A stretch of 59,601 nt of DNA, the filler included, from Nemertoderma westbladi (taxonomy: Eukaryota > Animalia > Xenacoelomorpha), in assembly GCA_032718475.1 (NCBI GenBank). It is 2 parts of 2 records of this genome, joined end to end, with 100 filler letters (N's around TTAATTAATTAA, not from the genome) between each part and the next. Parts side by side here need not be neighbours in the genome. Positions count along the whole stretch, not along the records: positions 1 to 30,574 come from JAUCBJ010005462.1; 1 more part is not named here. One strand, 5' to 3'. Positions 1 through 59,601 of the stretch are shown here, piece by piece (within the stretch, counting starts at the first letter, position 1; every line of letters begins with the position of its first letter). The position numbers were made by a program, and so were the translations under genes. Below the pieces are notes generated by a model. The model made no database searches and was not told where the DNA came from. It saw nothing but the letters and a program-made list of their open reading frames with translations.

Positions 1-49
1 AATTGGAGTAGGCAGCGACGCTCGCTAGCCTGAATATAAACTCCTTATA

Positions 50-1360
50 ATGTGGATAAACTCATATATAGCAGACATGACGGAGTTGATGGAAGATGTT
101 CTTGGTATCGGGGAGCGATATACTCTACTTTTGCAAGCGTTTGTTGATAGCTTAATACGCGGCGACGTTAGTCCAACTGCTGCGGAGGACGATGGTCGTT
201 ATATCGAACCGCCAATGTCCCAAGAGCAGCTCACGCGTGAGTTGGACTATAGAAAATTCGCTGCTCGATATACGCGGCGTAATGGTATGTATATGGGCTT
301 CTTAACTACTGGTCATCCTATCGATTTACACAATACGGACTATGTCGACTATATATCCTGCCCAGCGGAGTCGGAACCATAAACGGAAATTCGAATGCGA
401 AAATTCTATTCGAAATCGACTCGAAAGAAAAGACACTTAAGAAACAAATGGACGCGGTAACTCCAAAGTATATTTGGAATTCTTGATAGAAGCATTGTAA
501 CAACAAATAAATGTCACCCGCGTTTACCCTACCAGACGTGCGTCTTTGGTATTATTACGATAAAAGCCCTAGACCCAAATAATAAACGGAAAGACATAAA
601 CATCCATGTAAACCGAAACTTGTTGACGTATCACCTATGCTCACTCGGCTCGAACGATCCTGGAGTAAACCTACGATCAGAGTCCCGGAATACTCGGTCA
701 AACCTCCTCATTCCTTAGTTGGACCTCAGACCTGCGATCCTGGTGGTGTCGCGGATCCTCGCGGACGGTATTCACTGTTCAAGATCTAGTGCTACCCTAA
801 CAATTAATCGGTAACACTCCGACAGTGATTTCTAGCTAGCCGCCCATCTTACCTAGCTGGATTATGACGCAGACACCTAATATCATTATCCAATCGTATG
901 GTCGTCCCGTTTAACGCGATACAACCCTTCATCAAGGTGAAGGAGAGCGTTGTACGAAACGAGTTAAACGCTATTCTATAAAGATCAAAAAGGAAACCTG
1001 CGTTTGTTCAGATAAACGTAAGTTATAACAGTAAGTCCAATCGATAAACGAATTGGCCTTATCTCAATTCGATTGGGAAATCCAGAATCTCTAAGAAGTT
1101 ATCGAACTTGGACGATCCTATTCTCTGCGAGAGTTTTTGGATGAACGTATCCAGCTACGAGCGGAGGAAAATCAGCTCGAGGAGAAGCATATCGAAACGG
1201 CAGATACCCCGACCACAATCCTACACCTTCTGATGCAATCATATTGCACCCTTCACCCAGGAGTTATGGCCCTCCTAGTAAAGTGGCTCCCCCCAAAGAG
1301 AAAAAGACTCTTGCTAGCCTCAAAAAACTGCGTAAACGCCGTCTGCGTAAGAAAGACTAA
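50..1360 (+). pseudogene. Degenerate 3' accessory ORF (ORF2) of a BEL/Pao-like LTR element
   Basis: N-terminus MTELMEDVLGIGERYTL...PPMSQEQLTRE is nearly the same as the ORF at 49983. C-terminal frame PSDAIILHPSPRSY...KKLRKRRLRKKD* matches 51139-51272. The middle has stops and is not alignable to the other copy. Confidence 0.7.
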
Positions 1361-1438
1361 CTGTTTAGAGTATCTTTATGTTTTAGAAACTGTGATTTTT
1401 ATATTTTATAGACTGAAAATCCCATTTTCTGGGAGCGG

Positions 1439-2667
1439 TGTAAAAGCTTTTACTGAATTGTCCGGTTATTTTTCCTTATTTTTCCCGTAAAGTACTCTGT
1501 AGTTGGTTTACCAGGCATAAAAAGGCCGTGTCCTTGCTGTACTGGTGTTTTAGCGGACATAAGAGCTATTTCTTCTGTATTTGTACTTTAGAGGACATAA
1601 TCCGTAATTCCGTGACGTAAAAGCACGATACTCTTGAAAACAGTGTCGCTACCATGACGACGGCTAGCAGCTGATATTGCCACGTCGACGTTTCTTTGTT
1701 TCTCTGTTCTCTCGTTGTTCAGGTTGACCAATCAGAGCGTTTGTTATCTCTGTGTTGGAGGTATATACAGAAACTCAGTAGTTCAGTGTTATTGTTTTTG
1801 TCCAGAGCCTAAGAACCGGCTTTGGCACCTCCGTGTTTTAGTTTTTAGTCTTACACTAGTAGGTTTAATTATAAAGGGCATATATCCTTTAACGCACCTA
1901 CCTGACTCATGGAATCACTGCATACTGATGACTGATGTCTGCATACTGCAGTACTGCATACACTGCATACTGTGTAACATTGTGCATACCTTTATATTGT
2001 TATACTGCTATTTACCGTCAGTTCTTCATAATATGGTTGATGAATAATTATATTTGGAATAACGATAAACAACCCCGAAACCCAATGTTCTTGATATACC
2101 GAAGGTAAGAGAGAAGGGTTACAGATAAACGATTGTGACTTATGTTAAAGTGGTTTGAAGTGAATCTAATGTTATTTGATAGACCCTACATGAGCCAGTC
2201 TGTGTTCCTTATATATGTGACTAAAATCAGTGAAGATCGGCAGATTAGTGTGCAGTATTGTGCAGCATTGTGTATGAGTGAGTCTGTTAAAGAAGCATTC
2301 CTAAAGAATGCGCCATATATGTGAATTATAATTAAGCCATATCGTTGTGAGTGGTTTAAGTCATAACTCTGTTTATATAGATAAAGCGCCACGTCCTAAA
2401 GGAACTGTTAATATTCCCGAAGGTGAATAATATTGTCAGAGATTATATAATACTGTCAGTCGAATAATACATTAGGCTTACATAGCAATAAAATTAAACC
2501 GTCGAACCCAATCTCCCGGGAATTTCCAGCGGGTGAATGGTCGCGCACGGATTGGTTTCGACTAGTGTAGTGAATCAAATACTTGTCATAGACTAAAAAC
2601 TGATTTAATATCTAGAAGACATCTTAATTTGGTGGGTTAAACTGCCAAAGGTCTGAAAGCGCGAACA
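1439..2667 (+). mobile_element. 3' LTR of a BEL/Pao-like element related to the one at 40275-52579
   Basis: Starts TGTAAAAGC after CCCATTTTCTGGGAGCGG and ends GCGCGAACA, the same termini and ~1230-bp length as the LTRs at 40275 and 51351. Shares an identical 39-nt block (2377-2415 = 41182-41220). Confidence 0.88.
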
Positions 2668-3301
2668 AACTAGTGGTCCAGATAACACATATCCAGTTTC
2701 GTAAAATTTTATCGTGAAGTCTATGTCCAAATGAGTTATTTTCGTATAAAAACATCTGTTTTCAGCGGTTGTCATGGTAACTGCAAAATTAAACAATGAA
2801 ATTCGGACGCAGAATAACTCATATAGTGGGGGTAGGGGTTGGTCCCAAGACATAACACCTTCTCCTTAGGCTTCAAATTAACATTTTGTAAATTTTAACA
2901 TCTGTCTAGCCCAGTTGCCAAGGCAACTGGATTTTCTATTGAACCTCAGTCGGCTCTGCTATGGACCTTATAGTTGAGTTGAGAAACCCCAAGTATATAT
3001 GTATTATAGTTTTCCTACAAATAGAGTTATAAATATTGACTTGAAATACATAGACTTTTTTCTAAGTCCGTTGCCATGGAAACCAGATTTTTCCTGGATA
3101 TGAGACACAGCCCAAAAGATGCGCCTCGACGAGTAGTATATACATGCAAAATTTCAGGGTACTTTTAAAGGCTAGTTTTTTCTGGAGTCAAAAAAAAACT
3201 AATCTGCTCCATACAAGTAAAATAGCCCACTATGAATAGACAATCTCAGCTAAGGAAAATCTTTCTTAGCGAAAGTAGTTGATTTTCCTTAGCTTCGTGG
3301 A
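2668..3301 (-). mobile_element. Non-autonomous Helitron/Helentron-like (HINE/DINE-1 type) element, copy A, interrupted by the LTR element
   Basis: Matches 4107-4739 and 5510-6143. Begins abruptly at AACTAGTGGTCC directly after the LTR end. Confidence 0.7.
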
Positions 3302-3448
3302 TTCGCAATAACCAATATAGGGATTCGAGCTTACAACGATACAGACCGTTAGGGGCACAGGCGCTGTGGGATAGCCAGCAAGTACAATAGCATGGCTAGT
3401 AAAGTAAGTGCAAGTTATCAATGACCCCAACTCTGACCAGCACATATG

Positions 3449-4739
3449 TACGAGAAAGGCATTTCCTAAAGGAAATGCAACCACGAAGCTAAGGAAAATT
3501 AAACAAACGGCCACACTTTGGTTCGTTGCTTAGCCTCGTTTAGTAGCAATTCTCAATAATTAACTTCTATTCCCATGGAAACTAGAGTTCTCTGGAACTG
3601 TTGCTTTAACCTTTGAAAAAAATTCAGTCCAGATTGTGGTTCAGATAACACATATACTGAGTTTCAGAAAATATTGTAGTTTATGTCCAAATTACCGATT
3701 TTCTATCAAAATGCATCTGTTTGCAGTGGTTGTCATGGAAACTGAAAAATAGAACAATGTAATTCGGATGCAGAATAAGTCATATAGTGGGGGTAGGTGT
3801 TGGTCCCAAGTCATAATACTATTAACTTGTGCTTCAAATTATCATTTTATAAATTTTTACATCTGTTTAGCCTGGTTGCCATGGTATCAGGATTTTTTAA
3901 TTTACCTCAATCTGCTCGGCTATGGTTGAGGTGACGCCTTGGTGACGCCTTATAGTTGAGTTGAGAAACTCCAAGTTTATATATATTGCGGTTTTTCTAC
4001 AAATAGAGTTATGAATATAGACTGGAATGATATAGACTTTATTAATATACAGTTACCAAGGTAACTATATATTTCTGGAATGATTTGAGTTTCACTAAAA
4101 GTTCCAACTAGTGGTCCAGATAACACATTCCCAGTTTCGTAAAATTTTATCGCAAAGTCTATATCCAAATGAGTAATTTTTGTATAAAAACATATGTTTT
4201 CAGCGGTTGTCATGGTAACTGCAAAATTAAACAATGAAATTCGGACGCAGAATAAGTCATATAGTGGGGGTAGGGGTTGGTCCCAAGACATAACACCTTA
4301 ACCTTAGGCTTCAAATTAACATTTTATAAATTTTAACATCTGTTTAGCCCGGTTGCCAAGGTAACTGGATTTTCTATTCAACCTCAATCGGCTCTGCTAT
4401 GGACCTTATAGTTGAGTTGAGAAACCCCATGTTTATATCTATTATAGTTTTCCTAGAAATAGAGTTATAAATATTGACTTGAAATACATAGACTTTTTTC
4501 TAAGTCCGTTGCCATGGAAACCAGATTTTTCCTGGATATGAGACCCAGCCCACACGACGCGCCTTGATGAGTAGTATATACATGCAAAATTTCAGGGTAC
4601 TTTTAAAGGCTAGTTTTTTCACCGGTCAAAAAACACTAAATCTGCTCCATACAAGTAAAATAGCCCACTATGAATAGACCATCTCAGCTAAGGAAAATCT
4701 TTCTTAGCAAAAGTAGTTGATTTTCCTTAGCTTCGTGGA
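3449..4739 (-). mobile_element. HINE/Helitron-like non-autonomous element, copy B (1291 bp)
   Basis: Minus strand: 5' TC, subterminal repeat CCACGAAGCTAAGGAAAAT with a nearby partial inverted copy, two internal ~0.45-kb sub-repeats, 3' inverted subterminal repeat, hairpin GCATTTCCT-TT-AGGAAATGC, then CTTTCTCGT. Confidence 0.72.
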
Positions 4740-4887
4740 CAATAGGATCGAAACGTAACTGGCTGGCCATCCAGTAGCTCCGACCAATCAGTGACGAGCT
4801 ACGACAAATCATCACCTAGACATGTTCTGATTTGAATTTGGGTATTTATGGCGATGTTTCGTCACGTTTGGCACCTTCTTGATATTT

Positions 4888-6143
4888 TACGAGAAAGGCA
4901 TTTCCTAAAGGAAATGCAACCACGAAGCTAAGGAAAATTAAACAAACGGCCACACTTTGGTTCGTTGCTTAGCCTCGTTTAGTAGCAATTGTCAATAATT
5001 AACTTCTATTCCAATGGAAACTAGAGTTCTCTGGAACTGTTGCTTTAACCTTTGAAAAAAATTCAGTACAGATTGTGGTTCAGATAACACATATACTGAG
5101 TTTCAGAAAATATTGTAGTTACCGATTTTCTATCAAAATGCATCTGTTTGCAGTGGTTGTCATGGAAACTGAAAAATAGAACAATGTAATTCGGATGCAG
5201 AATAAGTCATATAGTGGGGGTAGGGGTTAGTCCCAAGTCATAATACTATTAACTTGTGCTTCAAATTATCATTTTATAAATTTAAACATCTGTTTAGACT
5301 TGTTGCTATGGTAACTGGATTTTCTAATTAACCTCAAACGGCTTGGATATGGATCTTATAGATGAGTTGCAAAACCCCAAGTTTATATATATTACAGTTT
5401 TGCTACAAATAGAGTTATCAATATAGACTTGAATGATATAGAGTTCAATAAACTACAGTTACCATGGTAACTAAATTTCTGGAATAATTTAAGTTTCACT
5501 AAAAGTTCCAACTAGTGGTCCAGATAACACATACCCAGTTTTGTAAAATTTTATCGCGAAGTCTATGTCCAAATGAATAATTTTTGTATAAAAACATCTG
5601 TTTTCAGCGGTTGTCATGGTAACTGAAAAATGGAACAATGTAATTCGGATGCAGAATAAGTTATATAGTGGGGGTGGGGGTTGGTCCCAAGTCATAACAC
5701 CTTGCCCTTAGGCCTCAAATTAACATTTTATAAGTTTTAACATCTGTTTATCCCGGTTGCCAAGGTAACTGGATTTTCTATTTAACCTCAATTGGCTTTG
5801 CTATGGACCTTATAGTTGAGTTGAGAAACCCCAAGTTTATATCTATTATAGTTTTCCTACAAATAGAGTTATAAATATTGACTTGAAATACATAGACTTT
5901 TTTCTAAGTCCGTTGCCATGGAAACCAGATTTTTCCTGGATATTAGACCCGGCCCAAAAGATGCGCCTCATCGAGTAGTATATACATGCAAATTTTCAGG
6001 GTACTTTTAAAGGCTAGTTTTTTCCGGAATCAAAAAAAAACTAATCTGCCCCATACAAGTAAAATAGCCCACTATGAATAGACCATCTCAGCTAAGGAAA
6101 ATCTTTCTTAGCGAAAGTAGTTGATTTTCCTTAGCTTCGTGGA
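4888..6143 (-). mobile_element. HINE/Helitron-like non-autonomous element, copy C (1256 bp)
   Basis: Same termini and architecture as copy B, with scattered substitutions and small indels. Confidence 0.72.
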
Positions 6144-6346
6144 CCCTCTTTCAGCTTCCGTTGTTTTCAACACTTTCGGCGGCACCTTTATACAGTTCCA
6201 GTTCCACTTAAACCTTCAAGGTTTATATATAACGTGTAATTTTAACGAAAAAATTGCCTTTTCATCTCCCGAATTGACTTTCATTGCGCGTTATAAATCT
6301 GAGTACGGATATACTGTAGGATTCCTCCATAACATGGATTTATTGC

Positions 6347-6672
6347 AATCTCGCAAAATAATTGGCTGAGTGTTTAATCGCGATTCTTTAGAATAATTAA
6401 TTTTTACAAATTGGGTTGCCTCCACACCTAAAAATATATTACTTTTAAAACCAAAATCTCCTGTTAATACCTCTGCCTTTCATTAATCCTCAGTGCCCCT
6501 TTGGATTGGGGTGGTGCAGATTAAGACGGATTGAAGACTAACTTACCCTCTTCTTTGATTTATTGACGGTTTTGTTAATTTTCTGAATTAAAGATTTTGT
6601 GTTAGAAACGTTCAATTGTAATTTATATCCCATTACTGAGCCTCGTGGTGCGCGAAGGCCCCACGAACGTGT
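6347..6672 (+). repeat. Dispersed repeat with a terminal GC-rich hairpin (second copy at ~54024-54440)
   Basis: Both places share TCTCGCAAAAT..GGCTGAGT, GCCTCCAC.CCTAAAA..TATTACTTTTAAAAC and ACTGAGCCTCGTG.TGCGCGAAGGCCCCACGA.CGTGT. Confidence 0.65.
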
Positions 6673-6817
6673 TTACAAGGGGTAAAGATTTCCAAAATAA
6701 AGGGATATTTGCCAGTGTTGACGCGGGTGAAGTATTATTTAGAGTTAAACGCCCGTTCCACTACATTATTAAACGCATCCATAAACAGAAACAAATGAGT
6801 ATTGATTGTCCTTTCAG

Positions 6818-6975
6818 AAACGTAAAGAGCTGAAACTGCATTACAACCAATTATTAAAAGACCTCGAGACTTTAAAAAAGAAACAAGATGAATTGTACAT
6901 CAATTTGTTGAAAAAAGATAGAATTCGGCGGGAATACAGACAGAAGCGTTTACTAAGACAGCAAGAAGAAGCTAG
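6818..6975 (+). CDS. Putative exon of an unknown gene (basic, coiled-coil-like: KRKELKLHYNQLL...RQQEEAR)
   Basis: Acceptor-like TCCTTTCAG upstream and donor AG|GTTAGT. The phase-2 junction joins in frame to the exon at 8370. Confidence 0.45.
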
Positions 6976-7099
6976 GTTAGTTATCAGTTAATAATTGGCC
7001 TACGCACATGGAGGGATGGAATATTCACCATTCCATAACGTCATATCAATTTTACTCAAGCTATTGTGTAATATCACTGGTTAGAGCATAGGTATTATA

Positions 7100-8230
7100 T
7101 TACAACTACTAGGTCGAGCGAACTCGGACATTGGAAATGAGATCCTTCCAGGCTTCCCGATTCTCCATAGTTGTCGCAATTCCGTTTCTACCAAGTCCAT
7201 TATCTCTTTGAAGTTGGTCTATATTATATATATCACAGCCGGTTTCCCATGGCAACGCTTGTTGGTTGCTAGAAATGTAGATCTGGTATGACCTCATGTT
7301 TACTTCTCCAGCAGTGCGTCTTGAATCTTCTGTGTTCACGGAGGGTGGTTGATAAGGTGGTATTGTACCATAGAGCTCGGCGTTTGTCATGTGTTGTCTC
7401 CAGCTGATGTTTAGGGCTGCCCTTAGTAGTCTTGTGTAGCAACCATCAATTCGTTGTTCAAGTGATTTAGTCAGTGTCCAGGTCTCACCCCCGTATAAAA
7501 ATACACTTTCCACCGTGGCTCGAAAAAACTTAGTCTTCAGGTACCTGGAGAGATCTGATTTCCAGATGGTATCCATTTTAGATGGAGTTACACATACCAT
7601 TGCTTTCCTTGCTTCTATGTCTTTTTTGCTGCTCTCTATCCATGACCCAAGGTACTGGAAAATGTAAACCGTCCATAGTGGATTATTATCAATTGTGGTC
7701 AAGTTTTCATTAACATCAAAAGTCATGAATTCGGCAGCCCTGTCCACTTTATTTAGTAGAAGCTGTGCATCTGCTAGCGTATTAGATAGCAGGGCGATGT
7801 CATCCGCAAAGTCGGTGTCTGTGACTGTATGTAGTTGCAGGATATCTGCAACGTCACCGTTCTTGTTGTGTGAATTCAAGATCCTTTGTGGCCGTCCTCA
7901 TTGCGTAATCCAATACAATTATGAATAGCAATGGCGTCAATGTGTCACCTTGCAATACGCCAGCCAGGATTGAGGAGACTAAATGGAATCATTTTATTAT
8001 ATATTTTGGCAGCTTCCACAACCAGACAGATCCCACGATAGTTTGTTGGTATGCCGAGATCTCCTTTCTTGGGGAGAGGCTTTAGTTGACCTTTAGTCGA
8101 AATTGGTTGTGGCTTTTCCCCTTTTAACATCCGGTTGCAAACATTCAATAATGGTCTGTTTAGCACTCCTGTTTTCCATACCTCCGCTGGGATTTCATCT
8201 AATCCACTCGCTTTATAATTTGGAATTCTG
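7100..8230 (-). mobile_element. RTE-clade LINE, 3' fragment (degenerate RT)
   Basis: PLPKKGDL..PTNYRGICL, DTDFADDIALLS, FQYLGSWI, SVFLYGGETWTL, RLLRAALNISW; frameshifted and internally deleted. Confidence 0.85.
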
Positions 8231-8369
8231 GTGAATATTCATTCCTCTAGGCTGATTCCTTGTGGGCTTTTATTATATTCTGCTATAGAATCCGTAGACT
8301 GAGAGACCCTTGGATACTATGTAACACGTTTTTCAACCAATAGTCAAAATAAACTATTTCTAATTTTAG

Positions 8370-9180
8370 GAGCAACTCTGAAGCGGCAAAGAAATCATTT
8401 GAATTGAAATCGTCAAACAGGTTGAAATCATTGCCAGAAATAGTAACAGATATAGTCAAATTAAATTCAAGGAAAAATCAAGACATATTTAGGAGAACTA
8501 AGAAGAAGTCATCATTTCTAGAAGTTACAAAAATATTTCCGTCTAAAGAGAGTGACGCCTGTGAAACAAATGAAATATTATCCAATGTGGTGAACACAAA
8601 TCAGCACACCGAGGATGTCGACATGAATCTGCACCGATCCAAAACAAATACAAAACGTGACTCCGGCAACTCTGATAATAACACTGATGATAGTGGTGAT
8701 GGTACAGATAATGACACAGATGATAGTGGTGGTGGTACAGATAATGACACAGATGATGACAAACCCAAAATGGAGGATAAAGATGTTCAGTATCATTCAA
8801 GGAAACGTATTTTAATTAGTATAAATAAGGATAAGGGTGTGAAGACAACACTGAAACTCAATAAAAGCAATCCAAATTACCATAGAATCAACGCAAATAA
8901 AAAAACACACAATTGCAATGTTGTTACTTTTCCATCAATCGATATTTCTGCTCCAAATCGAGAAGGACTGATTGCGTTCGACTCTGGGTGCGCATACGAT
9001 GTGCCAGTGTTAAACTCCGAAGATATACTAAAGGAGGAGGACATTACACCTTATGTAGGGGATGATGTTGGTGAAGATTATACGAGTTGTCATATCAACG
9101 TTAAAACAAACAGGTCAGTACTATTAGGTTTTATAAGACCCAACGAGAATCTAAAAATGATTACTTTGATTGATTTGTAA
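8370..9180 (+). CDS. Putative terminal exon of an unknown low-complexity protein (Lys/Asn/Asp-rich, NDTDDSG repeats)
   Basis: TTTCTAATTTTAG| acceptor, ~270 open codons in frame with the 6818-6975 exon, AATAAA at ~9364. No recognised domain. Confidence 0.45.
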
Positions 9181-9619
9181 TTAATGTATCCAGGAATTTC
9201 TATGACTAAGAACTCAAATAGAAGGCTGATTGAAGTGGTGCACAGAAGCTTTTCGGAAGGATAGGAGCTGTGCTTATTCTTAGTGTTGAACTTGCCCTTG
9301 CTAAGGCTTTCTAAACAAAGAAATAATTCTATACATATCAATAATATTAGCAAATCTATCTAAGAATAAAAACAAATTATGTAGTGTTGAGCAAGTGAAA
9401 TGCCCTACTAATTCCTAACAGAAACACAAATATATATATAGTGCAATTCGAAGACCGACATAAAACGAAAGACCGATTCCGAATTTAAAAATATTTATAT
9501 TATATTTATTTATATATATATATTTATATTATATAAATAAGTCAATAAGTGAGTAATATTATTAGTATAAAATATTATATAATATTATTAGTAGTTATTG
9601 AATAAGTTAGTAATATAGC

Positions 9620-11360
9620 ATTCTAAGGACCGATTGTGGGAATATGTGTCGGAGTTTAAAAAATAATGCGATATTTCCAGAGAGTTTTTTGGATACATGA
9701 AGGGAAGGGTTTTCCAGAATACATAGTTTGTCATCAATTAGGATGCCAAGCGTTTAATGGGTTTTTTATAAAATTTAATTTCAGGATTATTGGTTGGGTT
9801 GCTCTGGTGGGGAAGGGTGTTTGAGAAAATGACATACTCCGTTTTGTCGTAATTAAGATATAGTTTATTACAGGACAGCCAGTGGCCGACTTTAGTGAGT
9901 TCTGAGGAACGTTTCATCTATGAGACAATTTAGAGAGTCGGAGTGGTTGGCTAAACTGGTGTCATCTGCGATTAGTACGGAATATAGTTTGGTAGATGAG
10001 GGAAAATCATTGATGTAAATTAGAAAGAATAGGACGCCCAGGCCAGGGAGAGAGAGACCCTTGGGGAACCCCACAGAGTATAGGCTCAAGGAGAGACCCT
10101 TGGGGAACCCCACAGAGTATAGGCTCAAGGAGAGACCCTTGGGGAACCCCACAGAGTATAGGCTCAAGGAGAGACCCCTGGGGAACCCCAAAGAGTATAG
10201 ACTCAAGGAGAGACCCTTGGGGAACCCCACAGAGTATAGACTCAAGGAGAGACCCTTGGGGAACCCCACAGAGTATAGGCTCAAAGAGAGACCCTTGGGG
10301 AACCCCACAGAGTATAGGCTCAAGGAGAGACACTTGGGGAACCCCACAGAGTATAGGCTCAAGGAGAGACCCTTGGGGAACCCCACAGAGTATAGGCTCA
10401 AGGAGAGACCCTTGGGGAACCCCACAGAGTATAGGCTCAAAGAGAGACCCTTGGGAACCCCACAGAGTATAGGCTCAAGGAGAGACACTTGGGGAACCCC
10501 ACAGAGTATAGGCTCAAGGAGAGACCCTTGGGGAACCCCACAGAGTATAGACTCAAGGAGAGACCCTTGGGGTACCCCACAGAGTATAGGCTCAAGGAGA
10601 GATCCTTGGGGAACCCCACAGAGTATAGGCTCAAGGAGAGACCCTTGGGGAACCCCACAGAGTATAGGCTCAAGGAGAGACCCTTGGGGAACCCCACAGA
10701 GTATAGGCTCAAGGAGAGACCCTTGGGGAACCCCACAGAGTATAGACTCAAGGAGAGACCCTTGGGGAACCCCACAGAGTATAGGCTCAAGGAGAGACCC
10801 TTGGGGAACCCCACAGAGTATAGGCTCAATGAGGACCCCGTGGGGAACCCCACAGAGTATAGGCTCAAGGAGAGACCCTTGGGGAACCCCACAGAGTATA
10901 GGCTCAAGGAGAGACCCTTGGGGAACCCCACAGAGTATAGGCTCAAGGAGAGACCCTTGGGGAACCCCACAGAGTATAGGCTCAAGGAGAGACCCTTGGG
11001 GAACCCCACAGAGTATAGGCTCAACGAGAGACCCTTGGGGAACCCCACAGAGTATGGGCTCAAGGAAAGACCCTTGGGGAACCCCACAGAGTATAGGCTC
11101 AAGGAGAGACCCTTGGGGAACCCCACAGAGTATAGGCTCAAGGAGAGACCCTTGGGGAACCCCACTGAGTATAGGCTCAAGCATTGATTTTGCTGTACCT
11201 GGGCTGACGATTTGGAAGCGGTTGGAGAGATAATTCTTGATCAGATTTAGAGGTGGACCTCGATCCAATCGAATCGAATTCCATAGCACTTTAGTTTCTT
11301 TAACAAAATTTTGTAAGATTTCAAAATTTTGAAGGCCTTACAAAGGTCAAGGTATACAAC
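9620..11360 (-). mobile_element. CR1/L2-type LINE RT fragment containing a minisatellite expansion
   Basis: YLDLCKAF, IKNYLSNRFQIV, GVPQGS, FLIYINDF, ADDT motifs; degenerate. Confidence 0.85.
10052..11180. repeat. 39-bp minisatellite, ~29 copies (encodes EPILCGVPQGSLL on the minus strand)
   Basis: Unit TTGGGGAACCCCACAGAGTATAGGCTCAAGGAGAGACCC; one 1-bp deletion near 10452. Confidence 0.97.
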
Positions 11361-12507
11361 CAGTGGATGCCAAATGCCTGCAGTATGTACTGCAAGCCTA
11401 GTACAGTACCGGCTGACCGGTAGTATATTCCAATGTATTATATAATGCCCGGGGGGGGGGGGGGGGGGGGGCATTTTAAGTTAACTTTGCAGCAAGGAGC
11501 AAGGTATAACCTGATAACTGAATTAGGTTGCAGGCTGAACATTTACAGTAGCCTGAACTTCTATAAAAATGGAAAAGAAAAATACACCAACATAGAAATA
11601 TTGAATTAAATATTCCGCTGTGAAACTGCAAGATAAAGACGTCCTTCTGTGCTTATCTACCTTGATGAGGCGGTAAGGCGCAGTGCCAAATAACGTAGTA
11701 CTACGGTACTACAGGTCACCGGAATGCAGCCGGAATCACTTCGTTAAGTAACGGCCCACCATACTGCACAACAACTAGTGTTACATATATGGGAAAGTAA
11801 ACTACAATGATTTGACATAAGGCAACTTCTTGGGCATGATTCTTGCAATTTCCTAAACATTATTCGTCAGCGCATGCGTCAATATATTAAATGTTCTTAA
11901 TTTAATTTGATGATTTAATTTCCAAATTAATTAATCATCATTTATTAAATTTTCTCCACCGGTGGTTTATTCATGAATTTAAGTCAAAAGTAAATTAAAT
12001 TAAAACAAATTGTAGACAACAATTTGAAACAAAACAAAGTAAAAGTTAAGTAGATCATAGAAAATACAAAGTAAATTTATGTAGATTATTTCCGATATTT
12101 AGAAGGTGGGATACGCCTAGCCTAGCACAATTTATCATACAGTATCAGTTATTGAAATCATCTACCGGTAACAAGGTAAAACCATAGTGTTCTAGAATAA
12201 TCTGGGCCTTGCAACACCGATGTCGTGAACCATGCTACAACAAGCGGTAAAAAATGCCTATTTGGCAATATTTAACATACAGTAACAATCTCTATCGGCT
12301 TTATTTGTCGGTGTGTCGTCTTTGGAATGTCTCTGGATTTACCGTGTGCCAGACTTTGCTTCAGTAGTCCTTGGGTTTAGGTAACCACTTCCCTAATTCT
12401 ACCGGTACTATTTACTTTCAGTTTCTCCATTTCGGTTCTAGGTGGAGGCCTACCCCGGTGTAAAACTATTCTTACTGCAGTTCTGTAGTTATTATTATTA
12501 TTCTTTA

Positions 12508-13302
12508 CACCATGTCCCAGAATAGTGTCGTAATTCAGTGACACGCCCCCCCCCCCCTAATTTTTTTACAAATCGCAATGAGATTGCATGAAATTTGAAA
12601 CAGAGATAGTTTCACCTCCCGACCACTGACTGGGTAAGCCAGAATTTTTATTTTTGCTTTGAATCTTTAGCTACAAGCGTTTAAATATGTAACACAATTT
12701 GAATTTCGTTGAAAAATAGCTGAGATATGAGCGTTCAAATGTTGCATGGTTTTGCAACGACGCGAAGCTATTTTATTGTATTTAATAAATAAACAATATT
12801 CTGGAACATTTTTTAAATGTATGAATAGCTAGGTAATAGTAAGATTAAAGATGTAATGCATTGTTGCCCAGCTACGTATTTGGATGAACAAAATATTCCA
12901 GATTATGATGCATTTATTAAATAGAATAAAATAGCCTCGCGCAGATGCATAACCATGCAAAATTTGAACTCCCATATCTCAGCTATTTTCCAACGAAATT
13001 CAAATTGCGTTACATATTTGAAATCCTTGCAGGGCCAGCTTTCCATTGGTACCAACAAACAGCTATAAGGTAGAAGAATAACTGCGGTGTAACTGGTGTA
13101 ATATCGTTGGAGACACTTTGTTTAAACGCTTGTAGCTAAAGATTGAAAGCAAAAATAAAAATTCTGGCTCACCCAGTCAGTGGTCGGGAGGTGAAACTAT
13201 CTGTTTCAAATTTCATGCAATCTCATTACGATTTGTAGAAAAATTAGGGGGGGGGGGGAGGGGGTGTCACTGAATTACGACACTATATTCTGGGACATGG
13301 TG
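12508..13302. mobile_element. MITE with long TIRs and TA target duplication (Tc1/mariner-type)
   Basis: TA|CACCATGTCCCAGAAT...ATTCTGGGACATGGTG|TA. ~175-bp TIRs plus a second internal inverted pair. A related TIR occurs at 55225. Confidence 0.88.
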
Positions 13303-13686
13303 TATTCTAGTATGACATAGGTTGATAGGCCTACAGTTACAGTTGAATCTCCTACATACATTGTATCATCGATGTCAGATTAAATTAAAGAATCACGATG
13401 TTCTATGTGAAACCAAAGTGCAGTCGCTGCAGCCTGCTGGGAACGACACAAACGATTATCAACGATCTGTTTCCTATTGAGTTCAAGTTAAAGATACTAA
13501 ATATATAATAACTAATAATGGTAAAGTAACATAATATTAAGAACAATGAGCTGAATTATATTATTCTTACTATAAAACAATAAAGTCTTAATTTATTTAT
13601 AAATTAAGATGGAAAGATGGAAAATACTGCTGTACTGAATAATTGTTAGTCTTAAACTGTCAGACTATGTAAACTCTTAAAATTTT

Positions 13687-16600
13687 TTGCTAATGGCTAT
13701 GGCATCTTTATACACCGTAAACCAAGGTAAACTCATCACCGCTCAGAACGACGCCATAGAGTCGAAGAACGAGTTAATTAAACTTCAATCGCGCTCTTCC
13801 CTCGATTTAGACACCAGCACTGCTACCGGTGCCAACCCACCACGCTCGAACCCTCCACAATCTACCATTGCTCCTCCAGTAACAAAACGCCAAGTTCCCC
13901 CCGGTGAGGAGAGACAAACTGCTCCCAAACAACCTTCAATAGTTGCTGATCCTGTTGATCATCAAAAACGACGGACAAATCGGAAACCGACGGAAATCGA
14001 GTCAGTGGCCCTCTTCGAGCGGATACTCGAGCTGTTCCTCTCCATAAAGCTCACATACACATTGGCCGTTTAGACCCATCTATAACCGCATCCCAAGTCA
14101 CAGATTTACTTACAACTGAGGAGATTCAGTTTGATGAGGTTATACCGGTTCCCCCGCAGAAAGATTCGCTATTAAGTGATGATAGGCATCTGCAACCAGG
14201 AAACAGTAATGAATCCCGAACTGTGGGAGTCGGGAATCTCGATACGATATTACCGGCTCAATGATGAAGAACCCACTCACTATGGAGCGCGTCCGTGGCA
14301 GCAATGGGTAAATCGCCAGAACACTCCTCAAGATTCAGGGGGCTACCAAGGTCCCCAGTAGCTTCTAATGATCAGGATAGGCCTAATCATAATTTTACCG
14401 GTATCCCCGAAGTTAACTTTATGGAATGTAGAGGGATTTAGTTACCTACATTCTCACCTTTCGTCTTCTGAAGTATATGGTAATAATAACATTTTGCTTT
14501 TAACAGAAACTTTTCTTTCGGCGTCACAAATTCCCATTGACTCAAGATATCCTTTTGCAGCACATATACAACCAGCTAGTCAACCTGAGCGCGGTCACCC
14601 GCAAGGAGGACTCGCTATTCTTTGCCAGCCTCACCTTCAGTTGAATCTGATAAAGTCATTTATTGTCGTAAAACCCACGATTGCTTATATAATTGTGTTC
14701 TACTTCGTAGCTGAGACCCCTGTGGAGGATATTATCTATGCTATAAATAATGCTTTAACATTCACTCTTCCAGACCTTCCTATAATAATAGGAGGAGACT
14801 TCAACTACCATATTGACCAGGGCCCCAGTGGACTAGATCTCTCCGACAGTTTAAACTCTCTCGGTTTGATACTGGAAAACGACCAAGCAGTTAGTACCTA
14901 TATATCACCACAAGGAGAAAGTTCAATCGGCTTCCTATTTATCAAGCTACCAACCCCACTAACATACACTACAACTTCTGTAAATTTTTCTTTAAACCCC
15001 ATTAGAAAACATCAAAGAGTTGTGCTCTATATGGAACTAAAACCCACTTCTTCAGACTCAACAACTGAAAATGTTCCTCACCGATTGAATAGAACACTAA
15101 ACCTTGAAGATTTACAATCCAACTTCCCATCCTCAATGATAAACTCGCTCATTCTGAATGGTGAGATGCTCTAACTGGAGCGATTTCCACAGCAGTGGAA
15201 CTTGAGTGCGCCCCACTAAAAGCCCTGGTTTGAAAATGCATGTAGAGAAGCCAAAACCCAGTTAAAGGACTTAATGGAACAGCGCTCATCTTCCACCGCA
15301 AACTCCGAGTACTATTGGAACGCCCATAAACAATACAAGTTACTCATAAAGACCAAAAGGGATCAATTTGAGTAGTCCCAACAAATCTATAAACTAAAAC
15401 AGACTGAATTACACCGTGGTCCCTCCTTAACAAAGATTATAAATGCAATGTATCTTCTCCAATCTCTGTTGAATGGCTAGAAATCTATTTCCAGGCGTTA
15501 CTAGGCGAGGCTGATAATCTCGATGGAACAACAGAAACACCGGAACCCAGCCTAAGCGAGGCAAAAAATAATGTATGGTACAACACTCCCATAACTGAGT
15601 ATGAGGTTGAAGATGCCATCAACTCTGCTTCTAATAAAAAGGCCTCTGGTCCAGACGGAATTTATTACGAGCACTTAAAAGCTGGCCTCCCGGTAATTCT
15701 TACCACCCTTGTAGCTCTTTGCAATGCTTGTTTAAATGTTGGTACTATTCCTCTCGGCTGGTTGATTAGCATTATTAAAACTATATATAAAGGTAAAGGA
15801 GAAATATCAAACCCCGACAACTACAGAGGTATCGCATTGATCAGTGTGTTTCTCAAGATCCTTACCTCGATCATTAATAGACAAGTCCGTTATAACGTGG
15901 GCCAAACTTTTCCCGGAGAGCAATACGGTTTCCAGGAAGGCTGGTCAACGATTCAAGCGATTCGGAAATTGCTCACAGCCATATCCGCAGTACTAAGTCC
16001 AGATAGAGAATCCGACGATCAGTGATGCCTTTATGCATTGTTTATCGACTTCAGGAAGGCCTTCGACCTTGTGAATCGGTCTATCTTATTGTTTCGAATC
16101 TACAACGAATTTGGCATTAAAGGAAACCTGTTCAATCTAACAAAAACACTTCTAAGAAATTCCATTAAAATATTTGATGGTATAACGTACTCCAAACTGA
16201 TAATTCAACTTCGTGGAATTCTCCAGGGGGACTGTTTCTCCCCAACCTGCTTCCTCCTATTTATTGCAGATCTAGGAAACTTTCTAAGAAATATTTCTTT
16301 AATGCTCAAATTAATTTTCTTTGCGGATGATTTTGGTGCTATATTCATCAAACTGTGACGATCTACAAAGGGCTCTCGATGTTATAAATATTTGGTGTCT
16401 AAACAATGGTATGCAACTCAACTTGAAGAAAACCAAAATTATCAAGTTTCGAAAAGGCAGCCAGTTGGCTCTGAGTGATCAATTCACGTATGCGGGAGAA
16501 AACGTACAGATTTGTAATAGTTACGAATATCTTGGAATCATCCTCCAGTCTTCTCTTTGCTTCTCTAAGCACATTAATAAAAAGAAAGGAACATATACTT

Positions 16601-17258
16601 TTACAGAAATCGCCATTTTCTTTACATTGTACAATCTCAAAGAAATTGATAAAACTAAATCCGCGTTCTTAAAACGATTACTGGGACTCCACAGATCTTC
16701 CTCGGCTACTGTGGCACATAAACTGGTTGGTTGCCGTACTTTTGTTGAAGAACTTGCTGCTGAATCTCCGGAAATATTCAATAGGGAAACCCTGGCTAAC
16801 TACCACGCTTTTCACGAAGAGCGCGACATTAACTTCATTATCCAAGGTTACTCCGACGGACCTGCATTCGCATCGACTTCCTGGCAAGAACCTATGCAGA
16901 AAACTCGCCACTTCGCTACAAGGGCTACGGCCCATGGGTTCCACTGGAAACTGTGCAAGACTCGAGGAACTTTCCACAAGCCGACTTCCGACTGCGTCTG
17001 TAAATTCTGCGACACCTCAACAAGCGACAGGTACCATTGCCTCACATGTAACTCGGGCCCCTCTCCATTTTAACATAAGGGAAAAATTTATTTATCTCGT
17101 TTATTGTTATTTATTGATTATCTAATTATGCTACATTGTTTGTACATGGTACTGATTTTACTGCTTTTAACACCTTTTTACTCATACAGAGTGTAAATAA
17201 AATATAAAAAAAGACCGGCATATCCCTGTAGTGCAATGCCCTTACAGGTACAATAAAT
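13687..17258 (+). mobile_element. Degenerate near-full-length APE-type LINE (RTEX-like): ORF1 remnants, endonuclease, RT, C-terminal Cys/His region
   Basis: LWNVEG, LLTETF, IIGGDFN, KASGPDGI, KGKG..PDNYRGIALIS, FIDFRKAFD, GILQGDCFSP, FADD, YEYLG; C-terminal HGFHWKLC..CVCKFC..HCLTC; 3' hairpin followed by AATAAA. Confidence 0.85.
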
Positions 17259-17949
17259 GGGATAATCTTTTAGGCTCGTTAAGCCAATGAATGCCTGTTC
17301 ACCACCATGGGTAATCTTCCACTTATATTCATAATGTATTACAGATATCCAATTACATTTATAATGTAATGAATGCCCCACCGACCGTGTACATGTATAA
17401 AAGTTTGTTGTTTGTACACTTTGCAGGCCGGATAGCAGCGGAAGTTATAAATCAGATTTCCTACGGGTGAAACCAGTTTCTGAAAGATATAAACTACCCA
17501 GTGGAAAACCTGCCTATGTAACCAGGACTTTGTTACGACGGTCGAAGACTGAGGAAGGACATAATCAAAAGAGACTGAGTGATTACGTCACCGAGCTTGT
17601 AGAAAGTAGGTATTATTTGTGAAGTTATGATATTTCCCCCATTCATAACTCGCCCAGGCTGTGAAACAGTGAAAGTATGACACAACTGAAGGACAGTGAA
17701 ATTGTGCTTGTATAGAAAAGCTTGCATAGGTAGTTTGCTAAACTGTAGACTGGTAAAAGAAAGTGAAACCATCTTGTTTGAAAGTTAGAAAAATAAAATA
17801 TGCTTGTTGCTAAGCTATGGGGAAAAGTAAGTGAGTTCATGCGGGTATATAAGTAGAAAGTACGTAATGTATGTAAGTAAAACCAACACAAACTAAAAAG
17901 CAACCGCGACGATATTAGTTGCATGCATTAAAAAGTAACGTTTTCTACC

Positions 17950-18170
17950 GTTAGGCCAGGGATCACGCACAAGTGCGGTCCCCATGAACTATACTCCCAG
18001 AGGAAAAAAACTCCAGTACTCATTAAGTGACCATTTAAGGATGCAATGCGCCCTGGCTAGTCCCTTTTAAAGCATTCGTGCAGAAACGAAATCTGGCCGT
18101 GCCTCCATGCGGGGAAGGAACCCACGACCTTCAAGATATGTGAATTCAAGTAAGCTGCTACGCCAAGGTG
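17950..18170 (-). repeat. Possible tRNA-derived SINE remnant
   Basis: Minus-strand B-box-like GGTCGTGGGTTCCTTCCCC; the rest is weak. Confidence 0.25.
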
Positions 18171-19398
18171 GGCTGATAGACAGGTTTCGCCCCAGAGATG
18201 CGGTGGACTTTCAGAAGCTAAACTGATGTTTAGGATGCACGAGTTTCAAATGGAGAAGTATCAGGCATTATCGAAATAGGAGGTGGTGGAGCCACTATCT
18301 CAGTTAGCTACCGTGTTTTGGGCTCGTCATGATGTGGTTGTGTGCAGTGCAGTGATGCGCTGCTGTTCACTGGCATTCTTGGTCGCCCCATCCTGGTGCT
18401 GTCTAACGCGTTCTATTGGCTGGTTTTTCCAACATATTTCCCTTGCAAGACGGACCAGAGATGAATAAACAAAGTTAGAAGCAAGTCCAGGACTGGGTGA
18501 ATTAAAGGTGAGAACGATTGTGACGCAGTTTCGATCTTATAAAGACATGCCGAACTGGCGGTGTGCAGCAAGACTTGAGAATGAGGAATTCGAACTTACA
18601 GATAATCTGTCTGTGACTATCAGCATCAGGGTCAACCGTGTCAATGACATCGATGGGTTTGACCGCCGGTGGCACCTCTGTGTCAATAACACTGTTTGTC
18701 ATTGAGTTAGTTAACTACGCCACTACCTCCTAGTTTATTAGTGCCCGTTTCTTCTCCATTTGGAATTTATCACCTGACACCTTAAATAGCACTTAGCTTC
18801 TATATAATATATATAAAGCCCCCCTCTGAGACGAGACCTACTGGACAGCTGACCCCCATCAGATTATCACTAATTGCATCAACTAATCTGGTCACAGTTG
18901 TTCTTTAGTTTGCTTTTTAACAACTTAGAATTGCTTGCCAGTAGGTGCAATTTGCCTAACAAACATCACCTATTTCAGAAGGAAGTGTTTTTCGAAAACG
19001 AGAAAAAGTCTTCAAACATTTCACTCGTAAGTGCCACAACAACTATTTACAAAATTATTCAAATTGGCCTAAATTTATAATCTTGTTACAGCTGTTAATT
19101 TACTTCCGGCGATCCCAAAGATTGTAAAGGCAACTTCCGGTTCTGCAGATTTAGTCGCTACTAACGAACATTCGTCGACCCACCGCCGCCATTCAACGCA
19201 GGTCCGTGAACGCATCCCGACAAACGAACAGTTAACCACTTTCGAGGATTTACTAAACCAAAAGTACGAGGTCATGTCTCCACTCAATATCTACACAAAA
19301 AGTCTCATATGGTTACATTCAACAGCCATGAAAGGTTCCTCCAATGAAAACGAAGAAACTCGATATCTAAGAATTTATAAGCCTCAGCAAAGGCAATT

Positions 19399-20465
19399 AG
19401 AAGTTCGGAGTAGTTGGGGTAGGAACGTGTACAGTAAAACTCACCAGTATTAGTTGGAGTTGTAGAAGTTCGGTGTAGTTGGGGTAGGAACGTGTACAGT
19501 AAAACTCACCAGTATTAGTTGGAGATGTAGAAGTTCGGAGTAGTTGGGGTAGGAACGTCTACAGTAAAACTCACCAGTATTAGTTGGAGTTGTAGAAGTT
19601 CGGTGTAGTTGGGGTAGGAACGTGTACAGTAAAACTCACCAGTATTAGTTGGAGATGTAGAAGTTCGGTGTAGTTGGGGTAGGAACGTGTACAGTAAAAC
19701 TCACCAGTATTAGTTGGAGATGTAGAAGTTCGGTGTAGTTGGGGTAGGAACGTGTACAGTAAAACTCACCAGTATTAGTTGGAGTTGTAGAAGTTCGGAG
19801 TAGTTGGGGTAGGAACGTGTACAGTAAAACTCACCAGTATTAGTTGGAGATGTAGAAGTTCGGTGTAGTTGGGGTAGGAACGTGTACAGTAAAACTCACC
19901 AGTATTAGTTGGAGTTGTAGAAGTTCGGTGTAGTTGGGGTAGGAACGTGTGCAGTAAAACTCACCAGTATTAGTTGGAGTTGTAGAAGTTCGGTGTAGTT
20001 GGGGTAGGAACGTGTACAGTAAAACTCACCAGTATTAGTTGGAGTTGTAGAAGTTCGGTGTAGTTGGGGTAGGAACGTGTACAGTAAAACTCACCAGTAT
20101 TAGTTGGAGTTGTAGAAGTTCGGTGTAGTTGGGGTAGGAACGTGTACAGTAAAACTCACCAGTATTAGTTGGAGTTGTAGAAGTTCGGTGTAGTTGGGGT
20201 AGGAACGTGTACAGTAAAACTCACCAGTATTAGTTGGAGTTGTAGAAGTTCGGAGTAGTTGGGGTAGGAACGTGTACAGTAAAACTCACCAGTATTAGTT
20301 GGAGATGTAGAAGTTCGGAGTAGTTGGGGTAGGAACGTGTACAGTAAAACTCACCAGTATTAGTTGGAGTTGTAGAAGTTCGGAGTAGTTGGGGTAGGAA
20401 CGTGTACAGTAAAACTCACCAGTATTAGTTGGAGTTGTAGAAGTTCGGAGTAGTTGGGGTAGGAA
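19399..20465. repeat. 65-bp satellite, left block (~16 copies)
   Basis: Unit GTAGAAGTTCGGAGTAGTTGGGGTAGGAACGTGTACAGTAAAACTCACCAGTATTAGTTGGAGTT. Confidence 0.97.
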
Positions 20466-22267
20466 CAGGCCCGTATCGTGCGGGGGGGCTTTGGGGGCAC
20501 TGCCCCCCCAGAGAAGTCCCACTGCCCCCCCAGACATGTATTGTTCACTCGTCTTGTTCACAGTTAATTAATAATAATATTGTTGGTAATCAATATTATT
20601 GGATTCACCTACTCCTGCCCACTGACCTGACCTGACTCCCCACCATTCCATTTGGTCCAATTCCTATAATACTACACGACATTAATATACCTACCTACCG
20701 TAATAATTTCTAAAAATACATACAATAATTCATGCAAGTGTAATCTTGAAAGCAAAATAAGCAAAATCTAAGCAGATGCCCTTGATCACTTTACACCAGC
20801 CTAGAGGCGGGCTTGAAAACTGCAGTCGATTTAAACCTTGTGCTCTCTTTGAGGTCATTTTTGACCCATCGAAGATTTAAACTTACACAATTTTATCACA
20901 CATTGATATTTTATCTCGAAATTTTGTGACATTTATTATTTTACAGTACTTCTCAATTAGAAAAACAAAGATGTAAAAATTTGCAAGGGGGTCTATTCAA
21001 TTTTACAATTTATAGGGGCCTACACATCGTGTTTTGTACCTGTACCATTCAATATCAACAAAAAACTTTTTTGATTTCAACTCAGTTCTCAAATCAGATG
21101 TCATCAAATGGGCCCAAACTTAGAAAGATACCAAAATTTTGATTTGGGGAGGACAGTAAATATTCCAACAGGCACATGGCCAGTTCCTGCCCTTGGCACA
21201 AGTGAGTCATATTCCCAATTTTGTGATGATCCACTTCTAGTATTCCTACTGCATTGATATTATGCTCATTTAGAACCGCAATGACCGATTAAGTTGTTGT
21301 AGACACCTTCAAAACAAGCATAAAGCGAATAGTTTTTGAGATATTTGTCAGGTATTTGTCAATATCGCATCAAGGCGCTAATTTTGACTTGTGCCGGACT
21401 TAACATTATCTGCAATATCTCAAAAACTATTCGCTCTATGCTTGTTTGGAAGGTGTCTAAATCTGTCATTGCGGTTCTATTGATCATAAATATCAATGCA
21501 GTAGGAACAATAGAAGTTGATCATCACAAAAATGGGGAATATGACTCACTTGCACTAAGGGCGGGTACTGGCCATGTGCCTGTGGGAATATTTCCTGTCA
21601 TCCCCAAATCAAAATTTTGGTATCTATCGAAGTTTGGGCTCATTTGATGACATCTGATGTGCAAACTCAGTTTAAATTCGACAAAAAAATTTTTGGACCA
21701 CCCCAACCCTCTCATTTACCTGAGGTCAAAATTGAACTCAAAGGAATCATCTGTTTGAGAAACGAAGGGGTACAAAAGGGTTAAGACCACAGAAAAAGTT
21801 TAAATGACACAGCTAATGGTCGAGTACAATTCTGCCAAGTTTCAGGTTAAACGGATTGAAAGCAAATAAATGGGAGGACATTTAATGTTTAGACATGTAG
21901 CCATCTAGCGGGAAACTGTTGAACTGTTGGGGTCAAAAGTCGCTAAATAATGTCAAGTTTTGGACATATTTATGCCTACAAATTTTTAATTCGACAGCTT
22001 TAAATAAATTCTGCCTTATATGAATGTCAAATTAGTTACGTCAACAACTATTTGCCATTATTGACAATCTCCTTAACAGTGTCAATTCGCCAAGGTTCTG
22101 CCAACTTCGTGGCTCGCCCCACACACCTTTCAACAAAATATTGATTTTACTTTATGTACTAAATTAACTCTCACTTTGTTGTATGCTCCCCAAATCCCAG
22201 TTATGGGTTTTGCCCCCCCAGATTTGGCCTCTGCCCCCCCAGATATTATGATCACCATACGGGCCTG
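20466..22267. mobile_element. Non-autonomous hAT-type DNA transposon inserted in the satellite
   Basis: TIR CAGGCCCGTAT...ATACGGGCCTG; exact 8-bp TSD GGTAGGAA (20458-20465 and 22268-22275); subterminal GCCCCCCCAGA motifs. Confidence 0.92.
20835..21780. mobile_element. TTAA-flanked (piggyBac-type) MITE nested in the hAT element
   Basis: TTAA|ACCTTGTGC...TACAAAAGGG|TTAA; internal ~250-bp inverted arms (~21095-21350 vs ~21415-21660). Confidence 0.7.
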
Positions 22268-25200
22268 GGTAGGAACGTGTACAGTAAAACTCACCAGTAT
22301 TAGTTGGAGTTGTAGAAGTTCGGAGTAGTTGGGGTAGGAACGTCTACAGTAAAACTCACCAGTATTAGTTGGAGATGTAGAAGTTCGGTGTAGTTGGGGT
22401 AGGAACGTGTACAGTAAAACTCACCAGTATTAGTTGGAGTTGTAGAAGTTCGGAGTAGTTGGGGTAGGAACGTCTACAGTAAAACTCACCAGTATTAGTT
22501 GGAGTTGTAGAAGTTCGGAGTAGTTGGGGTAGGAACGTGTACAGTAAAACTCACCAGTATTAGTTGGAGTTGTAGAAGTTCGGAGTAGTTGGGGTAGGAA
22601 CGTCTACAGTAAAACTCACCAGTATTAGTTGGAGTTGTAGAAGTTCGGAGTAGTTGGGGTAGGAACGTGTACAGTAAAACTCACCAGTATTAGTTGGAGT
22701 TGTAAAAGTTCGGAGTAGTTGGGGTAGGAACGTCTACAGTAAAACTCACCAGTATTAGTTGGAGTTGTAGAAGTTCGGAGTAGTTGGGGTAGGAACGTGT
22801 ACAGTAAAACTCACCAGTATTAGTTGGAGTTGTAGAAGTTCGGTGTAGTTGGGGTAGGAACGTGTACAGTAAAACTCACCAGTATTAGTTGGAGTTGTAG
22901 AAGTTCGGAGTAGTTGGGGTAGGAACGTGTACAGTAAAACTCACCAGTATTAGTTGGAGTTGTAGAAGTTCGGAGTAGTTGGGGTAGGAACGTCTACAGT
23001 AAAACTCACCAGTATTAGTTGGAGTTGTAGAAGTTCGGAGTAGTTGGGGTAGGAACGTGTACAGTAAAACTCACCAGTATTAGTTGGAGTTGTAGAAGTT
23101 CGGAGTAGTTGGGGTAGGAACGTCTACAGTAAAACTCACGAGTATTAGTTGGAGTTGTAGAAGTTCGGAGTAGTTGGGGTAGGAACGTCTACAGTAAAAC
23201 TCACCAGTATTAGTTGGAGATGTAGAAGTTCGGAGTAGTTGGGGTAGGAACGTGTACTGTAAAACTCACCAGTATTAGTTGGAGTTGTAGAAGTTCGGAG
23301 TAGTTGGGGTAGGAACGTGTACAGTAAAACTCACCAGTATTAGTTGGAGTTGTAGAAGTTCGGAGTAGTTGGGGTAGGAACGTGTGCAGTAAAACTCACC
23401 AGTATTAGTTGGAGTTATAGAAGTTCGGAGTAGTTGGGGTAGGAACGTGTACAGTAAAACTCACCAGTATTAGTTGGAGATGTAGAAGTTCGGAGTAGTT
23501 GGGGTAGGAACGTGTACAGTAAAACTCACCAGTATTAGTTGGAGTTGTAGAAGTTGGGGTAGGAACGTGTGCAGTAAAACTCACCAGTATTAGTTGGAGT
23601 TGTAGAAGTTGGGGTAGGAACGTGTGCAGTAAAACTCACCAGTATTAGTTGGAGTTGTAGAAGTTCGGAGTAGTTGGGGTAGGAACGTGTACAGTAAAAC
23701 TCACCAGTATTAGTTGGAGTTGTAGAAGTTGGGGTAGGAACGTGTGCAGTAAAACTCACCAGTATTAGTTGGAGTTGTAGAAGTTGGGGTAGGAACGTGT
23801 GCAGTAAAACTCACCAGTATTAGTTGGAGTTGTAGAAGTTCGGTGTAGTTGGGGTAGGAACGTGTACAGTAAAACTCACCAGTATTAGTTGGAGATGTAG
23901 AAGTTCGGAGTAGTTGGGGTAGGAACGTCTACAGTAAAACTCACCAGTATTAGTTGGAGTTGTAGAAGTTGGGGTAGGAACGTGTACAGTAAAACTCACC
24001 AGTATTAGTTGGAGTTGTAGAAGTTCGGAGTAGTTGGGGTAGGAACGTGTACAGTAAAACTCACCAGTATTAGTTGGAGTTGTAGAAGTTCGGAGTAGTT
24101 GGGGTAGGAACGTGTACAGTAAAACTCACCAGTATTAGTTGGAGTTGTAGAAGTTCGGAGTAGTTGGGGTAGGAACGTCTACAGTAAAACTCACCAGTAT
24201 TAGTTGGAGTTGTAGAAGTTGGGGTAGGAACGTGTACAGTAAAACTCACCAGTATTAGTTGGAGTTGTAGAAGTTCGGAGTAGTTGGGGTAGGAACGTGT
24301 ACAGTAAAACTCACCAGTATTAGTTGGAGTTGTAGAAGTTCGGAGTAGTTGGGGTAGGAACGTGTACAGTAAAACTCACCAGTATTAGTTGGAGTTGTAG
24401 AAGTTCGGAGTAGTTGGGGTAGGAACGTGTACAGTAAAACTCACCAGTATTAGTTGGAGTTGTAGAAGTTCGGAGTAGTTGGGGTAGGAACGTGTACAGT
24501 AAAACTCACCAGTATTAGTTGGAGTTGTAGAAGTTGGGGTAGGAACGTGTACAGTAAAACTCACCAGTATTAGTTGGAGTTGTAGAAGTTCGGTGTAGTT
24601 GGGGTAGGAACGTGTACAGTAAAACTCACCAGTATTAGTTGGAGTTGTAGAAGTTCGGAGTAGTTGGGGTAGGAACGTCTACAGTAAAACTCACCAGTAT
24701 TAGTTGGAGTTGTAGAAGTTCGGTGTAGTTGGGGTAGGAACGTCTACAGTAAAACTCACCAGTATTAGTTGGAGTTGTAGAAGTTCGGTGTAGTTGGGGT
24801 AGGAACGTGTACAGTAAAACTCACCAGTATTAGTTGGAGTTGTAGAAGTTCGGAGTAGTTGGGGTAGGAACGTGTACAGTAAAACTCACCAGTATTAGTT
24901 GGAGTTGTAGAAGTTGGGGTAGGAACGTGTACAGTAAAACTCACCAGTATTAGTTGGAGTTGTAGAAGTTCGGAGTAGTTGGGGTAGGAACGTGTACAGT
25001 AAAACTCACCAGTATTAGTTGGAGTTGTAGAAGTTCGGAGTAGTTGGGGTAGGAACGTGTACAGTAAAACTCACCAGTATTAGTTGGAGTTGTAGAAGTT
25101 CGGAGTAGTTGGGGTAGGAACGTGTACAGTAAAACTCACCAGTATTAGTTGGAGATGTAGAAGTTTGGAGTAGTTGGGGTAGGAACGTGTACAGTAAAAC

Positions 25201-28200
25201 TCACCAGTATTAGTTGGAGTTGTAGAAGTTCGGAGTAGTTGGGGTAGGAACGTGTACAGTAAAACTCACCAGTATTAGTTGGAGTTGTAGAAGTTCGGAG
25301 TAGTTGGGGTAGGAACGTGTACAGTAAAACTCACCAGTATTAGTTGGAGATGTAGAAGTTCGGAGTAGTTGGGGTAGGAACGTGTACAGTAAAACTCACC
25401 AGTATTAGTTGGAGTTGTAGAAGTTCGGAGTAGTTGGGGTAGGAACGTGTACAGTAAAACTCACCAGTATTAGTTGGAGATGTAGAAGTTCGGTGTAGTT
25501 GGGGTAGGAACGTGTACAGTAAAACTCACCAGTATTAGTTGGAGTTGTAGAAGTTCGGAGTAGTTGGGGTAGGAACGTGTACAGTAAAACTCACCAGTAT
25601 TAGTTGGAGTTGTAGAAGTTCGGTGTAGTTGGGGTAGGAACGTCTACAGTAAAACTCACCAGTATTAGTTGGAGTTGTAGAAGTTCGGAGTAGTTGGGGT
25701 AGGAACGTGTACAGTAAAACTCACCAGTATTAGTTGGAGTTGTAGAAGTTCGGTGTAGTTGGGGTAGGAACGTCTACAGTAAAACTCACCAGTATTAGTT
25801 GGAGTTGTAGAAGTTCGGAGTAGTTGGGGTAGGAACGTGTACAGTAAAACTCACCAGTATTAGTTGGAGTTGTAGAAGTTCGGAGTAGTTGGGGTAGGAA
25901 CGTCTACAGTAAAACTCACCAGTATTAGTTGGAGTTGTAGAAGTTCGGTGTAGTTGGGGTAGGAACGTGTACAGTAAAACTCACCAGTATTAGTTGGAGA
26001 TGTAGAAGTTCGGAGTAGTTGGGGTAGGAACGTCTACAGTAAAACTCACCAGTATTAGTTGGAGTTGTAGAAGTTGGGGTAGGAACGTGTACAGTAAAAC
26101 TCACCAGTATTAGTTGGAGTTGTAGAAGTTCGGAGTAGTTGGGGTAGGAACGTCTACAGTAAAACTCACCAGTATTAGTTGGAGTTGTAGAAGTTCGGAG
26201 TAGTTGGGGTAGGAACGTGTACAGTAAAACTCACCAGTATTAGTTGGAGTTGTAGAAGTTCGGAGTAGTTGGGGTAGGAACGTCTACAGTAAAACTCACC
26301 AGTATTAGTTGGAGTTGTAGAAGTTCGGAGTAGTTGGGGTAGGAACGTGTACAGTAAAACTCACCAGTATTAGTTGGAGATGTATAAGTTCGGAGTAGTT
26401 GTAGGAACGTGTACAGTAAAACTCACCAGTATTAGTTGGAGTTGTAGAAGTTCGGAGTAGTTGGGGTAGGAACGTCTACAGTAAAACTCACCAGTATTAG
26501 TTGGAGTTGTAGAAGTTCGGAGTAGTTGGGGTAGGAACGTCTACAGTAAAACTCACCAGTATTAGTTGGAGTTGTAGAAGTTCGGAGTAGTTGGGGTAGG
26601 AACGTGTACAGTAAAACTCACCAGTATTAGTTGGAGATGTAGAAGTTCGGAGTAGTTGTAGGAACGTGTACAGTAAAACTCACCAGTATTAGTTGGAGTT
26701 GTAGAAGTTCGGAGTAGTTGGGGTAGGAACGTCTACAGTAAAACTCACCAGTATTAGTTGGAGTTGTAGAAGTGCGGAGTAGTTGGGGTAGGAACGTGTA
26801 CAGTAAAACTCACCAGTATTAGTTGGAGTTGTAGAAGTTCGGAGTAGTTGGGGTAGGAACGTGTACAGTAAAACTCACCAGTATTAGTTGGAGATGTAGA
26901 AGTTCGGTGTAGTTGGGGTAGGAACGTCTACAGTAAAACTCACCAGTATTAGTTGGAGTTGTAGAAGTTCGGAGTAGTTGGGGTAGGAACGTCTACAGTA
27001 AAACTCACCAGTATTAGTTGGAGATGTAGAAGTTCGGAGTAGTTGGGGTAGGAACGTGTACAGTAAAACTCACCAGTATTAGTTGGAGATGTAGAAGTTC
27101 GGAGTAGTTGGGGTAGGAACGTGTACAGTAAAACTCACCAGTATTAGTTGGAGTTGTAGAAGTACGGAGTAGTTGTAGGAACGTGTACAGTAAAACTCAC
27201 CAGTATTAGTTGGAGTTGTAGAAGTGCGGAGTAGTTGGGGTAGGAACGTGTACAGTAAAACTCACCAGTATTAGTTGGAGATGTAGAAGTTCGGTGTAGT
27301 TGGGGTAGGAACGTGTACAGTAAAACTCACCAGTATTAGTTGGAGTTGTAGAAGTTCGGAGTAGTTGTAGGAACGTGTACAGTAAAACTCACCAGTATTA
27401 GTTGGAGATGTAGAAGTTCGGTGTAGTTGGGGTAGGAACGTGTACAGTAAAACTCACCAGTATTAGTTGGAGTTGTAGAAGTTCGGAGTAGTTGGGGTAG
27501 GAACGTGTACAGTAAAACTCACCAGTATTAGTTGGAGTTGTAGAAGTGCGGAGTAGTTGGGGTAGGAACGTGTACAGTAAAACTCACCAGTATTAGTTGG
27601 AGTTGTAGAAGTTCGGAGTAGTTGGGGTAGGAACGTGTACAGTAAAACTCACCAGTATTAGTTGGAGTTGTAGAAGTGCGGAGTAGTTGGGGTAGGAACG
27701 TGTACAGTAAAACTCACCAGTATTAGTTGGAGTTGTAGAAGTACGGAGTAGTTGGGGTAGGAACGTGTACAGTAAAACTCACCAGTATTAGTTGGAGTTG
27801 TAGAAGTTCGGAGTAGTTGGGGTAGGAACGTCTACAGTAAAACTCACCAGTATTAGTTGGAGTTGTAGAAGTTCGGAGTAGTTGGGGTAGGAACGTGTAC
27901 AGTAAAACTCACCAGTATTAGTTGGAGTTGTAGAAGTTCGGAGTAGTTGGGGTAGGAACGTGTACAGTAAAACTCACCAGTATTAGTTGGAGTTGTAGAA
28001 GTTCGGAGTAGTTGGGGTAGGAACGTCTACAGTAAAACTCACCAGTATTAGTTGGAGATGTAGAAGTTCGGTGTAGTTGGGGTAGGAACGTGTACAGTAA
28101 AACTCACCAGTATTAGTTGGAGTTGTAGAAGTTCGGTGTAGTTGGAGTAGGAACGTGTACAGTAAAACTCACCAGTATTAGTTGGAGTTGTAGAAGTGCG

Positions 28201-28251
28201 GAGTAGTTGGGGTAGGAACGTGTACAGTAAAACTCACCAGTATTAGTTGGA
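22268..28251. repeat. 65-bp satellite, right block (~90+ copies, with 55- and 62-bp deletion variants)
   Basis: Same unit as 19399-20465; a few recurring variant positions. Confidence 0.97.
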
Positions 28252-28297
28252 CTATTTATCCTACTAACTAACTGAACTTATACTGTCTGACTGTTAT

Positions 28298-29419
28298 ATG
28301 ATATTCGAGAAATTCCGCAACGATAAACACAACGCTGCAACGGATGCAACCTACAATCTGACAATGACGCCCCCTAACAATAAAGTAAAGGCGAAAAAAA
28401 ATATGGCGTCATCGCGAAGATCTGAGATACCGGTACCGGACATGTCAAAGATGATTAGTTGCGACATATGTTCGGGTTTCTTTCTGGATGAAGCAACATA
28501 CGAAAGCCACAATACTCACTGTCAGGGCTCAATCTTCGTAGAACCTCCCAGCGCCTGCAGCCACTGCAACAAATCTGTATCCGGCAACAATTGTTTAGGC
28601 TGCGAAATTTGTGGATCGTGGATCCATGCTGCTTGCCTCAAACTATCAAATGCTGAAATACAAATCTTAGCCAAATGCAAGAACTGTAAAATCGTCTGTT
28701 CTCCCTGCGAGTCTAAAGGAAAACTATCGATAGAGGACGGCACCAGCCCCGGTCCTAAACAACTAGAGTCCATGATATCTAACCTGAAATCTTCTCTAAA
28801 AGACGACTTCGATTTACTTAACAGTGAATTGATATCTCTTCGAAACAACAACAGTAGTTCCAACCATTGGACGACAGTCGACGGAAAGAAAAAGAACAGC
28901 AATAACAGAGTCAACCAGCAGCATCAACCTCTGACGCTTGATGATGTCTCCCGAGAGGTGGGCGAACAGAAAAAGCGGCAGAACAACTTAGTTATTCGGG
29001 GGTTTGCTCTACCCGAAGAATCTTCTGAGGATGTTCAATGCTTGACAACGTTCCTTCAGGATAACTTCGTAGTGGCTGCACCACTGAAAAAAGTACTCTA
29101 CAGACGCCCAGCAAGAACGGTCGACGGTGTCGACAAATGTTCCACTGTAATTGTGGAGCTCTCCTCTCTCGAGATCAAGTCCACAATTCTCCGGAAAAAG
29201 TCAACACTGAAAGACTTGGCTTCTGGCATATATATCTCTCAGGACCTCACCCCCCTTCAATCAGAGCAAGCCTATCTACGGCGCAAATCGATCCGTGAGA
29301 ATAGGAGACAAAGTACTTCAACCGAACCCCGGCGTTCTACCACCCGCCCAGCACAGAATGACACTGACACAGCTTCTGCTTCTGGTACTAATTCTGTACC
29401 GGTGCAGGGAAACCAGTAA
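28298..29419 (+). CDS. LINE ORF1 protein with PHD finger (CR1/L2-type)
   Basis: CSHC..CLGCEICGSWIHAAC..CSPC PHD pattern; RQNNLVIRG and IYISQDLTP motifs typical of this ORF1 class; open 373 aa. Confidence 0.88.
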   Translation: MIFEKFRNDKHNAATDATYNLTMTPPNNKVKAKKNMASSRRSEIPVPDMSKMISCDICSGFFLDEATYESHNTHCQGSIFVEPPSACSHCNKSVSGNNCLGCEICGSWIHAACLKLSNAEIQILAKCKNCKIVCSPCESKGKLSIEDGTSPGPKQLESMISNLKSSLKDDFDLLNSELISLRNNNSSSNHWTTVDGKKKNSNNRVNQQHQPLTLDDVSREVGEQKKRQNNLVIRGFALPEESSEDVQCLTTFLQDNFVVAAPLKKVLYRRPARTVDGVDKCSTVIVELSSLEIKSTILRKKSTLKDLASGIYISQDLTPLQSEQAYLRRKSIRENRRQSTSTEPRRSTTRPAQNDTDTASASGTNSVPVQGNQ

Positions 29420-29463
29420 AGGGAGGTCATCGCCAACCAGCTAACATAACACATGATCAATAT

Positions 29464-30574
29464 TTGAACTGCTGTTGCTTAAATGCCCAGTCTACTAAGA
29501 ATAAACTGCCTGATCTCGACGAATTCCTTAGTTCGCGCAGTATCGACGTCCTCGCGGTTACGGAAACCTGGTTAACTGATGCCGTAAACGACTCTGAGAT
29601 TCAGAGTGATCCAAAGTATAAGGTAATCAGAAACGATCGTTCCTCTAAAATCGGCGGCGGTGTTCTTCTGTTGATTAGCGACAAACTGAAATACGCGCGT
29701 GTCGAACTCCTGGATCCCGAATCAGAAATAGAATTTGTTGCTGTTGACATCCTCGGTGTCAACAAATCCCGGTTTATCTGTGCATATCGACCGCCATCAC
29801 GACAACACAATTCTGCGTATGAAAGTAAACTTTGCGACACCCTTCAAACCCTTTGTGACGTCCCCTACCCATGCATTGTCACTGGAGACTTCAATCTCCC
29901 GAGTTGGAACTGGAAAGACCTCAGTCACCCAGATTCAGATCTCTACAATGGATTCGAGAATTTCATCCTTGAAGCGAGTTTAAACCAGGTCCAGTTTGAA
30001 CCAACCAGAGGTGCAAATGTTCTCGACTTGGTGTTTACATCCGATGAAGAGTTTGTATCAAATGTCACAGTAGATTTACCCTTCTCTACCAGCGATCATT
30101 CCATCGTTCTTTTCAATATCATTGACCCAAATTGTAGTTCTGGAAACATGGATGAGCCACCGGGATTCTACGACTTTAGCAATGGCGACTACATAGGTTT
30201 TAATGATTATCTAAGGGAAATAGATTGGAGAGCTATTTATGGTCCATGCATTTCGGTCAACGATTTTTATAATTGTTTTAGCAAACAGCTAAAGGATGGC
30301 ATCGATCGGTTTATTCCTTTCAAGGTTTTTACTCGCAAAAGAAAGAAAACGTATCCAAGTTATGTCAGAAAGCTCCAGAAAACAAAACTGCTACTTTGGC
30401 GGCGGCGCAGTACTCCCGGTGGCCTGGAAGCCTACAGACGATCGGCGAAACAGGCGTCTCAGTCAGTGTACCGGGCAACGTGCGAGAAAGAATCGAAACT
30501 CTTAAACTCCGGCGACTCGAACGCGATCTTCAAATATATTAACTCTAAACGAAAGAAAGCCTCTGGGATCGGCC
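29464..30574 (+). CDS. LINE ORF2 N-terminus: APE-type endonuclease, truncated by the assembly gap
   Basis: LNAQS, AVTETWL, GGGVLL, AYRPP, GDFNLP, PTRGANVLDLVF, SDH motifs; uninterrupted frame. Confidence 0.92.
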
Positions 30575-30674
30575 NNNNNNNNNNNNNNNNNNNNNNNNNN
30601 NNNNNNNNNNNNNNNNNNTTAATTAATTAANNNNNNNNNNNNNNNNNNNNNNNNNNNNNNNNNNNNNNNNNNNN
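30575..30674. other. Artificial contig-joining linker (44 N + TTAATTAATTAA + 44 N)
   Basis: 100-bp gap with a palindromic all-frame stop linker in its centre. Confidence 0.93.
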
Positions 30675-32405
30675 AAATACAGACAATTGTCCGTCATGTC
30701 CGTCAAAACGATAGATTCGCTAAAAGCTCTGAAGAATCTTATTTTTTTGGCATTACGCGTCCCCCCTCGAAAAATCGAGAAAATCGTACGGCTGGAAATA
30801 GGTCGAATGGGGGGGGAACACCGTTTTCGCAGTAACTACGCGTCCAGTATGTAGACTGCGTCCTTTAGAGGGGCGGCGAATTCACCTCACTCGACGCCGC
30901 CCTTACTGAATGTTTTTAAAAAATGTTTCTTCCCACCTAGCTGATTGCGTCCACTAGCTCCGGGCTATTAGCAGTCAATCAGCTTCAGTCATCATTTATA
31001 AATATTGATTTAATTATGAAAGTGTATTGCAATTTCATATTTGTTAGATTGGAGAAATAAATATAGTGATAATGATAATGATAGGCCAAGTGATAAATAT
31101 AACCGTATGTCGCAGGCCAAACAATACTGGTAGTCCTAAATAATAGTAGGCCTAAATAGCGAAATATCACCGAAAATAAATTAAATTGTATCAGCCAAAT
31201 ACCGTAAGCAGCCTAACACCAAGAAGCTACTCAAACCAAACCAGTATATCGTTAGAAAAACAGTCCAGTTCCAAACACCAGAGAGCCAGTCAACATAACC
31301 AGTTTATCAATTAGCAGTCTATCTCCAGGCCGGACTCACTGAAGAATTGCAGTCAGTCAGTGCTCCAGAGAATACAGTAATAATGCCAGAATTCAAACAC
31401 ACTGCGCCAGATTAGTATGGCTAATATGATTTGTAACATCTCCATTTTTATTTACACCGGTTTTTTGGTGTTTGTAATTAGACTGGAATTCATAACTAAT
31501 TTAGAAATTTCAAACTTGTTTTTTTTAATATCTAAATGTTTTAAATGATTTTTTGAACCTGTTTTTGTGAAATAGGGGTTATTTGGGATTCTGGTTTCGA
31601 TGGAATATGTAGGAGTTGCACCAGGCGGGTTTATGAGGGTCCTGAATCCGATGGAATCAATAAAAACAGCACTGGACATCTCAAACCTCTATTTTTTGAT
31701 GATGGGTACGAAATTTGGTGCTAGCATCAGAATTTGCCATATTCGGCTGAAAAATACGAGTTGCAATGATCTGGTAAATTAGAAATGTATTCCATTAGAA
31801 TCAGCGCCCCAAAAAAACTGAAAATGTGAATTTATAGCATCAAATTAATTAAGCTAATAATTAATTAATTAATTAATTAATCAATTTAATTAAAAATTTG
31901 TGTTCACCGGTATTATATATCAATAATAATGATAATTTTAATCATTTTAACCAAATCAATCTTTAACCGACGGATTTCAAGTGGATCAGCCTTCAGATAA
32001 TGTAGACAGACGCTCGTCATAAGTTAAATTCCTAAGGCCGGGTAGGTAACGCGTAAAATCTCTCTGGATCCGTTCTAATACACATATAAACTGAAATAAA
32101 CAACTGAAATAAACTAAATTGAAAATTCGAATCCCAATGACCGAAAAACCTACGCATATTTATGAAACGGTACGTATTTGGAAGCTATACGGTATGTTCA
32201 CTGTATGTAACGTGTATATCAGCGGATACCTAATTCATTGGATGAGGCCAAATTTAATAAATAAAGTTAATCCATAGAGTATTGGCGAGTAGAATTCCAA
32301 CAATTATTGGGACACTGGAGAGACATTATTCCGCTAACTCCCACTTTTCGAGGCACTTTTTACAGTAGCGGAATATACTCATACTCATATACATATACTA
32401 TATAT

Positions 32406-35400
32406 GGTCAGGTCAGGTATTCTAGGTCATTGGTCAAGAAAACTTGCCACCTACATGCAGCATAAAGGAGGTGCCACCTGTAGCTGCATAGACCCTCTTA
32501 CTAGGGCAAATCTGGTCCTGTAACTAGGACCCCCTTCGTTCTGGGATAAGGACGCCGTTGGTCCTGGATTAAGAACCCATATACTTGGCTGCAGGGGTAT
32601 ATGGCCGGGCCAGGCAGATGGTGATCTACCAATGGCTGGTCAGGAGTAGAGTGTTCTCATGTACACTCTGAGAGCATTTCATTGCGACATGCACTTGGCA
32701 GCAGGGGTACAGGGCATGACCCAGCAGATGAGCTGCACAGCCAATGGTGGGTCATGTGCGCCAGAGTAGATATGGGTGATGAGCCTCATATCTGACTCCA
32801 CATCGACACCCACCCTGTGGAATAGCAAACCAGGGTGTGGTATTTGCCCCGAGAGCTGACTCGGCAAAAAAGCACCCCCAACCCCCACCATGTTCCACCC
32901 CGACCAATGAAGCCATTGGTGTATCTGAGGCAAGTCACTAGACTAGCCTCAGTAAACACCCTAACACTCGGGTCCCCAATTCGACAAGGTGAGCTGACTG
33001 CCTTGGCAGATAAGCTTTCTCTTATCACAGTGGGTGTTCAAGAGCACCGAATGCAGACTGGACAGACTGATGAGGTTCTGATTAAGGACAAGGGGGGCGG
33101 TTGGTGACTCACCCTCGCGTCAGCAGATGATAGTGGCAATGGTGGAATTGGTCTATTGATGAATCCAACTGCACATGCAGCATTGGACAAAATAGACCAA
33201 ATCTCTAACCGCATCATCCGTTGCCACTTCTCATGTTCTGGAAGACTGGCTAAGAAGTTTCCTAAGGTGGCTCTGATTGTGTGCTACTCTCCAACTACTG
33301 TTGCCCCTGTAGAGGATGTGGAACATTTCTACCACAATCTACAAGCAGCTACTGATGGAGTGGATCAGCATGCATTCTTAACATTCTTGGGGGACTTTAA
33401 TGCAGGTCTGCATCAATCACCTACATCGCCCTGGGTCTATAGCAATAGTGTTAACCGAAATTCCGTCCATCTTCAGGATTTTATCTCTGTAAATGGATTA
33501 TTTTCGGCTGGAACCCATTTCAAGAAGCGAACTGGAAAGCTGTGGACTCATAGTCCACCCAGTGGTCACAAGTCCCACATAGACCATATTCTGTTTCGTA
33601 GGAAATACAGGAGCTATATAAAAGACTGTAATGCATTTACACTTCGACCCTTCTCCAGTGATCACCACCTTATTGTGGCCAAGGTAAGACTTAGTCTGCA
33701 TGCTAGCAGAACAACGAAATCTGCATTGCCGCGGCATGACTGGTCCTTTCTGTTGCAACAACCAAGTGTGAGATCCAGCTTCACACTACAGCTGAGCAAC
33801 AGGTATGAGGTTCTTGCCTCTGAGGTGGCAGATCACTGAGGGCTATACTGCCTTCACAGAAGCAGTTAAGTTGGCAGCTGCAGAAACAGTTCCTGTATAC
33901 CCTCGCAACAGGAAAATGGCCCCCTGGACTGACAACAAAATTCAGAAGTGCCGAAATGACCTCTATAAGGAGCAGAAAGAATCCCGACTCAAACAGACTA
34001 CAGCGGCCAATAATGCAGTTAAGGCTGCATCTAGGTCCCTGAACAGGCAGTAATCTGTTAATTTACAGGAGCTAATAAACCAACAGGTTGATGCCATCAA
34101 TGATGCTGACGACAGCAGGCAATCATCCCAGGCATGGAAATCGAACTCACGGTTTGGTGCCAGTTCCCAAGAAGGGCAACCTAACACTCTATGGTTCTTT
34201 TCGGGGAATCTCATTGATCTCGATTGCTGCAAAGCTATACAACGGAATTCTTTTAAATCGCATCAGGGATCCCATTGAGAGACTGCTCCGTGGAAATCAG
34301 AATGGGTTCCGTAAAGGTCGTGGGACCATGGAGCCCATTTTGGCACTTAGAAGGATAATTGAAGAGTTATCCAAAAAGAAAGACAGGTATCTGGCTGTTA
34401 TCTTTGTTGACTTCTTCAAGGCCTTTGAATCAGTCTCTCGCTCACATATGTTCAGCATACTTTCATTATATGGGATTCCTGGTGAAATTATTGCAGCAAT
34501 CAGACCAGTATACGATGGTTCGACAACATTTGTGTCTACTGTTGATGGTGACACAGAACCATTTGAAGTGTTATGGGGCGTCCTCCAGGGAGACACACTT
34601 GCACCATTGTTGTTCATAATTGTGGTTGACTATGTTCTACACATGTCCTTAGATCATCATAATGATGATGGGGTGATGATAACTAACTGACAAACAAATA
34701 CCTAACTAACTAACTAACAAATACCTAACTGATCTAGACTTTGCTGATGACTTAGGAGTACTCTCAGAATCACCAGAGGGAGGCCAACGGCTCCTCGGCT
34801 CATTAGAACATGCTGCTTCTATTGTTGGTCTTTTTATTAACTCCAGAAAGACCAAAATTTTGACAGTTAACTTTGAAAGTCCTCAGCAAGTCTCTGCTCG
34901 GATGGGCATGACTTCTGTTACCTGGGATCATGGATCCGGCAGTCAGGTGAGGACCTTCGAATACGTAAGGGAAAGGCATGGGCAGCCTTGAATAGGCTTT
35001 CCAGAATTTGGAAGTCACCAAGAATTAATCGGAAACTTAAGGTCCGATTATTTAGAGCAGCATTAGTTCCAGTACTCCTCTATGGGAGTCCATGCTGGGC
35101 TCTAACTGCTGAGGACACCAAATCTCTGGATGGTACATTCACAAGAATGCTACGCCGTGTTCATTGTGTCAAGTACAATGCACACATCTCCAACCAGACA
35201 CTGTATAACATTGGAGGTGTCTCATTGGTTCCCCCAAGCTTAACACTAGAACAAAATCACCTCCGCTTTGCAGAACATTGCTTTCGCCGTGAGGACCAGC
35301 CAGTGCATAATCTTGTACTTTGGCAGCGTCATAGAGTGAATAAGCATGGTGGACAGCCCATGACTTTCTTGAGACGCATCTTAAAGGACACTGGTCTTGA

Positions 35401-35527
35401 AGATGCGGATGATCTAGCAAATGTCATTGGTGATAGGGAGTTGTGGCGGTGCAATTTTGTCGACAAGCTGGCACAGCATTCTTAAAAATGCAGCTGCAAT
35501 GCAGCATGCCGATCCTAGTAGTAGTAG
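32406..35527 (+). mobile_element. RTE-clade LINE, near full length with 5' UTR, internally deleted and degenerate
   Basis: ASVNTLTL, GVQEHR, CYSPT, LGDFNA, IDHIL, SDH (APE); PVPKKGNL, QNGFRKGR, FVDFFKAF, GVLQGDTLAPLLF, LDFADD (RT); (GTA)n tail. Confidence 0.9.
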
Positions 35528-36303
35528 TTTCTATATCACTTTGCAGTTGTTTAAAGTCAGTTGCAGGTGATCGACTGCATACATCTTAATATTGGTTTTG
35601 GGGAAACACTTTGTACTGTAGATCATAAGTATTATTAATTAAGTCTGGAAATATTGCACTGAATGAATATTAACGGACTACTTCTTATAAATATGAACCT
35701 TATCCTTGGGGTATTGTAAAGTTGACTTTCATCTTTAAAAAAAATTCTGCCACCACCATGCAATCCACAATTGGGTTGCTGTGATGCAGCATGGTTGGAT
35801 ATGTGCATTTTTGTACTTGACACAATGAACCCGGTGTAGCATTCTTGTATAAGTGCCATCCAAAGATTTGGCGTCGTCAGCTGTTGGAGCCCATCATGGA
35901 CTCCCATATGGGAACTAGGACTAGTATTTCTAAGTCATCATCAAACTCTAGATCAGTGTTTGGCCGGATTTAATTGGCTTATCTGTAAAGTGATAATTGA
36001 ATGGGTGAATAGTTCCGCTGCTCTTTTAAGGAGCAGTGAACGATAATTAAATTGCACCAATAATAATGTCACTAACATCATTTGATGATAGCCTATAGCG
36101 TGTTGCAACCGTGAAACAAATTAATATTGTCGAGATATTTTTGGGAAATCTGGGCGCTCTCTAAACAGGTGTAAGTTATAATTTGGTTTGGTAAATGAAT
36201 AGTCTCAGTAGCGCTCCTGTATGGGTTATATTCTTCTAAAAAAATTCATTAATGCCATTATGTTCACAAAAAGGCCCCAACATGGAAGTTTAAAAAATGT
36301 TAA

Positions 36304-36604
36304 ACGAACGGATGAAGTGGTAGGCATTCACCAGCGGCAGCATAGTGTAAAGATGATAAAAAAATAAAGTATTGAGGGTCTTTAGCTGGTTATATTATAT
36401 TAGATAAAGATACAATAGTAAACGTTTTCGACCTACCGGTCTGCATCAGACTATGTACTGGCAACTAACAGGAAAAGGTGGGGTCTATACATAGTACATA
36501 GTCTGATGCAGACCGGTAGGTCGAAAACGTTTACTATTGTATCTTTATCTAATATAATATAACCAGCTAAAGACCCTCAATACTTTATTTTTTTATCATC
36601 TTTA
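36304..36604. mobile_element. Penelope-like inverted terminal fragment with a hammerhead-ribozyme-like core
   Basis: Perfect 112-bp inverted arms (36348-36459 and 36493-36604) containing CTGATGCA-GACC-GGTA-GGTC-GAAA-ACG; flanked by the 13-bp direct repeat TAAAAAATGTTAA. Confidence 0.7.
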
Positions 36605-37336
36605 TAAAAAATGTTAAGAACCTTATTAACCAATCTTCCATCCCCACATTGTTTTATTATAACCCAAAACACATGTCACTCTATTTTGAAATAATTCCCT
36701 GAGGAGATGGATATTTCTCTTTGCAGTTACGATCTTAGTATGTGAAGATTACCACGTTTTCACTAAAAATCCAGGTTACAGAAGATCTATATATGATCTA
36801 TAACCAAAACAATAAGCGAATTAGTAATGTACAGATCATAAGATAGGAATAAGCTCTATAAAACACTTAATAAGGATAAATTTTAAAAACTTACAGATTC
36901 TACATATAAAATTTCAATAAAATTCATCCTCTAAATTTCTCTAATAAATTTCTGGCGTCTACTAGGGTACAACTGCCCCCCTCCCCAATATCAATTACCA
37001 GCAATTATTTCCTTAGACGCGGCTGGCTCGCTTCTAGGAAACCCCTGCGAATAATATTTATAGCAAACCAATTATATATTATTAGTCAGATAAATAGCGA
37101 ATTCAAGGAAACGATCGCAACAAATTCTATGTAATCTACATTCTCGATGCACACCAATAAATTGTTTTTGGAAGGCCGTTAGGGCTTATTTCTGTCAAAG
37201 TGTAAAGTCTGATTTCACCGGGAAATTAAAGAAATTTCACATAAATTCCACAAGGTTTCAAACCGAGAATAAATTAGAATTATTGTCCTTTATTAATCAC
37301 GTTGTTTATATTATTCCTATCGAACTATCCCAAACT

Positions 37337-37475
37337 ATGATTATCTTTCTTCTTCTAATCGTGAGCCCGACTACTGTATTCGGTAGTTGGACTTCCTCAT
37401 ACTGGCCATCTTCCTATTGGGGCTCATATTGGAGCACGTATTGTTACTGGTGGTCTTCTTGCTCCAGTACTACAG
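37337..37475 (+). CDS. Host gene exon 1: signal peptide plus Trp/Ser/Tyr-rich segment
   Basis: MIIFLLLIVSPTTVFG-SWTSSYWPSSYWGSYWSTYCYWWSSCSSTT; strong donor CAG|GTAAGT, phase 1. Confidence 0.78.
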
Positions 37476-37686
37476 GTAAGTTTATTATCAAACACTCTTT
37501 CGCTAATTAATTAATTATCATGAAATTAAATGAACCTTATAAAAAATCTACATTTAATTTCAATAATATATAATTATTGATTTCAAAAATTATTTAAATA
37601 ATTATAAAAATTCAGAATTTTATAAATTATTAATTGCTGTTTTTACATCATTTACATTCGGTTATATGATGTTACTGTATTTATAG

Positions 37687-37803
37687 ATCCATGTTTGGAT
37701 GTTGATTGTGGAGTAAATGCTCATTGCGATGCGTCTAGCGGATGGTGCGTATGTGATGACGATATCACGGTAATGCTGGGAAATGGAAACTGTTTTGAAG
37801 ATC
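37687..37803 (+). CDS. Host gene exon 2: EGF-like domain
   Basis: TTTATAG| DPCLDVDCGVNAHCDASSGWCVCDDDITVMLGNGNCFED |GTAAGT; 117 nt, phase 1-1, six Cys in EGF spacing. Confidence 0.85.
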
Positions 37804-38318
37804 GTAAGTACCTATATATTCCAGAGGATTTATTACTTTTTACAGTGTTCTAATCAAAACTGAAGATTGAAAGGCCCTTAGTCAGGCCTAAGGCCGTATA
37901 CATACGGCACTATACATACATACCCCCTTACCCCCTATAAACATAACAAAAACCTGTAGTATATAATAAGTATATAAATGCATGCATACACCCTCATAAA
38001 GGCGAGGTGATAATGAAAACATTATTGTAAAGTCGATTTAATTATATTTAATTGTAATAGATGCTGCATATAGATTGATAATAGCGTAATAGATTGTAAT
38101 AGATTGTAGACGGTCTTAACGTTGTCTTGTTGGGGCTCGTTATGAGGTTTTGGGGGGTGAGGTTCGCCACATTGTGGCTTTAGTGCAATTGAGCTTGGGA
38201 GTGACCGTTGTTAGGGGTGTGTTCCTAAAGGCCATGATGCCCTGGGGAGTCCGGGCCTGGTGTGGGGCTCAATGTTGCATCGAGGATGAGTTTCTTCATC
38301 ATCTTTACAGTGGCTTCA

Positions 38319-38615
38319 GGTTAGGTCAGGTATTCAAGGTCATTGATCAAGAATACTTGCCACCTCCATGCAGCATAAAGGAGGTGCCACCTGTAGCTGC
38401 TTAGACCCTCATACTAGGGCAAATCTGGTCCTGTAACTAGGACCCCCTTCGTTCTTGGATAAGGACACCCTTGGTCCTGGATTAAGGACCCATATACTTG
38501 GCTGCAGGGGTATATGGCCTGGCCAGGCAGATGGTGATCTACCAATGGCTGGTCAGGAGTAGAGTGTTCTCATGTCCACTCGGAGAGCACTTCACTGCGA
38601 CCTGCACGTGGCATC
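38319..38615 (+). mobile_element. Isolated 5'-UTR fragment of the RTE LINE at 32406
   Basis: Closely similar to 32406-32700. Confidence 0.85.
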
Positions 38616-39364
38616 AGGTATTTTTAACCTCACGCAGATCAAAATTGTATTGGCTATCTAAAACTTTCGTCTTCATACGACCTTTATTTTTCAAGATATG
38701 GATGTTTCATCATAATTGGTCAAATACGGTATCCATAATTTTCGTATTTCCATACCTTTGGTGAAAATGTGGCAATTCAATGATATTCAGGTTTTTGAGG
38801 ATGCTGGTTCCGATAACAGATCTCATTTTTCTTGAAAATAATTTCAAGTGCCATTTTGGGTGGTAAGGCCAAAATTAAAAGTGCAAGAAGCCAGCACTTT
38901 TCATATTCCAAAAAGTATTATAAATTATATCTTAATTCTTTTCTATTTAGGTTTTAATAGACGCTGATTCTGATAGAAGGCCTAATCTTTCATGAAAACT
39001 GTATTAAGTATCATTTTTTGGGGTGGCACAACTGTAAAAAGTGCAAGTATCTGCCAGAAATTTTCAAATTTCAAAAACTTAAACATATATATTTTATTTC
39101 AAATGTATTTTTTAGGTTTTAAAAGACACTGATTCTGGTGACATACCTTTTATTTTCGATGAAAATTGTTTGCCAAATTTTTTCGTTGGTGGCACCAATA
39201 TGAAAAGTGCAAGTAGCCAGTAATTTTCATATTTAAATGTAAAAATTTGAATTTGTGGATTATATGGGTTTTTGAGAGTACTTAATTCATTATAAGTGAT
39301 ATCGAAGGTCAAACTCACATAAATTAATTGGGTCAAATTGGCCAAAGAGACATCCTGCAATCTT

Positions 39365-39720
39365 AGTTTATCTGCTGTGTTGGGCGAGACACGTAGCCGG
39401 CGAGCCTACGGTTCATATAGGGCAAATGGGGCATGTCCGTCTCTCTGTCCGTCTGTCCGTCTGTCTGTCTGGTAAATCTTTGAACGCGAATTTCTCGGCA
39501 TCGTTGATTCGAAATTGAACCAAACTTAGTAGGTAAGTAGTAGAGGGAAAGTTTAGAAAATTTGTAAAGTTTGGTGAAAAATCATGCAGTCTGACGTCAG
39601 CTACGACCGATTATGTGGTTTTTAGAAAATGTTAAATTTCTCGGGAACACCTCATTTTCCAGAGCTGAAATTTTGGTTGCTGGTAGAGAATCATAACAAA
39701 AGTCTATCTTCTACGAAAGT
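39365..39720 (+). mobile_element. DINE-1/HINE-like element fragment with (GTCY)n microsatellite core
   Basis: TGTCCGTCTGTCCGTCTGTCTGTC followed by GAACGCGAATTTCTC...TTGAACCAAACTT core-like motif; boundaries approximate. Confidence 0.6.
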
Positions 39721-39939
39721 GAAAAGTTAAGACATTTAATTGGGGATCGGCTAGAGACTCCGAAGTAATGACATAGGCCTACCGGTACGGTACTGCTGTA
39801 CTGTACAAGTACGAAATTGCAGAATAATAATTAGACACCACCTAGCGGATTAATATATAATTGTATATCGATCGTATACATTTTATAGCATGGGGTATAT
39901 AATATAATAAAAATAATAATAATTTCTTTAATGATCCTT

Positions 39940-40274
39940 ATTATTCGTAAACAAGAAATGGTAAGAGTCATTTTTTGGATCATTTTCCCTATGTAATCTT
40001 TCCAATTTAGCTCGTTATCAATGTTCACTCCCAGATATTTTACTGATGGAGATTGTGGAATAGGTTCAGGGCAGCCTACATTTAATTTTATGGATGAGAA
40101 GTCAGCTCTATTTTCTGGGCTGATTTGCTTCGGAGATAAAAGGAGAAATTCCGTTTTGTCTGGGTTCAGTTTCAAATGAGAATCATTAAATATTTTTTGA
40201 ATTTTCTGAACATTCGACTCTAACAATTTTGTAGCTTGTTCTGGATCTGAGTCAGCCACATAAATAACTGTATC
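39940..40274 (-). mobile_element. CR1/L2-type LINE RT, part downstream of the LTR insertion
   Basis: DTVIYVADSD...LKLNPDKTEFLL...VKYLGVNIDNELNW; continues the frame of 52580-53412. Confidence 0.88.
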
Positions 40275-41504
40275 TGTAAAAGCTTTTGTGGGATAACTGA
40301 TACGTTTGCCTTTGCTGGCCAGTTCTCCCCCAGGCGCTGGAATACTCTAAAAAGGTTTTCTAACTGTATATATATTCCCCTCGCCCGCAAGGTACCTTTA
40401 CAGGTGTTTTAACGGACATAAAAATCATTCTGCTATATACGTGTTTTAGCGGACATGGTAAGACAAAAAACTTGTAATGCACCAACCACCTTTCACAGCT
40501 TAGCCGTGATGATTCATATTACGACATCTAGCAGCTGGTTGCTGACATGGAAACAGCCATTGGACGCGTGGTTCTTTGTTTGGCTTGGGCCAATCAGGGC
40601 GGTTTTTCCTGTCGACGTGTAGCTTTTCTGCCGATCATAAGGAGAGTGTTCAGTCTTACTGTTTTTTCTTGATACTTTGTTGTTATTGCTGTCTAAGCCA
40701 GAAACACCGGCATTTTTGGATAGATACTGCTGTACCGTAAACTGCTTGAATTATCGAAAGTATAAACTGTTACCTAATCTCACGAATCGAATATCACCTA
40801 ACTCATTAATCATATTGTTTGTACTGTTATTTTACCGTCAGTTATTAATTGTAAATATTTGTTGATGGAAATATTGCTATTTGGATAATACGGATAAATC
40901 ACCCAATTCCCAATTTTCTTGATAACACTACAGGTTAGAGAGACCGGCTATACATAACAATTGCGATTTATATTAATGTGGTGTGTATTGAATCCAATGT
41001 TATTTAGCAGACCCTACGTGAGTCAATTACTGCTCTCTTTATGTGTGATCAAATGTACTGACTGTCGGCAGAATAGTGTGTATGATTGTGATTGGTAACA
41101 AAGTATTTCCTAAAGAATACGTTTTATACTTTAATCATAAGCAGTATCGTTGCGTTTAGTATAAGTCTTAGTTCTGTTTAAATAGATAAAGCGCCACGTC
41201 CTAAAGGAACTGTTAATATTTCCCGAAAGCCAATAATATCTGTCAGAGATTAATTATTAACGATCTATCGAATAATACATTAGGTATACACTGCAACCTT
41301 ACACTGTAATAATACAATTCAAGCATCCGAATTCAGTCTCCCGGGTGTAGATCCATCGGGTGAATGATCGCGCATGGGCTGACTTCGGCTAATGTTTTGC
41401 GTATTAGCATAAATTATTGTCGTATGCTAAAGTGGTTTTAATTAACTAAAAGACATATAAATTTTGGCAGGTTAAACTGCTAAAGGTCTTCGAAAGCGCG
41501 AACA
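40275..41504 (+). repeat. 5' LTR
   Basis: TGTAAAAGC...GCGCGAACA. About six substitutions and one 1-bp indel versus the 3' LTR, counted by eye. CCAAT at ~40590, Inr-like TTCAGT at ~40649, donor-like AG|GTTAG at 40934. Confidence 0.95.
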
Positions 41505-43757
41505 GTAACAGTTTATAATCTTATTGCAGTAGGCAATAAGGTTGCAAGTGTAGGCATTAAATACAGTAAAATACTGTTCTGTCGAACAGTAACAGTTTAC
41601 AATCTTATTGCAGTAGGCAATAAGGTTGCAAAATACCGTAGTGATCGGTAAAACTGAACCGGTACTTTGTAGGTCAGTAGGCCTAACTGTCATCACCGGT
41701 ACCGGTACTGCTGTACAAGTACATTTAGTATTATTCGATTTGATTATTGTATACCGGTAGGCTGTTTAAGAGATTAGGGACTGTACACCCCTTGTTTCTT
41801 TTGGAGCTTACTTATTTCTGTCAGTTTTATTTCCTAGTAAGTTAATATTGAGCTGAAGACGTGTAAGTCTGCTCAGATTGTTCAGATAATTGTAGGCTGA
41901 GCTGCTGTCTGACTGTGGTTGGGTTTGGAGAGATTACGGCGTGTGTAGAGTTTGTCTGATAAAGTGCCGTTAGTAAGTTGGGGCAGTCATAATTGTAAGG
42001 TCAATCCCCTCTTAAAGAGTAAGTCGTACTACCGTGTTAGCACGCATACTAACTAACAGTTTCAGAGTCTGCATATACCGTAGTTTATTTAGGCTTGATC
42101 GTAGTCTGCCAGTGTTTTGGCCTGTGTTTGTTTGTGTGGTCTGTTCAGGTACCGTAATAGTTATTACTCAAATATTTGTAGGCTGGATTGTTGTCTAGCT
42201 ATTTTTAGGTCTGAAGGGATTGCTGCGTGTGTAGAGTTGGTCTGATCAAGTGCCGTTAGTGAGTTGGGGCAGTCAACACTGTAAGGTCAATCCCCTCTTA
42301 AAGAGTAAGTCGTACTACCGTGTTAGCACGCATACTAACTAACAGTTTCAGAATCTGCACATACAGTAGTTGGTTTAGGCTTGATAGTAGTCTGCCAGCG
42401 TTTGGTTTGTATTTGTTTGAGTATTCTGTACGGGTAGCGTAATATTTATTATTCAGAGTTTATGCGATTATTCGCAACATTCATGTCCCCAAGTTTATTC
42501 CTACAGTAATTGTGCTTGTTATACATACCGTTATAGTTAAACTAACCCCGGTACTACATCAGGGCTGCTTGGCGTAGGTAAAGACTGACGACTTTGTGCT
42601 TCGGTCACTCCAGCAGATGCCGTGGTTCTTTTAACTGTTCAAGTATATTTAACTACTGATTATTTGTTATACCGGTACTTGTACCTAATTTAGGGTTTAG
42701 AGTACAGTGCCTTCCGAAGTAATTAGTGTAGGCAGTATATTTGTGTTGTAAAGTGGTTGATAGGCACATTCGTTAGCTCTATTAGCTTCTGGGTAGGAAC
42801 AATCCGTGATACATAACGTAGTACCTATAGCGATACGGTTATAGGTCGTCAGGCGGTGGTATTTTCCTATCTGGACAGTACAATATATTTACTACTACTT
42901 ATTATTTAAATACCGTAGTACCCTGTCCTTTGTAATAGCCAGAAATCTAACCCTTTGTTGGACTGGTTTGTAGACTTCCTGTAAAATTACCCTAAAAATT
43001 CGTACGTCATATTTTGTTGTGTTTAATTAGAGAATTAATCTCACCCGTATCGTAAGTAATTTGTAGTATTAAGTAACTTAGGTAAATTAGAATTATCAGT
43101 TTTAGTGTCAAATAAATAGCACTTCACTGAGAGCGCTCAGCTTCTGTGTAGTGACCCCCAGAAATAATAACATTTATTTCAAATATTGACAAAAAACCCA
43201 TATAAACGGGTATATAAATATTATAAATCAAATCAAACGATTTATAAATAGTAGGCCTGCCATACAACAACTAGGTCTTACTATCAGTTGGACTACTGCT
43301 TAAATAACGGTAATAAAGTAAGTTAAAGTAACTAAGTAACCCTAAAATATTCAGGAATTCAATTATTCTAAAAATAATTGACATACCGGTACTCACTATA
43401 GGCTTATTATATTTATTTCTATAAATTTGAGCTGAAATCATACCGGTACTCTGTAATTAATTCTAGTCCAGAATTATACTTATATACTATAAGTGTAAGC
43501 TGTATACCGGTATTCATTATAGGCCTACTATATATATATATATTTGTGCTAAAATTATACCGGTACTCTGTGACAAATCTAGTCTGTAATAACACTTATA
43601 TATTATAAGCATACCGGTATTCTAATATATTGTATATATATCACGTTCCACTGAGTAACGGTACCGGTAATAAATCGCTAGGCTTGCGGTCATACTGAAT
43701 TACTAGATTTGCTTTAACTGAAATTATAGTAGTAGACATTCAACTGTATAACTAAAC

Positions 43758-46700
43758 ATGTCTGACACTCAGCAAAACCTGTCGGACAGTCTGATCGAGA
43801 CCACTATCTGTGATTCAGATAGGAGTGTGGAGCGAATAAAAGAGAAGTTCGGCTCACCTCCTACTGTAAAAAAGGTCATCCCTCCAGTAGTATCAGACCC
43901 TAGGCTAGTCCACCATAGGTCCATCATAGGCACTCGGGCACAGGTAAAACGGGACCAAGAGGCAGCTGTCCTATCGCAGCAACATCTTGGTCAAGAACCT
44001 ACTTCCCAGAGACCGGATAGCTCCAGCAGTTCGGATACTGTAGAGTTGACTCCCGAACATGGAGTGCAGATGGCTGATACAGTCTACTCGGACCCCCTTC
44101 TTACTCTTCCTGCTGCAGTGCTGACTACTATACTCATTGCGGTGGAAGAACATCAAACCGACTGGGCGAAGAATAAGCAAGCGACCCAAGATAATTACGC
44201 GGGATACGCCAGGGAAGAATTGAGATCTATTGTTGAATCACAATGGAACTTTCCCGGACTCGGACTTCCGTTTGATATGTCCGAGGCTACTTGGGAAGAT
44301 ATACACAGGATGGGAGTGGCAAAAGATACAATGGATCCAGCTGTTTGGAAGAGGTCGGCAGCAGGATATGTGCAGGGATTCTTCGGATCCTTGGAGCGAT
44401 TGGAGGAACAACTGTTTCGACAACCTCACGGACCTCAAGAGCAGGAAGAACTGCTATATCAAATACGCGAAAGAACCCTACGCATTCGACTAATCCTCTC
44501 AGCCTTTGAGGAAACTTCCAAAAGAAGACAGGACACGTCGCTGCAGGTTGCTGTCAAAACTTGGCTACATCGAGTAGATCTCAAAGTACAGGAAACAGCC
44601 CCGTGGAAATCCCAGCTGGCTGAGAGATCAATCTATGAGGAACCGACTGATGTCTCCGAACAAACTGATGTCACCCTTGCTCAAGAGGAAAGCGAAGAGG
44701 CCGCCGAGAAACCGCGAACTAGAGACGCTATCGACATTTATTTGTCCGACTATCAGCGATTCCTAGGAGACGAAGAGTTGAGGAGACGGCTACATGGACT
44801 TTCCCCTAATAGTGAAGGAACCAAGCTTATATTGGACGCGATCGATACCGAAATGTTAGCTGCAAACCAAGCTGAATGTGATGAAAAACTCCGTCTCACT
44901 AGAGTCCGAGAAGAACAAATAAAGAAAAGAAGGATAGAGGAACAAAAGGCGGCGGCTACGGCAGAAGCAGAAGCAGAAAGAAAGGCAGCGGCGGCAGAAG
45001 TAGAAGCAGAAAGAATAGCAAAAACAAAGGCAGCGGCGGCAGAAGCAAAAGCGGAAAGGGCAGTGGCCGAAGCAGAACGGAGAGCCTCTGAGCAGACTAC
45101 CCAACTGGAGTTGGAAAATCTGCAAGAGACACAAGACAGTATAAATAAACAGTTTACTGCTAATCAAATGCAGATGATGAGAAAATCTACCCCCAAGCGC
45201 CAGGGGTACACCTCATCGGAGGAAGGTGATACTACCGATCCTGAAGGCGGAGGAAATAGATCTCATCTAAGTAGGCGTAGAAAAACATATTACCGTCGTA
45301 AATTGCCTGATTTGCCCCCAGCTGTTAAAAGACAGCTAACTAGCACAAATTTAGGTAGTGCAGAACCCATAGAACAATTTATCCAGGTCAAAAGACTCCC
45401 TACTATAGTCGATGAACCTGAAATAATTAGGCCTGTAGTTCCCAAAGTCACTTCTGTGCTAGAGACCCCTACACTTCCAGAGCTTAACTCTAAATTCCCT
45501 TTACATAGCACTACACTGCCTGTACCCGGTGGAACAGTCCATTCAAATACCCCTGTCCAGATAGCAGAGAGAGAAATCAATAATTTGTCTCCCGTCGTCC
45601 CGCGTCAGCCCGCTACTATGTTGGCGACTCCCGCTTCGGCGGTTGAGTGGGTGGAGGAGGGACGGCGGGGGATGAATCTCCTGTTAGGACAGATGCAGGA
45701 GACTGTCCACCAACTTAAGGGAACAGTGAGGGAAGGTAGAGCAGAGTTGCAAGAAGTGCAGCAAAGTATCGCGCTAGAACGCGACAAATTGGTCAATATG
45801 CAAAAGGGCATACCAATACCCCCTGTAACATTGTGTCAACCTGTTAGGTCTGAAGTATTACATGCGCAAGGTGTGGAGCCTACACGCATCTATACTGCTA
45901 GTGAAGTTGAAACTCCTATAGCAAACCCTATTAAGGGTGATTATAGACCTGTTATTAATGATATTCCCTATAGACCTGATAATGATCCGAGAAATTTATA
46001 TACCGATAATTCGATATTAAATAACACGATGGTCCAAGAAAGCTTTACGCGTCAGATGGCTAGAACAGAAGCCCGCCAAGCGGTCAAAGTGGGAGAGATC
46101 GTCAAATTCAATGGAGATGAGATGAAATGGTTACCTTTCAACGAATATTACAAAGATAGCATACAGAACTCTGTACTATCTAATGGAGAGAAACTTAGAT
46201 TCCTCATCAAGTGCTTGGAAGGACCTCCCAAGTTAATGGCGTTAAAGTTTATTGGACATCCAGATGGATTAAGACAAGTTTGGGATACATTAAACATCAG
46301 GTATGGTAACAAGGATAACATAGCTAAGTATTTGTATGCAAAATTAGTAGCCCCCCGACACTTCCTTAGTAGCGGGATTATAGAATTTTCCGATGAAATT
46401 CAAGAGATCTGTAGACAACTGGACTGGTTAGGTAAGTCGCATGAATATCAGAGTTCCATGGTCATTGGAGCCGTAGTCTCTACTTTACCAAAGGGTGGAG
46501 TATGTACGCGCTGGGACAAGAAAGTGTTGTACATGAATGAACAACAACGACGAAGTCCTACCATGGCTGATCTCATGTCCCTCTTAGATAGTGAAGTAAA
46601 ATTACAACTCATAAGGCAGTCCAGAGAGAAAACATCGGAAAATAAGGTAAGTGAGAAACCCGTTTCTAGGAGAAGGATAATACCAGTGTGCTACACTGAC

Positions 46701-48365
46701 GACGGCGAAAGCCAAGCTTCTCAAGAAGAGGACAGCGGGAAAGACACCGAACGATCTTACTATGACAACAAGACCTATAAAGACGTAAGTAAATACAAGT
46801 CTCGAACCAGTGACAGGAGAGAACAGGTAACAACAACTCCTCCTACGTCTCCTAAGAGAATTCACGGAAGAAAGCCCGAAGAAAGAACGAGAGTGCAGAA
46901 CGTTAACCAAGTTAAGGTGAGTAACATCAAACCAAAATGTGCGCTGTGCGACGGGCCCCACCGTTTGAGTGCGTGTGCAGAATTCCTAAAGAAATCCATG
47001 GCAGATAGACGTGGAGTCCTGTGGGATAAGCGGTTATGTTATAACTGTCTCAGACGCGGACACCAGCGGCGAACCTGTTACTCTGACGCAAAGTGTGCAA
47101 AGTGTGGCGCGAAACATCACATTTTGTTACACAGTGAGTTCGAACGAGACAACCCGAGTCAGGTAAGTGCGCCCGAACTACATGTCCAATTCAGTGATGT
47201 GAACGACACTGACCAAGGTTCTGAGTGGGAAGGATTCTATACAGACGAATTCTCCGATGCCAACGAATCCTGTTATCTAATAAATACCACAGTGTATCGA
47301 GCACTTACGGATGAAAAGGACACTGACGAGTTTACTCCAACTCCTTTTGACAAACAACCATCTTGGAAAGTTCCAACTTCCAACATAGGAATAAGAGAAT
47401 TTCCTGTAGTGCAAGTTCGAGTTCATGGTCCCAACAAGAGTTACATAGTGAACGCCCTACTTGACTCCGGCAGCACAGGAACATTCATCGATCAAGAACT
47501 AGCCGAAGATATCTTTGCTGGACAACCCAAGTTCCGGACTAAATTGAATATGTCAGGAATTATACAGGTTTGGAAATCTACCATAACGGCAGATTACTAT
47601 GTAGGTGCGTTGTCCACCCCCCAGGATAAATTAGGAGCACAAAGTATAAGGTCAGTAAAAATGGTGGCTATAAAGAACTTTGCTACTACTCAAGCAGAAC
47701 CTTATAACTGGGACGAGGACGAGTGCATCCAACATCTTGAGATACCTCGATTCCAAACCGATTATCCTGGAGTGCAAATACTCATCGGCCAAAACGCGCA
47801 TGAGGCGCTCGAGCCATTAGAGAAACGGCCTGCTCAACCACAGCCACTACAAACCTATGCGGTAAGAACTAGAGTAGGTTGGTACTTCACTGGCCCTTCC
47901 CGTAGAACTCTCAAAGAGAGATTCCCTCAACAACAGGTATACCAAGTAAAGGGGGAAGTGGAGAGCAGTGATGTGGACGACCCAACTGAGGGAACACCAT
48001 ACTCCTCAGATAATGACGATATTAACTCCAATGTAGATCAATGGAGACATTGCCTTGGGACGATTAATCCAGCCGACATCGCTTCCAGAGGAGCAACTCC
48101 TCAAGAACTGATAGATACTCCAGGCTGGTTAGGTGGATCCGACTCCTTAAGTAAAGAAGAAGAAGAATGGCCTCCTCATCTTACCACGGCAGAAATTAGA
48201 CAGGCCAAGGGAGCGGAGAAAGTAACACAACAACTCAATCGCCCAGCTAGTCGTTTATGTTTACTGGAAAGAGACCGAAAACTGTCCGAAAACTATGGAA
48301 GGCAAGATACTCTTCCTACGACTACTTCCCTAATCCGGCAAATATCTAGGGACTCCATAACGTGA
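43758..48365 (+). CDS. BEL/Pao Gag-protease polyprotein with RT, most of RNase H and most of integrase deleted in frame
   Basis: DUF1759-like KFNGD..W..F...EKLRFLIKCLEG; three BEL knuckles CALCDGPHRLSAC, CYNCLRRGHQRRTC, CAKCGAKHHILLH; protease ALLDSGS; then jumps to the RNase H end (QWRH...NPADIASRG...WP) and the integrase tail (RPASRLCLLE). No YxDD. Confidence 0.93.
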   Translation: MSDTQQNLSDSLIETTICDSDRSVERIKEKFGSPPTVKKVIPPVVSDPRLVHHRSIIGTRAQVKRDQEAAVLSQQHLGQEPTSQRPDSSSSSDTVELTPEHGVQMADTVYSDPLLTLPAAVLTTILIAVEEHQTDWAKNKQATQDNYAGYAREELRSIVESQWNFPGLGLPFDMSEATWEDIHRMGVAKDTMDPAVWKRSAAGYVQGFFGSLERLEEQLFRQPHGPQEQEELLYQIRERTLRIRLILSAFEETSKRRQDTSLQVAVKTWLHRVDLKVQETAPWKSQLAERSIYEEPTDVSEQTDVTLAQEESEEAAEKPRTRDAIDIYLSDYQRFLGDEELRRRLHGLSPNSEGTKLILDAIDTEMLAANQAECDEKLRLTRVREEQIKKRRIEEQKAAATAEAEAERKAAAAEVEAERIAKTKAAAAEAKAERAVAEAERRASEQTTQLELENLQETQDSINKQFTANQMQMMRKSTPKRQGYTSSEEGDTTDPEGGGNRSHLSRRRKTYYRRKLPDLPPAVKRQLTSTNLGSAEPIEQFIQVKRLPTIVDEPEIIRPVVPKVTSVLETPTLPELNSKFPLHSTTLPVPGGTVHSNTPVQIAEREINNLSPVVPRQPATMLATPASAVEWVEEGRRGMNLLLGQMQETVHQLKGTVREGRAELQEVQQSIALERDKLVNMQKGIPIPPVTLCQPVRSEVLHAQGVEPTRIYTASEVETPIANPIKGDYRPVINDIPYRPDNDPRNLYTDNSILNNTMVQESFTRQMARTEARQAVKVGEIVKFNGDEMKWLPFNEYYKDSIQNSVLSNGEKLRFLIKCLEGPPKLMALKFIGHPDGLRQVWDTLNIRYGNKDNIAKYLYAKLVAPRHFLSSGIIEFSDEIQEICRQLDWLGKSHEYQSSMVIGAVVSTLPKGGVCTRWDKKVLYMNEQQRRSPTMADLMSLLDSEVKLQLIRQSREKTSENKVSEKPVSRRRIIPVCYTDDGESQASQEEDSGKDTERSYYDNKTYKDVSKYKSRTSDRREQVTTTPPTSPKRIHGRKPEERTRVQNVNQVKVSNIKPKCALCDGPHRLSACAEFLKKSMADRRGVLWDKRLCYNCLRRGHQRRTCYSDAKCAKCGAKHHILLHSEFERDNPSQVSAPELHVQFSDVNDTDQGSEWEGFYTDEFSDANESCYLINTTVYRALTDEKDTDEFTPTPFDKQPSWKVPTSNIGIREFPVVQVRVHGPNKSYIVNALLDSGSTGTFIDQELAEDIFAGQPKFRTKLNMSGIIQVWKSTITADYYVGALSTPQDKLGAQSIRSVKMVAIKNFATTQAEPYNWDEDECIQHLEIPRFQTDYPGVQILIGQNAHEALEPLEKRPAQPQPLQTYAVRTRVGWYFTGPSRRTLKERFPQQQVYQVKGEVESSDVDDPTEGTPYSSDNDDINSNVDQWRHCLGTINPADIASRGATPQELIDTPGWLGGSDSLSKEEEEWPPHLTTAEIRQAKGAEKVTQQLNRPASRLCLLERDRKLSENYGRQDTLPTTTSLIRQISRDSIT

Positions 48366-49982
48366 TCACATTTGGAGTGGGTGTATGACTATATTATTTT
48401 ATCTATTTTATTACATTTTATATGCGAACTTTATTATGTACTTTATTATAATCGTTTTATTTAATTTTATTTAGTAAAATGTTATTTTAGAATGTTTAGT
48501 AGATTAGTGCAATATATTAGTGTTTATTACGTACATAATTACTTATAATATATATTTAGTGCGACGGCAAGAAGTAATTATTTTCTCTTTCCTTACTGTC
48601 CGTATTATATTATAAATGCGAGACTATAGTAAGATGACATGTCAGTACTTCTTAAAGTACAATAAAGCCACTACTATATTTAAGTATTATTGGTAGGCAG
48701 AGTATTAGGAATGCAAAGTTCAGATCCTCGTGTCTCGGCTAAACCAAGCTCTGGGTAGACCTTGGAAACGACTTGCCTCTTCACACTGACATTGCTTCGT
48801 GCGATATTGCTCTTCTACCTTATAACAAATAATACATATAGTAGCGTGATGTCCCTCTAACAGTAGCGTCAATCGCAAATAAATCTGTTAAACTTTTTGA
48901 CCATCTGTAATTCTAGTCGATTAAGATATCGTGGCACCCACCGATATACTTGAAAGACAAATTCTAGAATCAGTGGTTAACGTCCCCAGACAAGTTCTGG
49001 AATAAATTGGTGCCCATCCTAGATATTAATTTAATATTTATTAAAATCTTTAAAATTCAGATCCGTTAACAATTCTAGTCGATTAAGATATCGTAGCACT
49101 TACCGATACTCTTAAAAGACAAATTTCATAGAATTGAGGATCTTATGTCCCCAGATATGCTCTGGAATAAAATTTGTGTCAATTTAACATCAAATAATAA
49201 AATTCACGGGAATAAATTTAAATTCATATTCAAATGAATTTCATAAATTGTCATTTTGTGCAATTTATAACATTCCCAAAATTCCAGTAATTAATAGATC
49301 ATGGGAGCGGAGATTCATATTGAGTGTATTAGAGTGTGAGAATCTCCAACATATAGTCAATAGCCGATAAAATTTATAAAATCATGCATAAAGAGGATAT
49401 TGACAATTAAAGAATTACTATTAAATAACATCCCAGATCTGTATGCATGAGAATTACCCTAATTCTACCGCTAGTTTTCCATAATGTCACCATGGCAACA
49501 CCCACGCTAGAATTAGAAGCAAGTTAAAGTAACAATAAAAGGCTTGCCCATTGCGTAGCATAAGAGTATACATAGCGCTATTAGTATCCAAGGATACATA
49601 GTAAATACGTGACATTCTGGAAGACACTGACTAACGGACAAATGGCATGCATGTGTGCAGTAAGTAATGATTGTATGGAATTTGTGCGTTTATAGGTGAA
49701 TGTTACTACTAAAGTGTGTTTACAGTAGCTAATCGCAATTGTAAAATAGCCCTAACTCTACCGAGATAACCTCAAGTGGATTCAAGCCTTTGGGACGGAC
49801 AGTGGTGGGACTTGTGCCGGTTATCGTTGTCGTGCTGTGCTACATGTTGGCGTAAACACTGCGACAGCGGTACATCGGCGCTGAGAAACCCACTGTCCGG
49901 GGGCAAAAGGCCTAGTAGGAAGCGACGCCCGCTTACCTAAAATATTAACTTATATTGATATTAACAAACTCAGATAGCAGAT

Positions 49983-51272
49983 ATGACGGAATTGATAGAA
50001 GATGACCTTGGTATTAGAGAGCGATATACTCTACCTTTACAAGCGTTTGTGGATAGCTTGATACGCGGTGAAGCTGATCCGACTATTACGGAGGACGATG
50101 GTCGCTATATCGAACCGCCGATGTCCCAGGAACAACTTACGCGCGAAGCGGACTATAGAAAATTCACCGCTCGCTATACGAATCGTAATGGTACGTATAT
50201 GGACTTCTTAACTACCGGCCATCCTACCGATTTACATGATACGGACGATGTAGACACCGAAAGGGAAATGGTTCTATTTAAATATCATACCCAGCGGCGT
50301 CGTAACGATAAACCGAGAATAGATCACGAAAATTCTATTCGTAACAGACTGGGAAGACGAACCAATATGTCTGGAATCTGAAGAGATTCAGCCTATCGCG
50401 CTCGGAACAACGACAACGATTACATCCTAGAATGGTATCAAGGTCCACAGTGTCTCACTGCGTACGATTATCGCCATGCCAACTATGTTTCTCGGCAACG
50501 TTGTCGGTTATGCGCATCGAGAGACCATGTTACGCCCATGGACACAAACGTCCGCTGTTCCTATTTCCACGAACAACCGGCGATGGAAATTTATTGCGCG
50601 TATTGCAGATTTAATAATTTGCATATTTTTGCGGTTTGCCCTCAATTTATGACTCAATGTCACCACTGTCAACTAAAGGGACACGCCAGTTTCGATTGCC
50701 CTTTTTAATCGCGATTTGGAAAGCGTAGATGAAATGATCACACTACGTTACATTAGAGCTTGGGAAGCGAACGCTGATTTACATCGTGATTCGCGCCATC
50801 GCTATTATCCTGGACGCGCTTACGAAGGAATTTATGCGTTCCATCCTTATCTATTCGCTTCTGTCGAACAGAAATCACGCATATCGAGTTACAGGAAGTA
50901 TATCGACGGCCTTACGAGTACCAAGCCCGCGAACGCGAGTGGGAAAGAACCATTAAACCAAGGAAGTTTCTAACTGCCTATGGTCCACCCACGGCCCTCG
51001 TTCAGACCACTCGTAAAGGACCCGTAAGAGCGGCTGTCTTGAAACGAGCTCTCAAAGCCGTTAGACCCCTCTCCCCGGACGTTGATGTCAATCAACCCAG
51101 TACTTCGACCGGCGGATATACCGATCGCAATCTCATACCTTCTGATGCAATCATATTGCACCCTTCACCCAGGAGTTATAGCCCTCCTCGTAAAGTGGCT
51201 CGCCCCAAAGAGAAAAGGACTCTTGCTAGCTTTAAAAAGCTGCGTAAACGCCGTCCGCGCAAGAAAGACTAA
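49983..51272 (+). pseudogene. Accessory ORF2 (~430 codons; one in-frame stop, two inferred frameshifts) with zinc knuckles and a basic C-terminus
   Basis: Reading through TGA 50379 gives CRLCASRDH..., CAYCRFNNLHIFAVC and CHHCQLKGHASFDC; ends KKLRKRRPRKKD. Ends are conserved with 50-1360. Confidence 0.7.
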
Positions 51273-51350
51273 CTGTTTAGAGTATTTTTATATTTTAGAA
51301 ACTGTGATTTTGTATATTTTATAGACTTAAATCCCATTTTCTGGGAGCAG

Positions 51351-52579
51351 TGTAAAAGCTTTTGTGGGATAACTGATACGTTTGCCTTTGCTGGCCAGTT
51401 CTCCCCCAGGCGCTGGAATACTCTAAAAAGGTTTTCTAACTGTATATATATTCCCCTCGCCCGCAAGGTACCTTTACAGGTGTTTTAACGGACATAAAAA
51501 TCATTCTGCTATATACGTGTTTTAGTGGACATGGTAAGACAAAAAACTTGTAATGCACCAACCACCTTTCACAGCTTAGCCGTGATGATTCATATTACGA
51601 CATCTAGCAGCTGGTTGCTGACATGGAAACAGCCATTGGACGCGTGGTTCTTTGTTTGGCTTGGGCCAATCAGGGCGGTTTTTCCTGTCGACGTGTAGCT
51701 TTTCTGCTGATGATAAGGAGAGTGTTCAGTCTTACTGTTTTTTCTTGATACTTTGTTGTTATTGCTGTCTAAGCCAGAAACACCGGCATTTTGGATAGAT
51801 ACTGCTGTACCGTAAACTGCTTGAATTATCGAAAGTATAAACTGTTACCTAATCTCACGAATCGAATATCACCTAACTCATTAATCATACTGTTTGTACT
51901 GTTATTTTACCGTCAGTTATTAATTGTAAATATTTGTTGATGGAAATATTGCTATTTGGATAATACGGATAAATCACCCAATTCCCAATTTTCTTGATAA
52001 CACTACAGGTTAGAGAGACCGGTTATACATAACAATTGCGATTTATATTAATGTGGTGTGTATTGAATCCAATGTTATTTAGCAGACCCTACGTGAGTCA
52101 ATTACTGCTCTCTTTATGTGTGATCAAATGTACTGACTGTCGGCAGAATAGTGTGTATGATTGTGATTGGTAACAAAGTATTTCCTAAAGAATACGTTTT
52201 ATACTTTAATCATAAGCAGTATCGTTGCGTTTAGTATAAGTCTTAGTTCTGTTTAAATAGATAAAGCGCCACGTCCTAAAGGAACTGTTAATATTTCCCG
52301 AAAGCCAATAATATCTGTCAGAGATTAATTATTAACGATCTATCGAATAATACATTAGGTATACACTGCAACCTTACACTGTAATAATACAATTCAAGCA
52401 TCCGAATTCAGTCTCCCGGGTGTAGATCCATCGGGTGAATGATCGCGCATGGGCTGACTTCGGCTAATGTTTTGCGTATTAGCATAAATTATTGTCGTAT
52501 GCTAAAGTGGTTTTAATTAACTAAAAGACATATAAATTTTGGCAGGTTAAACTGCTAAAAGTCTTCGAAAGCGCGAACA
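51351..52579 (+). repeat. 3' LTR
   Basis: Near-identical to 40275-41504; preceded by short purine-rich GGGAGCAG (PPT candidate). Confidence 0.95.
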
Positions 52580-53412
52580 GTATCATCAGCATACTGTATA
52601 ATTGAAACATTTGTCAGTTGTTCTGGAATGTTATTGGTATATAGCATGAATAATAGAGGCCCTAAAATGGTACCTTGGGGAACGCTCCTTGTTTCAGTTA
52701 GCCAATCAGAAAAAGTATTTTCTACTTTAACACGTTGCTTCCTTTTCAATAGGTAATTTTGTATGAGGTTCAGTGCAGTCGAGTGGAAGCCTAAATGTTT
52801 GAGTCTGTGATTCAAAATGTCATGATTTATAGAGTTGAAAGCTTTGCTTAGGTCTAAAAATGCGGCTGCGACAAATTTGTTGTCATTCAAATGTTGACGC
52901 CAATTCTCAGTTAAGTAAGTAACAGCATCAACAGTAGAAAATCCTTTTCGGAAACCAAATTGTTTTCGGTTTAAAAGCTTATTATCTTTGACATATTCAA
53001 GTATTTGAGAACACATAATTTTTTCAACAACTTTGGCAAAAGGAGACGTTATTGCAACTGGTCTGTAGTTCGCAGCATCAAATAGATCACCTTTTTTATA
53101 AATTGGAGAAATATTCGACAATTTTAGATGGTCTGGGAATAAAGATTTCGTCAAACATTGATTTATTAGAAAATGCAACGGCCCCGAAATGTGAGATCGA
53201 ATTTCCCTTATTATTTTTGTAGGTATTTTACAAGGTCCAGAGGACTTATTTTCATTTAATTGATCAATTCTATAGTCTACTTCTAATAGACTCACGCATT
53301 TAAATGAAAAATGAGCTCGGTTTTGTACGGAGTCGACTGGTAGGGTATAAATGCCCATATTGGTCGACGAGCAATTAAAAAAGTTCCCTAAATTTAGAAA
53401 AGTTTCATTCAA
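52580..53412 (-). mobile_element. CR1/L2-type LINE RT, part upstream of the LTR insertion
   Basis: PIYKKGD..NYRPVAI, QFGFRKGFST, FLDLSKAFNSINH, VPQGTILGPLLF, QYADDT. Confidence 0.92.
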
Positions 53413-54023
53413 AGTATAGGGTCCGAGCCACGTAGTTGGTGGAGCCTTTGCGAACTGACGCTATCTCTTAGGGAGGTAAGTAAATTATGGCAAATAGTTC
53501 ATTCAATAATGGTACTGTATGTCATCATCGTCGCTACGATTTTGACTTACTTATAACTTCGTCGGATTTAAAGCTTTCCAGTCTAAAATTAGTAGGCATC
53601 AATAAGACCATAAGTTTTGCTTTTTAGTGACTTCCAGACACCATCAAATCCTCAGTCTCTCGCTAGAGGGCTACATGTCTAGATATTAAATATCCTCACA
53701 TTTTCTTTGCTTTAAACCCGTTCTAGCTGAAACTTGGCATATTTGTACTAGACCATTAACTGTGTCATTCAAATTAGGCTCATCTGTCTGCAGTTCTCTA
53801 GTCTGCCGCTAGAGGGCAAAATATCTCAAAGTGCAATCACTGAACTAGAACGTGAATGTGCTAGATTATAGAACACACTAGAATGTGAACACGTCCAGTG
53901 TGTTTGCCGGGCTAGGAATCAGTCCGACCAGTTCCACCTCACCACTATTCCAGCAATGTGTAATTCTATAGGACATGCAATAGTGTTAGGCCCTAGAGTA
54001 ATAAGACGGCTTGCTTATTGTTT

Positions 54024-54440
54024 ATCTCGCAAAATGATTGGCTGAGTATTTAATGGAGATTCTTTAGAATAAATATAGCTAAATAATTTTGTTGTGACAT
54101 CGACATGGTAAATTAATATTTCAGTATCAATACTAAAACGTCATAATGTAAGTTATAATATTTCTTATAAATTGGGTCGCCTCCACGCCTAAAATATATT
54201 ACTTTTAAAACACAAATTTTCTGTTAATACCTGCCTGTGAACAATCCTCTGTGTACCTTTGGGTTGGGGTGCAGATTAAGGGAGGGGGGGGGGGGGGGTG
54301 AAAGCGAGCAACTTTCCCCTCTTATGATTTATTTGTGGTGTGGTTAATTTCTTAAATAGAGATTATGTGTTAGAATAGCTCAATTTTGATTTGTATCTCA
54401 TAACTGAGCCTCGTGCTGCGCGAAGGCCCCACGAGCGTGT
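54024..54440 (+). repeat. Second copy of the dispersed repeat at 6347-6672
   Basis: Shared blocks and the same terminal hairpin. Confidence 0.65.
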
Positions 54441-54689
54441 ACTGCTGTGAATACACTATCAGTTGTAAGCCCTACCACGACCCTGCAGGAAGGTAGAGTG
54501 TGGTTTTTTAATTGAACTTAGCCAGAAAGCCATAGAAATCAGATAAATTAAATATTGGCTTTTTAATTGAGCTCTGCTGAAAGCAAATTAAACCAGTATT
54601 TTAGTACAAATTTTAAAATATTTGGTCAACATCAAATGGTTTCAGAAGATGTAAGGCACCTTCAGGTATTGCTGTCCTTTTGATGTTGT

Positions 54690-55129
54690 TGGTAACTTTA
54701 CGTAGAGATGATATGTGAGGCTCTGATGAACAAAGCAATCGGTTCATCAAATCACTGTTGTATCAACCCGTGAAGTTTTCCGCGAAAAGCCCTCTCTGAA
54801 CCTCCTAAATCTTTGTTTCGGGCCTCTTGTGCCTCTTCAATAAACATCCCAATTGGCAATGACAAAGATTCAATTGCAAGGTGTCCATGGATTAGAACCT
54901 TATGCATTGATTGTGGTATGCAGTAGCATGAAAAAAGTGCGACGTAATGTTTCGCTGTTTCAATTGAATATTCTTGAAATTTTTCGGCAACAACATCAAA
55001 GCCACAACAGAGAACAATTAGGATGTTGTGTAGCCGATCTATGAACGATTTGTCAACGCCGATATTCTGGCAGAGACCTCGGCGTTTCGAAATAATCTTC
55101 TTGCCGTATTTCCGTATAATAAATAACAA
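54690..55129 (-). pseudogene. Transib (RAG1-core-related) transposase C-terminal fragment
   Basis: PQSMHKVLIHG...LPIGMFIEEAQEARNKD, then after frameshifts RKTSR...DLMNRLLCSSEPHISS, matching the Transib C-terminal motif order. Confidence 0.8.
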
Positions 55130-55224
55130 TTTTATTTAACATTTTATTGTTTTATTATTCAACATAATATTGCTGTTTCCATGGATATTCTTCGTTCTAA
55201 ACACGTTTGGTATGTAATTTTATA

Positions 55225-55390
55225 CACCATGTCCCAGAATACATTGTCGTAATTCAGTGACACCCAACCCCCTAACTTTTCTACAAATCTTAATGAGCTT
55301 GCATGAAATTTGAAACAGAGAGAGTTTCACCTCCCAACCACTTACTGGGTGAGCCAGAATTGTTATTTTTGCTTTCAATCTATAGCTTTT
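55225..55390 (+). mobile_element. Solo TIR related to the MITE at 12508-13302
   Basis: TA|CACCATGTCCCAGAATA..TGTCGTAATTCAGTGACAC...TTGCATGAAATTTGAAACAGAG. Confidence 0.8.
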
Positions 55391-57390
55391 TTCGAATTGA
55401 GTGTATTCGGTACTTTTGTGTTTTGGGTACATCTCCCACCAAATGTTTAATACTAGCTAATTTTTGCTACTTTTTGGAAAATGTTCTACAACGTATTATT
55501 TATCAATTAAGAAAAATATAAGTGTTCTAGAACACAAATTTTTGTTATTAAATACCGGTAATTTCCATTAATTACTTTTATTTATGGAAACAGTTCCGTA
55601 TAGAACTATTTTTTTATATACCTGATTTTTTAGTCATTTATTTTTCTAAATAAACTTTATAACTTTTATAACATAAATCATTGTTACAATAGTTACCATG
55701 GTCAATATAGTTACAGTAAAGAGTTCTAGAACAAAAAATATATAATATACACTATTCTAGAACAAAATGTTCTAGAACAACCAAGTAGAATTAATTGAAA
55801 AAAAAAAAAATAAATTCTAGAACAAACATAAAATAAAAAACTTAAAAACTTTTAATAATGGTGTATGTTACAGATACTTGCGATATTAAAAAGATACTTG
55901 CGATATTAAAATCTAAAAAAAAATTTTTTTTCTTTACTAGCTATTTTAAATTTAAAATAACTATACTAGTTATATGTTCTAAAACATAATATTTTTTATT
56001 TTATTTATGTTCTAAACAAGGTGTACACCTTGGTTCTAAAATACTATATATTACTTGTCTATTCTCTACAACTTTTCAACGTTGCCATAGTAACAATGAT
56101 ATATTTTTTAAAAATGTAGTTCTATACGGAACTCTAGCCTTTATTTATTTGGATCCGGATAATTTGTAAAAAACCACCGGGGGGAGGGGGGGTCATATTG
56201 ACCACCCCCCCCCCCCCGGTGGTTTTTTTTATAACTCCGAAACAAACGCCGTTAGGAATCTGAAATTTTATGACTCTTCCTAAAAACCTATTGTCTTCCT
56301 AATAGTAAGAACGGATTTCAAAAATATTGGGAAGTTTTCAAGTTATAGCACTATTTTTAACCCTATTTTAACTTTTTTATTTTAACCTTTTAACTTTTTT
56401 GAGACGTTTTTTGAAAATTACTTTTCATGAAATATGTTTTCTAACATCTATATTTTTGATATACACCGGTTTTTTTAGTGTTTGAAATTAGATGGAATTA
56501 ATATAAATTAATCTAGATATATCAAACTTATATTTTTAGGTGGGTGCCAAATTTTGGTGCCAGCACCAAATTTTTAAATATGTCAATTTTGTATTTTCAT
56601 TGTTTGAACCTGTTTGTTGCGTAGTAGGGTTTTTTTTGGAGTTGAGCATGGAATACTAAATATACTAGTATATGATATAATATATATATATATATATATA
56701 ATATATATAATATACTGTATATTTAGTATTCCTTGGGTTGACCTTTTTGTCTTGGCTTGGGTGACCATTTTGGACCAATTTTGATTAATCAATAAGTTAT
56801 TCCCACGGCATTTTTTTGAAATTTCTTGAATATAGTTTGCTGACATTCGATTTAGTGGTAGCTAGTAAAATTTTTTTGGTAGCTAGTGTTTTTTTAAGGT
56901 AGCTACTGTAGTGTTTTTAAAATAATGCCAAAAAAAACATCTTTTTCTGCCTCTATTTAAAATTATAGACACCATTTTTCAATAAATTCTAGAATATATT
57001 TTTTCTCATGTCATAGTTAGAATAGTACACATATTTGAAATTAGTTTTGCTCGCTTGTTAAAATGCTAGTGGAGATGGGCGTCATGTTCTAGAACGTCCG
57101 GAGCAGAGAGATCCTAATAATTAGGAGGGGGGGGGGGGGGAATTGACCCCCCCCCCCCCCCTTCCACCCCGGTATTTGTACCGTTTTATAAGTTGTACTG
57201 TTGGTTGTTTTATAATCCTTTTGAATTGAATGTAAAACGTATACGAAAAACATATATGCACGTACTGCTCGAAGCCCCAATTTGCATAGTGGAATATTTT
57301 ACATTTTTGTACAGAACCTCAATCCATCACAATATGCTTACTAACAAGCATACATACTAACCTAAAGCTATTATTTCTAACCCATTTCAG

Positions 57391-57519
57391 CTTGCATTGA
57401 AGCTGCAGACCAATCCCAATACTGTGTTGGTTGGTCTATGATCGGAGAATGTGATAACAACCCAGGATACATGTATGTTGATTGTCAGAAGTCTTGCGAC
57501 AAATGCAATGATGGTATAA
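57391..57519 (+). CDS. Host gene exon: ShKT (ShK toxin-like) domain
   Basis: CTAACCCATTTCAG| CIEAADQSQYCVGWSMIGECDNNPGYMYVDCQKSCDKCND |GTAAGT. Phase 1-1 (alternative donor after 57513). C..W...GEC..NP.YM...C.KSC..C signature. Confidence 0.85.
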
Positions 57520-57849
57520 GTAAGTGATAATTACAAGTTATAACAGAGCTTGCCAACGCATTGTTACTATCAATAAGTGACAATGCACCAACCAATAAAT
57601 TGTCTTTCACGAATGCCGTGTTTTATACACGCTTTACATGTAGATCTTTTATATAACGGTACAGTACAGGTACAATGCAGGGAGTAACGGAAATTGAAGC
57701 TTTGATGTAGCCAAACTGCAAAGTAATTGATTATATATTATTATTAAGATTGGTATTACTTAGATACTTGTGTATGTGGCACCGAGGTAGAAGTAACCAG
57801 CCACCATGCGTTAGTCTTCAGATTCAAAAACAGCTGCCATTCCCGACAC

Positions 57850-58230
57850 AGACTAGGGAACGATGCCATCCATAGTGCAATATCCTCCACTAAAATACCG
57901 TCCACTCTCGAATCAAAAATCCTCAGCTGGAAAGATGGTAAAAGACCAGATGGCATTTCTCTGCTAAACTGATCATCGGGGAAAACCGCTCGCATGGGAC
58001 TTTACCTGTGTCCACCGCAGACAGCCTCATACAGTGGTGTCACTCAGACCAAGGGATCCCCAGTTTACGAACTGGCCGAGACAAAGAAGTTGGTGAAGTA
58101 CTCTTCAATAGCACCATCCGTCATCCTCCAACCTATTGCTGTCAAGACCCTTGGAGGACTCGGGGACTGACGCTGAAATTCCTATGGGACCTTAGCGGGC
58201 GTATCTCCACAGTCAATGGCAACCTCATGA
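57850..58230 (+). mobile_element. Restriction-like endonuclease fragment of a CRE/NeSL-type non-LTR element
   Basis: Degenerate translation IPSTLES...DGKRPDGISL...GK.LAWD. Confidence 0.6.
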
Positions 58231-58399
58231 CACTCAATCTCCCCCCCCCCCCTAATACACATATGCTATACATTACTTACATTTTCTTTACCGCCCCTTT
58301 CATGAAAGTGACACAATGTATGTTTGGGTGGTTTCGACCAGGGGATCTCGCAGGAACAGGCCTCGTGATCATGGGGACATCGGAGAACAGACTCCGTTC

Positions 58400-59450
58400 G
58401 CTGGCTGATACCTCAGCTTTGAATATGACTGGAAGGAAGAACTGGGTGATGTTGTCCTCCAGCACCTGAAACTCGCTGTCACAGTTTGGTGTTACCCAGT
58501 GCAGGTACGACCACTCACACTACACGGAATAAACCATGGCTGAAAACCATCTCGGTGAGTTTATCTAGAGCGGCTACCCATCCGGTGACCTTGGCCCTTA
58601 AAAATGAGGTCTGATCAGTCTCTCTCCCTAGGTAACCCCCCTGAAACGGTAGCCTGTTACTATATTAATATTGTGCCTGGAGAACACCCTCTTCGCCTCC
58701 TCAACAAATCCCGGGGCCTCAACCATGAAGTACTTGGTGGCTTCAGGGAAGTAACCCACATCAGGGACGAGAACCTGGAGTTTCTCAAACCATGCAAGAA
58801 CGCCTGGGATTCTACTGGCTGCATCTGAATCATCAGCAAACCAGTTCTGTACCACTTTTGGGTCCCAGAGCTTGTGGATGAGGTGGAGGAGACCACCACG
58901 TAGAATAGCATAGCAAGTGGGTCCCCATGAATGGCGCCTACCTCACTAAAGATAATCATCTCGGTTCCTCGGACATTGAGAATACTGTGTCCTCCTCGGT
59001 AGCAATTAATTAAAAATAATGAGCAATGGGGCCACAATTGCTGCAAGGCAACTACCCCACAAGGCTGCTACCCTATTTAGACGATAGAAAGCATTAGATA
59101 CGTCCACCAGGAAAACCCCCCCAACCAGCATCAGCCTGCTCCTCGAAGATACCCGCGATCAAGTGAACTGTGGCTTTGACACAAGTTGATGTGCCGGTGG
59201 ACAGCTGTTCAGCTCGACATGTGAATGTTATACTGTCACCAGTAGTTTGGGCCATGGAACGGGCTATGATGTGGAGCATACATTCCCTGATTCCGATTGG
59301 CCGCACCCCTCGGCATTTATCAAATATTATATATATTGGATAGTATAAGGCATCTAGACATAGGGCACGGCCGGACTCCCATGGGGCATTAGTGTTCACC
59401 ATACACCAGACCATTCTGGCGATTGTGTCGTGTATCTGAGTCTTCCCATA
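58400..59450 (-). mobile_element. CRE-like non-LTR retrotransposon RT fragment
   Basis: GVRPIGIREC, G..HGDPLAMLFY, WFADD, GYFPEATK; multiple frameshifts. Confidence 0.72.
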
Positions 59451-59601
59451 ACTGAGTCATGTAACTTAGTCCCCCATCCAGATCTCCACAGATCGACTCT
59501 CTGAGAGCGTAGGTGACGGATATCGAACCCTTTGTGACCTTAGGGTGACGGGAGGGAGTCCGCTAGCATAAGCCTCTCAGATCTGGCTCCTGGGGATTTG
59601 T

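What the first reader, a model, noticed from the sequence alone, without database searches (positions are those of the whole stretch)
2668..6143. Repeat-spacer array: ~1.3-kb Helitron-like repeats separated by unrelated spacers of 147 and 148 bp
Seen: three same-orientation HINE-like copies with identical junctions (..CTTCGTGGA | spacer | TACGAGAAAGG..). Spacer 1 (3302-3448, 147 bp) and spacer 2 (4740-4887, 148 bp) are unrelated in sequence yet almost the same length. Each is bracketed by the inverted subterminal repeats ATTTTCCTTAGCTTCGTGG and CCACGAAGCTAAGGAAAAT. Simple tandem duplication would copy the spacer, and random insertion would not fix its length. Established: 147 bp is nucleosome-core DNA length; Helitrons can capture flanking DNA. 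Inference: either ruler-like serial insertion one nucleosome from the previous copy, or fixed-length DNA capture into a growing array (CRISPR-like layout, but not CRISPR). Only two spacers are visible, so coincidence cannot be excluded.
Basis: partly seen in the sequence, partly recalled or inferred. Interest (0 to 1): 0.8.

Follow-up and report, generated by a model that had tools for sequence, protein, structure and literature searches.

The report
Clustered rolling-circle transposon copies, chance spacing
Three copies of a very common 1.3-kb non-coding repeat, likely a rolling-circle (Helentron-type) transposon, sit 149 and 150 bases apart, but the end of one 'spacer' and the start of the next match two halves of one other repeat that the middle copy interrupts, so this is likely an ordinary insertion cluster and not a CRISPR-like array, with the equal gaps probably chance.

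Summary
In detail: three same-strand copies (93-94% identical) with unrelated gaps. The repeat has the anatomy of a non-autonomous Helentron (HINE/HLE2) and is very abundant in public runs. The capture reading fails. In two studies' contigs, the DNA that normally precedes spacer 2 matches the end of spacer 1 (19/30 and 22/30, best of 119,144 window positions). So copy 2 split one pre-existing repeat at a TA without target duplication, and the true gaps are 149 and 150, not 147/148. Other head-to-tail pairs of this family have ten different printed gaps of 0-39 nt, and copies also nest inside each other. Clustering and self-insertion of Helitrons are published. Open: the tool listed no gap over 40 nt and probably under-detects long gaps, so a nucleosome-phased peak near 150 is not excluded (about 0.2); two gaps within 1 nt have only a 0.3-3% chance under simple models. 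Spacer 2/right-flank contiguity and the autonomous partner are untested; no genome was held. The scan had no look-alike of this junction.

The parts
2668..3301 (-). Copy 1: 634-nt remnant (5' part on the minus strand) of the HINE-like element, interrupted by an LTR element
3302..3450 (.). Gap 1 (149 nt including the target TA at 3449-3450); its last 30 nt match the DNA that precedes gap 2 in other copies of a second repeat family
3451..4739 (-). Copy 2: full element, 1289 nt (boundary can shift by one base: 3450-4738)
3459..3478 (-). Terminal 20-nt palindrome/hairpin, 8 nt from the 3' end (minus strand); same in copy 3 at 4898-4917
   Evidence: z -3.77
3481..3499 (-). 3' subterminal inverted repeat (19 nt); copy 3 at 4920-4938
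3628..4541 (.). Two diverged central repeats of about 470 nt (3628-4083 and 4103-4541, 76% identical)
4686..4699 (-). 14-nt inverted repeat (IR) complementary to the 5' subterminal repeat (4719-4732)
   Evidence: z -4.36
4720..4738 (-). 5' subterminal inverted repeat (19 nt); copy 1 at 3282-3300, copy 3 at 6124-6142
4740..4889 (.). Gap 2 (150 nt including the target TA at 4888-4889); 4740 to about 4821 is a diverged piece of a second, unclassified repeat family
4890..6143 (-). Copy 3: full element, 1254 nt
1439..2667 (+). 3' LTR (TG...CA) of a retroelement inserted into copy 1; the rest of copy 1 is predicted to lie left of the window

Best explanation
The locus holds three same-strand copies of a high-copy, non-coding repeat with Helentron-type ends, which likely inserted one by one, without target duplication, at TA sites of pre-existing DNA, so the 'spacers' are likely leftover target DNA and their near-equal length is probably chance. 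Shown: the anatomy; the contiguity of spacer 1's end with spacer 2's start in a second repeat family; variable short gaps and nested copies elsewhere in the family. Inferred: mobilisation in trans by a RepHel (HUH) transposase by copy-and-paste through a single-stranded/circular intermediate; a preference for landing in or beside existing copies in the same orientation; that copies 1 and 3 also inserted into continuous target DNA; later insertion of an LTR element into copy 1.
For: Anatomy: subTIRs, IR, terminal hairpin, central repeats, no ORF of 120 aa or more in 2668-6143, as described for HINEs (PMC4067079, PMC7492417 passages). Empty site: consensus loose ends before 4740 in X3 (8 contigs) and X5 (2 contigs) match 3421-3450 at 19/30 and 22/30, each the single best of 119,144 window positions, only in the register that leaves exactly two target bases (neighbouring registers 6-12/30), and 4-5/30 against the element end that actually precedes 4740. 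Abundance: summed word depth about 200,000 (X2) and 175,000 (X3) at both ends against 20-40 for many low-depth contigs (no true copy number). Variable gaps: 15 printed head-to-tail rows give 10 different gaps, 0-39 nt. Nesting: 5 of the 15 joint rows shown (of 93) join the element end to the inside of another copy, same strand. All 11 joint rows are same-strand head-to-tail. Precedent: Helitrons next to one another and HINE clusters (PMC4067079 section 15); FoHeli1/2 insert between T and A, and a FoHeli4 lies 2 bp from another (PMC5148889 passages).
Against: Two gaps within 1 nt of each other have only a 0.3-3% chance in five simple clustering models, and 4e-5 to 5e-4 if both must also fall at 140-155. 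Only about 0.5-1% of end depth is in listed head-to-tail joints, so triples should be uncommon. No gap over 40 nt was listed at all, so the sample says nothing about a peak near 150. Contiguity of gap 2 with the flank after 6143 was not seen; the continuation of the second repeat past 4811 matches the window only weakly (p 0.03). Helraiser showed no local hopping (PMC4778049 passage), so the cause of clustering is not established. The target is T^A (or ^TA), not the T^T typical of HLE2 (PMC11417382). No autonomous partner could be linked.
Confidence: 0.7

Rival explanations
1. Nucleosome-phased serial insertion: the element inserts beside an existing copy but is excluded from a nucleosome positioned against that copy's end, so sites fall in the first linker (0-40 nt) or just beyond one core (about 150 nt). 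The gaps are target DNA, but their length is set by chromatin.
For: Gaps of 149 and 150 are close to the 147-bp core (established knowledge) and improbable under smooth models. Contiguity of the gaps is what serial insertion predicts. Printed short gaps all lie at 0-39 nt, which a linker-only rule would also give. The gaps are richer in G+C (46%, 43%) than the element (35%).
Against: n = 2 gaps. None of the 5 listed nested sites is within 10 nt of 150 or 300 from either end (118, 254, 311, 733, 869 from the hairpin end). Three of three end-bearing X5 records with over 200 nt of flank list no second copy (records 20, 21, 24; weak, as most copies are solitary and X5 holds far less of the element). 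No Helitron precedent among the 3 papers listed or the 20 listed (listings only).
Confidence: 0.2
2. Fixed-length capture: the element adds about 147-nt pieces of unrelated DNA between new repeats, in a CRISPR-like growing array.
For: Near-equal lengths and unrelated spacer sequences.
Against: Spacer 1's end and spacer 2's start are adjacent parts of one other repeat. Family gaps vary from 0 to 39 nt. The array stops at three copies, each 6% diverged. No match of either spacer to 50,697 phage records (of little weight for an animal).
Confidence: 0.03
3. The block was assembled elsewhere or by read-through (3' transduction or composite transposition) and moved as one unit, or arose by tandem duplication with later replacement of the spacer.
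For: Several short-gap junctions have multi-copy depth (for example 113 for one 20-nt gap, 740 for an exact head-to-tail junction in X2), so dimers with their gap can be amplified. End bypass is published for Helitrons. The middle of spacer 1 has no cover in 4 of 4 runs (not evidence of absence).
Against: Duplication would copy the spacer; the copies are equally and substantially diverged. Transduction would not explain copy 2 sitting inside a continuous second repeat; it only moves the question to the donor locus.
Confidence: 0.07

Closest known systems
HINEs / DINE-1 (non-autonomous Helentrons, HLE2 group); PMC4067079 (passages, sections 11 and 15), oyster Cg_HINE PMC7492417 (passages)
   Same: 5' subTIR at the very end with a complementary IR, central repeats, 3' subTIR followed by a palindrome, no coding capacity, no target duplication, high copy number, clusters.
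   Different: subTIR is 19 nt (11-15 in those papers); no microsatellite found; target is T^A or ^TA rather than T^T; central repeats are long (about 470 nt) and only two.
Fusarium FoHeli1/FoHeli2 (Helitron2 group); PMC5148889 (passages)
   Same: Asymmetric terminal inverted repeats, hairpins at both ends, insertion between T and A with the same one-base boundary ambiguity, self-insertion, a copy 2 bp from another (FoHeli4), joined-end junctions.
   Different: Those are autonomous fungal elements ending in ATTTT; here no transposase is linked and the 3' end reads CTCG (a minority variant CTAG).
Canonical Helitrons (HLE1; Helraiser); PMC4778049, PMC11417382 (passages)
   Same: Under one boundary choice the element starts with TC and ends 8 nt after a hairpin; exact head-to-tail junctions occur; T usually flanks the 5' side as in A^T targets.
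   Different: HLE1 has no terminal inverted repeats and ends in CTRR; Helraiser showed no local hopping.
CRISPR repeat-spacer arrays (recalled, no call)
   Same: Layout only: repeat, unrelated spacer, repeat.
   Different: Repeats are 1.3-kb transposon copies; spacers are contiguous target DNA; lengths are not fixed in the family.

Membership tests
HINE / non-autonomous HLE2 | Short subterminal inverted repeats, the 5' one at the end and the 3' one tens of nt inside | tested here: met
   19-nt repeats at 4720-4738 (1 nt from the end) and 3481-3499 (30 nt inside); longer than the 11-18 nt used by HELIANO
HINE / non-autonomous HLE2 | Palindrome/stem-loop between the 3' subTIR and the end | tested here: met
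   3459-3478, z -3.77
HINE / non-autonomous HLE2 | IR complementary to the 5' subTIR (DINE-1 type) | tested here: met
   14 bp, 4686-4699 with 4719-4732, z -4.36
HINE / non-autonomous HLE2 | No target-site duplication | tested here: met
   Empty-site register for copy 2 leaves exactly two target bases; one site only; a 1-nt duplication cannot be told from a boundary shift
HINE / non-autonomous HLE2 | Insertion between T and T | tested here: not met
   T^A or ^TA at copies 2 and 3 and at 3 of 5 nested sites; T^A is published for FoHeli1/2 of the same group, so this is a variant, not an exclusion
HINE / non-autonomous HLE2 | Microsatellite behind the 5' module (DINE-1, Cg_HINE; optional in mite HINEs) | tested here: not met
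   No TRF row in 2668-6143 at score 50
HINE / non-autonomous HLE2 | Shares termini with an autonomous RepHel element of the HLE2 clade | not testable with these tools
Canonical Helitron (HLE1) | 5'-TC and 3'-CTRR, no terminal inverted repeats | tested here: not met
   3' end CTCG in copies 2 and 3; inverted repeats present
Replitron | Short direct terminal repeats | tested here: not met
   Self-comparison of copy 2 shows inverted, not direct, terminal repeats; features from PMC10288648 passages
Spacer-acquiring array (CRISPR-like) | Successive spacers come from unrelated sources | tested here: not met
   Spacer 1 end and spacer 2 start are contiguous in a second repeat family
Spacer-acquiring array (CRISPR-like) | Fixed spacer length across the family | tested here: not met
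   Ten different printed gaps, 0-39 nt; gaps over 40 nt not sampled
Nucleosome-phased insertion | Genome-wide peak of inter-copy distance near one nucleosome | not testable with these tools
   No assembly; read laying listed no gap over 40 nt

The most novel reading that the evidence does not exclude
A Helentron-type element that homes to its own copies and steps exactly one nucleosome core along the chromosome before inserting again, always in the same orientation: the first rolling-circle eukaryotic transposon whose insertion sites are measured by chromatin, leaving a readable germline nucleosome ruler at thousands of loci.
Probability: 0.2. Interest if true: 0.6.

Novelty: new member of a known kind. 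Interest (0 to 1): 0.22.

Why it matters
As best explained it is an ordinary, if tidy, cluster of a high-copy HINE-like family with a T^A target; useful only as a family annotation and as another case of self-adjacent Helitron insertion. If a genome-wide peak near 150 nt exists, it would tie HUH-transposase target choice to nucleosome position, which I did not find described (listings only), and it could be tested at once on an assembly.

Tried and rejected
No whole genome is held, so the distance histogram could not be made. The 19-nt subTIR gave 1 match in metagenome contigs (a bacterial-looking coding contig without the rest of the element, taken as chance), 0 in genome contigs, 0 in viral contigs. 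Spacers: no significant match elsewhere in the window, none in phages, no unusual fold (z -0.33, -1.10), no long open frame alone or together. No Rfam match in 2600-6600 at E up to 1. No RNA holder listed; X4 (RNA only by guess) gave one record; expression and small RNAs untested. The middle of spacer 1 (3346-3403) has no cover in 4 of 4 runs; not used as evidence. No loose end behind 4888 that would test gap 2/right-flank contiguity was among the 20 rows shown of 82. Earlier findings by sequence and by nearby place: nothing. Rejected: simple tandem duplication (spacers unrelated), spacers as diverged parts of the element (no match to it), a MITE made of spacer plus flanking inverted repeats (the repeats belong to the neighbouring copies), 'local hopping' as an established cause (negative for Helraiser).

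Full report
Observation. Self-comparison of the window shows three same-strand copies at 2668-3301, 3449-4739 and 4888-6143 and no further copy in the 59.6 kb. Aligned columns are 94.2, 93.7 and 93.4% identical; the outer 100 nt of copies 2 and 3 are identical and the differences come in blocks in the middle. The two spacers, and each against the 148 nt after 6143, are unrelated on either strand: 0 of 12 comparisons beat 300 shuffles, lowest p 0.06. Copy 1 is cut at 2667/2668 by an LTR ending in CA (1439-2667); a related, complete element at 40275-52579 has a 5-nt target duplication, so the rest of copy 1 is predicted left of the window.

Anatomy. Read on the minus strand, each full copy has a 19-nt subterminal repeat 1 nt from the 5' end, a 14-nt complementary IR 19 nt further in (fold z -4.36), two central repeats of about 470 nt (76% identical), the inverted subterminal repeat 30 nt from the 3' end and a 20-nt palindrome 8 nt from that end (z -3.77). 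No frame of 120 aa or more lies in 2668-6143 and no Rfam family matches. This is the layout given for DINE-1/HINEs (PMC4067079, passages and sections 11, 15) and oyster Cg_HINEs (PMC7492417, passages). The inverted repeats that seem to bracket the spacers are the ends of neighbouring copies.

Outside evidence. No genome is held, and pattern scans of three public collections gave one chance match. Seven coded runs were listed, five holding part of the stretch. I laid four on 3230-4960 and four on 4706-4919; X1 and X2 are one sample, X3, X5 and X4 are other studies. All are contigs, and the tool warns that summed depth is not copy number; still, about 200,000 (X2) and 175,000 (X3) at both ends against 20-40 for many single contigs points to thousands of copies (inference). 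X5 holds far less of the element (about 1,500).

The empty-site test. The first 80 nt of spacer 2 are themselves repeated (summed depth up to 4,800 in X2; many records start at 4739-4740 with other DNA in front). The consensus of what precedes 4740 in 8 contigs of X3 and 2 of X5 matches window 3421-3450, the end of spacer 1 plus TA, at 19/30 and 22/30. Each is the single best of 119,144 positions on both strands of the window (means near 7); the neighbouring registers give 6-12/30; the element end that really precedes 4740 gives 4-5/30. So the end of spacer 1 and the start of spacer 2 are two halves of a diverged copy of a second repeat, and copy 2 lies inside it. The register leaves exactly two target bases, T and A: no duplication, and true gaps of 149 and 150 nt. 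The boundary can be drawn as T^A or ^TA; FoHeli1/2 have the same target and the same ambiguity (PMC5148889, passages). Limits: only 30 nt of spacer 1 could be compared; the family's continuation past 4811 fits the window weakly (p 0.03); nothing shown tests gap 2 against the flank after 6143 (20 of 82 loose-end rows shown).

Gaps elsewhere in the family. One search lists 11 joint rows (17 contigs in X2, 11 in X3, none in X5 or X4), all same-strand head-to-tail. I tallied only rows whose in-between letters were printed: 11 of the 12 printed (of 15; one 'go-back' row left out) and 4 (12 printed of 61; internal rows and one duplicate left out). They give ten different gaps: 0, 6, 7, 8, 17, 20, 21, 22, 24, 39 nt, some seen in two runs. 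Rows marked 'between: not known' were left out. Of the 15 joint rows shown (of 93), 5 join the element end to the inside of another copy; 3 of the 5 fit T^A in the window's copy, one is off by a base and one does not fit the window's copy. A fixed spacer length is therefore not a property of the family. But no gap over 40 nt was listed in either call; contigs at a high-copy end keep only 22-30 element letters, so long gaps are probably under-detected, and these data cannot exclude a second peak near 150. Listed head-to-tail joints make up about 1.0% (X2) and 0.5% (X3) of end depth.

How it most likely works. Shown: anatomy, abundance, the interrupted target at copy 2, variable gaps, nesting. 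Inferred from HLE biology: a RepHel transposase in trans recognises the subTIRs and hairpin, peels off a strand or circle and pastes it at a TA without duplication (PMC4778049, PMC11417382, passages). [quoted passage not shown] Against a simple cause: Helraiser showed no clustering around donor sites. An earlier scan note reports an HLE2-like transposase elsewhere in this genome (e1-10614266); it is a lead for the partner, unchecked.

The equal gaps. Simulated chance that two neighbouring gaps differ by at most 1 nt is 0.3-3% in five smooth models, and 4e-5 to 5e-4 if both must also lie at 140-155. That is small, but it rests on two gaps picked by eye from a very large scan, and the corrected values are 149 and 150. 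Nucleosome phasing remains possible: short gaps of 0-39 plus about 150 is also what linker-only insertion would give. Weakly against it: none of 5 nested sites is within 10 nt of 150 or 300 from an end, and three X5 records with long flanks list no second copy. My searches (listings, with passages of eight papers, PMC11934779 and PMC10288648 among them; no supplements read) showed no report of nucleosome-phased Helitron insertion; closed-access papers are not covered. Another scan note describes ruler-like spacing in a giant virus (e1-5693707); an analogy only. I put chance at 0.7 and phasing at 0.2.

Verdict. Real feature, correctly described, but most likely an ordinary cluster of a new HINE-like family with a TA target; the CRISPR-like capture reading is contradicted by the empty-site match. 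Interest 0.22; 0.6 if a genome-wide peak near 150 nt is found.

Noticed in passing
window 40275-52579: LTR retroelement with 1.23-kb LTRs 99.4% identical and a 5-nt target duplication; one 1537-aa ORF with DUF1759 (BEL/Pao-type by recalled association) and no RT hit in it; small 3' ORFs (49965-50381 has no Pfam hit; 50790-51272 is basic, not scanned). A related element (71-91% identical in pieces) fills 1-2667.
   Followed up: partly
window 10052-11181: 39-bp minisatellite, 29 copies, 96% matches, made from a coding motif of a non-LTR reverse transcriptase frame (label recalled) and kept open over long stretches.
   Followed up: no
window 19398-20466 and 22267-28251: Two arrays of one 65-bp unit (16 and 94 copies, 95-98% matches) with strong G/C skew, separated by about 1.8 kb that holds a large inverted-repeat element.
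   Followed up: no
window 12522-13305, 21074-21677, 35076-35913, 36348-36604: MITE-like or fold-back elements with long inverted arms.
   Followed up: no
window 3421-3450 and 4740-4821: Second, unclassified repeat family (summed depth up to about 4,800 in X2) with a GC-rich palindrome and CCAAT-type motif; no Rfam match.
   Followed up: partly
window 3729, 4052, 4206, 4352, 4508: Repeated 14-nt imperfect palindromes in the central repeats that resemble the RFX X-box (label recalled, not tested).
   Followed up: no
runs X2, X3 laid on window 4706-4919: An exact head-to-tail junction carried by a variant end reading CTAG on the minus strand, depth 740 in X2 and 72 in X3: amplified tandem dimer or circle.
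   Followed up: partly
window 30575-30674: Two runs of 44 N around a 12-nt island: assembly gap.
   Followed up: no

Follow-up and report, generated by a model that had tools for sequence, protein, structure and literature searches.

A BEL/Pao element in the genome of the xenacoelomorph Nemertoderma westbladi carries, directly after its 5′ LTR, a 13-nt sequence exactly complementary to a segment of that same LTR. The preliminary description of this DNA had read this as tRNA-independent priming in a BEL/Pao lineage, which is still the best reading, as other BEL/Pao loci show the same layout with different letters. The element probably primes itself in a manner resembling that of Tf1, with an internal primer that would end ~120 nt from the likely transcription start site.

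Identity of the element and its candidate primer site

The element occupies positions 40275-52579 (12.3 kb) of the window, that is, of the whole stretch of DNA analysed (59,601 nucleotides). It is bounded by two 5-bp copies of GTATC and its LTRs are 99.4% identical. Its features and those of a relative at the start of the window are the following (a slash marks a predicted cut):

1-2667 (+): 3′ end of a related element with 3′ LTR at 1439-2667; its primer site lies outside the window
40270-40274 (+): left target-site duplication GTATC (flanking repeat)
40275-41504 (+): 5′ LTR, 1230 nt, termini TG...CA; differs from the 3′ LTR at 7 positions
40648-40666 (+): Inr-like GTTCAGT and T-rich run, both conserved in the diverged relative (1783-1800)
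40737-40775 (+): LTR block with high depth and no listed substitutions in host runs; depth falls directly after it
40761-40773 (+): candidate self-primer TATAAACTGTTAC; the next base is C40774 and the predicted cut AC/C
41505-41517 (+): candidate primer-binding site of non-tRNA type, GTAACAGTTTATA, zero spacer after the LTR
41583-41631 (+): tandem duplicate of LTR end, site and hairpin
43758-48365 (+): 1535-aa open frame, BEL/Pao Gag-protease
49983-50708 (+): additional frame split into pieces of 132 aa and 108 aa, start common to the relative
51343-51350 (+): short purine tract GGGAGCAG, abutting the 3′ LTR
51351-52579 (+): 3′ LTR, 1229 nt, with the second copy of the 13-mer at 51836-51848
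52580-52584 (+): right target-site duplication GTATC

The 1535-aa frame contains a DUF1759 domain (PF03564, E 8e-12) and three Cys-His boxes, and an aspartic protease motif is visible in its translation. At its end, ~50 aa resemble the end of RNase H, reaching 52% identity with BEL proteins, and are followed, in the expected order, by a terminal integrase motif, whereas RT and the integrase core are absent from the element. The homologs of the protein are BEL/Pao proteins with 23-39% identity, 11 of 12 of which contain PF03564. No close protein relative was found among 1.84 billion representatives, the best matches having ~25-40% identity, and neither viral contigs searched with the protein nor viral contigs and metagenomes searched with LTR-derived DNA patterns yielded any match. 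The element shares with the Belpaoviridae the DUF1759 Gag, the three Cys-His boxes, the protease, the RNase H and integrase end motifs, the short (5-bp) target duplication and the TG...CA LTRs, and it has a purine tract before its 3′ LTR, as expected of BEL/Pao. Unlike the family as described by the ICTV (PMC8742986), it is 12.3 kb long and has neither RT nor integrase core nor the 18-nt site complementary to a tRNA 3′ end. From this gene content, it is a non-autonomous BEL/Pao derivative and, since RT is missing, it needs an autonomous partner. The insertion, to judge by the near-identity of its LTRs, is recent and the element young.

The Gag-protease frame has remained open through two large pol deletions, with the integrase terminal motif still at its end, which suggests that the lineage was kept for making its own Gag. 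The extra frame before the 3′ LTR is divided by one stop, and its start recurs in the relative (77-382); its first piece (132 aa) has no Pfam match and its second (108 aa) is Cys/His-rich, with a weak zinc-knuckle match (E 0.0035).

The 5′ LTR ends in ...GCGCGAACA at 41504. GTA follows both LTR copies and the LTR end is therefore set by the target duplication GTATC on both sides, not by the repeat. The next 13 nt do not begin with TGG and match the reverse complement of both 40761-40773 and its 3′ LTR copy at every base (13/13, offset 0); pairing stops at the LTR boundary, where the next base is mismatched on both sides. The observation in the preliminary description is confirmed. A site next to the 5′ LTR and complementary to the element's own LTR is what characterises Tf1/sushi elements. 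The 13-mer has no further occurrence elsewhere in the window and, among ~9800 internal start positions, a 13-nt match is attained at 41505 only. When offsets of 0-5 from the LTR end were allowed, matches of at least 13 nt arose by chance in 5, 5, 20 and 10 of 4000 LTR shuffles keeping 2-, 3-, 4- and 5-letter content, respectively. The segment 40761-40773 is also the strongest duplex partner of the site in the LTR (-15.5 kcal/mol, against -9.8 for the next one). The LTR edge itself is duplicated, a feature absent from the preliminary description, as is the lack of RT and integrase core: 41499-41547 and 41583-41631 are alike at 48/49 positions, and the second copy has an 11-nt match to the primer at 41589-41599.

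Other BEL/Pao loci and host copies

When public metagenomes were scanned with 24 aligned homologs, the best 80 of the 568 matches in the portion covered yielded 79 loci. Of these, 37 extend at least 379 nt upstream of the matched region and were used; 40 were set aside because their flank was too short and 2 because they match the integrase end alone. To call a site, all CA/TA ends were tried, with a site starting GT or AT. Matches of 11-15 nt across a splice junction (LTR exon-exon) were found in 11 of the 37 loci versus 17 of 1332 cross-locus controls (Fisher p ~2e-11, a guide only as the loci are related). Contiguous 11-nt matches, present in 3/37 loci versus 67/1332 controls, were not above chance when taken alone. 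The other loci comprised one splice-built match and two contiguous ones of 10 nt, three TGG-type tRNA sites (L039, L046 and L068, with self-matches below 6 nt) and 17 loci, many of them cut short, with no site of either kind.

The end was fixed by both LTR copies in seven loci. Three of them are the TGG-type loci and one, L008, is ambiguous; L001 has a contiguous 11-nt match present in both of its two 74%-alike LTRs, and L009 and L012 match solely across a GTAAG...TAG/CAG junction, over 15 and 12 nt. These fixed-end matches, found without the GT/AT filter, all begin with GT or AT. In 11 of 13 families, a C comes directly after the predicted primer, compared with 60 of 252 control matches (24%), and the focal primer end, TGTTAC/C, conforms to this pattern. 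Six loci read ...ACA^GT at the LTR edge (^) with zero spacer, as does the focal element. The splice-built L022 and L023 and their sister L029, whose match is contiguous, have GCTGAAC/C in common; the next four paired letters differ between them on both sides, with pairing kept. A splice-built primer was also sought in the focal LTR, where only weak donors or 2-nt extensions were found, and the distance from primer to LTR end is 78-216 nt in 11 other loci versus 731 nt in the focal element. The recurrence of the layout with different letters supports, independently of the focal element, tRNA-independent priming as the reading of these sequences.

In a quick tree of 40 gag-protease rows, which left out loci lacking a long enough single frame (e.g., L012), the focal protein sits on a long branch (3.74) and, without a firm position, does not join the self-matching elements. 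One locus, L070 (position 249), has a 14-nt splice-junction match, yet groups in this tree with the TGG-type L039 and L046 (support 95); the priming mode may thus have switched more than once.

Six public host runs contain the stretch, none of them recorded as RNA, and four were aligned, as contigs. The focal family is very abundant in them (very high summed depth) and variable. In one run (X1), summed depth is 118-135k at 40716-40736, ~420-510k at 40744-40771 and 16-27k at 40779-40815. In the alignment, which spanned 40625-40815, no substitutions at or above 1% are listed for 40726-40775, and downstream indels start immediately after 40773. From the lack of listed substitutions, the fall in depth and the indels past 40773, the 13-mer is the last part of a shared block. 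The drop after 40778, located near the end of the aligned stretch, may reflect an indel private to the focal subfamily; it exceeds the effect that the left edge shows, and the same bin is low in another alignment of the host runs too.

None of the variant post-LTR sequences among the rows listed in these runs starts with TGG. The compensatory change within the focal family for which the preliminary description had proposed to look was not seen: a variant post-LTR site had no mirrored LTR variant among the listed host-run differences, and no stretch of at least 10 nt in the LTR of the relative (1439-2667) matches the focal site or any of four variant sites.

Putative priming mechanism and its alternatives

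Transcription likely starts near 40652, to judge from the Inr-like motif, whose TTCAGT places an A at that position, 109 nt before the 13-mer, in agreement with the ~110 nt of the preliminary description. The predicted primer end would lie at +122 and the primer would be internal, as the caveat in that description anticipated, ending ~120 nt inside the predicted transcript. In the RNA, 40761-40773 would anneal to 41505-41517 and a cut would be made after C40773 (AC/C), most likely by the RNase H of the autonomous partner's RT, as in Tf1, from which RNase H is reported as the primer-releasing nuclease (PMC5341516). The resulting ~120-nt capped 5′ fragment would prime minus-strand synthesis at the U5 end; strong-stop DNA would end at 40774 and then jump to the RNA 3′ end, so that this 3′ end would have to run slightly past 51848. 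TATAAA, with a GT-rich run following at a distance of 50 nt, would be compatible with a poly(A) site shortly past that position. The sequence upstream of the cut would be copied from the 3′ LTR. Alternatively, a second RNA could provide the primer fragment in trans, which would avoid the long loop. The recent movement of the element (7 LTR differences, very high depth in host runs) implies that some primer worked at the LTR edge. After splicing, TATA and primer end lie 147 nt apart in L012 and 148 nt apart in L009, which fits a primer ending ~120 nt from the start, as in the focal element (122), since it gives ~+118 if transcription is assumed to start ~30 nt after TATA.

Folding predictions were less favourable to this pairing. 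In the ensemble predicted for the 1009-nt leader, the 13-bp helix has a probability of ~0 and can be imposed only at a cost of 5.6 kcal/mol, although such prediction is unreliable across a distance of 731 nt. A search by folding for convincing pretzel flanks gave irregular flanking duplexes only, and we dropped a pairing of Tf1 type between the LTR/site junction and the bases that follow the Inr, as it has 8 bp and crosses the LTR end. A candidate intron, 40934-41185, has splice-like ends in both LTRs and, when it is kept unpaired, the helix reaches a probability of 0.89. We rejected it as support for the helix: 8 of 16 sliding 252-nt blocks have the same effect, no such joint is listed in the host runs, and progeny copies would lack an intron spliced out of the template on the downstream side of the primer.

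According to PMC10085805, PMC4600332 and PMC5341516, the Tf1/sushi and Tcn1 groups have no tRNA site, and what follows directly after their 5′ LTR can pair with part of the LTR transcript. The focal post-LTR site pairs with its own LTR as in Tf1/Tf2 of Schizosaccharomyces pombe, Tj1, Tf1/sushi and Tcn1. In the Tf1 type, however, priming is by the extreme 5′ terminus of the mRNA, held in a three-duplex 'pretzel', whereas the focal primer is predicted to end ~120 nt inside the transcript and 731 nt from its site; the distance from the Inr-like motif, where transcription is predicted to start, argues against a primer at the transcript start. Moreover, the Tf1 group consists of Ty3/gypsy chromoviruses, whereas the focal proteins are BEL/Pao, with no chromodomain integrase. 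The element is therefore no member of the Tf1 group and we consider it likely that it works like one. For the TAR lineage of plant Ty1/copia elements (Houba, Osr-1), PMC6317226 predicts self-priming from an LTR match of at least 10 nt beginning 0-5 nt after the LTR. The focal element has such a match, but the TAR lineage belongs to another superfamily and kingdom, and self-priming is there, in that text, a prediction only.

For the Belpaoviridae, the ICTV gives priming by host tRNA-Arg or tRNA-Gly at the 18-nt site, and describes replication as poorly understood (PMC8742986). Bivalve TRIMs without a clear site are reported in PMC6934838. The terms PBS and tRNA are absent from the main text of three BEL/Pao surveys (PMC3118150, PMC554778 and PMC6238403), and we found no description of a self-priming BEL/Pao element in the literature searched, which lay mostly outside subscription journals and Repbase, where an earlier remark is possible.

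Among the alternatives to self-priming, the one that survives best, though we regard it as improbable, holds that the pairing is real but regulatory, hiding TATAAA (a poly(A)-signal variant or a TATA box) or aiding packaging or dimerisation, with priming achieved otherwise. The 13-mer does start with TATAAA and is followed by a GT-rich run (40813-40832), as after a poly(A) site; the conserved LTR block would fit any function, and the loop is long (731 nt). On the other hand, what the predicted primers of the other loci have in common is not TATAAA but an AY/C end and a position at the LTR edge. In addition, the focal LTR edge offers no alternative primer site, and the pairing halts precisely at the LTR boundary. 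Slightly less probable again is priming at 41505 by a host tRNA fragment or small RNA, the LTR match being due to chance or a by-product. Half-tRNA priming is known in some Ty1/copia lineages (PMC6317226), but the focal site lacks TGG, ARAGORN found no tRNA gene in the window, and an Rfam search gave one chance-level match and no tRNA-like piece in window or element. The motifs searched are also absent among the tRNA 12-mers listed in the available portion of the PMC13524379 supplements, and the sites vary freely between families, each tracking its own LTR, a freedom incompatible with a fixed host RNA. Finally, loss of a normal tRNA site in a defective lineage, with a 13-nt match arisen by chance or by an inverted copying error, is very improbable: the element is indeed deleted elsewhere, its LTR edge is duplicated, ACTGT/ACAGT words are common in it and p is only 0.001-0.005 before counting the features examined, but the clean target duplication indicates insertion after the site took its present form (unless changed later), the variant sites listed in host runs have no TGG either, and the AC/C end with zero spacer recurs in unrelated families.

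Returning to self-priming, we lean slightly towards a broader proposal, in which a large share of the BEL/Pao elements of aquatic animals would have dropped tRNA priming in favour of a ~120-nt capped primer from their own leader, with a shared AC/C cut. Many families would splice an LTR intron to build the pairing end, and the focal element would be an intron-free form, using a 731-nt loop or acting in trans. Self-priming in the focal element would by itself extend the mechanism to a third LTR superfamily and with a different geometry (an internal, long primer, spliced in relatives), and such BEL/Pao elements would presumably be freed from tRNA supply and from tRNA-fragment silencing. It would also account for the failure of tRNA-based annotation to locate a site in these elements. 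For the focal element, self-priming predicts exact RNA ends at 40773/40774.

The relative and the remainder of the window

The LTR of the relative is 71% alike to the focal one over the 3′ half. The register adopted for it in the preliminary description, with GTTAAAGGATATA as the site, is doubtful. The analogous primer end is more likely 1901, because of its AC/C pattern, its distance of 115 nt from the Inr-like motif and the similar downstream sequence; this would predict a site beginning GTAGGTGCGTT.

The last 255 nt before the two 3′ LTRs (1198-1451 and 51110-51363) are 91% alike, compared with 71-76% for neighbouring sequence, a pattern which likely reflects a mosaic produced by recombination between subfamilies. 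A 39-nt block, 41182-41220, is identical in the focal LTR and that of the relative, which are otherwise 71% alike. It follows an acceptor-like ATAG and contains an 8-nt complement of the site; in host runs X1 and X3 its depth is 2-4 times that of the adjacent sequence, and in X5 the excess is larger. Elsewhere in the window, arrays of a 65-nt satellite (>100 copies) extend over 19279-23300 and beyond, and several broken LINE-type elements together with inverted-repeat elements occupy the remaining sequence.
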